In this document: positions 1-64,000 of the stretch, piece by piece
How the letters are laid out: the number at the start of each line of letters is the position of its first letter
Position numbering within the stretch: the stretch's first letter is position 1
Assembly (NCBI GenBank): GCA_036444275.1
Contig: JAZGAD010000012.1
Span: 1 to 64,000 of the forward strand
Direction: 5' to 3'
DNA: 64,000 nucleotides
Source: Candidatus Hydrothermarchaeales archaeon
GTDB lineage: Archaea > Hydrothermarchaeota > Hydrothermarchaeia > Hydrothermarchaeales > JAZGAD01
The notes under the pieces: model-generated
The model's database searches: none
Told to the model about the DNA's origin: nothing
What the model saw: only the letters and a program-made list of their open reading frames with translations
Made by a program: the position numbers and the translations under genes

Positions 1-769
1 GCCCTGCATCTTTCAATGTCTTCGTAGATCTTACAACATCATCAACAGTGTGCCCTCTGTTTACCTTGTCATAGACGGCATCGCTGAGGCTTTGGACACC
101 GAGTTCAACCCTTGTAACACCTAATTCTAGCATTCTGTCGACGTGCTCTTCCCTAGCGAAATCCGGCCTGGTCTCGAAGGTTATGCCTACGTTTCTAATC
201 TTCGCTTTTTCATTGAGATGTTGTACTTCTTGAAGGGTAGCATCTCTCCCTTTAGAGTCGCCGTATGCATTCATAGCAACGATGCATGATCTGACGAATT
301 CCTCCTGGTATTCAATAGGCTGAGCTAGAAATGTGCCTCCCATAACAATGAGCTCTACCTTTTCTATGGGATGGCCTATGGAGTCTAGTTGCTTCAACCT
401 ATCCATAACCTGCGTATAAGGATCATAACCAGCGTTCCTAGCACGTAGCGCAGCAGGTTCCTCGCCGGTATAGCTCTGAGGAGCGTCATCACCCTTAGGA
501 CAGTAGATGCAATTGCCTGGGCAAGGATAGGGCCTGGCCATCACCGCTACAACCGCTACTCCAGATAGGGTTCTTATAGGTTTTCTCCTAAGCAGAGGGA
601 GGAGCAGTGGCAGGTATTCTTCAGGCACGTGTTCTAGGATCTCTGAGTTTCCAGGCACTCTCTGCAGGCGGTATTTCTTAGCAACTCTATTCTTTATCTG
701 GTTTATATCACTTGGAGAGGATTTTATTTCCTCTATGATCTCTTGAATCGCTTCGTTGGCAGCGTCCAT
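1..769 (-). CDS. elp3: Elp3 tRNA uridine(34) acetyltransferase (radical SAM/HAT), 5' part; runs off window start
   Basis: Manual translation from ATG at 769: MDAANEAIQEI...RTLSGVAVVAVMARPYPCPGNCIYCP...PQSYTGEEPAA...KVELIVMGGTF...ETRPD...RVELGVQS, all Elp3 motifs. Confidence 0.93.
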   Translation of the reverse strand, partial: MDAANEAIQEIIEEIKSSPSDINQIKNRVAKKYRLQRVPGNSEILEHVPEEYLPLLLPLLRRKPIRTLSGVAVVAVMARPYPCPGNCIYCPKGDDAPQSYTGEEPAALRARNAGYDPYTQVMDRLKQLDSIGHPIEKVELIVMGGTFLAQPIEYQEEFVRSCIVAMNAYGDSKGRDATLQEVQHLNEKAKIRNVGITFETRPDFAREEHVDRMLELGVTRVELGVQSLSDAVYDKVNRGHTVDDVVRSTKTLKDAG

Positions 770-770
770 T

Positions 771-1709
771 TCACAGCTCCTTCACTATTGCACCTTGATT
801 ATTGGCCTTTGTCACCAGAGCTTCAACTCCTTCCTCCTTTAAAAAGTCCAGCAGTTCTCCCTCTTTTTCCACCACGCAGTATATTGTCGGTCCAAAGGAA
901 CTGAGTCCTACTCCATATGCATGCTCCCTGCATCTATGCATGAGTTCCTTCACAGCTTGGGTCTGAAGATCTACCTCTATTCGTTTGAATCCTATCTCTT
1001 GGATCTGATTTACAGCATCTCCGAAAGCCACGATGTCTCCCTCGGCTACGGCAGGTAAGACTTTCATCAGTACGAGAAGACTTAGCTCCCTGACCTCTTC
1101 TATAGGGATTGGGCAGTACTTTTTGAATATTCCTACCTCTCTGCCGCCAGATATCTCCCTGGCTTGAGGCATTACCAAGACTATCTTCCAATCCGGGAAA
1201 TCATACCTGGCTAATAATGGGGCAGGAGGTGCCTTTGAAGCAGATGAGGGGAGAAAGTCCCTTTTTTCCGTAGTAGAGTGCCCTCCATCAAGGATGAATC
1301 CTCCAGTCTCGAAGGCCGCTGTACCTATACCTGATGTACCACCCCTACCAACGATTCTCGCCATCTCCCTAACCGGGATTTCTACATCGTATATACTGCA
1401 TATCGCCTTAGATACCGCTAGAGCCAACTGCGTACCTGAGCCCAAGCCTATGTGCTGGGGATAAGCGTCTTCTATCTCCACTTCTATCCCCGAGTCTATC
1501 TTCAAGGCAGACAGCATCCGCTTGGCAGCGTCCTCGGCTCTTTCCTTTAAGGGCCCCTTTATGGATATCTCGTCTCTAGCTCGCGCTCTGATCTTAATAG
1601 CAGGCGCCTCCAGAGCTAGGCCTATGCCCCCGTCCATCCTACCAATGGATGCATTCAGGTCAATAAGGGTGATATGAACTCTAGAGGGTGTTACTATACG
1701 CATCTCCAC
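771..1709 (-). CDS. mptG: beta-ribofuranosylaminobenzene 5'-phosphate synthase (methanopterin biosynthesis, GHMP family)
   Basis: TPSRVHITLIDL, HIGLGSGTQ, GRGGTSGIG, GGFILDGGH, GLSSFGPT motifs. Confidence 0.9.
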   Translation of the reverse strand: MEMRIVTPSRVHITLIDLNASIGRMDGGIGLALEAPAIKIRARARDEISIKGPLKERAEDAAKRMLSALKIDSGIEVEIEDAYPQHIGLGSGTQLALAVSKAICSIYDVEIPVREMARIVGRGGTSGIGTAAFETGGFILDGGHSTTEKRDFLPSSASKAPPAPLLARYDFPDWKIVLVMPQAREISGGREVGIFKKYCPIPIEEVRELSLLVLMKVLPAVAEGDIVAFGDAVNQIQEIGFKRIEVDLQTQAVKELMHRCREHAYGVGLSSFGPTIYCVVEKEGELLDFLKEEGVEALVTKANNQGAIVKEL

Positions 1710-1712
1710 AAC

Positions 1713-2234
1713 CTATACTTTGTAGGGGAAGAACTCTGTTATACTAATAAGGGTCTCCCCCCCATGGATTATGTGGTATTGTCTCTTGAGTAGGGTGGAG
1801 TGTTCAGGTATGCCGAAAATTGTGGAAAGCCTCTTATTTGATTCCACAGCCTGGAAGCTCTTTATCTCCCTTCGGGCCTCCATTTGAAGTTCAGACATTA
1901 TCCTCCCTATAGGCATGTCCTTCCTCATCATATCCTCCCTGAAATCTTTCTTTAGCCTGTGTAGAGGTGCATATGACACAGCGTGCGCCAATACCCCCTT
2001 GGAGTTCTTCAGGTTAACCACGCGGTAGTTCACCTCCTCCCCGTCCCTTATGCTCAAGTCAGCTGCTACCTCTAAGCTTGCTGAAATCACTTCCTGTTTT
2101 TCGGTAACAACTTCCACTTCTTCACCGCTAACAGCTTCTAGAATCCTAGTTATAGAGCCGTCTGTAGTGAGCAGAATCTTGTGTATCGGGGAGAGCTCCA
2201 GCTCTTTTCCCAATTCCCGCAACCTGGAGATCAT
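1713..2234 (-). CDS. Chorismate pyruvate-lyase family (DUF98/UbiC-like) protein
   Basis: ILLTTDGSITRILE and PIGRIM...EARREI motifs; adjacent to RFA-P synthase. Confidence 0.8.
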   Translation of the reverse strand: MISRLRELGKELELSPIHKILLTTDGSITRILEAVSGEEVEVVTEKQEVISASLEVAADLSIRDGEEVNYRVVNLKNSKGVLAHAVSYAPLHRLKKDFREDMMRKDMPIGRIMSELQMEARREIKSFQAVESNKRLSTIFGIPEHSTLLKRQYHIIHGGETLISITEFFPYKV

Positions 2235-3133
2235 AGTGCTGCACCGATTATCTCCTCAACGTTCGAGTATCCCTCTTCCTCCATGAATTCTTGGATCTCC
2301 CGAGAAACCTTATTGAAGATGCTTATCCCCCTAGAATAAACACCAGTGCCGATCTGCACGGCGCTTGCGCCAGCCATTAGGAACTCTAGGGCGTCTTCGC
2401 CTGTAGTTATACCCCCGCATCCTATCACAGGTACTTCTACCTCGCTTGCTATCTCATAGACGCACCTAACAGCTATGGGCTTTATAGCACTTCCACTCAG
2501 GCCTCCGATCTTATTACCAAGGACAGGTGCCTTGGCTTTGACCTCTATTTTCATAGCTCTCAGTGTATTTATAGCAGTTATTCCATCGCAGCCGGCTGAT
2601 GCGCACGCCCTTGCTATCTCCCTGAGGTCCCGGACTTCTGCTGTCAGCTTGGCTATCACAGGGATCTTTACCTTTCCTTTGACCTCCTCTATGACCCCCC
2701 GGCTGAGTTCAGCGTCTTGAGCATACCGCGCTCCTTTCACATTTGGACATGATAGATTAAGCTCCAAGGCATCTACGCCGTAGCTCTCCAGCGCTCCGGC
2801 TACCTCTGCAAATTCCTCCTTGCTGCTGCCGAAAACACTCCCTATGACTGGAGCTCCGCCCTCCTTTGCGACTGCTATCTCCTCCTTAAAGGCTTCGTAT
2901 CCTGGGTTGGATAATCCGATGGCATTTATTAAGCCGTCTTCCAGGGGGATAACGCTGGGATTCTTATGTCCCTCCATAGGTGCGGTGCTTATAGATTTTG
3001 TCACCACTGCTCCGGCACCTCCCTTTTCAATCACCCTCTTGAGAGAAGAACCGGCGGTCCCAAGTATCCCGGAAGCCAGTATCGTGGGATTCCTCAGCTT
3101 CATGTTGCAGAGCGTTGTGGAGATGGTGGGCAT
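2231..3133 (-). CDS. pyrD: Dihydroorotate dehydrogenase (family 1B catalytic subunit)
   Basis: NAIGLSNPG, ELNLSCPN, AINT, GGLSG, GCGGI, AVQIGT. Confidence 0.95.
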   Translation of the reverse strand: MPTISTTLCNMKLRNPTILASGILGTAGSSLKRVIEKGGAGAVVTKSISTAPMEGHKNPSVIPLEDGLINAIGLSNPGYEAFKEEIAVAKEGGAPVIGSVFGSSKEEFAEVAGALESYGVDALELNLSCPNVKGARYAQDAELSRGVIEEVKGKVKIPVIAKLTAEVRDLREIARACASAGCDGITAINTLRAMKIEVKAKAPVLGNKIGGLSGSAIKPIAVRCVYEIASEVEVPVIGCGGITTGEDALEFLMAGASAVQIGTGVYSRGISIFNKVSREIQEFMEEEGYSNVEEIIGAAL

Positions 3134-3144
3134 CGGCTGGCTCC

Positions 3145-4155
<1,011 letters not shown>

Positions 4156-4256
4156 CTATAACCTCCTTACTGCAATATGCATTCCTCCAGATTTAAAATT
4201 TTTGAAATATCGGGGGTTATGTGCCGTACGATAGGTAGTACTCATTGTAGAATACT

Positions 4257-5321
4257 TCACTGCTTCTCAAGCTCTTTTATAATCTCCTCCCAATCGCAGT
4301 AATCGTTCACTAGCTCCTTGGTTAGTCTCTTCGACCTCTCGTCATCCGGCTTTATCTTTCTGGATATATCATGAAGCTTCTCCACAGTGGTATATGTATC
4401 ATAGGGCACTAGTATTGTTGGCACCCCCTTTTCTTTGGCCTTTGATAACACCCTTGGGTCTGGATGAAGGTCCCCTGTCAGAATTAAGGCTGATGTACTT
4501 GTCTCTAGCGCTGCCAGGGCTATCTCGGATCTGTCGCCCCCTGTTATAACTGCCTTTTCCGGGGTTGTCTTGAAGTAGTTCAATGCGCTTTCAGCTGTCA
4601 TGGCTCCTATCAAGAAGGACTTCAACAAGAGCTGCATGCTATCCTCTCCCGTGAGTATCTCACCCCCTAAGATGTCGTGGATCTCTTGCACAGTTGGTGA
4701 CGTGAGTTCTATTGACTCTGGAACCACGCCCAGTATCCTGAAGCCCCTCTTTTCTAGGATAGGCGCATAAAGCGTCTCGGTCTTTTCTATAGTCTTTGGC
4801 GGAACGAAATTGATAATCGTTCCTATGAGGTTAACGCCCCTAGACCTCAGGTATTCATTGTGCAGTAGTAGGTTATCCATGCGGAAGTCGTTCTTTATCG
4901 TGCTCACCATGAGCATCTTGACTCCTAGCTTAGATGCTATATCGGCGGTTGCTAGGTTAAGGGTTAGCATGGCTTGCGGATTAGTTGTACCCTCTATTAT
5001 CACGACGTCAGAGCCCTCTGAGACTTCTTGATATGCATCAGCGATAACGTTCAGGTATTCCTTTGATTTATTTTTGTCGTATTTCTCCAGGTAGTCAAAG
5101 CCGAGGGTGAAAAGGGTTATCTTCTCTAAGGGTGCCTTCATTTTCAGGACGTGCTTCATTAGCTTGGCGTCCTCATCTTCCGTTATCCTGGCATCGCCAA
5201 CATTCCCTATAGGCTTGAAATAGGACACCCTGAGTCCGGCTTCCTGGAACTTCTGCGCCAATCCAAGGCAGGTAGCAGTCTTGCCGCTCCCAGACGTACC
5301 AATTACGTATAAACCGCTCAT
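4257..5321 (-). CDS. Phosphotransacetylase N-terminal-like (BioD-like AAA + DRTGG) protein
   Basis: SGSGKT P-loop, YFKPIG, VITGGDRSEI DRTGG motif; no PTA catalytic domain. Confidence 0.85.
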   Translation of the reverse strand: MSGLYVIGTSGSGKTATCLGLAQKFQEAGLRVSYFKPIGNVGDARITEDEDAKLMKHVLKMKAPLEKITLFTLGFDYLEKYDKNKSKEYLNVIADAYQEVSEGSDVVIIEGTTNPQAMLTLNLATADIASKLGVKMLMVSTIKNDFRMDNLLLHNEYLRSRGVNLIGTIINFVPPKTIEKTETLYAPILEKRGFRILGVVPESIELTSPTVQEIHDILGGEILTGEDSMQLLLKSFLIGAMTAESALNYFKTTPEKAVITGGDRSEIALAALETSTSALILTGDLHPDPRVLSKAKEKGVPTILVPYDTYTTVEKLHDISRKIKPDDERSKRLTKELVNDYCDWEEIIKELEKQ

Positions 5322-5450
5322 CTTTCGTCTCTCACTCCTTAATCTAAGCAGTATTAAAACTTTCTATCAGCTGAAGCTGGAGGATGGGTCAAACAAAATG
5401 GTAAATTAAATTAGGGTCTTAAATTAAAAAACTTCAAGCATTTGGGTTTT

Positions 5451-6881
5451 CTAGTTTTGCTTGGCTTTCTTGCTAGGATGCTCAGGTTTAGGTGCTTTTT
5501 TCTTCGTTTCTTTTTCGATCTTAAATCTCTCCACAATCTCATGCAGGTCCGTGGCTAGGTCTCTCAGCATCTGGGCTGAGGCTGACACTTCTTGCATGCT
5601 TGCCGTCTGCTCCTCGGTAGCTGCCGATGCTTCTTGGGTACTGGCCGCAGCTTGCTCTGCAGCCGCTGCAACTTCACTAAGGGACTCTGCTAACCTTTGT
5701 ACTGCTTCCATCTGTTCTTCCGTTGCACTGGAAATCTTTTCTACTTCTCTTGTAGTTTGTCCTACAGCGAACACGATATTCTCCAGTGCTAGGAGAGATT
5801 GTTTTGCTACCTCGGTTCCCTCTTCGACGCCAATTGCACCCTTTTCCATTGATTCAACAGCTTTATTAGTCTCGCTTTGAATGTCCTCTATCATGTCAGC
5901 GATCCTTTCAGCTGCCTTGGCAGAGCCGTCGGCAAGCTTCTTAACCTCCTCAGCAACAACAGCAAAACCACGTCCATGCTCACCGGCACGAGCCGCCTCA
6001 ATAGCAGCATTAAGAGCAAGCAAGTTAGTCTGATCGGCAATATTGGTTATGACATCCACGATCTCGCCTATCTCCTTCGACATTTCTCCGAGTTCTGCCA
6101 CGAGTTTTGCTGAATGACCTACTACCTCCTTCATTTCCTCCATCTTTTTAATCGCGGTCCCCGCTGCTTCACCACCCTCTTGTGCAGCATTGTCGGCCTT
6201 GGTTGAAGTATCCACTGCCGCCTGGGCACTAGTAGCGATAGAGCGAACCATGTCTGATATCTTCGTCATCTCGGTATTAGCAGCTTCTACCTGCTGCGAC
6301 TGCACCTGTGCGCCCTTAGCTATGTTCTGCATAGTGGAAGACATCTCTTCCATAGTGGCATTCATCTCCTCGGTGGCTGTAGCAAGTTCTTGGGAAAAGC
6401 CTGAAACCTTCTCGGAGCTATCTTTAACACTGGAGACAAGGTCTCTCTGTTTTGTGATCATATCGCCGAATGTTCCAAAGAGATGGCCTATCTCGTCCTT
6501 TGTCCAGCCCCTTACATTTCTCGTTAAGTTATAGGAGCTTATCTCCTCCGCTACTTTGACTAACGTGTTTATTGCCTTGCTTATGTAGCCTACAAAAAAA
6601 TTAGCTATTAACAGTGCCGCAATTATGCTTACTACCCAGAGCAGGATGAGTATCTTTCTAGCACCGAGAGCTCTACTCTGAATGTTTGAAAGAGGCTGCA
6701 GTAGCGTGCTGCTTCCTCCACTTGGTAGATTGGATGTTACCTGATGAAGGTCTCCTCCGATTCCGCTCAGAGTATAAACACTGTAAGCTGCAATGATGGT
6801 AGTTAAGAAGCCAATCACGAATAGAAGGGAGTAAATTTTTGTGCCGATTTTCAGGTCCTTAAACCATTGCGGTACTTGCAC
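5451..6881 (-). CDS. Methyl-accepting chemotaxis protein (2 TM, HAMP, MCP signal domain)
   Basis: [37 protein letters not shown] signature; DEIGHL HAMP. Confidence 0.95.
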
Positions 6882-7042
6882 TGACGACAGCCTCCAGCAG
6901 TGGATTTCATTCTTTTTAAGGAGATTTTAGTTCCGCTTGGTAATATATAAGTTGCGGTCAGGGAAGGGTCTAGGGAGAAATACCCATGTTAGGACGAGGC
7001 GAGGCAGACTGCAACGAAGCTTCGTTAGGTTAATGCGACATT

Positions 7043-7489
7043 CTAGACTAACTTACGGGGCATTCTGGATTTAACTTCGACTAGATTCTTCATGGCCAAG
7101 TCCCATATCACTCTATCCGCATCGAGATAAACCCTGACTATATCAGCTGCAGTCACGATACCGACTAGCCTTTGATCTTCAATAACAGCTAATCGCCGGA
7201 TTTTCGCATCGGTCATCGCTTGTGTAGCCCGTTCTAAGCGTTCTTTTGGGTCTATTGTTTTAAGTGGGAACGACATTACATCCTTAACTTGCATCTTTGC
7301 AGCGTCCTTGGCTACTCCGACGACCTTCGTTAGGATATCTCGTTCGGTTAATATACCAACAGGCTTTCCATCCTCGACGACAACTACACCTCCAATTCGT
7401 TTCTCACCCATGAGTGTTGCAGTGCCAGAAATAGATGCAGTGGAATTAATGGTCACCACGTCCTTGGTCATAGCTTCTTGAACGATCAT
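7043..7489 (-). CDS. CBS-pair domain protein
   Basis: Two CBS repeats (VGILTERDI, LVGIVTAADI). Confidence 0.9.
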   Translation of the reverse strand: MIVQEAMTKDVVTINSTASISGTATLMGEKRIGGVVVVEDGKPVGILTERDILTKVVGVAKDAAKMQVKDVMSFPLKTIDPKERLERATQAMTDAKIRRLAVIEDQRLVGIVTAADIVRVYLDADRVIWDLAMKNLVEVKSRMPRKLV

Positions 7490-7806
7490 AGAACTGTATC
7501 GTTTTTAATTAGATTTAAATTTTTCGTGCAATCTCTACTTTTATTTGATATTAGCCGCCAGTTTTCAAGGCTATTGTTTAATCATGAAAGGACGGCACGC
7601 GTCTTTACAATTAGTTAGGTTGCCATATCCTGGGTAGTTCTCTTACATTATACGTGGTAATAGACTATCTTTTTCCCATAATCAGCGGTGTTCGGTGCCC
7701 TACCAAAGAGGTCCTGTTTTCCAAATTCAATCCCCCTCGATTATCGAAAAACTTAACATATGTTAATTTTAAATTTAAAGGAAACAGTGATGGAGAATAG
7801 AATCCT

Positions 7807-8052
7807 ATGACGAAGCCTGCACCTGATAGGACTCTTGATTGCGTTGGGCGCTATTGCCCTGAGCCCATCTTCCTCACAAGGGAGGAGATAGATAAATTAG
7901 AGGTTGGGGACGTCTTAGAGATTATCGCTGATGATCCTGCTTCCGAGGAGGACATACCACGGTGGGCTAAGCGAGCCGGTCACGAGTTCTTGGGTATGCA
8001 CAAGGAGGGGAGCGAGATATACTTTTTGGTAAGGAAGGGCGAGGGGAGGTAA
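7807..8052 (+). CDS. tusA: TusA/SirA-family sulfur carrier
   Basis: LDCVGRYCPEP, DDPASEEDIPRW. Confidence 0.9.
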   Translation: MTKPAPDRTLDCVGRYCPEPIFLTREEIDKLEVGDVLEIIADDPASEEDIPRWAKRAGHEFLGMHKEGSEIYFLVRKGEGR

Positions 8053-8067
8053 AGAAAGAGGGATGCT

Positions 8068-9240
8068 ATGAGAAATGCCTATATGGACTACTCTGCCGGT
8101 GCAAGCATTGACCCTCGTGTTGCTGAAGCAATGCAACCTTATTTTACTGAGCGAATAGGGAATCCCTCTTCAGTTCACAGCCTAGGGCAAGAAGCCAAGG
8201 GTGTCATCAAAGACGCGAGAGCAAAGGTTGCCGAGCTCATAGGTGCGAGCGAAAGGGAGATAATATTCACCTCCAGCGGTACAGAGAGCAACAACCTTGC
8301 ATTATTGGGCACTGTATATAGGAACGAGGGTAAGGGGAACCACATAATAACTACTACAATAGAGCATATGTCTGTCTTAAATCCCTTAAAGTTCCTTCAG
8401 AAGAGAGGCTTCGAGACTACTCACATCCCCGTGGATGAATACGGTTTGGTGGACGTGGATAAGATCAGAGAGGCAATAACAGATAAGACGATCCTTGTCT
8501 CCGTGATGTATGCCAACGGCGAGATAGGCACCATAGAGCCCATAAGAGATGTGGGAGACATATGCCGTGAGAAGGGAATATACCTGCATGTAGACGGCGT
8601 GGTTGCTGCAGGTAAGGTCGATATAGACGTGGAGAGGGATAATATAGACCTCTTATCGCTGTCTTCCAATGACATCTATGGACCTAGAGGCGTAGGCGCC
8701 TTGTATATCCGGAAGGGGGTAGCAATCAATCCGATAATCCTCGGCGGAGGTCAAGAGCGTGGGTTGCGCTCGGCCACTGAGAATGTAGGAGGCATAGTGG
8801 GCTTCGGGAAAGCAGCGGAAATCGCTAAAAAGGAGATGAAGGATGAGGCCAGGAGGCTTTCCAAATTCAGGGATAACTTGATAAAAGGCGTCCTCGAGGG
8901 GATACCGCATTCCTACCTTAACGGCCACCCCACGAATAGGCTGTGCAATAATGCTGCCCTCCGCTTTTCCTACGTAGAGGGAGAGGGCATGCTCCTTCAC
9001 CTGGATATGGCCGGCATCTATGTCTCTACTGGTTCTGCCTGCACCTCCAAGACATTGGAGCCGAGTCACGTTCTCAGGGCGATAGGACTAGCACACGAGG
9101 ATGCACATGGATCGTTGCTTTTCACTTTGGGGAGATGGAGCACCAGCGAGGACGTAGAATACGTACTAGAGACACTGCCAGGTGTGGTGGAGAAGCTTCG
9201 TGCTATGTCCCCGTTCACGCCACCTGAGCTGAAATCATGA
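8068..9240 (+). CDS. iscS: Cysteine desulfurase (IscS/NifS family)
   Basis: GNPSSVH, FTSSGTESNN, GGGQERGLRSATEN, STGSACTS catalytic Cys; PLP-site segment reads SSNDIYGP (see findings). Confidence 0.9.
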   Translation: MRNAYMDYSAGASIDPRVAEAMQPYFTERIGNPSSVHSLGQEAKGVIKDARAKVAELIGASEREIIFTSSGTESNNLALLGTVYRNEGKGNHIITTTIEHMSVLNPLKFLQKRGFETTHIPVDEYGLVDVDKIREAITDKTILVSVMYANGEIGTIEPIRDVGDICREKGIYLHVDGVVAAGKVDIDVERDNIDLLSLSSNDIYGPRGVGALYIRKGVAINPIILGGGQERGLRSATENVGGIVGFGKAAEIAKKEMKDEARRLSKFRDNLIKGVLEGIPHSYLNGHPTNRLCNNAALRFSYVEGEGMLLHLDMAGIYVSTGSACTSKTLEPSHVLRAIGLAHEDAHGSLLFTLGRWSTSEDVEYVLETLPGVVEKLRAMSPFTPPELKS

Positions 9241-9275
9241 TACAATATTTAAGTCAACGTGAGGTTTGATACGCT

Positions 9276-9647
9276 ATGTATAGCGAGAAGGTACTGGAGC
9301 ACTTCCGTAATCCTCGCAACATGGGTGAGATCAAGGATGCCGATGGCATTGGGAAGGTTGGCAATCCGGCATGCGGCGATGTTATGTACATATACATCAA
9401 GGTGAAGGACGAGAAGTTGGAGGACGTCAAGTTCCAGACTTTGGGCTGTGGTGCAGCGATAGCCACGAGTAGCGTGCTCACCGAACTCGCGAAGGGTATG
9501 AAGCTGGATGAGGCCCTGAAGCTAACCAAGAAGGAGGTTGCCAAAGCTCTAGATGGGTTGCCGCCCATTAAGATGCACTGCTCCAACCTTGCTGCTGAGG
9601 GTCTGCATGCAGCCATAAAGGATTATAGGGCGAAGAAAGAGAAATAG
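9276..9647 (+). CDS. iscU: Fe-S cluster scaffold IscU/NifU-N
   Basis: GNPACGD, FQTLGCGAAIA, KMHCSNL. Confidence 0.95.
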   Translation: MYSEKVLEHFRNPRNMGEIKDADGIGKVGNPACGDVMYIYIKVKDEKLEDVKFQTLGCGAAIATSSVLTELAKGMKLDEALKLTKKEVAKALDGLPPIKMHCSNLAAEGLHAAIKDYRAKKEK

Positions 9648-9657
9648 GTAAGATACT

Positions 9658-9798
9658 ATGGAAGGCGAAATATTCTGCAAGGTGTGTGGAACAAAGATTG
9701 CTCCTGAGGCATGTGTGCTCGTCTACAAGCGGGAGGTAAAGGGAGAGGAGCACTACTTTTGCTGTCCGCACTGCGTAGAGTCCTCTAAAAAAGAATAG
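9658..9798 (+). CDS. Small TRASH/YHS-like metal-binding protein (46 aa), not in ORF track
   Basis: Manual translation MEGEIFCKVCGTKIAPEACVLVYKREVKGEEHYFCCPHCVESSKKE*; CxxC...YFCCxxC; fills the operon gap. Confidence 0.75.
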   Translation: MEGEIFCKVCGTKIAPEACVLVYKREVKGEEHYFCCPHCVESSKKE

Positions 9799-9804
9799 GA
9801 CCCG

Positions 9805-10728
9805 GTGGATATGCGCGGCTACGACGTACTAGTCGTTGGTGGGGGGCCAGGTGGCTTGGCTACAGCAATCTTCTGCGCCGAAAGGGGATTGAGCGTAGCC
9901 CTTTTTGACGGTGGAGCATTAGGTGGACTATTGGTTACGCTTTTCCCTGAAAAGATGGTGACTAACTATCTTGGTTTTCCTGAGGGGATTAAGGCTGAGG
10001 AGCTTGCTGCTAGACTTATCTCACAGGCAGAGGAATACGATGTTGAAATACTAAGGGAAAGGGTATTGGAGATAACTACTGAAAAGGTCGTGAAGACCGA
10101 AGACGGTGAATATACTGGCAGGGCAGTCGTCCTTGCTACGGGCATGCGTCCCAGAGAACTCGGAGTTCCAGGGGAAGAGCAATTTGTTGGGCGTGGGGTC
10201 TCATATTACATAAAAGATCCCGGGAAGTTCAAGAGCAAAAAGGTGCTGGTCGTGGGAGGTGGAGATGCTGCCGTTGAATGCGCTTTACAACTCGCGGACA
10301 TTGCAACCGTTACCTTAGTTCACAGGCGAGATAAATTCAGGACGCATAAGAAGAACGTAGAAGCCCTGAAGAAGAGCAATGTAGAGGTTCTCTTGAACAC
10401 CGAGCTCAAAGAAATCAAGGGCTTCGAGAAGATGGAAGGCGTGCTCTTGCTGAACAATAATGGCGAGGAAAAGGAGATGAAGGTCGATGAGGTAGTGCTT
10501 GCCACTGGTTTGGTTCCGAATACTGATATCTTCGCTAAATTAGGACTGAACGTAGATGCTGATGACAGGATAGTTGTAGATCCACAGCAGCATACTAATA
10601 TCGAAGGGCTTTTTGCGGTGGGAGACATCACTTCTGGGTCCGGGAGCTTGGAGTTGATCGAAGTGGCAATCGCCCAGGGTGCTATAGCAGCTCACCACAT
10701 TTATTTGGAGCTTGCTGAGCCCTACTAA
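9805..10728 (+). CDS. Thioredoxin-reductase-fold NAD(P)/FAD oxidoreductase lacking CxxC (ferredoxin-NADP reductase-like)
   Basis: GGGPGG, GVSYYIKDP in place of CxxC, VVGGGDAA, HRRDKFR, FAVGD. Confidence 0.8.
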   Translation: MDMRGYDVLVVGGGPGGLATAIFCAERGLSVALFDGGALGGLLVTLFPEKMVTNYLGFPEGIKAEELAARLISQAEEYDVEILRERVLEITTEKVVKTEDGEYTGRAVVLATGMRPRELGVPGEEQFVGRGVSYYIKDPGKFKSKKVLVVGGGDAAVECALQLADIATVTLVHRRDKFRTHKKNVEALKKSNVEVLLNTELKEIKGFEKMEGVLLLNNNGEEKEMKVDEVVLATGLVPNTDIFAKLGLNVDADDRIVVDPQQHTNIEGLFAVGDITSGSGSLELIEVAIAQGAIAAHHIYLELAEPY

Positions 10729-10784
10729 AATAGTTTTCAGCTACTAGGACAATTTTTAATAGTACTCTAATTACTCTAGATAAC

Positions 10785-10952
10785 ATGGACGAATTGGACC
10801 TGAAGGCCTTTAGAAAGAAGGTAAGAGAGACACGGGAGCGGGAGTGGGTAAGGGATGCAATTCGTCTTAGGGATAAGACTCCTGAGGAAACCTTGGAGAT
10901 GATGTTTGATCTATTGAACTTCGCAGAGAAGATGAGTAGGGCTACGAGATGA
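10785..10952 (+). CDS. Small helical protein (55 aa), probable partner of the downstream nucleotidyltransferase
   Basis: MDELDLKAFRKKVRETREREWVRDAIRLRDKTPEETLEMMFDLLNFAEKMSRATR*; ATGA overlap with next gene; TTTTAATA box upstream. Confidence 0.7.
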   Translation: MDELDLKAFRKKVRETREREWVRDAIRLRDKTPEETLEMMFDLLNFAEKMSRATR

Positions 10953-11503
10953 GGTCTCTGGATGAGGCTTTGAGGGAGTTCGTTTTGGCTTTGGACGAAC
11001 TAAAGATGGATTACGTCATAGTCGGTGGTATTGCTGTCGCAAGTTGGGGGAATGTAAGGACCACGAGGGATGTGGATGTCATAATCTCCCTGGATAAGGA
11101 CAAGATCGAGAGATTTGTTGACGTATTGTCCGGCCATGGCTTCTCTGCCACCATGGATTCGATATTGGACTCCTTGAAGGAGAGGAGTCATTTTACAATT
11201 TTCGACAAACACTCAGAATATCATGTGGATGCCAAGGGCGTATACAGCAATAGGGAACGTAGGACTTTGGAGACAAAAAGAGAGGTGAAGATTAAGACCT
11301 TGAAATGTTACATCGCGGCTCCTGAGGATATCATAGCAAACAAGCTCGTTTTCGGTAGCGAGCAAGATGTAAAGGATGCCGAGGGGATATATGCGAGGCA
11401 GCTTCCAAAACTGGACTTGGAATACTTGGAAAGGATATGCGTGGAGATGGGAATCGTCAAAGAATTAGAGGCGCTAAAGAAAAGGTTCGAAAAGTACTTG
11501 TAA
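10949..11503 (+). CDS. Pol-beta superfamily nucleotidyltransferase (DUF6036/AbiEii-like)
   Basis: YVIVGGIAV...RTTRDVDV, APEDIIANKL, QDVKDA. Confidence 0.8.
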   Translation: MRSLDEALREFVLALDELKMDYVIVGGIAVASWGNVRTTRDVDVIISLDKDKIERFVDVLSGHGFSATMDSILDSLKERSHFTIFDKHSEYHVDAKGVYSNRERRTLETKREVKIKTLKCYIAAPEDIIANKLVFGSEQDVKDAEGIYARQLPKLDLEYLERICVEMGIVKELEALKKRFEKYL

Positions 11504-11622
11504 TTGCAATCCAAGAGCAAGGGACAAGGCCTATATCCAGTGCGTCGACCCAGGGAAGCCTTATAATGATGGAGGAACAGTGGTCTTTGAATTCGTACTA
11601 AAATAGGAGAAAACTTTGGAAT

Positions 11623-12375
11623 ATGAAAATGGATACAGACGAGATAATATACCTTAAAAAGCCCAAGCTTAGGGGTGCCACGGCTATTGCAGGCTCTCAG
11701 GGCTTGAGATCAGTTGGTTCAGTAGCGATAGATTATCTAATCGAAAGGTGGAAGCCAGAGCTCTTTGCAGAGCTGCACTCCTCCAGCTTTCCGGTGCTAT
11801 ATCACGGCGTACCATACGCAGGGGCTACAGGCGAGGCTGGAATCAAGGTGCAGAAAGGCATGGTGGATGCACCTAAAATAGAATTTTATCAGGGCAAGAA
11901 ACTCGTTATCACCAAGGGCTACCAGGCAGAGTTCAGCGGGCAGTATAAAGTCGCACGCACAGTTATAGATCTGTATAAAGAGCTGGATGTGAAGAGGATC
12001 ATCGTCTTAGGCGGCTATGTGCATAGAGCTCAAGATAAGCCGCTGTCAGAGAAACCTAGGGGGGTATCCTTTTGCGCGACCACTCCAAAGATCGTAAAGG
12101 AAATGGAAAAGCTTGGACTCGGGAGTGAGTACATAGGTCCCTTCCTCGGCTTTTCAGCCCTCGTCTTAGGTGTTGGCATGCGGGAAGGAATTGAAGGCAT
12201 AGCATTGTTCGGGGAGACTGTTCCTGATTTCGATAGGCCTACGAATCCTGACCCAGCTGCAGCGACGGCAGTGCTGGAGAAACTCAGCCTCGTATTGGGA
12301 ATAGAGATCGATACCTCTGGCTTGTTTGGGAAAGAGGAACGAGAAAAGGTAGAAAAGATATCAGGCTACATCTAG
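11623..12375 (+). CDS. PAC2-family proteasome assembly chaperone
   Basis: GLRSVGSVAIDYL, IIVLGGY, GIALFGET, PDPAAA, C-terminal GYI (HbYX-like). Confidence 0.8.
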   Translation: MKMDTDEIIYLKKPKLRGATAIAGSQGLRSVGSVAIDYLIERWKPELFAELHSSSFPVLYHGVPYAGATGEAGIKVQKGMVDAPKIEFYQGKKLVITKGYQAEFSGQYKVARTVIDLYKELDVKRIIVLGGYVHRAQDKPLSEKPRGVSFCATTPKIVKEMEKLGLGSEYIGPFLGFSALVLGVGMREGIEGIALFGETVPDFDRPTNPDPAAATAVLEKLSLVLGIEIDTSGLFGKEEREKVEKISGYI

Positions 12376-12514
12376 AAGCACGATACAGCTCTTTTCAACG
12401 TGAAGCGTGAGCGCAGAGAAGAAATTGTGATATCATACCGAAAATAATGCTGATATTATAGAAGTTGCTAAAAAAACTAGAAGAGCAAAATGGTCAGGTT
12501 CGGATCAAAAAGCA

Positions 12515-12718
12515 TTACTCTTTCTTGGCGTGTTTTCCGTTGTGGCCGTTTGCAGGTATTACGGTATGGTCGCTTATCCGCATTTTGCCACAGCGCTCGG
12601 TCTCTAATTTGCGGCAGTGGATATAGATGTTTCCATTGTCTTTGTCTGACCAGAAGTCCGCTGGGCAGTGCTCTATGCACTTGAGGTAGAGTTCCGGGGA
12701 TATCGTTAGACCGTCCAT
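12515..12718 (-). CDS. Small Cys/His-containing hypothetical protein
   Basis: 67-aa ORF with an AT-rich TATA-like element (12752-12759) upstream on the minus strand. Confidence 0.4.
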   Translation of the reverse strand: MDGLTISPELYLKCIEHCPADFWSDKDNGNIYIHCRKLETERCGKMRISDHTVIPANGHNGKHAKKE

Positions 12719-13074
12719 CTTCTCTAATTATGAACTTGTCCGGGAGAGGTATATATATTGGGTTAACATTTTTGATTGGAGGTGCTACATCCGTGGCTTT
12801 AGTGCTCTTATATACCTTACTCTAGGGTACTAGTCAATTTTGAGACATAGTAAAGATTTAATCCGGAATTCGTTGATTTCTTATATCCTATACTTTCTCA
12901 AGAATTCATGGATACGGGCAGGGTATTATTTTTTTCAAATAATCTTATATATGGTATATCACACCATACTAAGTGGGGTGTATGAAGGTCTTAATGACAG
13001 CTCTGGAAAGTATGTGCATAAAATCGTGGATAAAGAGAGAAACTTAGACGAGATAAAGGACCTCATAAAACATT

Positions 13075-13518
13075 ATGGACGAAGAGGTGTTTGGCGTGAT
13101 AATCGAGATTAAGAAATCCCTGAAGAAGGAAGAGGTAATAAGCCACTTGGAGAACAAGTATGGTTCCTTCGAGAAGCTGGGGGATATGGTGAAAAAAGGA
13201 TGTGAGTCCCCTGAGGCAGTTGACGACTACGAGGTATGGAAGGCTGTTAGGGAAGGAAAAGAATACGAGGAGAGCATAAGGGTTGAGGAGGCTGGAGTTT
13301 TAACGGTCTTGACTCCGAAGCGGATAGAGCTTTTGGAGTACCTAAAGAGAAAGCATCCTAGATCCATAAAGGAGTTGTCCAAACGATTGGGAAGGGACTA
13401 CAAGAATGTATATGGGGACCTCAAGTTGCTGAGCGATTACAATGTGGTTGAGCGGTTGGAGAAAAAGAGGAATATTGTGCCAACGTGCCACGTTAAAGAG
13501 ATCATAGTCAGTTTTTAG
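13075..13518 (+). CDS. Winged-HTH regulator/antitoxin (COG4190-like)
   Basis: LTPKRIELLEYL...SIKELSKRLGRDYKNVYGDLKLL. Confidence 0.8.
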   Translation: MDEEVFGVIIEIKKSLKKEEVISHLENKYGSFEKLGDMVKKGCESPEAVDDYEVWKAVREGKEYEESIRVEEAGVLTVLTPKRIELLEYLKRKHPRSIKELSKRLGRDYKNVYGDLKLLSDYNVVERLEKKRNIVPTCHVKEIIVSF

Positions 13519-13558
13519 GCATAGTGTCTTTCGTTATCAAGCGAGACCACATCTGAAT

Positions 13559-14005
13559 TCACTCAAACATCTTGGCTTCTATGATCGGTACATCTCCCTT
13601 TATCTTCAAGAGGTGGGCGTCAGTAGTATAAAATGCGTCAACCCTTTTAATGCAAGTGATTAGGTATATTGCATCCTGGTAAGAGAGCTGGGACTTTTTA
13701 GTGTAATACCTCCGCCTGAGCTTTCCGGCCTCCCATGCGATGCTGTTCTCCACGCTCACGATTTTCAAACCACTCATGGTCTCAATGACGTGCCTCGCTG
13801 CCTCGAGCTCGACTCCGTCCTTTCCCTCCCTCAGAAATGCCCATGCCACCTCAGCCAGTGCTATGGAGCTCGTAATCCCTGCATTCCTTGAGCCTATGGA
13901 TCTCAGAATTCTCTCGGACCCGCTTACGTTCTCCGCATCGGTTTTAGTGGATTCCGGAAGGAGGACGCACAAAAAGACGTTTGCGTCTATGCCTATCCTT
14001 CCCAC
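13559..14005 (-). CDS. vapC: PIN-domain VapC toxin
   Basis: IDANVF, ALAEV, LSYQDAIYL, FYTTD. Confidence 0.9.
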   Translation of the reverse strand: MGRIGIDANVFLCVLLPESTKTDAENVSGSERILRSIGSRNAGITSSIALAEVAWAFLREGKDGVELEAARHVIETMSGLKIVSVENSIAWEAGKLRRRYYTKKSQLSYQDAIYLITCIKRVDAFYTTDAHLLKIKGDVPIIEAKMFE

Positions 14006-14256
14006 ACTTCCATCTCCCTGTGCACTTCCCTCGCAGTACCACTGAGTTTCGCTTTTCTCCCGAGGTGCTTTAATGCCTTAACGGGGTCACTCGGCAGTCT
14101 GACTAGCACCCATCTATCATTGTCCTTTACGAAAACTATCCTGTCTCCTTCATTCGCCCCTAATTCCTCCCTTACCCTCTTGGGCAGGGTTATCTGAAAC
14201 TTTGAGGACAGCCTGCTAACTTCCATTTCTTTACCTCGAAAATTTATCTTTACCAA
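13993..14256 (-). CDS. AbrB/MazE/SpoVT-family antitoxin
   Basis: SSKFQITLPKRVREELG..EGD; overlaps vapC start. Confidence 0.9.
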   Translation of the reverse strand: MVKINFRGKEMEVSRLSSKFQITLPKRVREELGANEGDRIVFVKDNDRWVLVRLPSDPVKALKHLGRKAKLSGTAREVHREMEVWEG

Positions 14257-14310
14257 TATAAATATTCTTTACCCTCTAGTAGAATTCTTGTAATCGCTAA
14301 TGTCGCAGGG

Positions 14311-14370
14311 GAGTACATTGAGGAATATGTCTCTACGAAAGAACTCATGAGTGATCACGGCACACAATTT
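14311..14370 (+). pseudogene. Short DDE (rve/IS3-IS481-type) transposase remnant
   Basis: In-frame EYIEEYVSTKELMSDHGTQF; SDHGTQF resembles the second catalytic Asp motif of rve integrases; ends exactly at the 35-bp repeat. Confidence 0.45.
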
Positions 14371-14481
14371 AATCCGGAATTCGCTGGTTTTTTATACCCT
14401 ACCCTAAAAGTTCTTGTTATGGGGGAGCACGAGGGTTGGAGAAAGCCATGGTATGGGCGGACGTATAGCCCTAAGGATGGC

Positions 14482-15168
14482 ATGGATAGGACCCGGATAA
14501 AGGACATGCCGAGGGGCGAGAGGCCTAGGGAGAGGCTTGCCAGGCATGGCGGCGCTGCTTTGTCTACCTCGGAGTTGCTTGCTATACTTATCAGAGTTGG
14601 GAGGCGCGGCGAGACAGCACTTGACGTAGCGAATAGGCTGCAGCGTAAATATGCAAATCTCAAGGCATTACTTTCTGCAGATGTCAACGAGCTCTCCAGA
14701 ATACCAGGCATGGGCTTCGCCAAGGCGGTTCAACTGAAGGCGGTACTGGAGTTGGCAAAGCGCCTCGACTATCCCAACACCGATAGGTTCGAGATCTCCA
14801 CGCCTAAGGATGTGGCTGAATTCCTTATGCCCAAGATGAAGGATCTGGATAAGGAGCAGCTTACTCTTCTCTGCTTAGATACGAGGTGCGGCATCATAGA
14901 CAACGTAGAGGTTGTAGTTTCTGTGGGCTCCCTCAACCTCAGCATCATGGATCCTAGGGGAATCTTCAGGGTTGCACTGGCTAAGAATGCTGATTCCGTT
15001 ATAATAGCACATAATCATCCATCTGGCGATCCTGATCCGAGCGATGGCGACGTGGAGGTTACTAAAAAGGTGATAGAATCCGGGAAGATGCTCGGTGTCG
15101 AGGTAAGGGACCACGTCGTGATTGGTGATGGGAAGTTCTTCAGCATGAAGGAAAAGGGATTGATATAG
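14482..15168 (+). CDS. radC: RadC family JAB-domain protein
   Basis: ERPRERL..G..ALS..ELLAIL, AHNHPSGDPDPS..D, DHVVIG; likely start MDRTRIKDMP at 14482. Confidence 0.92.
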   Translation: MDRTRIKDMPRGERPRERLARHGGAALSTSELLAILIRVGRRGETALDVANRLQRKYANLKALLSADVNELSRIPGMGFAKAVQLKAVLELAKRLDYPNTDRFEISTPKDVAEFLMPKMKDLDKEQLTLLCLDTRCGIIDNVEVVVSVGSLNLSIMDPRGIFRVALAKNADSVIIAHNHPSGDPDPSDGDVEVTKKVIESGKMLGVEVRDHVVIGDGKFFSMKEKGLI

Positions 15169-15234
15169 GGTGCACTTATGTGGTCAATCTCTGAGAGCGC
15201 AAAGCTTATATCCTCTGATACAGATGCACAAAAT

Positions 15235-15792
15235 ATGATACAGTTGTATCAAAAAATTACACGCATGCGGGTCCTTCTGCTGTTTATGAAGAATCCCTAT
15301 GAGAGATACTATCTGCGGGAGACGGCAAGGCTACTGAAAATGAGTCCAATGACTGTTAAGCGATCTTTAGATTTATTGACAAAGGAAAAGTTGCTGGTTA
15401 AGGAGAAGATAAAAAACCAGATTTTGTATTCAGCGAATATAGAAAGCCCAGGGTTTAGGCATCTCAAAATTGCATATAACCTTGCATGGTTTGAGAAAAA
15501 GGAGACTGTAAAATTTATTAAAGAAATGCTCCCTACGATGAGCTCCCTCGTGCTTTACGGTAGCTTAGCAAAGGGAGAAGATGATGAAAAAAGCGATGTC
15601 GATTTTCTTGTGATATCTCAATCAAAAAGGGCGATAGATATGGAACTTTCACAGCACCTTGGGAGAGAAGTAGCGGTCTTGAACTTAACTCCGGCGCAGT
15701 GGAGCGAAGAAGCCAAGAAAAACAGGGGTTTGTATCTCGATGTCATAACAGAGGGAATAGTTCTATACGGGACGAGGCCGGTTGTAGAATGA
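15235..15792 (+). CDS. HTH + minimal nucleotidyltransferase (MNT antitoxin)
   Basis: N-terminal YLRETARLL HTH; LYGSLAKGED..SDVDFL; likely start 15235. Confidence 0.88.
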   Translation: MIQLYQKITRMRVLLLFMKNPYERYYLRETARLLKMSPMTVKRSLDLLTKEKLLVKEKIKNQILYSANIESPGFRHLKIAYNLAWFEKKETVKFIKEMLPTMSSLVLYGSLAKGEDDEKSDVDFLVISQSKRAIDMELSQHLGREVAVLNLTPAQWSEEAKKNRGLYLDVITEGIVLYGTRPVVE

Positions 15793-16217
15793 ACTTGGAT
15801 GGATGTTTCGAGAAAAGGCTTCTAAAGAGGAGAAGGCCGGACAGACTAAAAAGCCAAAAGGCACTAGAAATTGCGGGAGAGGATATCAAAGACGCAGAAA
15901 GACTGCTAGAGCACAGCTTTTACAAAGAAGTGGTGTTGAAGGCATACACGGCGATGTTCCAGTGCGCAAGGGCAGTCCTCTTCAGAGATGGGGTATTTGA
16001 AAAAAGCCACTACTGCGTTATCCAATATCTCTCTGAGAATTATGTCAAGAAAGGGAAGCTCGAACAGAGCTATGTCCACTGGCTGGATACTTATCGCGTT
16101 GCAAGGCACGAAGCACTCTATGGATTGGAAAAGGCAGACTATAGCGATACAGACGCGAGCGACGCCCTCATGAAAGCGAAGAAGTTCTTGAAGGCGTTTG
16201 CGAAGATAGCGGTATAG
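15789..16217 (+). CDS. HEPN-domain protein (MNT-HEPN TA toxin)
   Basis: AYTAMFQCARAVL, EKSHYC, RVARHEALY; ATGA overlap with MNT. Confidence 0.88.
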   Translation: MNLDGCFEKRLLKRRRPDRLKSQKALEIAGEDIKDAERLLEHSFYKEVVLKAYTAMFQCARAVLFRDGVFEKSHYCVIQYLSENYVKKGKLEQSYVHWLDTYRVARHEALYGLEKADYSDTDASDALMKAKKFLKAFAKIAV

Positions 16218-16424
16218 AAGTGAAGTATTCCCGGGATTCGCTGAATTCTTGTATCTTATCGGATTCCCTCCATCGGCGATAGACGTTCTTCAGCATGACG
16301 GAGAAGGGACTGATCTAGCCTACATGCAAGTTATTTGAAACCACAAATGTGTTCCTCCTGATAATAAAGTCGTTATTCAAAAACTTTTACGTTGGTAGGT
16401 TTATGTATGGGTATGGGAATAAAA

Positions 16425-16676
16425 ATGGGAAAAACTAGGATTGACGAGCGGGGTAGGGTGACCTTACCGGGCTACATTAGAGAAGAGATGGGGCTTTATC
16501 CTGGGAAAGAAGTGAACTTAGAAAAGGCCGGGAAAGGAGTTCTCATCAGACCTGTAGTTTCAAAGGAAGTCTTCGTCCAAAGCCTAGAAGGATGCATTAC
16601 CGAGAAGAACCAAGCTGAAAAGCTCGATCCCTTGGCGTTAACGAGGATATGGGGCGCTTTCCATGCTCATGATTGA
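16425..16676 (+). CDS. AbrB/MazE-family antitoxin
   Basis: IDERGRVTLPGYIREEMGL.PG. Confidence 0.88.
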   Translation: MGKTRIDERGRVTLPGYIREEMGLYPGKEVNLEKAGKGVLIRPVVSKEVFVQSLEGCITEKNQAEKLDPLALTRIWGAFHAHD

Positions 16677-17070
16677 TTCCAATATCTGGGCATATTTTTT
16701 CGACAGCAATACTCCAGAGCATAAAAAGGTTAAAAAGCCGGTGAGAGATGCCATCGGGAACAACGAGATCCTCATGAGCACAGTGATTCAAATGGAGCTC
16801 ATCCATTATCTCATAAAAAGACTTGGCCCGATTATGGGCGGGGAGAAACTGGACATCTTCTTAAATTATCCCTTCAAACTAGATGTACTGGATCAAGGCC
16901 TCGTGAACATATCCCTTGGGGTCTTCCAGCGGTATTATCACCTCGGAATCGGTGTGAGGGACGCGAGTATAATTGCGAGCATGAAGAGAAACGATGTTAC
17001 GAAGCTGATAACCCATGATAAGGCCCTTAAAAAAATCGAAGAGATAGAACTTATCGATCCCGTGTCATAG
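16663..17070 (+). CDS. vapC: PIN-domain VapC toxin
   Basis: IDSNIW, QMELIH, VRDASI, LITHD. Confidence 0.9.
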   Translation: MLMIDSNIWAYFFDSNTPEHKKVKKPVRDAIGNNEILMSTVIQMELIHYLIKRLGPIMGGEKLDIFLNYPFKLDVLDQGLVNISLGVFQRYYHLGIGVRDASIIASMKRNDVTKLITHDKALKKIEEIELIDPVS

Positions 17071-17273
17071 AAGCTGAGGATGTAAAGGTCCTGGAGAAGA
17101 TAATTGACATAGCTAAAAGGGAGCTGAGTCCATTGGAATATGCCCGTTTCTTGGTTTTGGTAACGCCCAAAAAAGGAGACACCGTAAAGGAACTGCGGAA
17201 GCTCAGTGATAGAGAAACCAATGATGAGATCGTAGAGATGTTGAGGAAGAGAGGAGTGACCATTACTCCTTAG
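17064..17273 (+). pseudogene. Start-less antitoxin-like remnant
   Basis: Open frame VIEAEDVKVLEKIIDIAKRELSPLEYARFLVLVTPKKGDTVKELRKL...* resembles small archaeal PIN-partner antitoxins; no nearby start codon seen. Confidence 0.45.
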
Positions 17274-20200
17274 TTTCTTTCTTACCTTTTCTCGCGGGGG
17301 CAAACGAAGCTTCGACGATTTTTATCTCATCTTCGGTGAGCCCGTAGAGCTTGTAAACAATTTGATCAATCAGCTCATCTGTACGCTTAATCTTCTCTAT
17401 GAGCGGGTTGAGCTTCGCAATGCTCATTTCAAACTCACCTTTCAACTTTTCTTGTAACTCCCTGGGGCTTGGGTCTACAGCAAGCTTATTTTTGTTCTTC
17501 TTCAGAACTTGGAGTAAATTTTCAAATGAGTTAGTATAATATTCCTTTATCGCAGTCTTGTTCGACAGATCTTCAACCTTCGTACTAATCTCCCTCTCCA
17601 ACCAACCAATGAAGCCTTTGATTTCACTGTTTTTTTGTTTAGTGTCCTCTATCATTTGCTCCGCAAGAAAAGCGAGGAAGTCATGGATGACGTCGGACTT
17701 TTCCTTCTCAGCAATGAAGTTGCCCTCTTTGTCTTTTGGGAGATATTCTTCGGTCTTGCTTAAAAGGGTCCCAAAATCGCCTTTAGAATATATAAACGTA
17801 AGTTCCTGGGCGAGTTTTGAGCGTTCTTCCTGTGGAGTTGCAAAGGAGATGCGGCGAATTGGAAGTTTTCTCAATTCTGTAATTGTGGTCTGCCTAAAAT
17901 CATCTTTTGTTGCTAATGTAGAGAAATTAATGTACATAAAAGAATGAAAGTTGCTATTAAGATTGGCAAGGAGATAGTAAGGTGAATATTCCTTGGTGGT
18001 AATTACAAAGGGGTTAACATCTTTTTTTGACACAAATGTATCAGTTACGAACGTTGCCATCAACCGATTGGCTCTACTCACTATTCTCCTAATAAGAATC
18101 CTTGGTTTAGTATAATACTCCCACAAATTTCTAGCTGAACTAAAATCGATGTATCTCTTTGATTCGGTTATAAATCGATATCTGTAAACTTGGCCTAATA
18201 CATAAGGTAGATAATCATCTGATTTCTTTTCATTATCATAGCTATAGAAAGATTCGACAATTCCTTGGGTCGATTTAGTGATCGAACCTAAACGGATAAT
18301 GAATTTCGATTGAGTCTTTTCCAAAAATTCATAATTAGTGACACTAGTGTATACTTTATAATCTGAGTTAGTCGAAACATAAGAGAAAGGAATTAAGTTA
18401 GCATCAAATAATTCATTCTTAATATCTTGAATTTTTGCTCTTTTATCATAGTGCTTTGCCAAGAAACGAAAGTCTTCTGGAGGCAGTGTATTAGATTTTA
18501 CAAATAGTGCTATACAATTATCAATATAAGCGTCTGGGAATACATCAAATGGTAAATTAATAATTTTGGAGAGAAAGGCTTTATTTGAGAATATTATTTT
18601 ACGGAACTTGCTATAATTTTCACCAGTTTGCCATGCGATAGGTACAATCATTCCAAGACTTCTTCCATTTCGAGTAATTTTAAGGCCTTCACTAATGAAA
18701 AGAATAGATGTATCGTACTTTCTATAGGCAACTTCCAAATTTTGAATGTAGAATTGACTATCTTCATCAGAGATATCCTCAGTCGGGATATACGGTGGAT
18801 TCCCAACCACCACATCAAATCCTGGATTTTCCTTGTCTTTTCCGGGTTCGAAGAATATATCCGGGAACTCTAGCTTCCAGTGAAAAAAGTTTTTCTTCTT
18901 AGCAATTTCTGTGGCACGTTTGAAATATTCTTTCTCCTTTACTTGCTTCCATGCTTCCTCGCCTTTCTGAAAAGCTCTTAAAGCTTCCTCATACTCGCTC
19001 TTTGAATATTTGTTGCCGAAATGGTAGGAAGTATGTATATTTGCAAGTTCAATGAAGCGCTTTCGTAAGGGTTGCCTCATCAATTCCTCGAAAACCTGCT
19101 CCTTGTATTTTATGTCCTCGATTTTCTCCTCAGCCCGTTCCATTATCCAAGTGTACATATTCAACAACTTGTCGATGCTCTCCCGAATAGAGGCCCGCAT
19201 GAAACTAGAGAGAGCTAACTGAGAACGCGTCTCCCCTGCCTTTAGCTCGCTGGGATGTTTGTCTAATTTGTGGATGTCCGCCCCTATCAGAGAGTTGCCT
19301 ACCTTGAGGTGGTGGTCCAAAAAGGAAAGAGGTCGAGAGGCCTCGAGGGTGCTTAGCCATAGAGACAGCTTCGCTAGTTCAGTAGCTAGGGGATTCAAAT
19401 CTACGCCGTAGATGCAATGCTTCACCACCTCGCGCTTGGCCCAGTCGATTTCCTTCTCATCGCTGAGTTGCTCTGGTTTGACGTAAGGCACTATTTTCTT
19501 GGCGAGGAACTCTGTGGCTTCAACGAGGAAGTGACCACTACCCATAGCGGGATCAAGAACTTTAATAGAGAGGATACGCTCGATCTTCTCATCATCAGTC
19601 TTCGTTCCTTTGAGCTTTTCCTTGACAACTGGATCCAACGTGTTCTCTACAATGTAGTTGACGATGTAGTCAGGAGTGTAATAGCTCCCCGTTGCTTTGC
19701 GCTCACCCTTATCAGTTACGATATAGAGTTCACCGGCCTTGGATGTATCAATAATATTTTTTCCCTCTGCCTCCTCCTCAGGAATCCAGACTTCCTTACC
19801 CTTATGCTTGACTGTCACAAGGTTCTTATCGGCAACGTGGAGCTTGTATTCAAGCAAGCCCTCGTAGATAGAGCCCAAATGGCGGATTTCGAGTGTTGAG
19901 TAGTCTATGAAGGCAATAACGTCCTCATCGGGTGGAATTGTGAGCAGTTCTAGTACGTCTGCAACATACGTGTCCCCGACTTTCTTCTCAACGAGGAAGG
20001 TGTGCTCCTTTGCGTGGAAGAGACCGCCGTTATAAGGCGGGACAAACAAATCCTCTTTGGGTATTCCCCTGGCCTCGCTTCCCTCGTCGATGAGCTGGAA
20101 GATGGTACTCAGTCTGTCCCAAAACTCGGAGGAGTGCTCTGAGAGCGTACCTTCTTGCTTCCGTGCGAGGGCCTGAGCCTTTATCCTGTTAATATCATAG

Positions 20201-21123
20201 TACTCATAACCAATCTTATGCAGGCCGCTCAGCGTACCTCTGCTGTCAGCATAGAGGATGAAAAGCAGTCGATATAGGAATATAAGGAGGTTATCATGAA
20301 TTTTCTCGATGGTATCCAAGTTCGGAGTTAAATTGTTGTTAGGCCCGTTTAAGAACCCTTGGGCAAGGATCTTCAAAGCCTTGTAGACGTTTTTCTCTAG
20401 GTCCTCGCCTACCTTCTTCGCATAGCTCACGCCCTCGGCGTAGACCGTCTCCAGAAAATTCATCCCGCTCCCGTCTCTGAGGAAGGCCTCCTTGCGGAAG
20501 AATAAGTAGAAATACTTGAAATTTTGTTTAGACCCCTTTTCGAGGATATCAGCTAAGTCGACTTCATAGTAGCTATCGAGACGGTAGCTGGTCTTTTGAT
20601 TATAAAGCCTCCAAAACTTGCCATCGGTTAAAATCGCCCATTTAGTATCAGTATCGCGAAGATAAGTATCGATCTGATAGCTCGGGTTATCATAGACGTA
20701 CTTTGCTTTACCACTTGACTTCTTATCAAGTGGAGTGCCACATTTCTTCGCGTCTGCGACCGCTATTGCGCTGTGGTAGAATTCTTTCTTCCCTTTACTT
20801 TTCAGGGCCTCTCTCCGCGACTCATCATCCTTGAAAAAAGCATAGTCAGGGGTCAGGCCACCCTTATAGCTAGTCTGCTGTACCTCGTAAATATGGCCTA
20901 ATTTACGCAGAACTGGTCTGATAAAGTTCTCCTCTAATTGTGCTTCCTCATAGCGATGAAAAAGGGATTTCTCTCTATCGTAAAGCTCTTTAATTTCCCT
21001 GAAGACGCGCTCAAGCTCTTCCTGTCCTTCGCTCCAAATTCGCAGGGTCCTCAGTTTATCATCTAGGTAATGGCGTGAAAACAGGTTCTTCGTCTCAACT
21101 GGTGCCAACTTTAGCTGAACCAT
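17263..21123 (-). CDS. Type IIG (Eco57I-like) fused restriction endonuclease / N6-adenine methyltransferase with TaqI_C-like TRD
   Basis: N-terminal PDYAF..DAKK nuclease, RKATGSYYTP, VLDPAMGSGHFL, GVDLNP, VVGNPPY; likely start MVQLKL at 21123 after a TATA box. Confidence 0.93.
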   Translation of the reverse strand: MVQLKLAPVETKNLFSRHYLDDKLRTLRIWSEGQEELERVFREIKELYDREKSLFHRYEEAQLEENFIRPVLRKLGHIYEVQQTSYKGGLTPDYAFFKDDESRREALKSKGKKEFYHSAIAVADAKKCGTPLDKKSSGKAKYVYDNPSYQIDTYLRDTDTKWAILTDGKFWRLYNQKTSYRLDSYYEVDLADILEKGSKQNFKYFYLFFRKEAFLRDGSGMNFLETVYAEGVSYAKKVGEDLEKNVYKALKILAQGFLNGPNNNLTPNLDTIEKIHDNLLIFLYRLLFILYADSRGTLSGLHKIGYEYYDINRIKAQALARKQEGTLSEHSSEFWDRLSTIFQLIDEGSEARGIPKEDLFVPPYNGGLFHAKEHTFLVEKKVGDTYVADVLELLTIPPDEDVIAFIDYSTLEIRHLGSIYEGLLEYKLHVADKNLVTVKHKGKEVWIPEEEAEGKNIIDTSKAGELYIVTDKGERKATGSYYTPDYIVNYIVENTLDPVVKEKLKGTKTDDEKIERILSIKVLDPAMGSGHFLVEATEFLAKKIVPYVKPEQLSDEKEIDWAKREVVKHCIYGVDLNPLATELAKLSLWLSTLEASRPLSFLDHHLKVGNSLIGADIHKLDKHPSELKAGETRSQLALSSFMRASIRESIDKLLNMYTWIMERAEEKIEDIKYKEQVFEELMRQPLRKRFIELANIHTSYHFGNKYSKSEYEEALRAFQKGEEAWKQVKEKEYFKRATEIAKKKNFFHWKLEFPDIFFEPGKDKENPGFDVVVGNPPYIPTEDISDEDSQFYIQNLEVAYRKYDTSILFISEGLKITRNGRSLGMIVPIAWQTGENYSKFRKIIFSNKAFLSKIINLPFDVFPDAYIDNCIALFVKSNTLPPEDFRFLAKHYDKRAKIQDIKNELFDANLIPFSYVSTNSDYKVYTSVTNYEFLEKTQSKFIIRLGSITKSTQGIVESFYSYDNEKKSDDYLPYVLGQVYRYRFITESKRYIDFSSARNLWEYYTKPRILIRRIVSRANRLMATFVTDTFVSKKDVNPFVITTKEYSPYYLLANLNSNFHSFMYINFSTLATKDDFRQTTITELRKLPIRRISFATPQEERSKLAQELTFIYSKGDFGTLLSKTEEYLPKDKEGNFIAEKEKSDVIHDFLAFLAEQMIEDTKQKNSEIKGFIGWLEREISTKVEDLSNKTAIKEYYTNSFENLLQVLKKNKNKLAVDPSPRELQEKLKGEFEMSIAKLNPLIEKIKRTDELIDQIVYKLYGLTEDEIKIVEASFAPARKGKKETKE

Positions 21124-21206
21124 TCTATCAATTATTGCATAAGGGTTAGAATATAAAATCCTTTTCTCCCGAAAACCCCTATAGTACATGGTCGTAAACA
21201 AAAAAA

Positions 21207-21275
21207 GAAGGATTTGTTATAACCACATACATCACGGATAGAGTAAAAGAAGGTGAAGTCCTATGGAAAAAATAA
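21207..21275 (+). pseudogene. C-terminal remnant of a RelE/DUF4258-like toxin
   Basis: EGFVITTYITDRVKEGEVLWKK* overlapping the start of the DUF2283 gene; 5' part absent. Confidence 0.6.
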
Positions 21276-21457
21276 AGATAGTCTTCAGCAAGGAGACAAA
21301 TACACTGGATGTTTGGTTCGATGACCCAGCGAAGGAATTCATATGTGAAGAGATCATCTTAAAAAAGGATAAGAAAAACAGGGTCATCGGTTTCGAGAAA
21401 CTGAATGTCACCTCTAAAAGGGGCAGTGCCCTTCCCTTTGAAGTGATCACTGTCTAA
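21263..21457 (+). CDS. DUF2283-family antitoxin-like protein
   Basis: NTLDVWF.DP..E.ICEE, ILKKDK..RVIGFEKLN. Confidence 0.75.
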   Translation: MEKIKIVFSKETNTLDVWFDDPAKEFICEEIILKKDKKNRVIGFEKLNVTSKRGSALPFEVITV

Positions 21458-21765
21458 CTTCAACGCTACATTCATGGAGGCGCTACTGAATACATCTAAC
21501 TTTTGGAGTGTACCACGTCTACAAGGTTTCTATCCGTTGTGAAGTAGGGAGTAGCTCCTCCTTTAAATAGCCATTAATTATTAAGACTATCCATTCACAA
21601 AATTTCCCTGTTTTTTCTTTTATTTTTAAGTATATTACTTTGGATAGAAACTTCTGCTCAAATATACATTTGAACACAAGATTCTTTATTCTTTGATTTT
21701 TTGGTAGACCCATCCTCACCTCTGCGATGTTGCGAATAAGGAGGACAAAGGGAGGTATAGGCTAG

Positions 21766-22218
21766 CTAATCACTAAGTCTACTAAAAGTTGCATACTCAG
21801 GGTACTTTCGGTATACCTCGTTTATAATCATCTCCAAGGAAAAAAAACGATATCTAGTTTTTATGGTAATTAGAGCTTCTAAAGTACGTATGAAAGAATT
21901 ACGATACTTAGCGTTGCTTAAAACCTTTTTAATTAAATTTTCTCCTTTCTTAGTTAAGAAGTACTGGTATCCAATCTTTTCCCCATAATGCTCAGGACTT
22001 TCTGTTATGAGTTCTTCCCCTGCGAGAACGTCTAGATCGTTTTGTAGTTCAGCAGAATATGGACCGAAATCATAGGGAAAGAAGCTATACCATTCCTCAA
22101 CATCCGTTCCCTCCTTCTGTGCTAAAAAAATCATCTTTTGAAATCTTGTTCTGCCGGAGATATATCTACCCTTATCAGCATATAACAGAAGTAGAGGAAC
22201 TACCTGTCTAAGAAGCAA
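21766..22218 (-). CDS. YwgA/SocA(Panacea)-like winged-helix protein
   Basis: ISGRTRFQKMIFL, FFPYDFGPYSAEL, YFLTKKG, VYRKYPEY; likely TTG start at 22218 after GGAGGTGA. Confidence 0.7.
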   Translation of the reverse strand: MLLRQVVPLLLLYADKGRYISGRTRFQKMIFLAQKEGTDVEEWYSFFPYDFGPYSAELQNDLDVLAGEELITESPEHYGEKIGYQYFLTKKGENLIKKVLSNAKYRNSFIRTLEALITIKTRYRFFSLEMIINEVYRKYPEYATFSRLSD

Positions 22219-22957
22219 TCCTATCACCTCCCGGTTTTGATCCTTTTTTAAAGGTCTTCTCAAATTCCCTTTCGAGCAGAATGGCCATTTTTTCGTCCAC
22301 AATCACTGAGGCTACTTCGTAATTGCCAGAAATCCATATAACTATCTTATGGTCAAATACACAAAAGTTCATCGAGTGATCCTTCGAGGTCTGGATATTA
22401 ATTCCAGCATCTACCATTCGATAGAGCTTGCTTGTACCTGAACCATTCAAAATCACAATTTTAATTACTCTACCCGTACCAAGGTATTCTTTAATCCTCC
22501 CAATATCTTTGGAGCTGACCCATTCTAGATTTGAAAGGGACATTAGAACCGAAGTATGATTGGCTTCAAGTAACCTGCGGATCTCGCCAACTATCCCGCT
22601 TATCCCTGTAACTTGCCATGCCTTCTCGTTTTCTTCAATCTTTTCGTTCCTAATTTCCCAAGCCTGTTCTGCCCTTGTCAATGCCTTTCCACAGGCTTTT
22701 TCCAGTAGTTTCTGCTCTTGCTCAAGTATGTATCTGGGATTTTGTGCATCGTATTTTCGGGGTCTGCTCCCTGCTTTTATTACTGCCCCTCTTTTCTCAA
22801 GCTGCGACATTATAGTGTATATTTTTCCTTCTGGGACTTTTGACCTGAAGGCAAGATCTTTTACCTTGGATGCTCCGTGCTCCACCAATGCGCAGTAGGC
22901 TTTTATCTCGTAGCTATTCCATTCCAAGCGTTTGAGAACTTCTTCAAGTTGTTTCAT
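22208..22957 (-). CDS. TrmB-family transcriptional regulator (HTH + PLD-like sensor domain)
   Basis: YEIKAYCAL...LAFRSKVPEGKIYTIMSQLEKRG...RPRKY; C-terminal FCVFDHK. Confidence 0.85.
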   Translation of the reverse strand: MKQLEEVLKRLEWNSYEIKAYCALVEHGASKVKDLAFRSKVPEGKIYTIMSQLEKRGAVIKAGSRPRKYDAQNPRYILEQEQKLLEKACGKALTRAEQAWEIRNEKIEENEKAWQVTGISGIVGEIRRLLEANHTSVLMSLSNLEWVSSKDIGRIKEYLGTGRVIKIVILNGSGTSKLYRMVDAGINIQTSKDHSMNFCVFDHKIVIWISGNYEVASVIVDEKMAILLEREFEKTFKKGSKPGGDRIAS

Positions 22958-22972
22958 TTTTAATCAACCTTC

Positions 22973-23049
22973 AGTTGTTTCTAATAAACAACTTCTATAT
23001 GTTTATTTTAGCCGCCTAAACTTTTAGTTGATTTGACAACATTTAAATA
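22973..23049. promoter_or_regulatory. Divergent promoter region with palindromic operator(s) and TATA box
   Basis: Perfect IR AGTTGTTT-N5-AAACAACT (22973-22993); GTTG-N6-CAAC (23027-23040) directly before TTTAAATA (23042-23049), ~24 nt ahead of the Ubl ATG. Confidence 0.65.
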
Positions 23050-23072
23050 TTTCGGCGTTCTACTATACTCGC

Positions 23073-23333
23073 ATGAACCAAGAAAAAGAATCAGAACCCA
23101 AGAAGAAGGAGGGAGTTGTGGTCCACTTCAATAACGAAAAATTTGTGCTCCCAGAATCCAAAACAACCGGAGCTGACCTCTACCAAACCTTTGGTGTCCC
23201 ATCTGGGAACAAGCTCTTCCTAGATGTGAAGAGTAAGAACGAACCTGACAAGCTCATCCCAAACGATGCTGCAGAAATTGAGCTTAAAAATGGGGACCAT
23301 TTCTACGATTTACCCCCCGGTACTGTAGGATGA
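23073..23333 (+). CDS. Ubiquitin-like (multi-ubiquitin-domain type beta-grasp) protein
   Basis: VHFNNEKF...TGADLY...LF...PDKLIPND..IELKNGDHFY, ending PPGTVG-COOH. Confidence 0.8.
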   Translation: MNQEKESEPKKKEGVVVHFNNEKFVLPESKTTGADLYQTFGVPSGNKLFLDVKSKNEPDKLIPNDAAEIELKNGDHFYDLPPGTVG

Positions 23334-23713
23334 AAAATTTGCTCCCACGAGTTAAAGAGGAGATAGAGCAAATCAAAGAAGAATACCCAGGCACAGTTAT
23401 TAGAATGCAATCCAACGGCGGTGTCCACCTAGAGATTCCCAACATGCCTTTGCCTAAGTGGTGGGAGCCTCCAACGATATCCTTGCTTATCGTATTGCAG
23501 CCCGATTATCCGAACTCAAGACCAGGATTCTTTACCCCCCCCGATGTGAAACTCAAAGAGAATGGCAATCCGCCAGGTGGATCAAGCGAGGCAGAAATAG
23601 AAGGCAAAAAATGGAAAGGCTACTGTTGGAATCCCAGCCAGTGGGATCTATCCCGTGAGACGCTGTGGAAGTTCGTAAAATTTGCTATCTTACGTTTTAA
23701 CGAAAGGCAATAA
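23330..23713 (+). CDS. Prokaryotic E2/UBC-fold conjugating enzyme (Prok-E2 family E-like)
   Basis: PLPKWW...LLIVLQPDYPNSRPGFF.P....L...P...GKKWKGYCWN...WD....TL; single Cys; ATGA coupling to Ubl. Confidence 0.8.
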   Translation: MKNLLPRVKEEIEQIKEEYPGTVIRMQSNGGVHLEIPNMPLPKWWEPPTISLLIVLQPDYPNSRPGFFTPPDVKLKENGNPPGGSSEAEIEGKKWKGYCWNPSQWDLSRETLWKFVKFAILRFNERQ

Positions 23714-23723
23714 GGGTGGTGCG

Positions 23724-25127
23724 ATGAGCGTAAATGAGCTAAGGTTCTCATTCATGGATTATAGAAAGTTAAAAGAACACCTTTTAAGTGGGGGGAATAG
23801 GGAAGAAGCTGCACTGCTCCTAGCTGGAGTTTCGAGGATGGATCAGCGCACGGTATTAACTGTTCGGGAAGTTATCCCTGTGCCGACTTCAGGATATCAA
23901 ACCAAAGGAGGGCTCTTCTTGCAGGTTGACCCGGAGTTCATGGCACCGCTAATAAAAAGGTGCCGGTATGAAAACGCTTCTTTCATTCTTACCCATAGTC
24001 ACCCCTTCAGCGGTCATTCTGTTGGATTCTCCAGCGTCGATGACGAGGGTGAGGAAATTCTTGTTCCAAAATTGAAAGCTAGAATACCAGGGAGACCTCA
24101 TGGATTTCTCGTATTTGGGCAGGATAGTATTGCTGGAAGGATGTGGCTTAGCGAAAAGGAAAATAGTGATTCTATTGACATCATCAGGGTGATCGGGGAG
24201 AGAATTAAAATATTTAATACCACTAATAGCAAGGTTGAAATGAATGGAGGGGATGTTAGCGAAAGGGAGGCATACCATAGGCAGATTCTTGTCATCAGCC
24301 CAAGAGCTCAGAAAATCCTTGAAAAGATTACTATTGGCGTTGTAGGAACCGGGGGAGTTGGGTCGCAAGTCTTTGTCCAGATGGTCCATCTTGGTGTTGG
24401 AAAGATTATAGCAATTGATGATGAAGTTTTGGAGAAATCTAATCGCTCCAGAGTTCTGGCATCCAAGCCTGAGGATGTGAAACAAGAAGTTCCTAAGGTG
24501 GAGATCATGAAGAGGTATGCTGATGCAACGAATCCCAGTGTACTTGTGGATGCAATAATGAGCCCTATAGAGTTCAATTCCGTAGCCATGAAACTCAGGG
24601 AAGCGGACGTTATTTTCTGTTGCACTGACAATGTAAGGAGTAGGGTAGTCTTGAACAGATTGTCTTTTCAGTACCTTATCCCTCTCATCGACATGGGAGT
24701 AGATATCCAGTTCGATCATGGGAAAATCCATGCCGCCGCTGGCCGTGTTATGTTGATACAGCCAGATGGCCCATGCCTAGAATGCATGGGAATCATAACC
24801 GGAGAGGCAATAGACAGGGAATCCAATAGAAATCCTACCCTTCCCCGGGGTTCATATGTTACCATGTTGGGGGAAGGTGAGAAAGGGCATCATGCCCCTG
24901 CCGTGGTGTCTTTTAACGGTGTTGTTGCGTCCCTTTCGGTGACCAGGCTCCTAGACATGGTTTCTGGTATCCAGGACCGAAGGAGGCCCAGGACATACGA
25001 AATGTTTTTGATTCAATCCGGCGAAGTGAGGCCTTATTCGATGGAGCCATTTGTTAAATGCACTATGTGCAAGGAGGTAAAGGGTTATGCCGATGATATT
25101 TCACTCCCTTGTGAACTTGATAAGTAA
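23724..25127 (+). CDS. JAB/MPN peptidase - ThiF/E1 fusion protein
   Basis: JAMM motif E..(REEAA)...HSHP......FS.VDD; E1 motifs VVGTGGVGS, D....SNRSR, CTDN..SR, DMG, PCLEC, CTMC. Confidence 0.88.
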   Translation: MSVNELRFSFMDYRKLKEHLLSGGNREEAALLLAGVSRMDQRTVLTVREVIPVPTSGYQTKGGLFLQVDPEFMAPLIKRCRYENASFILTHSHPFSGHSVGFSSVDDEGEEILVPKLKARIPGRPHGFLVFGQDSIAGRMWLSEKENSDSIDIIRVIGERIKIFNTTNSKVEMNGGDVSEREAYHRQILVISPRAQKILEKITIGVVGTGGVGSQVFVQMVHLGVGKIIAIDDEVLEKSNRSRVLASKPEDVKQEVPKVEIMKRYADATNPSVLVDAIMSPIEFNSVAMKLREADVIFCCTDNVRSRVVLNRLSFQYLIPLIDMGVDIQFDHGKIHAAAGRVMLIQPDGPCLECMGIITGEAIDRESNRNPTLPRGSYVTMLGEGEKGHHAPAVVSFNGVVASLSVTRLLDMVSGIQDRRRPRTYEMFLIQSGEVRPYSMEPFVKCTMCKEVKGYADDISLPCELDK

Positions 25128-25158
25128 CTGTAGAGTTAAGCTGTTAAAAGGCGAAAAT

Positions 25159-25608
25159 ATGGTGATTGAAAGACAAAACCTAAAACCTCTAAGGAAAAAC
25201 ATAGAAATATTGTTATTCTTTATTATAATCGTTTTAACAGCAGGATGTGTTGACTCAGTTTCAGTTAACTTTGTGCAAAGAGAGATCAATTTTTCCAAGA
25301 GCGCCAATAATCCGATTACTCAAACATTCATCATCGAGAGTACATACCCCGGAGCCCAATTTGTGGATGTAGAAATAACTACGAATGACGAAAGAATTGT
25401 TTTAGCAAAGGATTTAGAGAGAAACTTTCAACCCAGTCTAAGTTACCCTGTAGAATTGGGTAAAGAGTATCCAAGAAACTACTCTTTCAGTTTTAAAGTT
25501 TCTGATAAAAATATTCCAAATGGAAAATATTACATAACAGCTAAAATAATGGGGGCCGAAAGTAAAGATTCGTCCACTAAATCTTTTAATGTGAAAATAG
25601 TTGATTAG
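25159..25608 (+). CDS. Putative lipoprotein with beta-rich (Ig-like) domain
   Basis: Basic N-region, hydrophobic stretch, LTAGC lipobox; AT-rich like the adjacent island. Confidence 0.6.
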   Translation: MVIERQNLKPLRKNIEILLFFIIIVLTAGCVDSVSVNFVQREINFSKSANNPITQTFIIESTYPGAQFVDVEITTNDERIVLAKDLERNFQPSLSYPVELGKEYPRNYSFSFKVSDKNIPNGKYYITAKIMGAESKDSSTKSFNVKIVD

Positions 25609-25801
25609 TTCAAATTCCCTTCAATGGGAATCAGAGAGGGGAGATCAACTATTTTTACCCCCATGCCACATCTCACCCAAATTTTTTTACATTTTGTTAC
25701 GCTCAAGTTATCATTTTTGATAATTATACAGTAACAAAAGTTAGTGGGACCGTTAATACTCTCGAAAAACAAATCTTTCGCTTGCAGACTACAACTTCAA
25801 C

Positions 25802-26851
25802 CTAACCTACCAACCTAATGCCTACCGCCCCTACCCCATCGTCGTAGATCAGCAGATCCGGCGCAGCCGTCGTGGGTATCTCGAAGAGAACGAAGCCGCT
25901 TCCTCTCTCGCCTGGGTTTATATTCGATGAATCGAAGAATCCAGGATAGTCGGCATAATAAGAGCTGACTTCATAGGAATTCTCGTCGGCGTCAAGCAGC
26001 TCCATGTACTGGGGATGAGTTCTTATCAAATCGGTGCTACTGCTTATCACAGTTACCTCTACGGCCACGAACTTCATCCCTGGCTTGGGCTCGTAGGTAG
26101 AACCATAAGGGTTTTTAAAGGAATTCATAATCTGGAAATCATTGACCTTCAAGTATAGGTGTCCCTCCCGTCCTGCTTCTTCGCCGATCCCACCGTATTC
26201 CAGAGGCAGGGTCCTTGTCTTAGCTGTGGGAGCATCTGAAGGCAGTGTTGCCCTGCCCTCAATAATCTTGCTGTACCTTACCGCTTCATCTCGGCTTATA
26301 CCATCAGTCCCAAGTACGACTACTCCACTCACTACGTTCCGCTTTCTAAACAACAGCTCGAATTCCCTCGCTCTATCATCAGCCCTCTCAACCAGCAGGG
26401 CATCGTCCCCAATCGTATCATACCGGACCCTCGAAAGAAACAGAGTGCCGCTCTCCCTCTCGAATGCGTTGAAGGCTGAGACCGCATCCTCAACGCTATC
26501 ATATCTCATAACGGAATTCCATATCCAGAGAATACCTTTGAACGATGGATTCTTCGTTAGAAACTCGCCGATGTTTCCCTCCTTCGCAAATGTCACGAAA
26601 TAACTTGCGTTGTCACCCGAGGAACTGACGATAGAAAAGTCAGAGGGCACATCACCCGCACCTAGAGCCATATCCCTTGGATTCTTCGTGATTAATACCG
26701 GCTTCGAGACCGGCGTGGAAGGAGGGGGAGTAATAATTGTATCTTCTGGTGGTGCGTCCTCCTCGGCTGGTGTTATGCATCCTAGAGTCAATGTTAGGCA
26801 CAGTAATAGCAATGCAATCTTTCCATTCTTTCCACTTCTGATTAGCATCAA
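25802..26851 (-). CDS. Lipoprotein with C-terminal DUF4352-like domain
   Basis: LTLGC lipobox, Pro-rich linker, PKPGMKFVAVEVTV...INPGERGSGFVLFEIP. Confidence 0.7.
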   Translation of the reverse strand: MMLIRSGKNGKIALLLLCLTLTLGCITPAEEDAPPEDTIITPPPSTPVSKPVLITKNPRDMALGAGDVPSDFSIVSSSGDNASYFVTFAKEGNIGEFLTKNPSFKGILWIWNSVMRYDSVEDAVSAFNAFERESGTLFLSRVRYDTIGDDALLVERADDRAREFELLFRKRNVVSGVVVLGTDGISRDEAVRYSKIIEGRATLPSDAPTAKTRTLPLEYGGIGEEAGREGHLYLKVNDFQIMNSFKNPYGSTYEPKPGMKFVAVEVTVISSSTDLIRTHPQYMELLDADENSYEVSSYYADYPGFFDSSNINPGERGSGFVLFEIPTTAAPDLLIYDDGVGAVGIRLVG

Positions 26852-26878
26852 ATATAGCTCCCTTGGACTGAATCTGAA

Positions 26879-27934
26879 TCAGCGCCTTATCTTTCCGGCT
26901 ATCTCTTGGGCCATCTCCATGGTGCCTGCTTTGCCGCCTAGATCGTAGGTTACCACTTTCCCCTCCTTCAATACTTTCTTAAGAGCATCATCTATCTTCT
27001 GGGCAGCTTCCCTCTCGCCCAAGTGCCTCAACATCAGCACCGAGGATAAAATCATAGCGCTCGGGTTAACCTTGTTCATACCCTTATACTTGGGTGCAGC
27101 ACCGTGAACCGCCTCGAAGACAGCGTATTCAGCACCTATATTCGCACCAGGTGCTACTCCAAGACCGCCTACTAAACCTGCGCATAGGTCACTTAGAATG
27201 TCACCGTATAGGTTGGGCGCCACGATGACATCGTAGAACTCAGGCTTCTGAACGAGCTGCATGCACATGTTGTCTATTAAGCGCTCCTCGTATTCGATTC
27301 TGCCCTCATAGCTTTTTGCTACATCGCGAGCTGCTGCAAAGAACAAACCATCGCTGTACTTCATAATATTCGCCTTTGTAACTGCTGTGACCTTCTTCCT
27401 GTTATTCTCTACAGCATAGTCGAAGGCAAAGCGCACTATCCTCTCACTGCCAAAGCGGGAGATGGGCTTCAGGGAGATCGCTGAATTTTCTCTTATCTTG
27501 CCCTTGCTCAATGATATGAGTTCATTAGCCTCTTTTGTGCCGGAATCGAATTCAACGCCAGCGTATAGCCCCTCAGTATTCTCCCTCACGCCTACCAGAT
27601 CGACGTTTGGATACTTTGACTTCACGCCCTCGTAGTGCTTGCAGGGCCTGAGGCATGCATACAGATCAAGGGTCTGCCGTAGCGCTACGTTGACGCTCCT
27701 AAAGCCGGTGCCGATAGGTGTTATCACAGGCCCCTTCAAAGCAACCTTGTTCTTCTTCACTAGTTCTGTAGTCTCGTCAGGTAAAGGCACGCCGTACTCC
27801 TCTATCGCCGGCTCTCCCATTAATGCCTCGTCGTACTCAAGATCAATGCCGCTCGCCTCTAAAACGTGTACCGCTGCATTCGTCACTTCGGGACCTATAC
27901 CGTCGCCTTTGATAAGGGTTATAGTGCGAGCCAT
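26879..27934 (-). CDS. Isocitrate/isopropylmalate dehydrogenase family protein
   Basis: [49 protein letters not shown]. Confidence 0.93.
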
Positions 27935-28035
27935 AAGGGGGAATTGAAGAGGTCGCTAGATAAAGATTCTGGTTGGCGGTTATGCAACAAAGCACTCCAT
28001 AAACTCTTTATATTATCCAAAGTTTTGTTATTACT

Positions 28036-28248
28036 ATGGCAATCCCTGGATATGTCGACTATAAATCCAGAGAATTTTGCAAAGATGTACAATGTCCAGT
28101 GCAGTTGGACCTGAATTCTAAAGAAAAAAATTCTGAAGAATACGAAAGAATCAGGCAGACGTGTAGAGCTGATTGTAAGTATACCACATGGCAGTTTCAT
28201 CATTGGCTGATGGATAAGAGCTATCTAATCGTTAAGCCTGAAAGATAA
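28036..28248 (+). CDS. Small Cys/His-rich hypothetical protein upstream of lsrF
   Basis: FCKDVQCPVQ...C...C.YTTWQFHHWL; followed by the strong RBS of lsrF. Confidence 0.65.
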   Translation: MAIPGYVDYKSREFCKDVQCPVQLDLNSKEKNSEEYERIRQTCRADCKYTTWQFHHWLMDKSYLIVKPER

Positions 28249-28262
28249 GAGGAGGTGTTTAG

Positions 28263-29054
28263 ATGAGTTGGGGATTGAAAAATCGTTTGTCGAGGATATT
28301 TAAACCGAAAACAGGGCACGCTGTTATGTTAGCTGTGGATCACGGCTACTTTATGGGGCCGACCCGTGGATTAGAGAAACTGGGCGAGGCGGTCAATCCG
28401 CTAATTCCATATGCAGACGCTCTAATGCCCACACGTGGAGGGCTTCGCAATTACATTGATCCGAATGTTGATATACCAATCGTGCTACGGGTTTCCGGAG
28501 GGACGAGTATAATTGGGAAAGAGCTCTTACGCGAAGGAACAATAGTTTCGGTAAAGGATGCGATTAGGCTTAATGTATCAGGGATGGCTTTTTCTATCAT
28601 GGTCGGTTCGAAATTTGAGAGGGACACGCTTTTAGGCCTAGCTAAGGTTGTGGATGAGGGCGAGGAGTATGGCATTCCGGTTCTTGCAGTTACTGCAGTA
28701 GGTAAGGAAATAGGGAAAAAAGATGCCCGGTACATAGGATTATGCTGTCGTATGGCTGCCGAATTTGGAGCGCATTTCGTGAAGACCTATTATTGCGAGG
28801 GATTCGAAAAGGTAGTAGAGAGTTGTCCCGTACCAATCGTTATTGCAGGCGGTAAGAAACTGCCGGAGCGCGACGCTCTGCAGATGGCTTACAATGCTAT
28901 ACAAGACGGCGCTAGCGGCGTAGATATGGGCAGGAACATCTTCCAGTCTGAAGACCCGGTGGCCATGATTCAAGCTGTAAGAGCAGTGGTTCACGAAAAG
29001 GCTACCCCCGATGAAGCCTACAAACTGTTCAATGAGAAGAAAGGAAAGAAATGA
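28263..29054 (+). CDS. lsrF: LsrF-like thiolase / DhnA-type class I aldolase
   Basis: MSWGLKNRLSRI, MLAVDHGYFMGPT, VKTYYC, IAGGKK, GVDMGRNIFQ. Confidence 0.9.
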   Translation: MSWGLKNRLSRIFKPKTGHAVMLAVDHGYFMGPTRGLEKLGEAVNPLIPYADALMPTRGGLRNYIDPNVDIPIVLRVSGGTSIIGKELLREGTIVSVKDAIRLNVSGMAFSIMVGSKFERDTLLGLAKVVDEGEEYGIPVLAVTAVGKEIGKKDARYIGLCCRMAAEFGAHFVKTYYCEGFEKVVESCPVPIVIAGGKKLPERDALQMAYNAIQDGASGVDMGRNIFQSEDPVAMIQAVRAVVHEKATPDEAYKLFNEKKGKK

Positions 29055-29196
29055 CGTAATTAGATTAGGGGGATATGCAGAGTGTTGCGTACATTGAGTT
29101 GGTATATGACATTTTGCTTGGCTGCAGTTATGCTCTAAAAGAAAGGTTATTAAAGAGGAAGTGCTATTATCTCTATAGAGGATGTGAGGTGAAATA

Positions 29197-29421
29197 ATGA
29201 AGCGATATCGGCTATCTGTGGTGGTTGAAAAAGATGCAGATGGATACTTTGCTTTTTGTCCTGAGCTTCAGGGATGTTATACCCAAGGTGATAGTTATGA
29301 GGGGGCTTTAAAGAATATTAAAGATGCAATTCGTCTTCATATTGAGGATAGAATAGAAAATAAGGAGAGTATTCCTATCATTGAATCTATCAGCCTGACT
29401 TCTTTGGAAGTAGCAGTATGA
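29197..29421 (+). CDS. hicB: HicB-family antitoxin
   Basis: VEKDADGYFAFCPELQGCYTQGDSYE. Confidence 0.9.
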   Translation: MKRYRLSVVVEKDADGYFAFCPELQGCYTQGDSYEGALKNIKDAIRLHIEDRIENKESIPIIESISLTSLEVAV

Positions 29422-29648
29422 GCAAGAAGCTCCCTCGTATATCTGCTGGTAAAGTCATGAAGGTATTGGAGAGGGTGGGGTTTGTTTGCGTCCGTCAAAG
29501 CGGTAGCCATAAGATTTACAAAAACAAAGAAAGAAAAAGGGTGACCGTCCCTTATCACTCAGGGAAAATCCTCCACCCCAAAGTCTTAAAAAACATTCTT
29601 AGAGATGCAGATTTGACTATAAAGAGGTTCAAAGAACTGATGAAGTAG
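29418..29648 (+). CDS. hicA: HicA-family toxin
   Basis: GFVCVRQSGSH, VTVPYH, LKNILRDA. Confidence 0.92.
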   Translation: MSKKLPRISAGKVMKVLERVGFVCVRQSGSHKIYKNKERKRVTVPYHSGKILHPKVLKNILRDADLTIKRFKELMK

Positions 29649-29762
29649 GTTGGAAACGGTCACGCAAAAGGCTACCCCCGATGAAGCCTACGATCTCTTC
29701 AATAAGAAGAAAGGGAAGAAATGACGTAAAAGTAAATAAGATCAAAGAAAGGGGTGAAAAAT

Positions 29763-30044
29763 ATGTTATCAGAACTTCCTATAAATCTTGAGAAAGTAAA
29801 AAAAGAAGACTTGGACAAAGAGATACTAAGAGTAGGGGTAATAGCTGAGTTAGATGCTGTAAGTTTGTATGAGCAAATGGCAGCTGTGACTGAGAACGGA
29901 AATATTAAGAAAATTCTTTTGGACATAGCAAAAGAAGAAAAGACACATATGGGGGAATTCTTGGCTCTATTATTAAAAGAAGACGAGGAGCAAGAAAAAG
30001 AATTAGAAGAAGGTAAAAAAGAGGTTGATGAATTAACAGAATAG
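29763..30044 (+). CDS. Short ferritin-like (rubrerythrin/encapsulated-ferritin type) protein
   Basis: [23 protein letters not shown]. Confidence 0.85.
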
Positions 30045-30054
30045 GGGGGATAAT

Positions 30055-30432
30055 ATGACGGAACAAAAGCAAATCTACAAATGCAATGTTTGTGGGAACA
30101 TAGTTGAAGTTTTACATGCTGGAGTAGGTAAACTTGTTTGTTGCGAACAGCCGATGGAACTGTTAAAAGAAAAAACAGAAGATGTAGGTCGAGAGAAGCA
30201 CGTGCCTGTCATTGAAAAAACAGAAACTGGGATAAAAGTGAAAGTTGGTTCAATCCCTCATCCAATGGAGGAAAATCATTACATAGAGTGGATTGAAGTG
30301 ATTGCTGATGGCAGAGTCTATAGAAACTTCTTGAATCCAGGTGATAAACCAGAATCAGAGTTTGAGATAAAAGCAGAGAAAATTGAAGCAAGAGAATACT
30401 GTAGTATTCACGGATTGTGGAAATCCAGTTAA
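30055..30432 (+). CDS. dfx: Desulfoferrodoxin (2Fe superoxide reductase)
   Basis: [39 protein letters not shown]. Confidence 0.95.
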
Positions 30433-30445
30433 TTTTTTGAGAGCC

Positions 30446-30520
30446 ATTAGGCCACGACTTTCCGTCGCTTCACTTCTTGCCTTGCCTTCGGCTCGGTTAT
30501 ATAGTCTGCAAACGTTAGGC
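30446..30520 (+). repeat. Degenerate attC-like element 1
   Basis: Ends TATAGTCTGCAAACGTTAGGC (GTTRRRY core 30514-30520), sharing its 3' part with elements 2 and 3; 5' RYYYAAC not evident. Confidence 0.45.
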
Positions 30521-30560
30521 ATTGCAAAAGAACAAATGTAGAAATTGAGGAGGTAAACCC

Positions 30561-31781
30561 ATGGGAGAACCGTTTGGCGAAAAAGAAGATAGAAAGAAAG
30601 TTCTGAAGGGTCTGATAAAGAGATTGCATGAAGGTGCAAATCCCGAGGATCTAAAAGAAGAATTTAAAGAAGTGATAGAAGGTACCACGCCGACTGAGAT
30701 CTCCAAGATAGAAGAAGAACTTATACAAGAAGGCATGCCGAGGGAAGAACTCCTGAGACTCTGCGATGTTCACATTGCTGTCCTCAGAGAGCCGCTTGAA
30801 AAAAAGAAGACTGTAGCACCTGCAGGACACCCGATCCATATCCAGATGGAAGAGCACAAAATACTCCTACAATTTGCCGATAAACTGAAAAATGTTGCAA
30901 AGGAGGTAGAGGGGGCAAAAGACTTCGAGTCTATTAGCGGAGAGATAGAACAATTAAGCCACATTGCAGAGCATTTTAAGGCATCAGAAAGCCACTATGT
31001 GCGAGAAGAAAATGTTCTTTTCCCGTATCTTGAGAAACATGGAATCACACAACCTCCGGCAATTATGTGGATGGAGCACGATAAGATAAGAGAGATTAAG
31101 AAAAATCTTTACAGACTTATCGATACGCACAAAGGCATGGGTTTTCAAGATTTTGCAAAACAACTGGGGGAAGTGGCGATATCCGTGTCTGATATGCTCT
31201 CGGATCATTTTTACAAGGAAAATAACGTTCTTTTTTCAACTGCTTTGGAGGTTATAGACGAAAATGAATGGAGGGATATACGACGTCAATTTGATGAACT
31301 TGGCTATTGTTGTTTCACTCCTGAACCTGCTAGGATACCTATCGAAGGGATTGAGGCACCGACTTCTAAACCTGAAGTAGAAGGCGTGGTTCCATTTGAA
31401 ACTGGTAACTTATCAAAAGAAGAGATTGAAGCAATTTTTAACACTTTACCAGTTGATCTCACTTTTGTAGATAAAGAGGATACTGTTCGGTACTTCAGCC
31501 AGTCCAAAGAAAGAATTTTTCCGAGAACAAAAGCGGTGATTGGTCGAAAAGTTCAGCAGTGCCATCCTCAAAAGAGCATACACGTTGTTAATAAGCTATT
31601 AGAGGATTTCAAAAGTGGTCAGAGGGACGTAGCTGAGTTTTGGATTAATCTGAAGGGCGGGTTAATATATATCCGGTATTTTGCTGTTCGCAATAAAAAC
31701 GGAGATTACGTGGGATGTTTAGAAGTAACCCAAGATATCGTAGATCTAAAAAAGATTGCGGGAGAAAAGAGATTATTATGA
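30561..31781 (+). CDS. DUF438 / hemerythrin / PAS-domain protein
   Basis: LCDVH, GHPIH..MEEH, HYVREENVLFPYLE, MWMEHD, LPVDLTFVD, CHPQKS. Confidence 0.9.
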   Translation: MGEPFGEKEDRKKVLKGLIKRLHEGANPEDLKEEFKEVIEGTTPTEISKIEEELIQEGMPREELLRLCDVHIAVLREPLEKKKTVAPAGHPIHIQMEEHKILLQFADKLKNVAKEVEGAKDFESISGEIEQLSHIAEHFKASESHYVREENVLFPYLEKHGITQPPAIMWMEHDKIREIKKNLYRLIDTHKGMGFQDFAKQLGEVAISVSDMLSDHFYKENNVLFSTALEVIDENEWRDIRRQFDELGYCCFTPEPARIPIEGIEAPTSKPEVEGVVPFETGNLSKEEIEAIFNTLPVDLTFVDKEDTVRYFSQSKERIFPRTKAVIGRKVQQCHPQKSIHVVNKLLEDFKSGQRDVAEFWINLKGGLIYIRYFAVRNKNGDYVGCLEVTQDIVDLKKIAGEKRLL

Positions 31782-31791
31782 TGGCAACATC

Positions 31792-31837
31792 GCCTAACAG
31801 AGTGTGTCTGGTTTCGTATAGCCCGATACCGTTATAC
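31792..31837 (+). repeat. attC-like element 2
   Basis: GCCTAAC...GTTATAC, 46 bp, 11 nt after a stop codon; 40/46 identical to element 3. Confidence 0.6.
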
Positions 31838-31900
31838 ACCATTGCCGAGGTTAATTATATCCTTTATAAAGTTGAAATCAAATAAAAGACCGGTGAGAAA

Positions 31901-32116
31901 ATGAGACAAATAAAAATAATAGTTGAAAAGCATCCCGAAGGCTATGTGGCATATCCTCTGGGGTTAAAGGGCGTGGTAGTTGGAGAAGGTGATACTTACG
32001 AGGAAGCGCTCGTGGATGTGAAATCTGCTATCAAGTTTCACATAGAAACTTTTGGAAAAGAGGCTTTTGGAACGGGGGAGATTATAGAAACCTTCGTTGC
32101 AGAAGTGGCGGTGTAA
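31901..32116 (+). CDS. hicB: HicB-family antitoxin
   Basis: VEKHPEGYVAYP.GLKGVVVGEGDTYEEAL. Confidence 0.88.
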   Translation: MRQIKIIVEKHPEGYVAYPLGLKGVVVGEGDTYEEALVDVKSAIKFHIETFGKEAFGTGEIIETFVAEVAV

Positions 32117-32352
32117 TGAAATTTCCGAGGGACGCGCCAAAACAGAAGGTTATAAAGACTTTCGAGATTCTGGGATTTAAAATCGTAAGAGTGGGAAATC
32201 ACATTTCAATGGTTAGAGAAAATCCAGATGGCGGCAAAACGCCTTTAACCATGCCAAATCACAAGAGGATAAAAGGCTCTACGTTAAGAACGATTTGTAG
32301 ACAAGGTGGAATACCAAGAGAGGAATTTCTAAAAGTCTATGAAAGAGTATAA
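32116..32352 (+). CDS. hicA: HicA-family toxin
   Basis: GFKIVRVGNHISM, LTMPNH, STLRTIC. Confidence 0.88.
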   Translation: MKFPRDAPKQKVIKTFEILGFKIVRVGNHISMVRENPDGGKTPLTMPNHKRIKGSTLRTICRQGGIPREEFLKVYERV

Positions 32353-32364
32353 GGTTGCAGCACC

Positions 32365-32410
32365 GCCTAACAGTGTGTGTCTGGCTTCGTATAGTCCGAA
32401 AACGTTATCC
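32365..32410 (+). repeat. attC-like element 3
   Basis: GCCTAACAGTGTGTGTCTGGCTTCGTATAGTCCGAAAACGTTATCC, 13 nt after the hicA stop. Confidence 0.6.
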
Positions 32411-32488
32411 TTCTATATAGTGGCTGATAGTGCCCAAAATAGAATGCAAATCGAAATACTTATAGTAACACGAATTCAATAAAAGAAT

Positions 32489-32617
32489 ATGCCTGGTTCG
32501 GTTACAATTGAAGACGTATACCAAGCGCTGAAGAGCTTGGAAGAGAAGATGGTTACACGAGAAGATATCGAAGCACTCATTGACTCAGTCAAAATCCTCA
32601 GTAAAAAAGATGACTAA
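32489..32617 (+). pseudogene. Truncated antitoxin-like ORF (42 aa)
   Basis: MPGSVTIEDVYQALKSLEEKMVTREDIEALIDSVKILSKKDD*; resembles the N-part of RelB-like antitoxins; collides with the convergent DUF61 stop. Confidence 0.45.
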
Positions 32618-33003
32618 CTCAAAGGGAGGGTGAACATATACTGTGTCGTAGTGGGAAGTTCCTTCCTGAGCTTTTTCAACTCGGGCTTATAGACAAAGAG
32701 CTCGTCTCCAACAGCTTCCTTCTCCAGCACGCTCGCCACTACCTTGCACTCCAACCTCCCAACTATCCTTGAGGTGCCCTCACCGTACTTGGCAGAGCTC
32801 ATCTCTATGTAGATGGGCAGCCTTAACCTAGAGTGTTCATCCACAGGTAAAATCGAGCCGATCTTCTCCAGCTCTTTCATATCAAAGAGATGCATGCTCC
32901 CATCACGGAGCGCTATCCTAGCTTTCTTCTCTCCCAGTAGGCTCTTCAGATCTCGCTTTTCCTTAGCGAGGTGCCTGTTGAGCATCTCAAGCTGCTTAGA
33001 CAC
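32614..33003 (-). CDS. DUF61 family protein
   Basis: LNRHL....SLL.E, RDGSMHLF...EL, LRLPIYIE, LPTTTQY; position after atpD is typical. Confidence 0.8.
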   Translation of the reverse strand: MSKQLEMLNRHLAKEKRDLKSLLGEKKARIALRDGSMHLFDMKELEKIGSILPVDEHSRLRLPIYIEMSSAKYGEGTSRIVGRLECKVVASVLEKEAVGDELFVYKPELKKLRKELPTTTQYMFTLPLS

Positions 33004-33055
33004 TATCCTAAGGCTTCTATCCCTATCCCCTATTCCTCTTATGTTAACCCCTCCG

Positions 33056-33703
33056 CTAGGCTTCCGCTTCCATAATTGCCTTTATCCTCTTGAGCTTGAA
33101 GAAGTTCTCCCTCTCCATTTCGTCGAGACGCATCTTTATGTACTTCACCGTAGCGTTCAACCTCGGTATGAGCACGTTCTCAAGGGCGTTGACTCTGCGC
33201 TTCGTAGCTTCTATGTGCTCTGCCAAGAGCTTTATTGACTCCTCTATCTCTGCCAGCTTAAAGACTGTTTCAAGAGCCTCCTCGAATTTCTCAGCCGCTT
33301 CATCTACTAGAGAAGATGTATCCACCAATCCATAGCCGCGTTCTACTACGCTATGCCGATGCCCTATCTCCTCCGCCCTCAAGACAGGAACTTTCACACC
33401 CATTATATTCCTATGAGCTATCTCCAGCTCGAAGCCCCCCTTCACAGCCAATGATGCCTCAGATACCTTCGCCGAGCCCAAGACCGCTTCTGCCAGGATG
33501 AGCTTCTCAAAGGCATCTGCCAGTAGTTCTTCAGCTTTTTTCCTCATCCCTCTCGCTTCCTCAAGGATGTTGAAGAACTCCATTATCAAGGCGTCCCTCT
33601 TCTCCTTCAGCAGGCGGTGGCCCTTCTCAGCCAGCTTCGCTCTATCCGCAAGCTTCAGGAGCTCCATCCTAGTCGGATTAACCCCTTCTATCAAATCAGC
33701 CAT
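33056..33703 (-). CDS. atpD: A/V-type ATP synthase subunit D
   Basis: [36 protein letters not shown]. Confidence 0.95.
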
Positions 33704-33720
33704 CGTTAATCACCCTAGGC

Positions 33721-35124
33721 TCACGCTTTTTTATATCCCGGATGAAATTCTTTGATATACTCTTCACTTACCCGCTTCAGCTCACGCTCCGGCAGGATGC
33801 TCAGCAACTCCCATCCTATCTCCAAAGTACGCTCTATAGTTCTGTCCTCCTCTTTGTCCTGAGCGACGAACTCCCTCTCAAAGCGGTCCGAGAACTCCAA
33901 GTACTTCCGGTCCTTCTCTGTAAGAGCTTCCTCTCCGACCACAGCAACTAGATCCCTGAGATCTCTTCCCTCAGCGTAGGCAGAATACATTTGATCGCTT
34001 ACATTGGCATGGTCCTTCCTGGTCTGACCTTCTCCTATACCGCCCTTCATAAGCCTTGATAGACTGGGTAGCACGTCTACAGGTGGGTATATGCCCTTTC
34101 TGTATAGCTCCCTAGATAGGACGAACTGCCCTTCTGTTATATACCCGGTGAGATCAGGTATTGGATGGGTTATGTCGTCGTCTGGCATTGTAAGAATTGG
34201 CATCTGGGTTATCGAGCCCTTCTTGCCGTGCACCCTTCCAGCGCGCTCGTATATAGTCGCAAGGTCGGTGTACATATATCCAGGATAGCCCCTTCTTCCG
34301 GGAACCTCGCTCCTAGCAGCTGCTATTTCTCGTAGAGCTTCGCAATAATTGGTCATATCTGTGAGGATGACAAGCACATGCATCCCCTGCTCGTAGGCAA
34401 AATATTCAGCTGCGGTAAGGGCCATCCTCGGTGTGATGATGCGCTCGATCGCTGGGTCGTTAGCTAGATTTAAGAAAGCCGTAACCCTCTCAAGTGCCCC
34501 AGTCCTCTTGAAATCCCTTATGAAGAAGCTTGCCTCCTCATAGGTTATACCCATGGCAGCGAAGATAACTGAGAACTCCTCCTCCTTGCCCAGTACCCGC
34601 GCCTGCCTGGCTATCTGGGCTGCAAGTTCGTTGTGCGGCAAGCCCGAGCCAGAGAATATTGGAAGTTTCTGTCCTCTAACCAAGGTGTTCATGCCGTCAA
34701 TAGTGGACACGCCGGTTTGGATGAAGTCCCGTGGGTATTCACGTGCAGTTGGGTTGGTTGGGTTGCCATGGATATCCAACTCATCTTCAGGTATGATCAT
34801 CGGGCTTTTATCGATGGGCCGTCCAGTACCGTCGAAGATCCTGCCCATCAGCTCCATGGAGACCGGCAGCTTAATTGTCGTGCCTGTGAACCTGGCCTTC
34901 GTCCTGCTTGCATCTATACCACGCGTCCCCTCGAAGACCTGTACCACTGCTCTGTCCTCTGCTATCTCCAGCACTTGGCCACGCCTCTTCTCGCCGGTGG
35001 CTGTCTCTATCTCCACTACCTCGCCAAAACCAACTCCTTTAACTCCCTCTACCACCATGAGTGGCCCAGCTACTTCGGTGACAGATGTGTACTCCTTGAA
35101 CCTCAGGGCAAGTTTGTCGGGCAT
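33721..35124 (-). CDS. atpB: A/V-type ATP synthase subunit B
   Basis: [48 protein letters not shown]. Confidence 0.97.
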
Positions 35125-35125
35125 T

Positions 35126-36892
35126 TCACTCCTCCTCCGCGTTCACTAAACTATAGATCTGATGCTCCATCTTACCCTCTATCTCCTTCAATGTCTTGTC
35201 CAAATCCTTTTCATGCACATACTTAAGCCTAGCTATGTCGTCCTTCACACTGAGTTCGGCTATCTCACGGGCTAAGACACCCTCCTTGACAGCATCCAGG
35301 CTCTCCTCATAGAACTTGAGCATTATATTGAGCATCTTGAACTGCTTCTTGGCGCTGCAATAGGTATCCACCTCGTGGTAGGCGTTCTGCTGGAGAAAGT
35401 CCTCCCTTATAACTCTTGCTCCTTCCAGCACTATTCTCTCCCTCTCGGGCAGTGCATCCGGACCAACTAGCTGGACAATCTCCTGGAGCTCGGCCTCCTT
35501 CTGAAGCAGGGCCATGGCTTTACCACGCAGCTCCTTCCATTCCGGTGCCACTTCATTCCACCAATCCTCGAGACCCTCAAGGTATAGTGAGTAGCTCTTG
35601 AGCCAGTTGATAGCGGGGAAATGCCGCCTGTCAGCGAGAGAAGCGTCTAGAGCCCAGAAAACCTTGGTTATACGCAGAGTATTCTGAGTAACCGGCTCAG
35701 AGAAGTCGCCTCCAGGTGGTGAGACCGCACCCACTACTGTCAGGGAGCCAGTTCTGTTATTGCCGCCCAATGTTATGACTCTGCCGGAGCGCTCATAGAA
35801 ATCAGCCAGCCTAGAGGCCAGGTAAGCAGGGTAACCTTCTTCCCCCGGCATCTCCTCAAGCCGGCTGGAGATCTCCCTCATTGCTTCAGCCCAACGCGAG
35901 GTAGAGTCAGCCATTAATGCGACATCATAGCCCATATCGCGATAATATTCCCCAAGTGTCATCCCGGTATAGACGCTGGCATCCCTCGCAGCAACAGGCA
36001 TGTTAGAGGTATTGGCAATTAGTACAGTGCGCTCCATCAGGGACTTACCACTCTTCGGGTCCAAGAGATGTGGAAACTCCTCCAGCACCTCTGTCATCTC
36101 ATTGCCCCTCTCCCCACAGCCAACATATATGATGATGTCGGCGTCACACCACTTCGCCAGCTGATGCTGGCATACAGTTTTGCCACTCCCGAATGGTCCA
36201 GGAATGGCTGCTGTTCCACCCTTTGCCACTGGGAAAAACGTATCCAAGACCCTTTGCCCTGTGATAAGTGGTATGTTTGGAGGTTGCTTCTCGGTATAAG
36301 GCCTTCCGCTTCGAACAGGCCAGCGCTGAAGCATGGTGAGATCCCTCTTCCCGTCCTTTGTATCCAGTGTTGCTATGACCTCCTCCACCGTGTACTTCCC
36401 GCCTTTCGCTATGCTCTTGACCTTGCCCTCTACACCAGGCGGCACCATGATCCTGTGGGTAACAACTTCTGTCTCTTGAACCTCCCCAAGGAAGTCTCCC
36501 GGTCCTAAACTATCCCCCTTCTTAGCTAGAGGCTTGAACTCCCATTTCTTGTCCCTAGAAATAGGTGGGACATCTACCCCTCGGGTGATAAATATTCCAG
36601 TCTTTCCCTTGATGATCTCCAGCGGCCTTTGGATTCCATCGTAGATCATCCCCAGCACACCAGGTGCGAGTTCTACCGAAAGCTGTGCCCCAGTGCTCAT
36701 AACCGGTTCCCCCGGCTTTATGCCTGCAGTCTCTTCATATACCTGGATGGTAGCCGTGTCCCTCTCAAGCTCGATGATCTCTCCTATCAATCTCTCCTCC
36801 CCAACCTTGACGACCTCGTACATATGAGAACCCCTCATTTCCTTGGCCACAACAACCGGCCCAGCGACCTTTGAGATGCTTCCCTGTACCAT
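35126..36892 (-). CDS. atpA: A/V-type ATP synthase subunit A
   Basis: [36 protein letters not shown]; no intein. Confidence 0.97.
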
Positions 36893-36917
36893 TCTCTATC
36901 ACCTTCACCTACTATTA

Positions 36918-37244
36918 CTATCCAACTTTTATCTCCACACCCACCGCTCTCCTCACCAATTCTCTTATGGGGTCAACCCTTTCGATGGGGCCCTTCTTAT
37001 CCGGAATCTCCACCACAAGGGGCACTGGTTTACCTTCGGTCAAAGCCTTTATATTTCCCTTGAGCCTATCAGCTAATCTCTCTGATATGATTATCACCCC
37101 AGTGTCCTTGTCCTTCATCAACGCCTTGAATATATCTAATGCTTCCTCCGGGCTCGCAACTGCATGGGAATCCCTAATGCCAGCCAATCGAAAGCCAACG
37201 GCGGTCTCGTTGTCCCCTATCACAGAAATCTTCATATCATCCAC
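36918..37244 (-). CDS. atpF: A/V-type ATP synthase subunit F
   Basis: VIGDNETAVGFRLAG, VEIPD, RRAVGVEI. Confidence 0.93.
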   Translation of the reverse strand: MDDMKISVIGDNETAVGFRLAGIRDSHAVASPEEALDIFKALMKDKDTGVIIISERLADRLKGNIKALTEGKPVPLVVEIPDKKGPIERVDPIRELVRRAVGVEIKVG

Positions 37245-37245
37245 T

Positions 37246-37860
37246 TCATCCGAACAGGATATTCGCAGCGTTCAGCCTGAGAGAGGGCTTCATTCTCTCC
37301 AAGCGAGTTTCCAAGAGGTTAGATACCTCGACTCCTCCCTTCATAGTCCGTACCACTGCACCGGGTCCATTTATCCTTGCATCTGCAATCGAAAGCTTGG
37401 CATCTACGCCTTTCCCTTTAAGAGTTTTAGAAATATTGTCCAGCCTCTTCTCAACGATTGTTTTATCCTCTTCCCTTACCAGGACTGCTATTTCTCCCCC
37501 GTCTATCTCGATGCATGCCTCTACAATGAGCTTTACTAAGACGTCCCCATAGTCTGGTGAAGCCACCAACTTTTGTAGTTCGCCTTCAGCTATATGGAAG
37601 GCTCTATTGATTATCTCTTCTCGTGCATTCAGCGTCTTCTTCCTAGCATTGATAGTTGCTTCTGCGATAATCCGCCTACGCTCTTGCTCTGCCTTCCTCT
37701 CAGCCTCCTTGATGATCCCTTCCTTCACGGTTTTAGCTCTAGCCCTAGCCTCACTCTCTATGTTTTTTGCTTCTTCTGTCCCCTGGGAGACGATTGCATC
37801 CTCTTTTTCCTTAGCCTCTGCAAGGATTCTCGAGGTTATCTTCTGCAGTTCTGCTTCCAC
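37246..37860 (-). CDS. atpE: A/V-type ATP synthase subunit E
   Basis: Coiled-coil N-terminus, GGVEVSNLLETRL C-terminus; operon position. Confidence 0.88.
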   Translation of the reverse strand: MEAELQKITSRILAEAKEKEDAIVSQGTEEAKNIESEARARAKTVKEGIIKEAERKAEQERRRIIAEATINARKKTLNAREEIINRAFHIAEGELQKLVASPDYGDVLVKLIVEACIEIDGGEIAVLVREEDKTIVEKRLDNISKTLKGKGVDAKLSIADARINGPGAVVRTMKGGVEVSNLLETRLERMKPSLRLNAANILFG

Positions 37861-37918
37861 TGAAATCCTTCCTTCTAGATAAAAAACAACAGTAAAAAAA
37901 CAAGAGTAACAAATAAAG

Positions 37919-39223
37919 TTATCGTTCGATGAAGTATGCGTTGTTCTTATCGTAACCTAGCTCTATAAATCTCCCGGTACTCAGAATGCGGTGGCTCTCT
38001 TGTATGGGTGCAACCCTCTTTTTAGGTCCTATTTCTGAGCCCCTGATGATAGTCACGCCCTCCCCAATTACGGGCGTCAAATCTTGATTGCCGATCACCA
38101 AATCTACGCCCAGCTTGCCATCGATTATGCTATCCTCTTCTATGGTTGCATACCGTCCTATGATGCAGTTATTCAACGTCACATTTTGCTTTATGTCTGC
38201 GAAGTCCAATACCACAGAATCTCGCACAGAGGAACCATCACCCAATACGCAGCTATCGCCTATGTATGAGTTCGCCACCTCCACATTCTCTCCTATCCTA
38301 CAGTCGCTTCCAATGATGACATTCCTCCCGATTTTAATGTCCTTGCCCGCTATGGCTTTAAGGGTAGAGGGATGCACCGCCCGGCCGTTCTCAAAGGGTG
38401 GCTGTGCGCCAAAGATCTTCGATAGTGTGGTCTGCCTGCTATCTATCTTAATCCTCTTGAGTTTTCCGCTTAGGATATCCATGGTGGTCTTCAAGAATAA
38501 TTCAGGCCTTCCTACGTCAGCCCAGTAGCCCTCGCACATATAACCATAGAGGGGGTATCCATGCCCTGCAAGATACGGAATGATGTCTGCTCCTATATCC
38601 TTAACCCGATCTCCCATTTCCCTGAATACTTCCCTTATCCTAGGGGAAAAGAGGTATATGGACGTATTTATGTACCTTGATGGAGGCTCACTGGGCTTTT
38701 CCACGAACCTCTTTATCTGCATGTCCTTGTCTACTTCGGCCACGCCGAACTGGCTGATGTCTTCACTCTTTTCTAGCTTCTTGAGGACGACAGTTAAGAG
38801 GTTGCCCTTTTTTCGATGGAATTTCATCAATCCTTTGAGATCAATGTCTAGGATATTGTCGCCACTGACCACAAGGATGTCTTTAGTGATGTCGAAGTAT
38901 TCCATGCAGAAGCGAACAGCATCCCCATTTCCCCTGTCGCAGTAATTCGGCTGGTACATGAATCTCGCATCCGGGCGCAGGCGGAGCCTTCTAGAAAATC
39001 CTTCACCCCTCTTGAAGTACTCCTTGAAGCGAGTTGAGTTCTCCATGCCTTTGCTGGCCAGGATAAACTCCCTACAATCTTGCAGAGCTAGGGTCTCCAG
39101 TGCCCTACTCAATATTGCCTCTCCGCACATACTCAAAAGCGGTTTTGGCTGCTTAAGGGTGAGCGGATACAGTCTCGTACCTTCTCCTCCAACTGTCGCT
39201 ATAACTACCGGTGCCTCCATCAT
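37919..39223 (-). CDS. NDP-sugar synthase (sugar-1-phosphate nucleotidyltransferase with hexapeptide repeats)
   Basis: GGEGTRLYPLT..PKP, SGDN, FGVA, FVEKP, YWADVG, left-handed beta-helix tail. Confidence 0.88.
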   Translation of the reverse strand: MMEAPVVIATVGGEGTRLYPLTLKQPKPLLSMCGEAILSRALETLALQDCREFILASKGMENSTRFKEYFKRGEGFSRRLRLRPDARFMYQPNYCDRGNGDAVRFCMEYFDITKDILVVSGDNILDIDLKGLMKFHRKKGNLLTVVLKKLEKSEDISQFGVAEVDKDMQIKRFVEKPSEPPSRYINTSIYLFSPRIREVFREMGDRVKDIGADIIPYLAGHGYPLYGYMCEGYWADVGRPELFLKTTMDILSGKLKRIKIDSRQTTLSKIFGAQPPFENGRAVHPSTLKAIAGKDIKIGRNVIIGSDCRIGENVEVANSYIGDSCVLGDGSSVRDSVVLDFADIKQNVTLNNCIIGRYATIEEDSIIDGKLGVDLVIGNQDLTPVIGEGVTIIRGSEIGPKKRVAPIQESHRILSTGRFIELGYDKNNAYFIER

Positions 39224-39354
39224 CTCACCCCAAAGTGTATTTTGACTGCAGTATTAAAAAAAGTTTTCATTACTACGTACATCACTAAGCATTGCTTATC
39301 AATGATATTAACTCTTCCTAAGCAGACAAACATTTGGAAGAACGGAGTGAGATA

Positions 39355-40104
39355 TTAGTTTGTTATTGGGATGATCCTTTCAAATAATTCATCATATTCT
39401 TGGGGATGCGTCAGATAATCAAACAGCGCTGGGTCCTTCCTTATTAAGCCGTACATCTCCTCCCCTTTCTTTAGGCCAAGCTCCGAGAGATTTGTAGGTT
39501 CTAACCTGCGCAATTCAGGCACTGCCTCATAGCTCCTGTTCTTGATGAAGCTATCATGTAGCTTGTAGTAGGCTGCTCCTCCCATCCTCTTGTAAGGCTC
39601 ATAGATAGAAGAGAAGTCCCTTGCAACGAAGTTAGCCATCTTTAGAGTATTATTCGAGGGATTTATTGTCACGTGCCCATAGCCAGGTGGAATAATAGCT
39701 TTATCCCCTTTCTCAGCCTCTATCACTACAGCCTCTATGATTCTTTCTTCCTCTTTTCCTGCCTCGGGCTTCTGAAGTAGAAAGTGCGCGGTACCCGCGA
39801 GGACCTCGTAGAGCTCTGGATAGGTAACCCCGGTTCCAGGCACAAGGGGATGGTAGTGGCCTGCTGTCTTCACAAACTCGGCTCCAAGCATCCTTGGAGG
39901 TATAACCGTTATGTCATAGCGGAGGCCCCTCTCTCTGAGAGTCTCTTTATCTGGTCTGCTTAGATATAGATCCCGGTACATATAGTAAAGTTCTTGATTT
40001 CCAGTACTCTTCAAATACTCTTTGTCATAGAGCACTTCGCTCATATCGTAAAGCATCCTTATCTGGGGCTTTGCCTCCAGATTTCCCCTCCTTATAGCCG
40101 TCAC
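39355..40104 (-). CDS. pgiA: Cupin-type glucose-6-phosphate isomerase
   Basis: LRYDITVIPP, KTAGHYH, ELYEVL.G, IPPGYGHVTIN. Confidence 0.88.
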   Translation of the reverse strand: MTAIRRGNLEAKPQIRMLYDMSEVLYDKEYLKSTGNQELYYMYRDLYLSRPDKETLRERGLRYDITVIPPRMLGAEFVKTAGHYHPLVPGTGVTYPELYEVLAGTAHFLLQKPEAGKEEERIIEAVVIEAEKGDKAIIPPGYGHVTINPSNNTLKMANFVARDFSSIYEPYKRMGGAAYYKLHDSFIKNRSYEAVPELRRLEPTNLSELGLKKGEEMYGLIRKDPALFDYLTHPQEYDELFERIIPITN

Positions 40105-40107
40105 TGG

Positions 40108-41274
40108 TCACAACTCCTTGTAAACCCTCTCCATCTTTCCAGCTACCTTGGACCAGGCAAATTCCTGCATCACCTTTTTCCTGCCATTCTGCCCGAGTTC
40201 TTTGACGTAGTTGGGGTCGTCGACTATATAGTCTATCCCCCAGGATATGGATTCAGGGTAGTGAAATACCTTTATGCCGTTCTTGAAATTATCGATATTC
40301 TCTGACAAACCCCCTACATCTGCGGCGACAGGAGCGCTGCCAGCTGACCATGCTTCTAGCAGTATCATGCCGAAGGGCTCGTTCCTGCTTGGTATTGCCA
40401 CGATGTCGCAGGCGTTCAAGAGGACTACACGCTCTTCGTCGGAGATATAACCTGGAAACCTTACGGCATGGCTTATTCCCAGTTCATGAGCCCTATACTG
40501 CATATGTCCTCGCATATCACCTTGCCCGGCGATGATGAAACAGGCGTCGCGCCTATGCCCTAGAACATGGGGTATTGCCTCCACTAAAAGGTCAGGCCCC
40601 TTTTGACGCACCAGCCGTCCAATAAAGAAAACAAGAGGCGCTAGAGGATGAATGCCATACCTCTCTTTCACCCTTCCAGCATCCAGATTCCTTTGGTACA
40701 TCGTGGGATCAATTCCGTTAGGGACTACGTCTATTTTTTCTCCTGGTGTTTGGTATAACTGCATAAGCTCCCTCTTCATAGTCTGCGAAACAGTGGTTAC
40801 CCTATCTGCGATATAGCCACCGTACCACTCCTTGCCGGAGATCTCCCGGTATTCCCACCATTCCCCGAACTCACCGCCGTTTCTACCGTATTCAGTGGAG
40901 TGAAATGTTAAAATCGATGGTCTCCGACCCTTGAGTTCATGCAGGGCATCTACCATATGCCAGTCGTGGCCGTGTACAAGGTCAAACCTGCTGTTTTCAT
41001 CTTCCACCGTGGATAACCGCTGGAGCATAGCCATACTCATATTGTGACAGTAGTGGAGGATATTTCCACCAGGGTCAAAGATACAGCGATGATAGTGCAC
41101 CCCATTTATTTCATCATCGCTACTCTGCCCTTCTCCCATTCTTGTGAAAAAATGCACTTCATGGCCTTTCCTGCTTAGGCTCTCGGCGAGCCCCGTAACC
41201 GCCGGTGCTTGACCACCCGTGCGCACTGAATACATGGATTCCCATGAAAAAATAGCTATTCTAAGAGTTTCCAT
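40108..41274 (-). CDS. GT4 glycosyltransferase (glycogen-synthase-like)
   Basis: SWES....TGG, HGHDWH, HSTEYGR, GRLV.QKG, PSRNEPFG. Confidence 0.9.
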   Translation of the reverse strand: METLRIAIFSWESMYSVRTGGQAPAVTGLAESLSRKGHEVHFFTRMGEGQSSDDEINGVHYHRCIFDPGGNILHYCHNMSMAMLQRLSTVEDENSRFDLVHGHDWHMVDALHELKGRRPSILTFHSTEYGRNGGEFGEWWEYREISGKEWYGGYIADRVTTVSQTMKRELMQLYQTPGEKIDVVPNGIDPTMYQRNLDAGRVKERYGIHPLAPLVFFIGRLVRQKGPDLLVEAIPHVLGHRRDACFIIAGQGDMRGHMQYRAHELGISHAVRFPGYISDEERVVLLNACDIVAIPSRNEPFGMILLEAWSAGSAPVAADVGGLSENIDNFKNGIKVFHYPESISWGIDYIVDDPNYVKELGQNGRKKVMQEFAWSKVAGKMERVYKEL

Positions 41275-41444
41275 TTAGATGCTCCCTTGGTTATCCTTTT
41301 TACCCTGCCATTGTGCTGCGCGAAAGTCTAATCAGAGCTCTGCCTATCTCCACGTTTTTCAAGTATATTTGAAGATGCAAAAGGTATGTAAAATATAAAT
41401 AGTCTTCGTAGTCTTCACAATTTAATAAAAAGGAGAGAGTCGAA

Positions 41445-43040
41445 ATGCCAAAATTTGATCTAGAAGAATTTGCCCGAACTGCTGACAGAGTCAGAGAAAA
41501 GGCGAAAGAAGAGAACAGATTGATCGAAAATCCTTCTGATAAGGAACTAAAAACTCTTTGTGAAAAAGAAGTTGGAGTTAAGAAAACAATGTATGCCAAC
41601 TTAGCTGCTGACAGTGAACCCACTTCTAGAGCAGCAATGTGTACTAAAAATAGCATTGACCATCCTTTCGGCGGAGAAGAGCTAAACCTGTTAGCCCAGT
41701 GTGAAGAAGTTTTAGCCAAAGAAAGACTGATTTCCATTGATAGGATTGTCGGTGAAGAAGATGGCACTACGGTGAGATTAATTGTTCCTGAAAGATTTGC
41801 CCACGTCGCCTACGGTGGAAAGAATCTTTTTCGCGCACCAAAAAAAGAAGTTAATAAGCCAACTTACCAAATTTTATTTTTCGCTGACGAAGCTTTCGAG
41901 GCTAATAAATTAAAACCACTTCCCCAAAAGGATATCACCATAAGATTAGGCATGCTAGATGATGGAAGGGTTATTAAGATAGTTAGGAACAGCAACTACA
42001 TCGGTGAATATAAAAAAGGGGTTTTCGCAGCAGAGGACTGGGCAGCTAAGACTAGGAAGGGCGGAATTTTCCTCCATGCTGGTTGCAGAGAAGATTATCT
42101 TCAATCTGTACATGGGGACTATCGAGCAGTGAGGTCTTTGCTTCTTGCTTTAAGTGCCAATGGAAAAACAACCTTAACTTGTAAGATCTTAGCTAGGAAA
42201 AGTAATGAGAAGTCTTGGCTCGTTCAAGACGATGGTGGAACCCTTATGCCAGATGGTTCTTTTCATGGTTTTGAGGCAGGAGGATTATTTGTCAAAACAG
42301 AGGGCGTCAACCCGGCGGAACAACTTGAAATCTACTATAGTTTATTAAAACCTCACACTCTCTGTGAAAATGTCTATGTAGCCAAGAATGGCGACTTCGA
42401 TTTCTACAATTTTGAAAGGACATCAAATGGAAGGGCTGTGGTGTTAAGAAAAGATTTCATGCATGCGAGCCAGAAAATCAGTGTGCCAAAGATCGATAAT
42501 TTGATTCTAATTACAAGAAGTCCCGTAATTCCAGCAATATCGAAATTGACCCTTGAACAAGCAGTTGCCTCAATGGTTGTGGGAATGGCAATGGAATCCT
42601 CGGCAGGTGATCCAACTCAGGCGGGAAAGATCAAAAGCGAGTTTTTCTACGATCCATTTGCAACCGGCGATAGAGCCGATCACGCCAATAGATTCTATGA
42701 AATATTGAGGAGTCTTCCACATATTAATTACTACTTAATAAACACAGGTGGAGTAGGAGAAGGAATAAGATACAAGGATATAAGGGTAAGTGATACCTGG
42801 GGCATATTCGATTCCTTAGTTAGGGGCGGACTTGAAGAGTGGGTAGATTCGCCTACTGGCTTTAAGGTCCCAGCGGCAATAAGGTACGTAGATGAGGTTT
42901 TCTTGCACCCTGAGAAACTCTATTCCCACTCGGAATTCGAAGAACAACAGGAAAAACTAAATAAAGTTAGACTGGAGGCTATAGAGAAACTAGACAGCGC
43001 TCTTCACCCCAATATAAGAAAAGTTTTTAGCAAGAAATAG
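41445..43040 (+). CDS. pckA: Phosphoenolpyruvate carboxykinase (ATP), divergent
   Basis: NYIGEYKKG, LHAG, LSANGKTT, VQDDGG, FEAGGLFVKT, ENV, TSNGRA, INTG. Confidence 0.82.
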   Translation: MPKFDLEEFARTADRVREKAKEENRLIENPSDKELKTLCEKEVGVKKTMYANLAADSEPTSRAAMCTKNSIDHPFGGEELNLLAQCEEVLAKERLISIDRIVGEEDGTTVRLIVPERFAHVAYGGKNLFRAPKKEVNKPTYQILFFADEAFEANKLKPLPQKDITIRLGMLDDGRVIKIVRNSNYIGEYKKGVFAAEDWAAKTRKGGIFLHAGCREDYLQSVHGDYRAVRSLLLALSANGKTTLTCKILARKSNEKSWLVQDDGGTLMPDGSFHGFEAGGLFVKTEGVNPAEQLEIYYSLLKPHTLCENVYVAKNGDFDFYNFERTSNGRAVVLRKDFMHASQKISVPKIDNLILITRSPVIPAISKLTLEQAVASMVVGMAMESSAGDPTQAGKIKSEFFYDPFATGDRADHANRFYEILRSLPHINYYLINTGGVGEGIRYKDIRVSDTWGIFDSLVRGGLEEWVDSPTGFKVPAAIRYVDEVFLHPEKLYSHSEFEEQQEKLNKVRLEAIEKLDSALHPNIRKVFSKK

Positions 43041-43128
43041 CAAGGGGATGTTGAAATAAATAGCATCTGTATCAAAGCATCGCAACTTTGGGACAAAATA
43101 TTTAGGGAAAGAAAAATTATTTAATTTT

Positions 43129-43953
43129 ATGAGGCTTCCAGCCGTCGCCGGCCAGTTTTATGCTTCGGATTCTAAGAGCCTAGAGGAGCAGATTGAGCAG
43201 TGTTTCCTCCATGAGTTAGGCCCTGGAAAGCTCCCGGAGCGAGGAGGATTAGAAGGCGGGATAGCTGGCGCCGTAGTGCCTCACGCTGGCTACATGTACT
43301 CTGGTCCAGTGGCTGCCCACACGTACTTTGAACTAGCCAAATATGAGAAACCTGAAACCATCGTCGTCATTGGGCCAAATCACACTGGTAGGGGAAGCGG
43401 GGTAGCTGTTTCCAAAGAAGTCTGGAAGACACCTCTGGGCGAGGTACGGGTAGATGAAGATGCTGCCGATATCCTATGGAAGGGCTGTGACGTAATAGAT
43501 CTGGATGAGACCGCTCATGAGTACGAGCACTCTATAGAGGTGCAGCTCCCCTTTCTCCAGTACATATACGGCGAATTCCAATTCGTACCACTATGCATAG
43601 CACTCCAGGACTTGGAGACCGGTAGGGAGATAGCAGAGGCGCTGTCAAAGATAGAGTTAGATAAAGCATTGATTTTGGCTAGCAGTGACTTCACACACTA
43701 TGAATCAAGTGAAACCGCCAAAGCTAAGGATGATGCAGCTATAAAGCACATTCTAGCGCTGGACGAAAAAGGCTTTACTCAAACTGTCTACGAGAGGAAT
43801 ATAACCATATGTGGCTATGGGCCAATAGCGACGTGCATTGCAGCCGTTAAGAATAGAGCAGGTGAGGGAGTGCTCCTGAAGTATGCCACCAGCGGAGATA
43901 TAACAAAGGATTATTCCCAAGTTGTAGCGTATGCTGCGATAGCCTTTAGATAG
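43129..43953 (+). CDS. MEMO1 / AmmeMemoRadiSam protein B
   Basis: PAVAGQFY, VPHAGYMYSG, GPNH, EHSIEVQLPFLQ, SSDFTHY, CGYGPI. Confidence 0.93.
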   Translation: MRLPAVAGQFYASDSKSLEEQIEQCFLHELGPGKLPERGGLEGGIAGAVVPHAGYMYSGPVAAHTYFELAKYEKPETIVVIGPNHTGRGSGVAVSKEVWKTPLGEVRVDEDAADILWKGCDVIDLDETAHEYEHSIEVQLPFLQYIYGEFQFVPLCIALQDLETGREIAEALSKIELDKALILASSDFTHYESSETAKAKDDAAIKHILALDEKGFTQTVYERNITICGYGPIATCIAAVKNRAGEGVLLKYATSGDITKDYSQVVAYAAIAFR

Positions 43954-43963
43954 GGTATGTATC

Positions 43964-44899
43964 ATGGTCTCTGCTTCTGCACCTGGAAAAGTGATTCTCT
44001 TTGGCGAGCACGCAGTAGTCTATGGAGAACCATCGCTCGTGGCAGGCATCGACAAGAGGGTCTACGTAGATGCTGAGAAGAAAGGTGATAGAATAAGCAT
44101 TGCCTCTGACGTGGGTTCGAGTTCTTTTTCTCTGGACGAGATAGGCTTGCCAGCCCAAGATGAACTCAGGTATGTCAAGAAGGCTGTAGAGCTTGTCTTC
44201 AAGCGTGTAGATAAGAGGACAGGGCTTGAAATAAATATCACATCTGAGGTCCCTTCAGCGTCAGGCTTGGGTTCTTCGGCTTCAGTATCAGTGGCTACCA
44301 TACTAGCGGTTTCAAAGCTCTTCGATGCTGATCTAACTTTAAAAGAGATTGCTGAATTGGGCCACAGGGTAGAGTTAGAGGTGCAGGGCGCAGCTTCACC
44401 CACGGATAGCTCTGTAGCTACATTTGGGGGGGTGCTATTCATACAGCCCACGGAGAAGAAGGTTGACAGCATCGAGGCGGACCTGTCCTTGATCATCGGC
44501 TATACTGGTGTGGAGAGGTCCACCAAGGTGCTGGTCGAGAGGGTGAAATCTCTCAGGGATAGATATCCAGGAATCGTGGACCCTATAATTCAGGATATAG
44601 GAAGGCTCACCAGAGAAGCTAGGACGAGGCTTGAGAGAGGCGATGACGTCGGGGACCTAATGAATGTCAATCACGGCTTACTTGAGGCCCTTGGGGTGAG
44701 CACTGAGCAGTTATCGAGGGCGGTTCACGCAGCTAGAGATGCAGGAGCTAGGGGAGCGAAGCTCACTGGAGCTGGAGGAGGGGGATGCATGATCGCCTTA
44801 GCTCCAAATCACCAGGTAGAAGTCACAAGGGCAATCGAAGCAAGCGGATGCTCAGCTATAAGAGCGTCTCTCTCCAGGGCGGGGGTGAGGATAGAGTAG
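43964..44899 (+). CDS. mvk: Mevalonate kinase
   Basis: APGKVILFGEHAVVYG, GLGSSAS, KLTGAGGGGC. Confidence 0.95.
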   Translation: MVSASAPGKVILFGEHAVVYGEPSLVAGIDKRVYVDAEKKGDRISIASDVGSSSFSLDEIGLPAQDELRYVKKAVELVFKRVDKRTGLEINITSEVPSASGLGSSASVSVATILAVSKLFDADLTLKEIAELGHRVELEVQGAASPTDSSVATFGGVLFIQPTEKKVDSIEADLSLIIGYTGVERSTKVLVERVKSLRDRYPGIVDPIIQDIGRLTREARTRLERGDDVGDLMNVNHGLLEALGVSTEQLSRAVHAARDAGARGAKLTGAGGGGCMIALAPNHQVEVTRAIEASGCSAIRASLSRAGVRIE

Positions 44900-44965
44900 A
44901 GAAAAGAAAAAAGGAAAAGTAAAAGTAAGAAAATTATTTAAGCCTTTTAATCAAGGAATTAAGGA

Positions 44966-45039
<74 letters not shown>

Positions 45040-45175
45040 CTCCTGGTTTTACTGTATAAGCCCTACCCTTTAATAGCTAACTTGGAGGTGAAAAGGGCAT
45101 GGGCAAAGAAGACCTCAATGCTTTTCCATCTTAAAAAGCCTGCACGATATAATCAGGACTGAAAAACAGTTGAAC

Positions 45176-45316
45176 TTAGGCTTTGTGGCGTCGCGTTACC
45201 TTCGCCGTACTAGCCTCGTTCTTAGTAACGATTTCTATCCTGGGCTTTTCTATGACTAATCCCTCTCCCGGCTTTAGGTCCAGGACATCTTCCATAGTTA
45301 CCTTCTTCTTCAACAT
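45176..45316 (-). CDS. Small hypothetical protein (46 aa), possible antitoxin partner
   Basis: MLKKKVTMEDVLDLKPGEGLVIEKPRIEIVTKNEASTAKVTRRHKA*, 8 nt after the toxin-like stop. Confidence 0.4.
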   Translation of the reverse strand: MLKKKVTMEDVLDLKPGEGLVIEKPRIEIVTKNEASTAKVTRRHKA

Positions 45317-45324
45317 CTCTATCT

Positions 45325-45603
45325 TTACTTCCTGACTCTCCTTTTATATAATTTCTTATCACTATCCGAAGCGATATAGGCGGTTACTACGTCCCAATGC
45401 TTCCTCTTTACCATATACGCAACGATAACCTTGATAATCATTCCATAATACTCACACAAAACAAGGTATTTGTTCCCATAGCTCCTTTGGATGTAAAACC
45501 GGCCTCTTAGGGCAGTGGCAACCTGGTTTTTTGTTAGCCCATGTGATTCTATCTTTCTTATCGCCTTCCCATCGAATACAAATCTAAACTTCATAGGCAT
45601 CAA
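45325..45603 (-). CDS. BrnT/DUF4258-like (RelE-fold) toxin
   Basis: F.FD.KAIRKI..HGLT..QV, YLVL, VVTAY.AS....KLYKRR. Confidence 0.65.
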   Translation of the reverse strand: MMPMKFRFVFDGKAIRKIESHGLTKNQVATALRGRFYIQRSYGNKYLVLCEYYGMIIKVIVAYMVKRKHWDVVTAYIASDSDKKLYKRRVRK

Positions 45604-45782
45604 ACACCAAGATCTCTATTCCTCACCTCTGGAACTTTCCAGGTCTTTCAAGATCAAGCCCTCAAGGTATCGCTGGTATGGTGTAGGTATCTTCTCATAA
45701 AGTTCTTTTGTTACCCTGCAGCTCACAACCCTAGGTTTTGCCCACCCACGGCATAAATTTGCTCAATTTTTGCTGTATTTTC

Positions 45783-45917
45783 TTATCTAAAGCTTCCAAC
45801 TGCGGGTTCTCCCTTTCGTGTATGATACTCGCACTCGTTGCATACCCACTCACAGAGTATAAACTCTAGGCTCTTGTTTCTACAATTCGGGCACTTTTTT
45901 GCTGTGATCAAATTCAT
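45783..45917 (-). CDS. Small zinc-ribbon protein (44 aa), not in ORF track
   Basis: MNLITAKKCPNCRNKSLEFILCEWVCNECEYHTRKGEPAVGSFR*; two CxxC; TTATAT box upstream. Confidence 0.5.
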   Translation of the reverse strand: MNLITAKKCPNCRNKSLEFILCEWVCNECEYHTRKGEPAVGSFR

Positions 45918-46015
45918 AGTCCCTTTGAAGGGGAATATAACTTCTATACCCTAACGGAATAGATCAAGTCGAATTTCCTCAGTAGCTCCAGACGTTCTTC
46001 ATTTTCCACGAGAAA

Positions 46016-46231
46016 TCAGTCCTGGATTCCTTCATCATTGGAAATTCGCTTTAGTATCACCATATGTTTCCTGGCATCTACCTCGACCAAGCGAGCATTC
46101 TCTATCTTCTGGTGCTCGCCTATGAGCCCTACGACTACTACTCCACTGCCTTCTTCCTTTACAATGACAGCCTCATCTGCTATCTTCTCCCGCTTCCCAT
46201 TCACGTCGAGGTAGACCTTGGATTCGCACAT
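46016..46231 (-). CDS. CooT-family nickel-binding protein
   Basis: MCESKVY N-terminus, GLIGE, H near the C-terminus. Confidence 0.8.
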   Translation of the reverse strand: MCESKVYLDVNGKREKIADEAVIVKEEGSGVVVVGLIGEHQKIENARLVEVDARKHMVILKRISNDEGIQD

Positions 46232-46301
46232 ATCACTCTATTCATTCCCGTCCCCGGATAAAAAACTTCCTTGCACTACAAGAGAATATTTAATGTTTAA
46301 T

Positions 46302-47090
46302 TTAAAATAGTGCCAACCCAAACAATACTGCGATAGCACCGAAGAAGAGGCAGAAGGAATCAAACCTTAGTTTTCTTGATACGTCAAGGAGGAACCTAAT
46401 GCCTACCAGGCTTGCAGCTAGAGAAAAGATGACTCCGGCAATAAGGTTAGAGGGTGCCACCCCACTTAGCTCACCTCCAAATAATCCCAAGAAATTCGCA
46501 CCCAAGATGGCCGGGATTGCCATTAAAAAGGAGATCTTTAAAGCTTCTCTTTGATCAAATCTCCTGAAGAGAAGGAGTGCGATAGTGGCACCGGATCTAG
46601 AAATGCCTGGCACTACCGCGATGCCCTGCGCAAAACCCACGAGGAGCATATCAGACAGGTTGCTTTCCGCCACGCTTTTGCTACCGGTTTCATCCGATGA
46701 CCTCAAGAACAGGCCAGTAACGATGAGTCCAACGCCGATTAGTATGTTCACCTGGTTGCCCATGGATTCAAGCAGCGAGCGTAGCTTGAGATAGATAGGT
46801 ATGCCAACCACTGCAGTGGCAAGGGTGGAGATCACTAAAAACTCTAGATAGCTGCCTTTCCATCTCTTTGCCCTTATAGATGTGTATATCTCCTTGATGT
46901 CGTTCCTGAAATAGATTACAACCGCAAGTAGACTGCCTAGATGGAGAAAAAAGGAGAGGCTAAGTGCCTTGAGCTGGTCTATGCCCATTAGGTTGAACAT
47001 TACCAGCATACCCTGACCGGAGCTGCTTATGGGCAGCCACTCTATAACTCCCTGGAGGGCTCCAAGCAAAAGAGCTTGTAAAAGATTCAT
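46302..47090 (-). CDS. uppP: Undecaprenyl-diphosphate phosphatase (BacA/UppP)
   Basis: QGVIEWLPISSSG, HLGS, PGISRSGAT, SFLMAIP. Confidence 0.92.
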   Translation of the reverse strand: MNLLQALLLGALQGVIEWLPISSSGQGMLVMFNLMGIDQLKALSLSFFLHLGSLLAVVIYFRNDIKEIYTSIRAKRWKGSYLEFLVISTLATAVVGIPIYLKLRSLLESMGNQVNILIGVGLIVTGLFLRSSDETGSKSVAESNLSDMLLVGFAQGIAVVPGISRSGATIALLLFRRFDQREALKISFLMAIPAILGANFLGLFGGELSGVAPSNLIAGVIFSLAASLVGIRFLLDVSRKLRFDSFCLFFGAIAVLFGLALF

Positions 47091-47181
47091 TTATCTATCT
47101 ACCAGCCAATATTCAGGGTCCATCTAACTTTTATATATTTGTAAATATATGCGTAAAGTAGCGTTTAGAGAGGTTTCATTG

Positions 47182-48369
47182 ATGTACGACGTAGTTATAG
47201 TAGGCGGAGGCCCCTGCGGCTTGATTGCCGGGAAGGAGCTAGCAAGAAGGGGATACGAGGTCTGCATCGTGGAGGAGCACCAAGAGATCGGATACCCTGT
47301 ACAGTGCTCTGGCCTATACAGCATTTCAGGCTTGAAGGCCCTCGGTCTAGAGCTCGACAGCAGTATAATCGCGAATACTATAAAGGGTGGCAGATTCTAT
47401 TCTCCATCTGGGGAGGAGATACTCGCCTACTCTGACAATGAAAGGGCCAGGGTGGTGGAGAAGAAGCTCTTCGACAAATTCCTGGGTAGAGAAACAGCGA
47501 GGGCCGGTGCTGAGATTAAGCTCAAAACAAAGGTGCTGGGTATAGAAAGGAATAACGGGATTTCGGTTAAGGTAGAGGGAATCGAGGGCATAGAGGTATT
47601 GAAGTCGCAGCTCATTATAGGCGCAGATGGAATAAGGAGCAACATAGCGAGGTGGTGCGGTCTGCCAACGCCTAAGAAGATCGTGGCTGCATGCCAGGTA
47701 GAGGTGGAAGACGTAGATTTAGAGCAAGATATAGCTGAGATGTATTTCGGCCGGGAATACGCCCCTGATTTCTATGCCTGGATCCTGCCTAAGGGCGAGG
47801 TCTGCGAGATAGGTCTCGGTGTACGACGTGGGAATATGCCCCCAAGGAAATACCTGGAGAAGTTCATGAAGGAGCATCCCATAGCATCTAAGAAGATAAG
47901 GAGCAAGAGTATTCTAGAGGTAAACATGGGTGGGTTCTCGCTAGAGGTCGCTAAGGATACAGCAGCCGATAGAGTCATGATAGTCGGCGACGCCGCTGGA
48001 CACACCAAGGCAAGCACAGGTGGAGGCGTAATCACAGGTGGGATAGCAGCCATTATCGCAGCTGAGGCTGGAGCAAAAGCCCTAGAAGCTGGAGATTTCT
48101 CAGAGGAATTCTTGAGGCGTGAGTATGATGATAGATGGAAAGAAGAGCTGGGCCTGCAGTTCAAGGTACATGAGGCCCTACGCAGGATGTTTGATTCTTT
48201 AACAGACGAGCAGCTGGACGCCCTCTTCGGCCTTGCTATCGAGGCAGAAGTACAGGAACTCATGGTGAAGTACCCGGACACTGACCGCCCCTCTGAATTC
48301 GTCAAAGACCTAATGCAAGACGAGTGCATGGTTGGAGTGATGCAGAAATTCCTGGATTTCCCCTTATGA
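47182..48369 (+). CDS. Geranylgeranyl reductase family (DGGGPL reductase-like)
   Basis: YDVVIVGGGPCG, PVQCSG, GADG, FYAWILPKG, GDAAG.TK..TGGG. Confidence 0.88.
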   Translation: MYDVVIVGGGPCGLIAGKELARRGYEVCIVEEHQEIGYPVQCSGLYSISGLKALGLELDSSIIANTIKGGRFYSPSGEEILAYSDNERARVVEKKLFDKFLGRETARAGAEIKLKTKVLGIERNNGISVKVEGIEGIEVLKSQLIIGADGIRSNIARWCGLPTPKKIVAACQVEVEDVDLEQDIAEMYFGREYAPDFYAWILPKGEVCEIGLGVRRGNMPPRKYLEKFMKEHPIASKKIRSKSILEVNMGGFSLEVAKDTAADRVMIVGDAAGHTKASTGGGVITGGIAAIIAAEAGAKALEAGDFSEEFLRREYDDRWKEELGLQFKVHEALRRMFDSLTDEQLDALFGLAIEAEVQELMVKYPDTDRPSEFVKDLMQDECMVGVMQKFLDFPL

Positions 48370-49644
48370 GATGAGCTCGATCATCTGGCCTTTCTTAAGC
48401 TTCATATCGCTATGGGGGAACCTTTCTTCAGATTTGTCTATAACCCTCAAAACCATGAAATCCAGCTCCCTAATCCTCTTCCCATCCAACTCTGAATCTA
48501 TCTCTACAAACCGCTTTTTCCAGAAGCCCTTAGTGAAATCCGGCGAGGGTATCCTTAGTTCATCCTTATCATGTTTTTCCACCAGGATGTCTACTATCCT
48601 TTTCCCAGCTTTTCCGTCTCCGAAGGGGTTCCTAGTTTGCTTCATCTTATCGTAGAGTTTTCTATCGCCTAGAATAAGCTGCAGCTTCTCCAGGATATCC
48701 TCCTTTTTGACTCCAGCCAAAATATTGCCACCTGCATCTACGCTCTCAGGACGCTCGGTGGTTGTACGGAGTGTCAAGCAGGGCACCTTCAATGTTACAG
48801 CTTCTTCCTGGATACCACCTGAATCGGTAAGCACCAAGTCGGCACTGCTCATTGCATTGAGGAAGTCCAGATAGCCCATTGGTTCTACGATGGAGATGTT
48901 TCCCTTTTTCAGCTTCTCTATAAGCTTGAATTTTTCCAACATCTTTTTGGTCCTGGGATGAACCGGAAAAATAATCTTTTGTTTTATCTCTATTAGAGCA
49001 TCTACTATCCCAGATAGAACTTCGTATTTGTCTACATTCTCAGCTCTATGGAGGGTGAGGAGAAGATATCCCTCTGGGAGTTTGGAGGGCATCTTATTGG
49101 CGAGCTTCAGATTTTGCAGTGTTGCATCCACGATGGTATTTCCGACAATGAATATCTTGTCTGGGAATATTCCCTCATTTATCAGATTTAAACCAGCGCC
49201 GTCTGTTGGGGCGAAGAGCAGCTCGGAGCAGTGATCAGCTAGAATTCTGTTCACTTCTTCTGGCATGCGCTTGTCAAAGCTTCTTAAGCCAGCCTCTACA
49301 TGGGCGAATGGTATATGCAGCTTGACGGCTGCCAAGGCACTGCTCAGGACTGAATTCGTGTCACCCTCGGCAACGACGACATCTGGCTTCTCTTCAGCCA
49401 TGAGTTTCTCAAGCTCCATCATTGCTAGTGAGGTCTGATATGCTTGGCTCCCAGATCCTACTTCCACGTCGTAGTCCGGCTCTCTGAGCTCTAAGTCACT
49501 GATGAATCTGTCGAAAAGAGGCTCGTCGTAGTGCTGCCCAGTAGTAACGAATATGTATCCTATCCCTCTTGCTTCAAGCTCCCTCATCACCGGGGAGAGC
49601 TTTATCAATTCAGGGCGGGTGCTTGCGACTATGAAGGGTTTCAT
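48364..49644 (-). CDS. wecB: UDP-N-acetylglucosamine 2-epimerase (non-hydrolysing) with short C-terminal extension
   Basis: TRPELIK, TGQHYD, HVEAGLRS, TLHRAEN, TDSGGIQEEA, TERPE, PFGDG. Confidence 0.95.
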   Translation of the reverse strand: MKPFIVASTRPELIKLSPVMRELEARGIGYIFVTTGQHYDEPLFDRFISDLELREPDYDVEVGSGSQAYQTSLAMMELEKLMAEEKPDVVVAEGDTNSVLSSALAAVKLHIPFAHVEAGLRSFDKRMPEEVNRILADHCSELLFAPTDGAGLNLINEGIFPDKIFIVGNTIVDATLQNLKLANKMPSKLPEGYLLLTLHRAENVDKYEVLSGIVDALIEIKQKIIFPVHPRTKKMLEKFKLIEKLKKGNISIVEPMGYLDFLNAMSSADLVLTDSGGIQEEAVTLKVPCLTLRTTTERPESVDAGGNILAGVKKEDILEKLQLILGDRKLYDKMKQTRNPFGDGKAGKRIVDILVEKHDKDELRIPSPDFTKGFWKKRFVEIDSELDGKRIRELDFMVLRVIDKSEERFPHSDMKLKKGQMIELIS

Positions 49645-49700
49645 CCCAGAGAAATAAAGCGCAAATATGGATATATAGGTTGCCCCAGGAGGTTCATTCC

Positions 49701-50714
49701 TTATTTTATGAATTCCTTCTCAAATAGCTCCAGATGATCTTTCTCCCCTATTATTATCAATACATCGCCAGATTCTATTAGGGCATCAGCCCTTGGGTGT
49801 ATCTTGAGTTTCTCGCCTTTTTTAATTCCCATCACCGTGACGCCGGCCTTTGACCTTATCTTAGACTCTCCAATGGTCTTTCCAGCCAACTTGTCGCCCC
49901 CTGTAACGGTTACCTCTTCAACTCCTATTTCAATGCCTATATCCTCGATGAGCATGTCCATGAAGTCGGCTACTTCTGGGTGAATTACAGCCCTCGCCAT
50001 CTTGGTCCCACCCGAGATCTCAGGCGATATTACCTTGCTAACACCGATCCTCTGCAGCTTCTTCCTGGTCTCAGGCATTTTTGCCCTAGCTATGATATTT
50101 ATGTCCTCGTTTAGATCTTTGGCAGTCATCGCTACCAGGAGGTTTTGGGCATCATCGTTCAAAGCCGTTAGGAACCCTAGGGCGTTTTCTACGTTCGCTT
50201 GCATAAGGACACTTTCTATGGCGGCATCTCCCACGACCACTGGAATGCCCATCTTGATGACCTCCTCGGCAACAGTTTGATCCTTATCCACGACCACGAT
50301 GTCCTTTACGCCGCCGCTTTTCAACACCTCAACCGCTCTTCTGCCAACTGCGCCGAACCCGCATACCACGATGTGAGCCTTCATGTCTTTTATCTTCTTT
50401 TCCATCCTTACCATCCCGAGTATATCGCTTATCTCCTCTTCCACAAGCAAACCGATTATGTTCCAGGAAGCGTATAATACTATCCCAACCCCGAAGATCA
50501 TGAGAAATGAAGTAAAAAGTCTTCCCTCCTCGGTAATCGGCACAAGGTCTCCATAGCCTACTGTTGTAAGGGTGGTAATGGTTAGGTAAAATGCTTCAGC
50601 TAGATCCATTTCCTCTATAAAGACAAAGCCACTTACTCCTATGGCGATTACGAAAAAAAGTAGGAAGAGGACCTTTATGATCCTCCGGTAGATCGGTATT
50701 TCAAAGTAAGTCAT
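49701..50714 (-). CDS. Potassium channel with TrkA-N/TrkA-C (RCK) domains
   Basis: TLTTVGYGD selectivity filter, VCGFGAVG. Confidence 0.95.
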   Translation of the reverse strand: MTYFEIPIYRRIIKVLFLLFFVIAIGVSGFVFIEEMDLAEAFYLTITTLTTVGYGDLVPITEEGRLFTSFLMIFGVGIVLYASWNIIGLLVEEEISDILGMVRMEKKIKDMKAHIVVCGFGAVGRRAVEVLKSGGVKDIVVVDKDQTVAEEVIKMGIPVVVGDAAIESVLMQANVENALGFLTALNDDAQNLLVAMTAKDLNEDINIIARAKMPETRKKLQRIGVSKVISPEISGGTKMARAVIHPEVADFMDMLIEDIGIEIGVEEVTVTGGDKLAGKTIGESKIRSKAGVTVMGIKKGEKLKIHPRADALIESGDVLIIIGEKDHLELFEKEFIK

Positions 50715-50734
50715 GCTTATCCATCACCTTGCTC

Positions 50735-51694
50735 TTATTTTACCTTTTCAATTTCCTCGATGAAATCCGGGAACAGGAGCTTCAGGGGGCCGCTGTCTTT
50801 GGGAAGCTCGCCAGTTTCGCCGTAGATCAAGGAGGACAGCATTACGTCAGCCGTGGCTGCAGCTGGAAACATCCATGGTGCGCTCTCGATTGGCCCGTAA
50901 AGGAGGAAGTCATTCCATAGTACTCCTAATGCATGAGCAGCGCTATCTACGCCAGCGAAGCCCAGCTTGCCCCACTTCTCTTTCGGTACCTTCCACATAT
51001 CAGTGCCGTTAGCTGGAGCGCAGCCTGCAGGCAAGCCGAACTTCTCTTTCACTCTACGATTAGCTAGAAAAGAAAAGGCACTTGAGGGTATGCTCAGCAC
51101 CGAGGTGTCAACGAGGATATTCTCTACGCCAGCTTCTTTGGCTCTCGGCAGAAGCCTCTCCAGCACTTTCAGCCTACCTTCAGTGGTTTTATCGTCAGGG
51201 TTAAAGCATACCAAGATTGCATTCCTTATTCCAAGCTTTTTCAGCTCCTTAATCTCTTTCTCCAAGTCCTCACTCCACGGTGCTATGCTACTGTAGATTG
51301 CCCTATCCTGTAGCTTCTGCTCTGCAATATACCTCGCTGCTGCCAGCTTGGGCTTTAACTTCCAAATGTCGATGGAAAAGGGCATGTCAGTAATGCTGGT
51401 TACAAAGTCTATATAGGTGCAGATCTCCTCTGGAAAGTTAGCCACTATGTCAAGCATCCCGGGAATACCGGTCTCGTCAGACAACACTTCTTGCCTGTTG
51501 ATGAGCTCTTCAGTGCGTTTCTTATCAAATTCACAGCGTTTCCTGCTCTTTACTACTTTGTGGCCGGCATAGAATATGGTCCCGAACAGCGCAGTGGGAT
51601 GCTCCCCTGGTTGCCCCCCTATCTCTATCCCGCCTATATCGCATACCTTCTGCTTCATTTCGAACTTCAGCTTAAGCATAAATAACCTCACCAT
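50735..51694 (-). CDS. mtrH: MtrH-family methylcorrinoid:tetrahydromethanopterin methyltransferase
   Basis: IGGQPGEHPTAL.GTIFY..H, GLPAGCAPAN, DFLLYGPIE. Confidence 0.9.
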   Translation of the reverse strand: MVRLFMLKLKFEMKQKVCDIGGIEIGGQPGEHPTALFGTIFYAGHKVVKSRKRCEFDKKRTEELINRQEVLSDETGIPGMLDIVANFPEEICTYIDFVTSITDMPFSIDIWKLKPKLAAARYIAEQKLQDRAIYSSIAPWSEDLEKEIKELKKLGIRNAILVCFNPDDKTTEGRLKVLERLLPRAKEAGVENILVDTSVLSIPSSAFSFLANRRVKEKFGLPAGCAPANGTDMWKVPKEKWGKLGFAGVDSAAHALGVLWNDFLLYGPIESAPWMFPAAATADVMLSSLIYGETGELPKDSGPLKLLFPDFIEEIEKVK

Positions 51695-53589
51695 ACGTGC
51701 TTTACATGAGGGAATTCGTCCACCATGTGTGGGAAGTGCATAGCCTGTATGAACTCTGTCTGAAAATCTGGATCAACGGTGAGCTCTATGTAATGTATCC
51801 TCCTAGCCAGATCATTGGCTTCTTCCCTCTTTTTCTTGTTTATGAGGGCTATCCTTGCTCCATCGCCAGCTGCATTCCCAACGGCAAGGACATTTTTCAA
51901 GTCACAGTCCGGGTATAAGCCGATTACCATTGCAGCTTCCTTGTCGATATAGTTCCCAAAGGCGCCAGCTAGGAGCACTTTGTCGACTTTGTCAGTGCCG
52001 TAATGCTTCATCAGAATCTTGGAGCCAGCGTACATAGCACCCTTACCAAGTTGAATAGCTCTTACATCGCCGAGGGTTATGCTTATCTCCTTCCCGGTAG
52101 CACTCTCCTTCTTACCGACTAGCACGAATTCTGGCCCCTCTTTACCCTTCTTGAGCCTCGGTGTATCTATCTCAGTATTGAAGGTTCCATTCTTCCTTAT
52201 AATCCCAGCCTTAAACATCTCTGCTACTCCATCTATTATACCAGAACCGCATATTCCACGAGGCTTCACAATGTCTTCGTCGTCTCCTAGGACTTTGAAT
52301 TGCACCTCATAGTCGGGGTTTATCGTCAAGTGCTCTATGGCTCCTGGAGCCGCGCGCATCCCATGCTTTATATGTGCACCTTCAAAAGCCGGACCAGTTG
52401 CACAGGAAGTGGACAGCAATTTATCCTTGTTTCCAAGGACGATCTCGCCATTGGTGCCTATATCTATAGTTAAGACTACTTTGGACTGCTTATACGGCTC
52501 GGTAGCTATAAGGACACCCACATTGTCAGCGCCTACGAAGCCTGCCTCTATCGGGAGCATGTGGACATTAGCTCCTCTTCCAATCCCTAGTCCCAGTTCT
52601 CTGGCTTTGAGGTCGTAGGAATGATGTATCACGGGTGGAAAAGGCGACAGACCAACGAACTCTGGGTTGAGTCTGAGGAATATGTGGTGCATCGCAGTGT
52701 TGCCCACGACAGTCATCTCTAAGATATCTTCCTGGGATATGCCTATTGCTCCTGCTGTGTTTGCCGCTATCTTATTCAGTCCTTCTATGATAGCAGAGTG
52801 CATCTTCTCTAAGCCATCGTCGTGGGTCATGGCATACGTAATACGGGACATGACATCTTCACCAAAGGCTACTTGGGGATTCATCATGGAATCCAGCGCA
52901 ACTACCTCGCCTGTGTTGATATCGGTAAGATAACCCGCCACAGTGGTTGTGCCGATATCTACAGCTAGCCCATAGCTCTTTTCCACAAGCCCCGGCTGAA
53001 CCGCTATTATCTTATCGCCCCAGGTAGTGACGGTAACCTTCCATTCGCCTTTCCTCAGTACACTTGGGAGCGCCTTCAAAATATCGTAGTCTACGTTCAG
53101 CTTCTCTAGTCCATGTACCTTTTCGAGCTCCCTCGTCAGGCGCTCTAGATCACCTGTAGGATCATCGAGTTTTGCAGGCTCTAATTCCACATAGTACTTC
53201 CGTATCACTGGATCGATGTCTATCACTATCTTTCTAGCCCCTTTCCTTACTATCTGCTTACCCCCCCGGCTCTCCTCAGGGACAAAGAGGAGGATATCGC
53301 CAATAACCTTCGCGGCACAGGAAAGCCTATAATTAGACGCGATTTCTTCTGCTTTCAGCTTCTTTTTTTCCCCTTCCTCAAGCTTAGATAGATTAGCCGA
53401 CCTAGAGTCTATGCCGTATTTCTCGAAAAAGCCCTCTTGAATCACGATCTTGCATTTGCCGCAGGTTTGTTTGCCCCCGCAGATGGATTCTATCTCAACA
53501 CCCAGCTCATGGGCCGCATCTCTGATACTCGTCCCTTCTTCCACCAAGCCTCTTCTTCCAGAGGGCTGGAATATCACAGTATACTCCAT
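51688..53589 (-). CDS. ATP-dependent corrinoid reductive activator (2Fe-2S + ASKHA; RACo/RamA-like)
   Basis: CGGKQTCGKC...RLSC ferredoxin; DIGTTT, FGEDVMSRI, DIGTNGE, GICGSG, AGAFG, GNAAG. Confidence 0.92.
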   Translation of the reverse strand: MEYTVIFQPSGRRGLVEEGTSIRDAAHELGVEIESICGGKQTCGKCKIVIQEGFFEKYGIDSRSANLSKLEEGEKKKLKAEEIASNYRLSCAAKVIGDILLFVPEESRGGKQIVRKGARKIVIDIDPVIRKYYVELEPAKLDDPTGDLERLTRELEKVHGLEKLNVDYDILKALPSVLRKGEWKVTVTTWGDKIIAVQPGLVEKSYGLAVDIGTTTVAGYLTDINTGEVVALDSMMNPQVAFGEDVMSRITYAMTHDDGLEKMHSAIIEGLNKIAANTAGAIGISQEDILEMTVVGNTAMHHIFLRLNPEFVGLSPFPPVIHHSYDLKARELGLGIGRGANVHMLPIEAGFVGADNVGVLIATEPYKQSKVVLTIDIGTNGEIVLGNKDKLLSTSCATGPAFEGAHIKHGMRAAPGAIEHLTINPDYEVQFKVLGDDEDIVKPRGICGSGIIDGVAEMFKAGIIRKNGTFNTEIDTPRLKKGKEGPEFVLVGKKESATGKEISITLGDVRAIQLGKGAMYAGSKILMKHYGTDKVDKVLLAGAFGNYIDKEAAMVIGLYPDCDLKNVLAVGNAAGDGARIALINKKKREEANDLARRIHYIELTVDPDFQTEFIQAMHFPHMVDEFPHVKHVW

Positions 53590-53674
53590 ACATTCTTCTT
53601 TAGCTTACCTTATTAAAGTTTTAATCCCCTATTTCAAAGCTAATTTTAAGTTTAAATCAGGATATTAAAACAAG

Positions 53675-53830
53675 TGCGGACTTGATCCGGGCAGAAAGTC
53701 TCGATAACCCAAACCGAAGTTCAAGTTAGCGGTTCTTTCGTACAAATCCTTACTCCGAAGAGTAACTGATTTGCCGTCCCATCCCTTATCATTGACAAGA
53801 AGATGTTCACAACTCGATCCAAATCCGCAG
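53675..53830 (-). ncRNA. Unidentified structured RNA (~155 nt)
   Basis: Closing stem UGCGGAUUUGG/UCAAGUCCGCA, three internal hairpins, two with C(UUCG)G tetraloops; G-U pairs only on the minus strand; GAAAA-TTATAAATA promoter ~23 nt upstream; T-run downstream. Confidence 0.7.
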
Positions 53831-53909
53831 TATAATATAGTATCTTGAGATATTTATAATTTTCTATAGATGCCCATATAGCCGCCGCGCTACGGCATAG
53901 AAGATGATA

Positions 53910-55502
53910 TTATTGGAGTGCAACTTTTCTCTCCTTAAGTCTTTCATCTACGTCGCTACCGAGCATGCAAGGCGGTCTAGGAATCTTGACAAAGAGCGGG
54001 ACGTCGAAGAGCTCATAGTCCACCAATTTATCCCCTTTTCCAAACCTCCTAATTTTGCCCTTGATCTCCTCTGAGAACTTCTTGTAGAGGAGGTCTCCAA
54101 GTTCAGCTCCCTTGGTCTTGCCATAGATGTCTGTAGAGACATTTCCTATGATGTTCTGATTCACCCTCGACTTGAATTGTTCAGCTCCAAACAAGGCCAT
54201 TCCAATGCTCCTGCCCCTAGCGCTTATATCTACCAATCTAGCCTTGAGGGAGGCAACATCAGGCGATGCGTGAGCCGGTGCATACTTGTTTAATTCGTCC
54301 ATGAATATTATTAGTTTGTCCACCCTGAGCTTCTTGGCTTCTAAGCGCCCTATGAATTCAGTGATCACCTTCTCGAAGACCAGCTTCCTCGGATAGAAAC
54401 CGAGTTGTTGTATATCCACAACCCACACTTCTCTATCCTCCAAGTCATCGTAAGGCAGCTCCAGCACCTCGTCGGCATAGCTTGTTATCAGGCCGCCGTA
54501 CTTGGATTCCAGTCCCTTGAGTTGGTTGTAGAGTTTTCCCCAAGTGGCTTTGTAGCTGCCTTTGACTAGCTCTGTCCACGCCCTGTCGTCTGATAGGAGT
54601 TCTTCCCGCATAAAGTTCAGGATCTGGGAGAAAGAAGTTAGTCTCCTGTCTTTGGACATCCTCTTCAAGTCATAAAAAGCTGTATCCAGCTTCTCCTTCT
54701 GGTCCTGGTCTCCAGCTTTCAGCAGTGATGGAATGAAGTCTTCTACTTCTAAGTAGCCCCATCTGAAGGGTTCTACCTGCTTTCGCAACGACCTTGCCCC
54801 AGATAATATGTCTAGAGGGGCGAAGAATCTAGCTTTAAAGGCATTCGGTTCTATCCCACAGTTACTGTATACCTCCAGGTCCTCTATTGTAAGCCTCGAT
54901 GAATCCATATCCACGTATAACAGGTCATCGCTCTTTATATTGAATAAAATACATGCCACTTTGGATTTCGAGTGGGTGAAGATAGAGCTCAGAAGGAACA
55001 GTACAGTTGAGGTCTTCGTGCCGAGGCCAGACATCCCTGAGATGTTGATATGTGCCCCTTCATATCCTAAGATGTAGTTCTCGTCTATACGCACCGGTAT
55101 TCTAGCTCCATCGGTGTTGATGAATACACCAACAGGGATATCACATCCCTCTAGGTTGAAGAGTTCTTCTAGTTCCTTTTTTGAGGGATAATAGACCTTT
55201 CCATGCCTTAGAGGCCTGTCCAGGTCCTGCTTCAGTACCCTTGCTTTGCATACTATGACCGACTGCTCCTCGTTAGGAATCTTGAGTGCTGGATCGCCTC
55301 CTCTGGAGAGTTGATGCATCAGGAAGTCCTCTACCTCTGAGTAGCTCTCCATAGCCTCAATAGCTCCGTAAACTTGTTTACCGTCAGCATCCACCCTAAC
55401 TACAGAGCCTACCGCTACAGTATCCTCCTCATTGGGAATCCAGAAATGAAACTCCTCAGGCGTATTCGGCCTGTTCTTGGTTCCAACTACTGTCCCGATC
55501 AT
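53910..55502 (-). CDS. HerA-family (HAS-barrel + DUF87) ATPase
   Basis: N-terminal beta-barrel, HINISGMSGLGTKTS Walker A variant, IIFMDELNKYAP Walker B, RGRSIG. Confidence 0.85.
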   Translation of the reverse strand: MIGTVVGTKNRPNTPEEFHFWIPNEEDTVAVGSVVRVDADGKQVYGAIEAMESYSEVEDFLMHQLSRGGDPALKIPNEEQSVIVCKARVLKQDLDRPLRHGKVYYPSKKELEELFNLEGCDIPVGVFINTDGARIPVRIDENYILGYEGAHINISGMSGLGTKTSTVLFLLSSIFTHSKSKVACILFNIKSDDLLYVDMDSSRLTIEDLEVYSNCGIEPNAFKARFFAPLDILSGARSLRKQVEPFRWGYLEVEDFIPSLLKAGDQDQKEKLDTAFYDLKRMSKDRRLTSFSQILNFMREELLSDDRAWTELVKGSYKATWGKLYNQLKGLESKYGGLITSYADEVLELPYDDLEDREVWVVDIQQLGFYPRKLVFEKVITEFIGRLEAKKLRVDKLIIFMDELNKYAPAHASPDVASLKARLVDISARGRSIGMALFGAEQFKSRVNQNIIGNVSTDIYGKTKGAELGDLLYKKFSEEIKGKIRRFGKGDKLVDYELFDVPLFVKIPRPPCMLGSDVDERLKERKVALQ

Positions 55503-55511
55503 GGTATCGCC

Positions 55512-56528
55512 TCAGATAGCTCGAAGGGTCGCCTTCAAGTGCCGAATGGATGGGATCTGGGTTCGCAGGTAGTCCTCGCAGATTTGAATCGGGTATATTT
55601 GCCTGTCCCACCTAGAGCAGTTGGCGCGTATGCACTTCTCAGCTATCAGCCAAGAAGAGAATTTGTCAGCCGAGATCGTTGGTCCAGTATATTCAACCCT
55701 CAAGAGCCCCATTTCAGGATAATGGGGCGCATGAATCCGCAGGTAGAAAGAATTCACCTTGTATCTAGGGGTACCTTCCCTCAGTTGCATGGAGAAGACC
55801 ATGCTCCGGTAGTACTCGGGCATGCTCCATACCATCTGTTGGATCTCGGGGTACGCCTCTTGGAGATATATTGTAGCATGCGTCTTTATCACGCCCACTA
55901 CCTGTTCTGTCTTCATAGAGCCGAAGATATTGCCATCTTTAATGAGCACGTCCCCCCTAGGCTGTTCAGCGATGAACCTGTGCATCAGGTCATGCTCTAT
56001 TTCCTGTCGCAGCGCCCTTGACTTTATCATAGCCTTGCTCCTGATTTCGTTGAGGTCCCAGCATTTATCAGCTCCTGTATCAGCTAGACCCTCGATGTCT
56101 CCCCATGCCTCGTAGAGAAAGCTTGGTACTAAGATCTTGTTCCTGTAGAGAGCTTTTAGGGGTGCGAATTTATCGCAGTGCCTTCTATGCATTATCACTG
56201 CGCCTGAGAAATGGAGGAAAATAGGCACCTTGAATCCATTGAAGTCGTAGTGCTTCCAGAGCACGGTCCTCTGCACGCCGTCCATGAAGTAACTGAGCTT
56301 GCTCTCACCGCGGTATCCATCTTGTACCCTGTGTACGCCTGGGATCTCTAGAGGCTGGACCTCTATATTCTCAGGTAGATGCAGGCTACTGGGGAATTCT
56401 TGCAACTCTAGCTCCATAAACACAGTAGGGCTAAGACTGTCAGAGGTGGCTCTTTCGAATTCCCTAGCGCTCTCAAACCAATCCATCCTTCTTTCCATGA
56501 ACCATAACCCTTTTGCCGATGGTATCAT
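55512..56528 (-). CDS. NurA-like (RNase H/PIWI-fold) nuclease
   Basis: YFMDGVQRT, LIKDGNI, VGVIKTH, FYLR, PIQICEDYL; operonic with the HerA-like ATPase. Confidence 0.75.
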   Translation of the reverse strand: MIPSAKGLWFMERRMDWFESAREFERATSDSLSPTVFMELELQEFPSSLHLPENIEVQPLEIPGVHRVQDGYRGESKLSYFMDGVQRTVLWKHYDFNGFKVPIFLHFSGAVIMHRRHCDKFAPLKALYRNKILVPSFLYEAWGDIEGLADTGADKCWDLNEIRSKAMIKSRALRQEIEHDLMHRFIAEQPRGDVLIKDGNIFGSMKTEQVVGVIKTHATIYLQEAYPEIQQMVWSMPEYYRSMVFSMQLREGTPRYKVNSFYLRIHAPHYPEMGLLRVEYTGPTISADKFSSWLIAEKCIRANCSRWDRQIYPIQICEDYLRTQIPSIRHLKATLRAI

Positions 56529-57003
56529 TAAACTTGTCCTAGGGCGGCTGAAAAGTGAAAAGTAATAAACATGAACGATAAAAATAGAAAAACATGGGCT
56601 TTTCGACCGAAATAAACGGAATCAATATCCAAAATAAACGAACCTTGAGGGGTAATAAGAGTGGTTGTAAAATTATATATTGCTCTAAATAGCATGTATA
56701 CTAGACGTTGAGACTCATGAAAAATCCTTCAATCCAATATACTTCTCAAATCCGAAATAAGTTGCAAATAGAAATCCCTTATTCAAGGATTATCGGGGGA
56801 GTATAGAATGAGAAATATAATCCACTTGGGATCGATACAACCCCTGAGGAGGTTCAATGGCTGCTTGTTCAGCGGTGAGGATGTTCCGGAGCTGGATGTC
56901 TCCCTTAACACTGACAACTATCCTACCCAAGAGTTCTCTGTAGCCAGACCTATGTATCAAAAGGGACCCGTGCCGACCATAAAGTTAGTTGGGGAGTAGA
57001 AAC

Positions 57004-60000
57004 ATGGAGTTTAGATATAGTGTAGCCTTCGTCATCTTGATTCCCACCCTCATATTTGGTCTCATGTATTATGCCTCTCTGCCTCCAGGGGTTCAGGGTG
57101 ATGTGGGTCGTGCTGTTGAGCGTCCTATTATATTGGAGGCTGCTGTTGAGCCTTTCAAGGTTCTCCCGGGAGACACTATGTTGGTCACGGCAGAAGTGGC
57201 TGATGATGTAGGAATAGCGGGTGTGATGGCTGATATGGGTGGTATTGAGTCTATTGATCTCGTTTTGGTTAATGGCACGATTCATCGGGGTGTTTGGCGG
57301 GGTGAGTGGTTTGTGCATGATACCGAGGTCAGGGAGTATAATGCGACTATCACGGCGGTAAACATCCTGGGAGAAAGCACTTCTCAAAACGTCGCCTGGT
57401 CCGACCCCATTGAGAACCTTTCTGCAACTGTAGAAACTCTCTACGTGCTCACCTCCCAGATGAGCATTACGGGATGCACTCTTACAACCGAGAGGGAAAG
57501 CCACGGCCCCAGTGATAACATCTCTGCATCGGTTGATGGAAAATGGGTTTCAGCCGGCTGCAGGTGGGAGTTTGAGATGGATAATGCAACGCTGACCGAC
57601 AACACCTTTGTCAGTGCAAATATAACCATAAGGCATTATGCATCCTCGGGGTACGACAATGATATAGCATTACTGCAGTACTCGATGGACGGTGGTCTGA
57701 ACTGGGATATTCTGGAGACGTTTAATTCCTCGAATCCCATTCCCTTAACACCCATCACGAAGACCTATGCCGCTCCCCTGATAACTTCCTGGGAGCATGT
57801 AAGCAATACTATAGTCCGCCTAGTTGCTGAGGAGAAGACGGGCGGCGTTGACACTTGGACATGGTATGTTGATTTCATAAAGCTCGATGTCAACTTTAGT
57901 CAGACCGCCCCTCTTGCCAAGAGAGTCTTCCATGTTCACGACGGCCAGGTGAGCAGCAATCTTACATCCGGTAGCGGGAAAGGGCATGCCCGCTCAGCCA
58001 TAATAGTCTGGAATCGCAACGACACAAGTATGAGCTTCACGAACATCAGCGATACCTACAGAGACCCCATCATCAACTCCCTTAACGGCTCCAGTCCACT
58101 AGGTGCTACCCTCTCCGGCAACAAGACAGTGGCATGGGCATCTCAGAGCATCTCTGCAAAGAATCTCAGCGTCTTTTCTTACTACTGGTACCGCACAACG
58201 ACCAGTTACCCCGGCGGGAATGTAACCACCAACGCGACCGATGATGAGGGAAGCGGTAAAAGGATTTATGGAGATATAAATACCTCAGCTGGTCCTGCAG
58301 CAAACATAATCACGCAAATCCAGGACAATATATCTATGAGATGGGACTATGGGGTGTGGAATGTCATCCAGAACAAAACCAGGAACTTTTCCATACGCCT
58401 TGCTACGTGGCAGTGCTCGGCATCACTGAGTACCAGCACTACCCCTGTGCTCTGGGTCAGGGTTCCCGGGGGATGGAGCAACGTAAGTGGCGCAGGCTGG
58501 ACGATCTTCGGAAGCGTCGACGAAGGCTGGACATTGAGCAGGAGGGATATGCCTGATGCCTTTAACGATACTAGCTGTGGCAACGGTGCCTACTCAACGG
58601 ATTGGAATTTCACCGCAACCTCTCCCTCAGTATCTGAAGCCACCCCCTACGTATTTGACACAAGGCTTGACTACACTGACAGCAATAGCAGGATTCACCA
58701 TACAGTTGGGGAGCACCTCGTCCAAGTTGTCATAGATGCTGAGAAGCCTACGTTTGACGGTAATACGGCTATAAACACTACTGTTGCGGGTAGTGGTGGT
58801 GTGGTGAAGCTTAATGAGACCGTCAACGACAACGTGGGGGTTGAGAGTGTCTGGTTTACGGTGAACGGCACCAATTATACCTTCAACGGCTCCTCTGGCA
58901 ATGAGTACTATTTGCTGTGGACTTGCAGCGCCAATGAAAATTATTCTTGGAGTGCGATATATGCCAAGGATTACGCGGACAACTTCAACAGCGCTACGGT
59001 TGACCCGGCTTTGAATTGGACCTGCGACTTAACACCGCCCACCGTGGCAAATACCAGTGTCGACCTGACCAGTGTCCCCCGTGATACCCTGATTTGTGTG
59101 AATCACACCGCCAACGATACCTGGGGTAGTTTGAATGAGACTTGGGTCATGATCACCTATCCGGGTGCTGAGAATACTTCGAACTTCACTACCAGCGACA
59201 CGGGCCCGTACTGTGCTGGTGAGGCTGACGACGGCTGGTACGGCACAGAGATCAACGTGGGCAACACGCCGGGCAATTTGACTGTAAATACGTCTTACGC
59301 CAACGACACCGTGGCCAACCTCGGATTCCAAACTCCATTTCCAAACCTAACCGTGGAGGTAATCGGCGTCATGGTGCCCTCTATTAGAGTCTACAGGGAG
59401 CAACCCACCTACGTTGGACCAGACAAGAATATGAGCATCAGATTCTTCATCTGGAACGATTTAAATGCGACGCGCGGCACTGACAGCACGACCCTCATAG
59501 AAGACTACGACGATGCTTGGAGTGGTATTGACCCCTGCTGCGGGGGCACTGACAACGGAACGCACGTCATCTGGAACTTGGGTTCTTTGGGTATAGACGA
59601 CGTGACCACCGTCTACTACAACATTACTGCTAACACAGAGCAAGGGACCTTCTCGGCATATACGAATTACACTTACGGTGTTAACTGGAACGAGACTACG
59701 CCGGACTCCTACAACACCAGCGTCTCCAGCGGCGGTGCATACTTCGATGCGGAGCTTGACTTGATAGCTGGAGGTATGTTGGATAGGACTATTTCGAATG
59801 GCACCAACTACACCGCGAGAATCACCCTCAAGAACATAGGAAATGCTTCCACCGACTACTATATGGTTCAGTACTACTGGATATTCAATAAGTCCGGCTG
59901 GAATGTCTCTGTCCTCTCAGGTTGCGATCAGTCTAAAGTATTCGACTACAACTCTAGCCATAAGGCTCTGGAATGCAACATCACTTCCCGCATCAACCCC

Positions 60001-63000
60001 GGGGAAAGCGTATCCTTCACATTCAACGTGAACTCTACCGCACTGGGTCACACCGAGGCAGTGATATCAAATGCTACATACGATCCACCCGTGGCCTCTG
60101 AGGCTTCGGTGGGAGAACCTTCGCTTGATCATGGAGATATGAAAATCAAGGTTGTCTCCACAGGGTTAGAGATTGATGGAGGGAGGGGCAAGCCGTTTAA
60201 TTCCGTATTCATACTCCTGCTGGCCGTCTTCTTACTCTTCAGTGTAACCTTAGGGATTATCGATAGAGGGGATGCAGAGTTTAGCTATGGCGTTGTTTTC
60301 GCTATCTTGGTCCCTACTATTGTCTTTGGTTTTATGTACTATTCCTTGGATTCGGGGGTTCAGGGTGAGGTCGGTCGTGCTGTTGAGCGTCCTATTATAG
60401 TGGAGGCTGGTGTTGAGCCTGTCAAGGTTCTCCCAGGAGATACTATGTTGGTTACGGCGGAAGTGATTGATGATGTAGGAATAGCGGGTGTGACGGCTGA
60501 TATGGGGGGAATTGAGTCTATTGTTCTCGCTTTGGTTAATGGCACGATTAATCGGGGTGTTTGGCGGGGTGAGTGGCTTGTGCATGATACTGAGGTTAGG
60601 GGGTATAATGCGACTATCACGGCGGTAAACATCTTGGGAGAAAGCACTTCTCAAAACGTCGCCTGGTTAGATACACCTGACCCCCCGGAGGTCTTCCACA
60701 TCCATGATAACTACTTCGACAATGACGTTAATCCACCAAGGGGGGGTGGCGCTGGCAATGGATTTTTCAGGGTCATCATCCTCCTCTGGAACAACAACTC
60801 AGGAAGCACCACTTACACAAACATCAATGACACCTACACTTACCCCACCAGAGACCTCATCGATGCTCTGGTAAACTCTTCGCCCACCGCGCAACGCATC
60901 CCAAGCAGTGTCTACTGGACGAGCCAGCAGTATACCGTATCTGCTAAAAACTTCAGCCTTTTCAGATATGACTGGCAAATGAAGAGAAGGCCGGAACCGA
61001 GCGCCGAATCTATAGAGGCGAGTGCCACTGACAACGGCGGCGAATCGACCACGGTGTCTTACGGAAACATAATTGCTCCAGGTGGTCCTGCAGCGTATAT
61101 TATAACCCAGATCAACGGTAGTGAACAAGGATTCGGATACGGGGTGTGGGACGTGATGGGAGGCAGCTCCAGGGATTACTCAATAAGATTGGAATCGCCA
61201 GTATGCACGTCAGCGTTGGATACCAGTGCATGCACTCCTGACCTGACGGTGAGGATCCCCGGCGTCTGGAACATAACAGATTGGCCGGGATGGGCAAAGA
61301 CCGGAAGTGAGATTAATGGCTGGACCCTGACTAGGACGGACATGCCGAATGGCTTCAACGACTCGGTCTGCGGCTCGCCATCACAGTATTCCACCGACTC
61401 AGGCTTGGGTTGGACACCAACGGATTGGAGTTTTACGGCGATTGCACCTTCTCCCCCCACTACCAGCAGATACGTCTTCAATACGACCCTGCAATATTGC
61501 GATGACCAAACTCAAACCCACGACACTGTTGGGGAACACCTCGTCCAGGTTGCTCCGGATACCGAGGCGCCTAGTTTTGGCAACCAGGCCGGTGTTAATG
61601 CTACTATTGCTGGTAGTAATAAGGTGGTGAAGCTTAACGAGAGCGTCAGCGACAACGTGGGGGTTGAGAGTGTCTTGTTCACGGTGAACGATTACAATTA
61701 TACATTCAACGGCTCCTCGGGCAGTGAGTTTTATTTGTTGTGGACCTGTAGCGCCAATGAAAATTACTCTTGGAGTGCGATTTATGCTATTGATAGCTCG
61801 AACAACTTGAATGGTTCCATATCTGGTTTGCCTTTGAATTGGACTTGTGACGTGACAGCGCCTAGTGTGGGGAATACGAGTGTCGACCTGACCAATGCCT
61901 TCGCTGGTACTGTGGTGTGTGTGAATCATACTGCTAGTGATATTGGGGGTAGTTTGAATGAGACTTGGGTCATGATCACCTACCCAAATGGCGATACTTC
62001 AAACCGCAACACTAATGATACTGGTGTGTGGTGTGCTGGTGAAGCTGATGATGGCTGGTACGGCAAGGAGATCAATGTTGGTGGTTCGGAGGGTAATTTG
62101 ACTGTGAATACGTCTTACGCCAACGACACCGCGGGTAACTTGGGGGTCCAAACTCCCTTCCCAAACCTAACCATAGAGGTAGTGGGGGATGCTGAGGCGC
62201 CTACGTTTGGCAACGATCCGGGTAGGAATGCTACTATTGTTGGTAATGGTAGTGTGGTAAAGCTTAATGAGACCGTCAACGACACTGGGGTGGGGGTAGA
62301 CATTGTCTTGTTCACGGTGAACGGCACCAACTACACCTACACGAACTCCTCTGGTGATGAGTTTTATTTGCTGTGGACTTGCAACGATAATAGCAACTAT
62401 TCTTGGAGTGCGATTTATGCTAATGATAGTGCTGGTAACTTGAATGGTTCCATATCTGGCTTGCCTTTGAATTGGACGTGTGACGTGACACCGCCTACCG
62501 TGGGGAATACGAGTGTAAACGCGACCAGTGTACTTGCCGACAGTGTGGTGTGTGTGAATCATACTGCTAGTGATATTGGGGGTGTTTTGAATGAGACTTG
62601 GGTCATGATCACTGATCAAAATGGCGATACTTCGAACGTCCTTACTAATGATACTGGTGTGTGGTGTGCTGGTGGGGTTGGTGATGGCTGGTACGGCGAG
62701 GAGATCAATGTTGGTGGTTCGGAGGGTAATTTGACTGTGAATACGTCGTATGCTAATGATAGTGCGGGTAACTTGGGGGTCGATCCCGCCTTCCCGAACT
62801 TAACTGTAGAGGTAACGGTCGAGGAGGATAATGAGGCGCCTACGTTTGGCAACGTGACCGGTGTTAACGTCACCATCGCTGGTAGTGGTGGTGTGGTTAA
62901 GCTTAACGAAACTGTCAGCGACAACGTGGGGGTAAACGTCACCTTGTTCACGGTGAATGGCTTCAATTATACTGCCAACAGCTCCGATGGCGAGAAATAT

Positions 63001-64000
63001 TTGCTCTGGAACTGCAACGATAATGCAACTTACTCTTGGACTGTTATATACGCCAATGATAGTGAGGGCAACGCGAATAGTTCCACGTCTGGTTTACCTT
63101 TGAATTGGACCTGCGACTTAACACCGCCTACCGTGGGGAATACAAGTATCAACGTGACCAGTGTACTTGCTGGTTCTGTGATTTGTGTGAATCATACTGC
63201 CAATGATACGTGGGGTGTTTTGAATGAGACTTGGGTCATGATCACCTATCCAGATGGCTCAGTCGACAACGTGAGCACCAACGACACGGGTGTGAGCTGT
63301 GCTGACACTGCTGACGACAACTGGTACGGCGCAGAGATCAACGTGGGCAACACGCCGGGCAACCTTACTGTGAATACGTCTTACGCCAACGACACAGCGG
63401 GTAACTTGGGTGTCCAAATACCCTCCCCAAACAAAACCGTGACGGTAATCGATAACCAGATCCCATGGTACACCGCTGACTCGGACAATTCCAACGGCTT
63501 AGTGACCAACGATACCATGGTGAACGTCTCGGTCTATTGGCAGGACGCTGGGGGGCTGGATACAGCCATCCTCAGGACAAATGAGAGCGGGACCTGGAAA
63601 AATATCAGCAGTGTAAACCTGAGCGGAACTGATGCCTGGGCGAACTTCACCATAAACACTTCCAACGCTACGGGCAATACCACTTGCTGGAATCAGTACG
63701 CCAACGACAACTCTAACAACCTGAACACGAGCATGCTCACCACTGAGCACTGCTTCTACGTAGTTAATGCCCCTAAGGGCTATTATATCTACACCAGTGA
63801 GAACTTCTTCGTCAGGGTGCGGTATCGGCCACCAACGTGGGGGTCCTACAACGATTCAACTCACCAAACCCTTGAGGAGATATTCTACAATGACACTACA
63901 GCCCCTGTAGGGGATAGGCATAACGTGTATATGTACGGAGAAAACTATCGGGTCAACACTCAATACGAGGTTATATATTATTACCCAGATGGTGACTTGG
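57004..64000 (+). CDS. Giant secreted/membrane-anchored repetitive surface glycoprotein (>2330 aa, 3' end outside window)
   Basis: ATG 57004 after GGGGAG; MEFRYSVAFVILIPTLIFGLMYY hydrophobic N-terminus; frame open in the segments read and no terminated ORF reported by the track in this frame; dense N-x-S/T sequons; Ig-like D..P.F repeats. Confidence 0.88.
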   Translation, partial: MEFRYSVAFVILIPTLIFGLMYYASLPPGVQGDVGRAVERPIILEAAVEPFKVLPGDTMLVTAEVADDVGIAGVMADMGGIESIDLVLVNGTIHRGVWRGEWFVHDTEVREYNATITAVNILGESTSQNVAWSDPIENLSATVETLYVLTSQMSITGCTLTTERESHGPSDNISASVDGKWVSAGCRWEFEMDNATLTDNTFVSANITIRHYASSGYDNDIALLQYSMDGGLNWDILETFNSSNPIPLTPITKTYAAPLITSWEHVSNTIVRLVAEEKTGGVDTWTWYVDFIKLDVNFSQTAPLAKRVFHVHDGQVSSNLTSGSGKGHARSAIIVWNRNDTSMSFTNISDTYRDPIINSLNGSSPLGATLSGNKTVAWASQSISAKNLSVFSYYWYRTTTSYPGGNVTTNATDDEGSGKRIYGDINTSAGPAANIITQIQDNISMRWDYGVWNVIQNKTRNFSIRLATWQCSASLSTSTTPVLWVRVPGGWSNVSGAGWTIFGSVDEGWTLSRRDMPDAFNDTSCGNGAYSTDWNFTATSPSVSEATPYVFDTRLDYTDSNSRIHHTVGEHLVQVVIDAEKPTFDGNTAINTTVAGSGGVVKLNETVNDNVGVESVWFTVNGTNYTFNGSSGNEYYLLWTCSANENYSWSAIYAKDYADNFNSATVDPALNWTCDLTPPTVANTSVDLTSVPRDTLICVNHTANDTWGSLNETWVMITYPGAENTSNFTTSDTGPYCAGEADDGWYGTEINVGNTPGNLTVNTSYANDTVANLGFQTPFPNLTVEVIGVMVPSIRVYREQPTYVGPDKNMSIRFFIWNDLNATRGTDSTTLIEDYDDAWSGIDPCCGGTDNGTHVIWNLGSLGIDDVTTVYYNITANTEQGTFSAYTNYTYGVNWNETTPDSYNTSVSSGGAYFDAELDLIAGGMLDRTISNGTNYTARITLKNIGNASTDYYMVQYYWIFNKSGWNVSVLSGCDQSKVFDYNSSHKALECNITSRINPGESVSFTFNVNSTALGHTEAVISNATYDPPVASEASVGEPSLDHGDMKIKVVSTGLEIDGGRGKPFNSVFILLLAVFLLFSVTLGIIDRGDAEFSYGVVFAILVPTIVFGFMYYSLDSGVQGEVGRAVERPIIVEAGVEPVKVLPGDTMLVTAEVIDDVGIAGVTADMGGIESIVLALVNGTINRGVWRGEWLVHDTEVRGYNATITAVNILGESTSQNVAWLDTPDPPEVFHIHDNYFDNDVNPPRGGGAGNGFFRVIILLWNNNSGSTTYTNINDTYTYPTRDLIDALVNSSPTAQRIPSSVYWTSQQYTVSAKNFSLFRYDWQMKRRPEPSAESIEASATDNGGESTTVSYGNIIAPGGPAAYIITQINGSEQGFGYGVWDVMGGSSRDYSIRLESPVCTSALDTSACTPDLTVRIPGVWNITDWPGWAKTGSEINGWTLTRTDMPNGFNDSVCGSPSQYSTDSGLGWTPTDWSFTAIAPSPPTTSRYVFNTTLQYCDDQTQTHDTVGEHLVQVAPDTEAPSFGNQAGVNATIAGSNKVVKLNESVSDNVGVESVLFTVNDYNYTFNGSSGSEFYLLWTCSANENYSWSAIYAIDSSNNLNGSISGLPLNWTCDVTAPSVGNTSVDLTNAFAGTVVCVNHTASDIGGSLNETWVMITYPNGDTSNRNTNDTGVWCAGEADDGWYGKEINVGGSEGNLTVNTSYANDTAGNLGVQTPFPNLTIEVVGDAEAPTFGNDPGRNATIVGNGSVVKLNETVNDTGVGVDIVLFTVNGTNYTYTNSSGDEFYLLWTCNDNSNYSWSAIYANDSAGNLNGSISGLPLNWTCDVTPPTVGNTSVNATSVLADSVVCVNHTASDIGGVLNETWVMITDQNGDTSNVLTNDTGVWCAGGVGDGWYGEEINVGGSEGNLTVNTSYANDSAGNLGVDPAFPNLTVEVTVEEDNEAPTFGNVTGVNVTIAGSGGVVKLNETVSDNVGVNVTLFTVNGFNYTANSSDGEKYLLWNCNDNATYSWTVIYANDSEGNANSSTSGLPLNWTCDLTPPTVGNTSINVTSVLAGSVICVNHTANDTWGVLNETWVMITYPDGSVDNVSTNDTGVSCADTADDNWYGAEINVGNTPGNLTVNTSYANDTAGNLGVQIPSPNKTVTVIDNQIPWYTADSDNSNGLVTNDTMVNVSVYWQDAGGLDTAILRTNESGTWKNISSVNLSGTDAWANFTINTSNATGNTTCWNQYANDNSNNLNTSMLTTEHCFYVVNAPKGYYIYTSENFFVRVRYRPPTWGSYNDSTHQTLEEIFYNDTTAPVGDRHNVYMYGENYRVNTQYEVIYYYPDGDL
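57088..60667 (+). repeat. ~310-bp near-identical module duplicated (57088-57400 and 60355-60667)
   Basis: GVQGDVGRAVERPII...GESTSQNVAW in both copies; offset 3267 nt, in frame. Confidence 0.9.
58735..63447 (+). repeat. ~625-bp two-domain repeat: one copy at 58735-59361 and three tandem copies at 61558-62181, 62188-62814 and 62827-63447
   Basis: D.E.PTF....VVKLNE.V.DNVGV...LNWTCD.T.P.V.NTS...CVNHTA.D...LNETWVMIT...C.G..DDGWYG.EINVG...NLTVNTSYAND. Confidence 0.92.

Follow-up and report, generated by a model that had tools for sequence, protein, structure and literature searches.

What kind of protein modification is encoded by a compact block of ubiquitin-like (Ubl), E2 and JAMM–E1 genes in an archaeal genome, and what might it be for? 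The block lies within a 64-kb stretch of DNA that was analysed as a whole (the window). All the open reading frames (ORFs) reported in a first-pass annotation were found at the same coordinates, and the three genes were as described there: a Ubl of 86 residues ending in glycine, an E2-like protein of 127 residues with a single cysteine, and a fusion of a JAMM peptidase to an E1. A coupled pair of TrmB and YwgA/Panacea-like genes is divergent from this operon, and a type IIG restriction–modification (RM) gene adjoins, also in agreement with that annotation. The features, with the evidence for each, are as follows.

17263-21201, minus strand: type IIG RM fusion (Eco57I, N6_Mtase and TaqI_C domains; PADLOC IIG/DrmMI matches)
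21766..22218 (ORF to 22302), minus strand: YwgA/Panacea(DUF4065)-like gene (PADLOC and Atlas leads)
22208..22957, minus strand: TrmB-family regulator (Pfam TrmB, E 4.6e-17)
22958..23072, no strand assigned: divergent intergenic region of 115 bp (sequence and repeat inspection)
23073..23333, plus strand: Ubl, BubA-like (ORF, AF2 model and PDB fold matches)
23330..23713, plus strand: E2, BubB-like, Prok-E2_E (Pfam, AF2, Foldseek and family profile)
23724..25127 (ORF from TTG 23682), plus strand: JAMM peptidase–E1 fusion, BubCD-like (phmmer, profile and Pfam ThiF)

The TGA stop codon of the Ubl gene overlaps the ATG of the E2 gene (ATGA). Translation of the fusion more likely starts at ATG 23724, which would give a protein of 467 residues; this codon follows the E2 stop by 10 nt, with GGGTGGTG upstream. 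On the window's own proteins, Pfam called neither the JAMM domain nor the Ubl nor the Panacea domain; PADLOC left the Ubl and the E2 uncalled and matched the ThiF part to generic Cap2-type E1–E2 models only. The JAMM and Ubl labels are based on BubCD homology and structure models, and the YwgA-like label on PADLOC and Atlas leads. The archaeal host named in the first-pass annotation is supported by A-ATPase and beta-RFAP synthase equivalogs of archaeal type in the host DNA. The nearest named relatives of the A-ATPase are from Hydrothermarchaeota, and the host is an archaeon of the Methanobacteriati that resembles Hydrothermarchaeota.

The operon looks like an undescribed variant of Bub-type Ubl tagging. 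Our preferred reading, which we consider probable, is that it encodes a Ubl-conjugation system of the Bub (6E) lineage in a distinct subtype that has a cysteine-type E2 and lacks BubE, carried on a Hydrothermarchaeota-like chromosome and probably of bacterial origin. The Type I Bub system (6E.1) of Citrobacter sp., comprising BubAB, BubCD and BubE (PDB 9ea4, 9eae and 9ea8), serves for comparison. The JAMM–E1 fusion is homologous to BubCD over its full length (phmmer against PDB, E 1.3e-31, query residues 16–437 with chain residues 5–412; family profile, E 1e-76). The JAMM site is intact, as previously claimed: Glu27, His91, His93, Ser103 and Asp106, encoded within 23802-24041, are all present and are invariant among 49 relatives. 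The ATP loop (Gly208–Gly213) is also present, and its three glycines are invariant in the same set, of which at least 90% keep Arg243, the counterpart of BubCD Arg227, and Tyr378. Tyr378 (24855-24857) in the crossover loop aligns with Tyr372 of the BubCD chain, which is Tyr370 in the published numbering, invariant in Type I Bub and described in the accessible text as the oxyester carrier of the Ubl (10.1101/2024.11.21.623953). The fusion contains one ThiF domain (ORF residues 198-439; Pfam, E 1.6e-34).

A Bathyarchaeia MAG repeats the order Ubl–E2(Cys)–JAMM/E1, and a Dehalococcoidia contig has E2(Cys)–JAMM/E1 at its cut edge (loci L003 and L001). Since the three-gene order is found again at 39–49% identity in another archaeon and a bacterium, a chance arrangement is excluded. 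The E1s of these Cys-type loci are 46–49% identical to that of the window, and those of five-gene bacterial loci 31–36%. The three Cys-type loci have no conserved partner or target gene in common.

The Ubl is a single beta-grasp domain with a disordered, Lys/Glu-rich N-terminal tail of ~11 residues, and Gly86 is followed directly by the stop codon. Its AF2 model (pLDDT 83) finds its best PDB folds in the multi-ubiquitin proteins (BubA) of Citrobacter and E. coli and in BubA(155-229), with ThiS ranking after these. The C-terminal Y..PP.T.G motif is invariant across the family alignment (n = 12); seven of these relatives end exactly at the glycine, and the other five (5/12) bear tails of 1–8 residues. 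The window's Ubl gave no match to Multi_ubiq (PF14452), to which the L003 orthologue scored 16.6 bits (below the cut-off of 24.5). By modelled fold and alignment, the Ubl is predicted to belong with the BubA/Multi_ubiq proteins.

The E2 matches Prok-E2_E (PF14462) at 33.5 bits, above the gathering cut-off of 25, and its orthologues in L003 and L001 score 47.4 and 38.2 bits. The UBC fold expected of the 127-residue protein is recovered by its AF2 model (pLDDT 94.5), for which the top Foldseek match is BubB (9eae_C; TM 0.81/0.80, rmsd 2.7, E 6e-6). Canonical E2s rank after BubB with weak matches, and their C-terminal helix pair is missing from the window's E2, as from BubB. The E2 family profile also finds BubB (E 1e-14) and brings the catalytic motif into register. 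Characterised Bub conjugation is described as cysteine-free, with a tyrosine in the E1 and a Ser/His/Asp set in the E2, in the accessible text of Ye et al. (10.1101/2024.11.21.623953). The window's E2, in contrast, has its only cysteine, Cys99 (23624-23626), aligned with Ser333, the catalytic residue of BubB, and Asn101 and Gly66 replace His335 and Asp299, leaving the helper histidine and aspartate missing.

The same substitution runs through a whole clade. Among 121 aligned E2 rows, the catalytic column holds cysteine in 36, serine in 71 and another residue in 14, and all the 19 best-scoring representatives have cysteine. Ser-type rows usually carry the histidine at +2 (62/71) and the aspartate (50 of 66 matched rows), whereas Cys-type rows have the former in 0/36 and the latter in 3/36. 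On a tree of 106 E2 rows, two changes suffice to explain the Cys/Ser state, against a mean of 29.5 after shuffling; none of 500 shuffles came as low as two. Elsewhere, 12 of the 36 Cys-type forms are Ubl–E2 fusions, and 12/12 of these retain x-Gly at the junction to the E2 part; in the window the two are separate genes.

A second difference concerns the protease BubE. The accessible text of the Bub study states that 'All Bub operons possess bubE', the DUF6527 serine protease (10.1101/2024.11.21.623953). With a profile built from four DUF6527 proteins, no DUF6527 was detected in any of the six frames of the window (best E 5.9; positive controls, 5.6e-43 to 5.5e-58), nor did Pfam give a match there, and the domain was likewise absent in six frames from L001 and L003. 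It was present in 4/4 Ser-type loci, the positive controls. Cysteine type and DUF6527 absence thus go together in three Cys-type loci, of which one is truncated by a contig edge. The first-pass view of a bacterial-type Ubl–E2–JAB/E1 conjugation operon is borne out, and of its placement beside Bil and Bub systems the Bub (6E) lineage stands; plain membership in either does not, given Cys99 at the serine position and the missing DUF6527.

The Type I Bub system and the window share the JAMM, ATP and crossover-loop tyrosine sites, the BubA-type Ubl and the absence of an E3, but differ further in host domain and in gene fusion: Bub makes a BubAB fusion that is cleaved by BubCD, whereas the window's Ubl is encoded separately and already mature. 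Separate, overlapping Ubl and E2 genes followed by JAMM–E1 are also found in five-gene Bub-like operons (L002, L004 and L009), which consist of an unfused multiubiquitin, an E2/UBC, a JAMM–ThiF, a TCAD9 kinase-like gene and DUF6527, and their Ubls (~86–98 residues) end in the same motif. These operons differ from the window in their Ser-x-His E2s and in possessing the kinase-like gene and DUF6527. Bil (BilABCD, bacterial ISG15-like), for which the accessible part of the report demonstrates antiviral conjugation (10.1101/2023.09.04.556158), is alike in combining a Ubl, a thioester-type Cys-E2, a JAMM and an E1 without an E3. Ye et al., however, describe the Bil E1 as large, with an IAD-AAD-CYS arrangement in which the catalytic Cys domain is mobile, and the JAMM as a separate protein. 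In the window, JAMM and a lone ThiF-type domain share one chain, the E1 has BubCD, ThiF and MoeB as its closest relatives, and the E2 falls in Prok-E2_E, outside the Bil family. The ubiquitin systems of Caldiarchaeum and Asgard archaea also join an archaeal E1–E2 cascade to a ubiquitin-fold modifier, and have canonical E2s and RING E3s. Matches of the window's E2 to canonical E2 structures are weak (TM 0.37-0.56), and no RING gene was seen among the Pfam domain calls on the locus.

A relay consistent with these features can be proposed. The 86-residue Ubl would be made with a free C-terminal glycine, which the E1 half would adenylate with ATP, as its ATP-site residues and BubCD homology suggest. 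The Ubl would then move to Tyr378 as an oxyester, by analogy with BubCD Tyr370, and from there to the E2, where it would form a thioester on Cys99 in place of the serine oxyester of Bub, a step to which the position and clade-wide conservation of the cysteine point. The E2 would finally pass the Ubl to target lysines without an E3. The JAMM half most likely strips the Ubl from its targets and recycles it, because this Ubl needs no trimming and the BubE protease is absent; its work would extend to Ubl maturation in relatives with C-terminal tails or Ubl–E2 fusions.

A bolder proposal, put forward tentatively, is that the operon represents a thioester-type sister lineage of Bub, with a Cys-E2, a Tyr-E1, no BubE and JAMM as sole peptidase, which runs a mixed oxyester-to-thioester relay in archaeal defence against viruses or mobile elements. 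If true, the Cys type would either have preceded the cysteine-free Bub chemistry as its ancestor or have reverted from it, and the lineage would have crossed into archaea, with Hydrothermarchaeota-like and Bathyarchaeia hosts. It would also be the first archaeal E1–E2 Ubl-conjugation defence beyond the eukaryote-like cases of Aigarchaeota and Asgard, and a candidate target of the many JAMM deubiquitinase-like proteins from archaeal extrachromosomal elements such as Borgs.

The antiviral part is something we infer from context. Between ~13 kb upstream and 4.5 kb downstream of the operon, the island carries two PIN genes, an MNT and HEPN pair, RadC, a DUF6036 nucleotidyltransferase, the type IIG RM gene, DUF2283 and HicAB, and this setting rich in toxin–antitoxin and restriction genes suggests a role against viruses or mobile elements. 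Canonical Bub operons, in the accessible text, likewise sit in mobile elements and defence loci, with 39% beside CapW or CapH+CapP regulators (10.1101/2024.11.21.623953), and the YwgA-like domain matches PADLOC models of defence-system proteins. Against these observations stands a possible, though not the favoured, alternative in which the same chemistry serves another end, tagging host proteins in a stress response or regulatory circuit or benefiting a mobile island. The Bub authors, as far as their accessible text goes, have yet to find phage protection of E. coli by any Bub operon, and they name stress response as an alternative (10.1101/2024.11.21.623953), a view shared in the available part of Gong et al. 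Relatives of the E1 were absent from phage records, giving no sign of an arms race, and TrmB-family proteins are common archaeal metabolic or general regulators. The G+C content of the operon (0.458) does not differ from that of the window (0.465) and so equals the host's, which leaves recent transfer invisible in composition.

The E2 might instead be a non-catalytic UBC/RWD-like adaptor with a structural Cys99, the E1 tyrosine or the adenylate transferring the Ubl directly. Iyer et al. (2006), in the text available, called the 6e E2-like domain inactive, RWD-like and without cysteine, and Pfam gives a weak RWD match on the window's E2 (E 0.0059). For Bub that assignment has been overturned, with BubB Ser333 and His335 both required for conjugation in the accessible text (10.1101/2024.11.21.623953), and Cys99 falls in exactly the BubB serine column, where a coherent clade of 36 rows retains it, all of which makes an adaptor improbable.

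A sulfur carrier of the ThiS/MoaD/SAMP kind, whose Ubl thiocarboxylate would feed the thiolation of cofactors or tRNA while proteins were conjugated little or not at all, is less probable still. The fold matches of the Ubl include ThiS, and the E1 half scores against the ThiF, MoeB and UbaA models of NCBIfam, but all far below the cut-offs (UbaA, NF047750, 74.6 against 450 bits). The E1 also retains the CxxC...CxxC pair typical of MoeB/ThiF: Cys351/Cys354 open the crossover-loop region and pair with Cys446/Cys449 in a putative zinc site resembling that of MoeB/ThiF. This pair is present in the Ser-type loci L002 and L004 as well and missing from Citrobacter BubCD, and Type I Bub is described as free of crossover-loop cysteines; a catalytic role of Cys351/Cys354 is possible. 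On the other side, sulfur transfer has no use for an E2 of its own or for a JAMM peptidase fused to the E1, the operon contains no rhodanese domain or sulfur-acceptor enzyme by ORF and Pfam inspection, and conjugation is proven for the closest relative of solved structure. The archaeal SAMP/UbaA/JAMM system does share the host domain, a beta-grasp modifier ending in glycine, a ThiF-type E1 and a JAMM isopeptidase. To our knowledge, and in agreement with the available part of a review, SAMPylation uses no E2, whereas the window encodes one and has JAMM fused to the E1; with the UbaA score, this upholds the earlier separation from SAMP. That the operon is an inactive remnant of a transfer is hardly credible, for although it lies in a variable island and no relative at least 90% identical to the E2 or TrmB was found in the protein collection, its three ORFs are intact and tightly coupled with all catalytic residues kept.

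Within the preferred Bub-lineage reading, the divergent genes may form a control module, as their adjacency to the Ubl operon at this one locus suggests. The TrmB-family protein is a winged-helix regulator of 249 residues, a TrmBL2-like length, and its NCBIfam TrmBL1, TrmBL2 and TrmB matches fall far under their cut-offs. The YwgA-like gene more likely starts at TTG 22218, giving 150 residues; this start has GGAGGTGA upstream, agrees with the Atlas record and makes the gene overlap the TrmB stop by 11 nt. Its PADLOC matches are PDC-M19A (E 2e-15), a type I S subunit tail (1.7e-9) and the DarG C-terminal region (2.4e-6). Atlas neighbours of the protein are archaeal and ~150 residues long; in one cluster 21% of the members carry SocA_Panacea and 15% carry PadR, another cluster is auto-named DUF4065, and Pfam SocA_Panacea (PF13274) gave no match to the YwgA-like protein even at E 10. 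Prediction of a TrmB–YwgA complex returned weak support, and in the Bathyarchaeia locus the regulator-like gene is a different one. The 115-bp intergenic region probably contains divergent promoters: A/T-rich, TATA-like boxes lie ~24–30 nt upstream of each divergent start codon. It also holds a perfect inverted repeat, AGTTGTTT-N5-AAACAACT, at 22973-22993, and an extra copy of the half-site is found at 22947-22955.

The three genes constitute a real and intact Bub-related ubiquitin-like (Ubl) conjugation operon in an archaeon, Bub being the bacterial Ubl pathway of Ye et al. (bioRxiv 10.1101/2024.11.21.623953). The operon belongs to a cysteine-type (Cys-type) subtype, named for the residue at the catalytic column of its E2, that lacks BubE; no earlier description of this subtype was found. 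Each ORF of the first-pass annotation was recovered at the place assigned to it, and the genes of the locus are arranged as follows.

23073-23333, plus strand, Ubl gene: 86 aa with C-terminal Gly86; its stop overlaps the E2 start (ATGA)
23330-23713, plus strand, E2 gene: 127 aa with a single cysteine (Cys99)
23682-25127, plus strand, JAMM-E1 fusion ORF: the likelier start, ATG 23724, gives 467 aa
22208-22957, minus strand, TrmB-family gene (Pfam E 4.6e-17)
22218-21766, minus strand, YwgA-like gene: 150 aa, with an 11-nt overlap with the TrmB stop and its own GGAGGTGA
17263-21201, minus strand, type IIG restriction-modification (RM) fusion: 1312 aa

The ATG at 23724 lies 10 nt past the E2 stop and downstream of GGGTGGTG. 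The ThiF half of the fusion is evident in Pfam (E 1.6e-34), which returned nothing useful for the JAMM half, the Ubl or the YwgA-like protein of the window, even at E 10. [quoted passage not shown] ThiF and MoeB structures rank after it at ~1e-11, and a profile of 49 E1 relatives matches BubCD with an E value of 1e-76. The catalytic inventory is intact: JAMM residues Glu27, His91, His93, Ser103 and Asp106 and three glycines of the ATP loop are invariant among the 49 relatives, at least 90% of which also keep Arg243 (BubCD Arg227) and Tyr378. The latter is aligned with the crossover-loop tyrosine of BubCD, which has been demonstrated to be essential (Ye et al.). The phage collection contained no relative of the E1.

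The 127-aa protein had been read as an E2 in the first-pass annotation, and this assignment is borne out. It scores 33.5 bits against Pfam Prok-E2_E (cut-off 25), and AlphaFold, given an alignment of 62 sequences, models it with confidence (pLDDT 94.5, pTM 0.88). The top fold match in the PDB is Citrobacter BubB (TM 0.81/0.80, rmsd 2.7 Å, E 6e-6), followed by the canonical E2s Cdc34, UBE2N, Atg10 and Rad6 (E 0.05-0.2); the protein therefore does take up a UBC fold in the model. Sequence searches of the PDB with the E2 or the Ubl alone gave no match; matches came from the E2 family profile and the fold searches. The profile places the catalytic motif of the family on BubB Ser333/His335/Asp299. 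At these positions the window E2 differs from the Bub E2: Cys99 stands in the serine column, and the serine-activating His and Asp are missing, replaced by Asn (+2) and Gly, respectively.

Ye et al. stress that the Bub pathway operates without a catalytic cysteine, through Tyr370 of the E1 and Ser333 of the E2, aided by His335 and Asp299, and Bub is presented as unique in conjugating protein in this way. Both Bub preprints (Ye et al.; Gong et al.) report an invariant serine in their available text. Earlier, the 6e row of Iyer et al. (2006), in the accessible part of that paper, listed bacteria only and called the E2 domain inactive for want of a cysteine. The reading in which the window E2 would itself be inactive is unlikely; its one cysteine occupies the catalytic column, and that cysteine is the trait of an entire clade, beyond one sequence.

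Searched exhaustively with HMMER, 1.84 billion representatives gave 122 E2 relatives, which were aligned as 121 rows after two proteins of more than 400 aa were dropped and the window sequence was added. The catalytic column holds Cys in 36 rows, Ser in 71 and another residue or a gap in 14, and all of the top 19 representatives by score have Cys. His at +2 is found in 62 of the 71 Ser rows and in none of the 36 Cys rows, which carry Asn (13), Gln (13) or other residues (10) instead. The Asp before a conserved Phe, in a motif-anchored count, occurs in 50/66 matched Ser rows and 3/36 Cys rows. A quick maximum-likelihood tree was computed from 106 rows (35 Cys, 71 Ser) with the catalytic columns kept in, short rows and rows with neither Cys nor Ser being left out. 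The Cys/Ser state requires no more than two changes on this tree, compared with a mean of 29.5 changes for shuffled states, and a value as low was reached in 0 of 500 shuffles. Of the Cys rows, 24 are unfused and 12 are Ubl-E2 fusions, and of the Ser rows, 48 are unfused and 23 fused; the x-Gly junction ahead of the E2 part is retained in 12/12 fused Cys-type proteins.

A genome scan with a 14-sequence E1 alignment yielded four full-length E1 relatives, in which E1 identity to the window follows the E2 type (46-49% with a Cys-type E2, 31-36% with a Ser-type E2). A Bathyarchaeia MAG (locus L003) is Cys-type, with an E1 49% identical, the same three-gene order and a Ubl bearing a 6-residue tail beyond the Gly. 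A Dehalococcoidia MAG (L001) is also Cys-type, with an E1 46% identical and an E2 lying where the contig is cut off. The Tepidisphaeraceae (L002; E1 36% identical) and FCPU426 (L004; 31%) loci are Ser-type, and each encodes an unfused Multi_ubiq Ubl, a Ser-x-His E2, a JAMM-E1 fusion, a TCAD9 kinase-like gene and DUF6527. Plasmid loci from Bradyrhizobium (L009) and Planctomycetes (L010) are likewise Ser-type with DUF6527 present, by the record's annotation in the former and as assigned in this analysis in the latter. Among 154 plasmid records with E1 relatives, the 25 listed and the genera summarised are all bacterial; these relatives are less than 33% identical to the window E1 and are Ser-type wherever inspected. 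In PADLOC, neither the Ubl nor the E2 had a system-specific match. A bacterial Bub-like layout of five genes (unfused Ubl, unfused Ser-x-His E2, JAMM-E1 fusion, TCAD9/APH kinase-like gene and DUF6527) is unlike Types I and II as the Bub preprints set them out in their main text; Table S1 of these preprints may cover it. It is found at the following places.

L002, 7319-11278
L004, 7328-11331
L009, 4754-8849

A DUF6527 profile was made from the four Ser-type loci and run on six frames of all loci and the window. It recovers the four controls at E 5.6e-43 to 5.5e-58 and finds no DUF6527 in the window (best E 5.9), L001 or L003. DUF6527 is present in 4/4 Ser-type and 0/3 Cys-type loci, which are small numbers with L001 incomplete upstream. 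Type I Bub comprises three genes, BubAB, BubCD and BubE, of which BubAB is a Ubl-E2 fusion cut by BubCD and BubE is the DUF6527 serine protease (Ye et al.). The window operon differs from it in the absence of BubE, while the E1 tyrosine is kept in both Bub and the Cys-type clade. According to the available part of its Methods, the Bub catalogue was assembled from operons containing DUF6527, and BubE-less operons were therefore excluded by construction.

Another ORF (25159-25608, plus strand) begins ~30 nt past the end of the E1 gene and encodes a hydrophobic N-terminus with a lipobox-like Cys. It was rejected as a substitute for BubE: Pfam, NCBIfam and PADLOC assign it to no family, it lacks zinc-finger cysteines, and neither L001 nor L003 has an equivalent ORF.

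The Ubl model is a β-grasp fold (pLDDT 83) with residues 1-11 disordered, and the protein has a mature C-terminus. Its nearest structures are Citrobacter and E. coli multi-ubiquitin (BubA) and BubA(155-229); ThiS appears lower in the list, and a sulfur-carrier reading, in which the Ubl would form only a thiocarboxylate, is unlikely. In the conjugation pathway that we favor, the E1 would adenylate Gly86 and take the Ubl onto Tyr378 as an oxyester, from which it would pass to Cys99 as a thioester. A phenolic ester is plausibly activated enough for this hand-off to a thiol to be chemically feasible. The E2 would then place the Ubl on target lysines without an E3, and the JAMM half would serve here as a deconjugase and, in tailed or fused relatives, would also mature the Ubl.

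The natural Cys-type clade offers a direct comparison for the origin of the oxyester chemistry, the need for BubE and the question of whether a Tyr-to-Cys hand-off works. It further extends E1-E2 Ubl cascades of the bacterial type to Methanobacteriati archaea and Bathyarchaeia, where, to our knowledge, the E2-less SAMP pathway has generally been assumed to be the sole one, and bears on ideas of Ubl-based immunity in archaea. Archaeal operons are unmentioned in the main text of Ye et al., in which the sole 'archaea' is a Pyrococcus JAMM1 structure, and the word is nowhere in the available text of Gong et al. In the full texts searched, DUF6527 and BubCD occur in these two preprints alone; 'Bub' in the sense of bacterial ubiquitination-like is also used in a CapK/CapS paper and preprint. 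No description of an archaeal Bub-like operon was found in the accessible text of the literature on archaeal ubiquitin-like or Bil antiviral defence; such operons may appear in supplementary tables or in Burroughs et al. (2011). The Borg paper, in its available part, proposes that abundant JAMM deubiquitinase-like proteins counter Ubl-based host defence, and a tie between those proteins and the window system is speculative.

The divergent TrmB and YwgA-like genes adjoining the operon had been proposed as its control module. The label 'YwgA/Panacea-like' stands as a reasonable lead to a family that the protein may belong to; Pfam gives it no match. Among PADLOC models, the YwgA-like protein matches PDC-M19A (E 2e-15), the tail of a type I S subunit (1.7e-9) and the DarG C-terminal region (2.4e-6). 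Its Atlas neighbors are archaeal proteins of ~150 aa, one nearby cluster carries SocA_Panacea on 21% and PadR on 15% of its members, and structural neighbors carry fused antitoxin-like domains. The predicted complex of TrmB with the YwgA-like protein scored 0.40 (best of three controls, 0.14), with contact agreement of at least 65% across runs and partner pLDDT of at least 85. The mark applied to such predictions is reached by 51/78 solved complexes and 2/108 mismatched pairs; at scores of 0.60 or below, it is reached by 5/78 solved complexes but by all 4 passing mismatches (of 180). The model thus weakly suggests that TrmB may bind the YwgA-like protein. The 115-bp divergent region between trmB and the Ubl gene contains a perfect 8-bp inverted repeat, AGTTGTTT-N5-AAACAACT (22973-22993), a candidate operator that overlaps a putative TATA-like box of the trmB promoter; a third half-site copy lies at 22947-22955, within the start of trmB. 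The Bathyarchaeia locus L003 has no TrmB. Directly downstream in that locus, a gene at 8898-9656 overlaps the end of the JAMM-E1 gene and encodes HFX_2341_N and DUF6293_C domains (Csa3-like Rossmann plus winged helix), possibly a ligand-sensing regulator of the L003 operon. On present evidence, therefore, the TrmB/YwgA module is no conserved feature of the Cys-type subtype.

The window carries archaeal genes for beta-RFAP synthase (413 bits against a cut-off of 328) and A-type ATP synthase subunit A (998 against 972), and also encodes mevalonate kinase and geranylgeranyl reductase. An organism name is given for 15 of the 120 subunit A relatives listed: nine are Candidatus Hydrothermarchaeota, and the others Euryarchaeota, Methanobacteriota or plain 'archaeon', with the best named relative 82% identical. 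In the 15-billion-protein collection the A/B subunits (33721-36892, minus strand) have no relative at ≥90% identity, the closest to subunit A being 83% identical; sampling of the host lineage is therefore sparse.

Conflict genes are dense at ~10.9-25 kb (run 10949-21457) and 29.2-29.6 kb (29197-29648). They comprise a DUF6036 nucleotidyltransferase, an HVO_A0114-type winged-helix gene, two PIN genes, each with a small ORF upstream, RadC, an MNT+HEPN pair, the type IIG RM fusion, DUF2283 and HicB-HicA. From this context, a role of the operon in defence is plausible. G+C is 0.434 at 10.9-25.7 kb, and the operon (0.458) is close to the whole window (0.465), so that its composition shows no sign of a recent arrival. 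Bacteria account for the large Atlas clusters around the E2, which, together with the bacterial plasmid records, fit a family that would be mainly bacterial and occasionally transferred to archaea.

In PADLOC the RM fusion scores best against the DISARM methylase DrmMI (E 4e-99), in a match confined to residues 493-853, and type IIG models follow at E 3e-66; PADLOC revealed no other DISARM genes nearby. The archaeal host also encodes a type I (bacterial-type) GAPDH, which matches TIGR01534 at 453 bits (cut-off 367), and a methyl-accepting chemotaxis protein.

3145-4152, minus strand, type I GAPDH
5451-6881, minus strand, methyl-accepting chemotaxis protein

Follow-up and report, generated by a model that had tools for sequence, protein, structure and literature searches.

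A predicted stand-alone structured RNA gene and its homologues in the archaeal order Hydrothermarchaeales

A short spacer in the 64,000-nt stretch of archaeal DNA analyzed here (referred to below as the window) lies on the minus strand between a gene for HerA and the genes for the corrinoid activator RACo and MtrH. An earlier note, made from the sequence, had proposed that this spacer encodes a structured RNA with its own promoter, and had suggested a functional link to a NurA/HerA pair or a cobalamin-related role. The locus therefore raises the question of whether it holds an RNA gene in its own right or a leader of the genes that follow, and of what such an RNA might do.

Fold, strand and relation to annotated RNAs

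All the pairings proposed for an RNA of about 155 nt are present on the minus strand at 53675-53829 (Table 1). The fold is closed by a stem of 11 bp, which is followed by a short second stem and by three hairpins; C(UUCG)G caps two of the hairpins. The MFE of the RNA core is -57.4 kcal/mol, compared to a mean of -41.2 ± 4.1 kcal/mol for 200 dinucleotide shuffles (z -3.96), and none of the 200 shuffles matched the fold energy of the minus-strand RNA. The plus strand of the same locus folds much more weakly (MFE -37.2, z -2.1, 7 of 200 shuffles as good), which confirms the assignment of the RNA to the minus strand. No ORF of at least 40 aa overlaps positions 53675-53865 on either strand. The G+C content of the RNA is 46%, compared to 25 to 35% in the flanking spacer.

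Table 1. Positions in the window of the RNA, its helices and the signals around it
Feature	Position	Strand	Basis or remark
RNA core, first to last P1 base, 155 nt; four-way junction closed by P1	53675..53829	-	fold, covariance model matches, covariation
P1, 5' strand, UGCGGAUUUGG	53819..53829	-	fold and covariation
P1, 3' strand, UCAAGUCCGCA, pairs with UGCGGAUUUGG	53675..53685	-	fold and covariation
P1b, short second stem between P1 and the junction		-	fold
P2 arm, hairpin	53775..53811	-	AAU loop in the window copy; UUCG-like loop in many relatives
P3 arm, C(UUCG)G loop at 53756-53759, small internal loop	53742..53774	-
P4 arm, conserved GAAAG/CUUUC base, two internal loops, upper stem	53694..53739	-
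UUCG of the C(UUCG)G loop of the P4 upper stem	53715..53718	-
BRE/TATA promoter element, GAAAATTATAAATA	53851..53864	-	sequence and position common to the RNA family
3' tail CUUG, then T-run (TTTT, 53667-53670), then AAT	53661..53674	-	likely archaeal oligo-T terminator
Separate TATA-like box of the downstream RACo gene, TTTAATAA	53610..53617	-	putative promoter

The earlier note had recommended a comparison with Rfam. At gathering scores, Rfam 15 (4227 models) had a single match in the whole window, a tRNA-Phe (GAA) at 44966-45040 on the plus strand. When the region 53500-54000 was compared at E<=10, three chance hits were obtained, none of which fell on the RNA, and 20 other members of the RNA family (see below) gave no hit on the RNA at E<=5. 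The view that the RNA is not a tRNA, 5S, SRP or RNase P RNA was borne out. ARAGORN found no tRNA at the locus, and the other three RNAs of the same genome are located on other contigs: the RNase P RNA at C39:17535-17832 (201 bits), the SRP RNA at C53:86491-86807 (209 bits) and the 5S RNA at C28:80221-80341 (86 bits). Small nucleolar-type guide RNAs are recognized by RUGAUGA and CUGA motifs (C/D box), by an ACA box with a pseudouridylation pocket (H/ACA) and by the K-turn. No snoRNA model of Rfam matched the RNA (region at E<=10; 20 members at E<=5), and by eye we saw no conserved C/D or ACA boxes in the family alignment. In the literature reached by lexical searches, which cannot prove an RNA unpublished, we found no account of an RNA of this kind.

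Homologues, covariation and family architecture

Both a search for homologues in related genomes and a covariation analysis had been advised in the earlier note, and both were informative. Using blastn, we found one relative only of the window RNA among 61 genomes. It lies in a genome of the same taxonomic family (G001), is 71% identical and has the same architecture (MFE -74.1 kcal/mol, z -6.7). Because blastn gave only this relative, covariance models (CMs) were needed. The first of these, R1, was built from the window sequence alone and gave full-length matches (model positions 1-161) in 9 of 35 genomes of the same order. CMs R2 and R3 were rebuilt from 10 and then 24 copies, and with the rebuilt models we detected 26 full-length copies in 21 of the 35 genomes, at one or two per genome. 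A minus-strand match on locus L006, which was the reverse of a true copy, was dropped before R2 was built. Another copy (L027, from genome G022) aligns poorly in P4 and was excluded from the 24 rows that served to build R3 and to count covariation. A MAFFT alignment of two copies put the helices out of register, and CM-guided alignments were used instead.

Five genomes, including that of the window (G000), contain two copies each. By blastn, the window RNA is single-copy in its own genome; the covariance model revealed a diverged paralogue on another contig, at G000:C9:1914-2077 on the plus strand (locus L028, 1501-1664; 98 bits with R3). The paralogue has genes for a ParA/MinD-like ATPase and an OB-fold protein as neighbors. 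In a tree of the 24 copies, a long branch leads to the window copy and its orthologue in G001. The deep branches of this tree are not resolved, so we claim no order of duplication. In a further genome (G021, a 70%-complete MAG), two short contigs (L009 and L012) carry near-identical copies with near-identical flanks, and this pair may stem from strain heterogeneity within the bin instead of a genuine duplication.

The RNA is present in taxonomic families f1, f2 (genus g18 only), f4, f5, f6, f9 and f10 of the order. The CM search did not find it in f3, f7, f8 or two f2 genera, several genomes of which are 96 to 99% complete. In total, 14 of the 35 genomes of the order had no match; some of these are incomplete, and several are 96 to 99% complete. 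In the genomes without a match, therefore, the RNA is either dispensable or too diverged to detect. Outside the order, the CM search did not find the RNA in the 3 other genomes of the class and phylum. Searches across more than 40 genomes were run under Infernal's stricter filters, with which weak relatives could be missed; under these filters, 133 genomes of another archaeal phylum gave 0 matches, and 113 genomes of other archaeal phyla gave no true match and one low-complexity false hit. The hit obtained outside the phylum (G076, 30.7 bits) was rejected, as it is a purine/pyrimidine low-complexity sequence with a z of -1.4 and without the signatures of the family. A pattern scan of metagenomes gave 56 matches, of which 3 were true members and 53 were due to chance.

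We then counted pairs in the 24-copy alignment. In this alignment, 89.2% of cells hold standard pairs, a count that is favored by the fitting of CM alignments to the model structure, compared to 67.8% after column shuffles (0 of 500 reached the observed value) and 31 to 47% when the partners were slid by 1 to 3 columns. These controls reduce the concern about the fitted alignments and do not remove it. Fifty-four of the 60 pairs change on both sides while pairing is kept. Such changes are seen in 12 of 14 pairs of the helix that includes P1 (94.9% of cells paired), in 10 of 11 pairs of P2, in 11 of 13 pairs of P3, where 22 of 24 copies have the C-G that closes the loop, and in all 10 pairs of the upper stem of P4, the base helix of which has 98.3% of its cells paired. 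RNAalifold, applied to a 10-copy alignment, independently predicted the same helices. In view of the controls and of the independent folds of single sequences, a real conserved structure is very likely. A crude scan of the unpaired columns for further covarying pairs or pseudoknots gave scattered noise only.

Members of the family are 148 to 170 nt long. In the consensus, the 11 bp of P1 start with a conserved UGCGG/CCGCA, and a 2x2 internal loop separates P1 from a P1b of 4 to 5 bp. The stem leads into a four-way junction with short joining strands and three arms, the lengths of which are fixed and the tips of which usually carry UUCG-type tetraloops. P2 is a hairpin with bulges that often ends in C(UUCG)G. 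P3 has about 13 bp, a small internal loop and a CUUCGG cap, and P4 leads from a 5-bp GAAAG/CUUUC base through two internal loops to an upper stem of 10 bp with a CUUCGG cap. The 3' end has the consensus CGCACUU, followed by T-runs. In the consensus of the 24 copies, nearly all conserved bases lie in helices or tetraloops; no unpaired region forms a conserved core, and very few unpaired bases are conserved at all.

This distribution of conserved bases bears on the possibility that the RNA is catalytic or senses a ligand, either as a self-cleaving ribozyme with a four-way junction, of the hairpin or twister-sister type, or as a trans-acting aptamer. The junction itself is present, the internal loops of P3 and P4 could dock, an A-rich internal loop on the 3' side of P3 is semi-conserved and the fold is very stable. 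However, known classes have at least 10 invariant unpaired bases, and the RNA family has almost none. No ribozyme or riboswitch family of Rfam 15 matched, and the occurrence of one or two copies per genome behind a dedicated promoter is unlike the repeat or retroelement pattern of most self-cleavers. We consider a catalytic or ligand-sensing RNA very improbable.

Transcription signals and neighboring genes

The BRE/TATA element named in the earlier note as the promoter of the RNA is located as expected, with its TATA centered about 24 to 27 nt ahead of the first base of P1. Between -38 and -15, 25 of 28 copies of the family match TTTATATA at 6 or more of its 8 positions, compared to 6 of 28 in a control window. 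Similarly, the proposed T-run after the last stem is present in the window and has counterparts in the family: in 22 of 29 copies, a run of T4 or longer lies no more than 14 nt past the model end. Judged by sequence signals, the locus is thus a stand-alone archaeal ncRNA gene, with its own BRE/TATA at about -25, an oligo-T end and varying neighbors. From the same signals we infer that the RNA is transcribed, where its 5' and 3' ends lie and how abundant it might be.

Flanks were annotated for 24 of the 26 copies. The genes next to the RNA lie in both orientations and code for RACo, a HEAT-repeat protein, BioY (convergent), topoisomerase VI subunit A, PIN, JAB, ArgZ-like and DUF4416 proteins, an aquaporin, a radical-SAM protein and others. 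Across the 24 annotated copies, no single gene is a constant neighbor of the RNA. Topoisomerase VI subunit A is encoded just upstream on the same strand at L007, L017 and L029 (families f4, f5 and f1, respectively); this adjacency probably reflects ancestral gene order and not a link in function. Two loci have other RNA genes within about 1.3 kb of the RNA: a 5S rRNA and two intron-length tRNA matches at L005 (197-767), and three tRNAs at L030 (126-500).

In the window, the RNA lies on the same strand as the RACo and mtrH genes (51688-53589 and 50735-51694, both on the minus strand), 85 nt upstream of the RACo ATG. This arrangement could point to a leader or riboswitch acting in cis, cobalamin-related or otherwise, through which RACo-mtrH would be controlled by termination or read-through at the T-run, with the closing stem and the T-run serving as an attenuator. 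The order of RNA and RACo is kept in the one other genome of the taxonomic family, where the upstream gene differs. However, that genome (G001) and the window account for all the cases, 2 of 24 annotated copies, in which RACo follows the RNA; elsewhere the downstream gene differs or is convergent. Conversely, among 80 RACo loci from other genomes, one carries the RNA within 1.5 kb, and it is a G001-like record. In line with what the earlier note had pointed out, RACo has a TATA-like box of its own (Table 1), for which a promoter role is predicted. Its center lies about 24 nt ahead of the ATG at 53589, a distance that would fit a leaderless mRNA. Moreover, no Cobalamin or other riboswitch model matched (window at E<=10; 20 members at E<=5), and almost no unpaired base is conserved, unlike in ligand pockets. 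Because the neighbors vary and nearly all copies have their own TATA and T-runs, we favor a stand-alone ncRNA over a leader, as had been proposed, and one that would act in trans. The chance that the RNA is a leader of RACo-mtrH appears very small, and the cobalamin-related role suggested for it loses its footing with the rarity of RACo or mtrH beside the RNA and with the scarcity of conserved unpaired bases.

Beyond the sister genome (71% identity), the closest relatives of RACo are bacterial (Anaerolineae/Chloroflexota, 57 to 63% identity), and those from Bathyarchaeia, at about 45 to 50% identity, rank behind them. This pattern hints at a transfer between domains.

On the other side of the RNA, the earlier note had placed a nurA-herA pair. 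The herA part of this label stands, since the product of 53910-55502 (530 aa) matches a solved HerA structure (7f6d_B, E 1.2e-25) and, weakly, the HAS-barrel model of Pfam. The nurA part is not verified, as the 338-aa ORF upstream of HerA (55512-56528, minus strand) had no match in Pfam, NCBIfam, PADLOC or PDB sequences. Farther away, about 3 kb from the RNA, a 184-aa ORF (56950-57504, minus strand) gave weak Cas12f/TnpB-like matches in PADLOC (E 0.003 to 0.004) and may be a TnpB-like fragment.

A position just downstream of HerA and its partner without a family match could suggest a mobile or defense RNA, that is, a MITE, a retron msr-msd, a guide RNA of TnpB or IscB, or an RNA that works with the neighboring HerA pair. 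The pairing of the two ends of the RNA, as in retron ncRNAs, and the weak TnpB-like hits of the 184-aa ORF (E 0.003) would point the same way. In contrast, HerA precedes the RNA in the window only, which is 1 of 24 annotated copies, and the link to NurA/HerA is not sustained. Nor did we see the many dispersed copies that, according to the earlier note, would indicate a MITE: the genome of the window has just two diverged copies, and other genomes have one or two. The flanking ORFs of the 24 copies included no reverse transcriptase, TnpB or IscB, positions are stable within taxonomic families and the promoter is conserved in nearly all copies. Copy number and context have already largely refuted a mobile or defense RNA, which is now hardly credible.

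We rate the family as new because neither Rfam 15 nor the literature searches gave anything like it. Taken together, we put a probability of about 0.8 on the reading that window positions 53675-53829 on the minus strand are a stand-alone structured RNA gene of about 155 to 165 nt, with its own BRE/TATA and an oligo-T end, that belongs to a previously undescribed RNA family.

An additional element of about 50 nt is found ahead of the BRE in 22 of the 26 copies (e.g., L009, 114-162). Its consensus, TnCAnnnnTTCCAnAGGAAnCAnAGGAAGnnAAGGTnGnGnAAT, consists of GGAA-type repeats at 9-nt spacing. The element is missing from the window copy and from its orthologue in G001 and is present at the C9 paralogue in the genome of the window. 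Using an nhmmer profile of the element and promoter, we recovered in that genome the C9 paralogue (E 9e-9) and two to three other sites, among them C53:16896-16954 (E 8e-5) and C33:51262-51313 (E 7e-4). The C33 site lies ahead of a 66-aa Cys-rich ORF that has no Pfam match. The stretch downstream of the C53 site is short, intergenic and not notably structured (z -1.1), and a blastn search with this site gave nothing conserved, its one match being 26 nt inside a coding sequence of G007. IUPAC patterns for the element were either too insensitive or too unspecific. The presence of the element in most copies suggests control by a dedicated transcription factor, and the element is a putative binding site that suggests a small regulon. 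The window copy may be regulated differently, or it may be drifting.

A promoter that looks regulated, with the GGAA-repeat element in 22 of 26 copies, would also suit a small RNA that acts in trans by base pairing through its junction strands or its U-rich 3' tail, possibly with an Sm-like protein. Several of the 3' tails have the form A-U(3-4)-(A)-GG, which would make them candidate Sm sites, and the length is typical of archaeal sRNAs. However, all three loops are inert UUCG-type tetraloops, no unpaired run of at least 6 conserved bases is available as a seed and the U-rich tail is equally well explained as an oligo-T terminator. In addition, seed-based sRNAs do not usually combine helices of fixed length with sequences that covary freely. 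We regard a base-pairing sRNA as rather improbable.

Possible function and comparison with known RNAs

The anatomy of the RNA suggests how it might work. According to our model, the RNA would act in trans, offering one or more proteins a rigid scaffold or decoy that they would recognize by its shape. We favor this reading because the loops are inert tetraloops and almost no unpaired base is conserved, because the lengths of the helices are kept while their sequences drift, and because the conserved sequence sits in the paired terminal stem and in the P4 base beside the junction. The proposal is tentative; it takes the largest single share of our belief, which still falls short of even odds, and a sizeable share is left for a role outside all the readings considered here.

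A more specific and rather unlikely variant would make the RNA a subunit or regulator of an undescribed, order-specific ribonucleoprotein, with a dedicated transcription factor that turns on the RNA by way of the GGAA-repeat element. The window copy would then be a diverged paralogue that has escaped from this control.

To our knowledge, few structured ncRNA families have been described in archaea beyond the universal RNAs and the guide sRNAs, and almost none in uncultured lineages. The present family also has uncultured hosts and occurs in a single order, which limits its value. The comparative support is unusually clean, with full-length matches, 54 of 60 covarying pairs, and promoter and terminator at fixed positions. 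The simple, rigid architecture suits structural work, and the common upstream element points to a small regulon. The consensus model can be used to annotate MAGs and, by phylogenetic profiling, to look for a protein partner. The analysis also corrects a tempting wrong reading, namely that the RNA works for the HerA or corrinoid genes beside it.

Among known RNAs, the cobalamin riboswitch (RF00174 and variants) is similar in that both are multi-helix junction RNAs, and in the window the RNA precedes the corrinoid-related genes RACo and MtrH. It differs in that the present RNA matches no model of it and has no conserved unpaired core such as the B12 box. Furthermore, the RNA is linked to corrinoid genes only in the taxonomic family of the window. 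The RNA also has a likely terminator of its own, and RACo a separate putative promoter.

The Y RNAs and the bacterial YrlA, which are bound by Ro60, have a similar outline. Like these, the RNA has a long stem formed by its 5' and 3' ends, with an internal loop and a multi-helix module on top, as well as a U-rich 3' tail, one or two copies per genome and a presumed role as a protein scaffold. Unlike these, it has no Y_RNA match in Rfam, and no Ro60/TROVE protein turned up in its phylum: a search for PF05731 gave hits in 0 of 38 genomes of the phylum, and a control search found the domain in Deinococcus and Bacteroides. The RNA therefore does not belong to a Y-RNA system.

Klein, Misulovin and Eddy reportedly described in 2002 the RNAs HgcC, HgcE, HgcF and HgcG as G+C-rich islands in the A+T-rich spacers of Methanocaldococcus and Pyrococcus. 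The Hgc RNAs share with the window RNA a stand-alone gene of about 100 to 200 nt, an archaeal promoter of its own, an oligo-T end and a very stable fold, and the window RNA, too, is richer in G+C than the spacer around it. However, the window RNA matches none of the Hgc families in Rfam even at E<=10, forms a four-way junction with three tetraloop-capped arms and comes from another taxon.

Bacterial 6S RNA, like other ncRNAs that sequester proteins, offers a parallel in the proposed mode of action only. It is a stand-alone, highly structured RNA that acts on a protein and not by base pairing, and its shape is kept more than its sequence. It differs in structure, being a long irregular duplex with a central bubble rather than a four-way junction, and there is no homology between the two; we know of no archaeal counterpart of 6S. 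If the RNA does act in an order-specific ribonucleoprotein, it would be functionally like 6S or Y RNA, evolutionarily unrelated to either, and would represent a new class of archaeal riboregulator.
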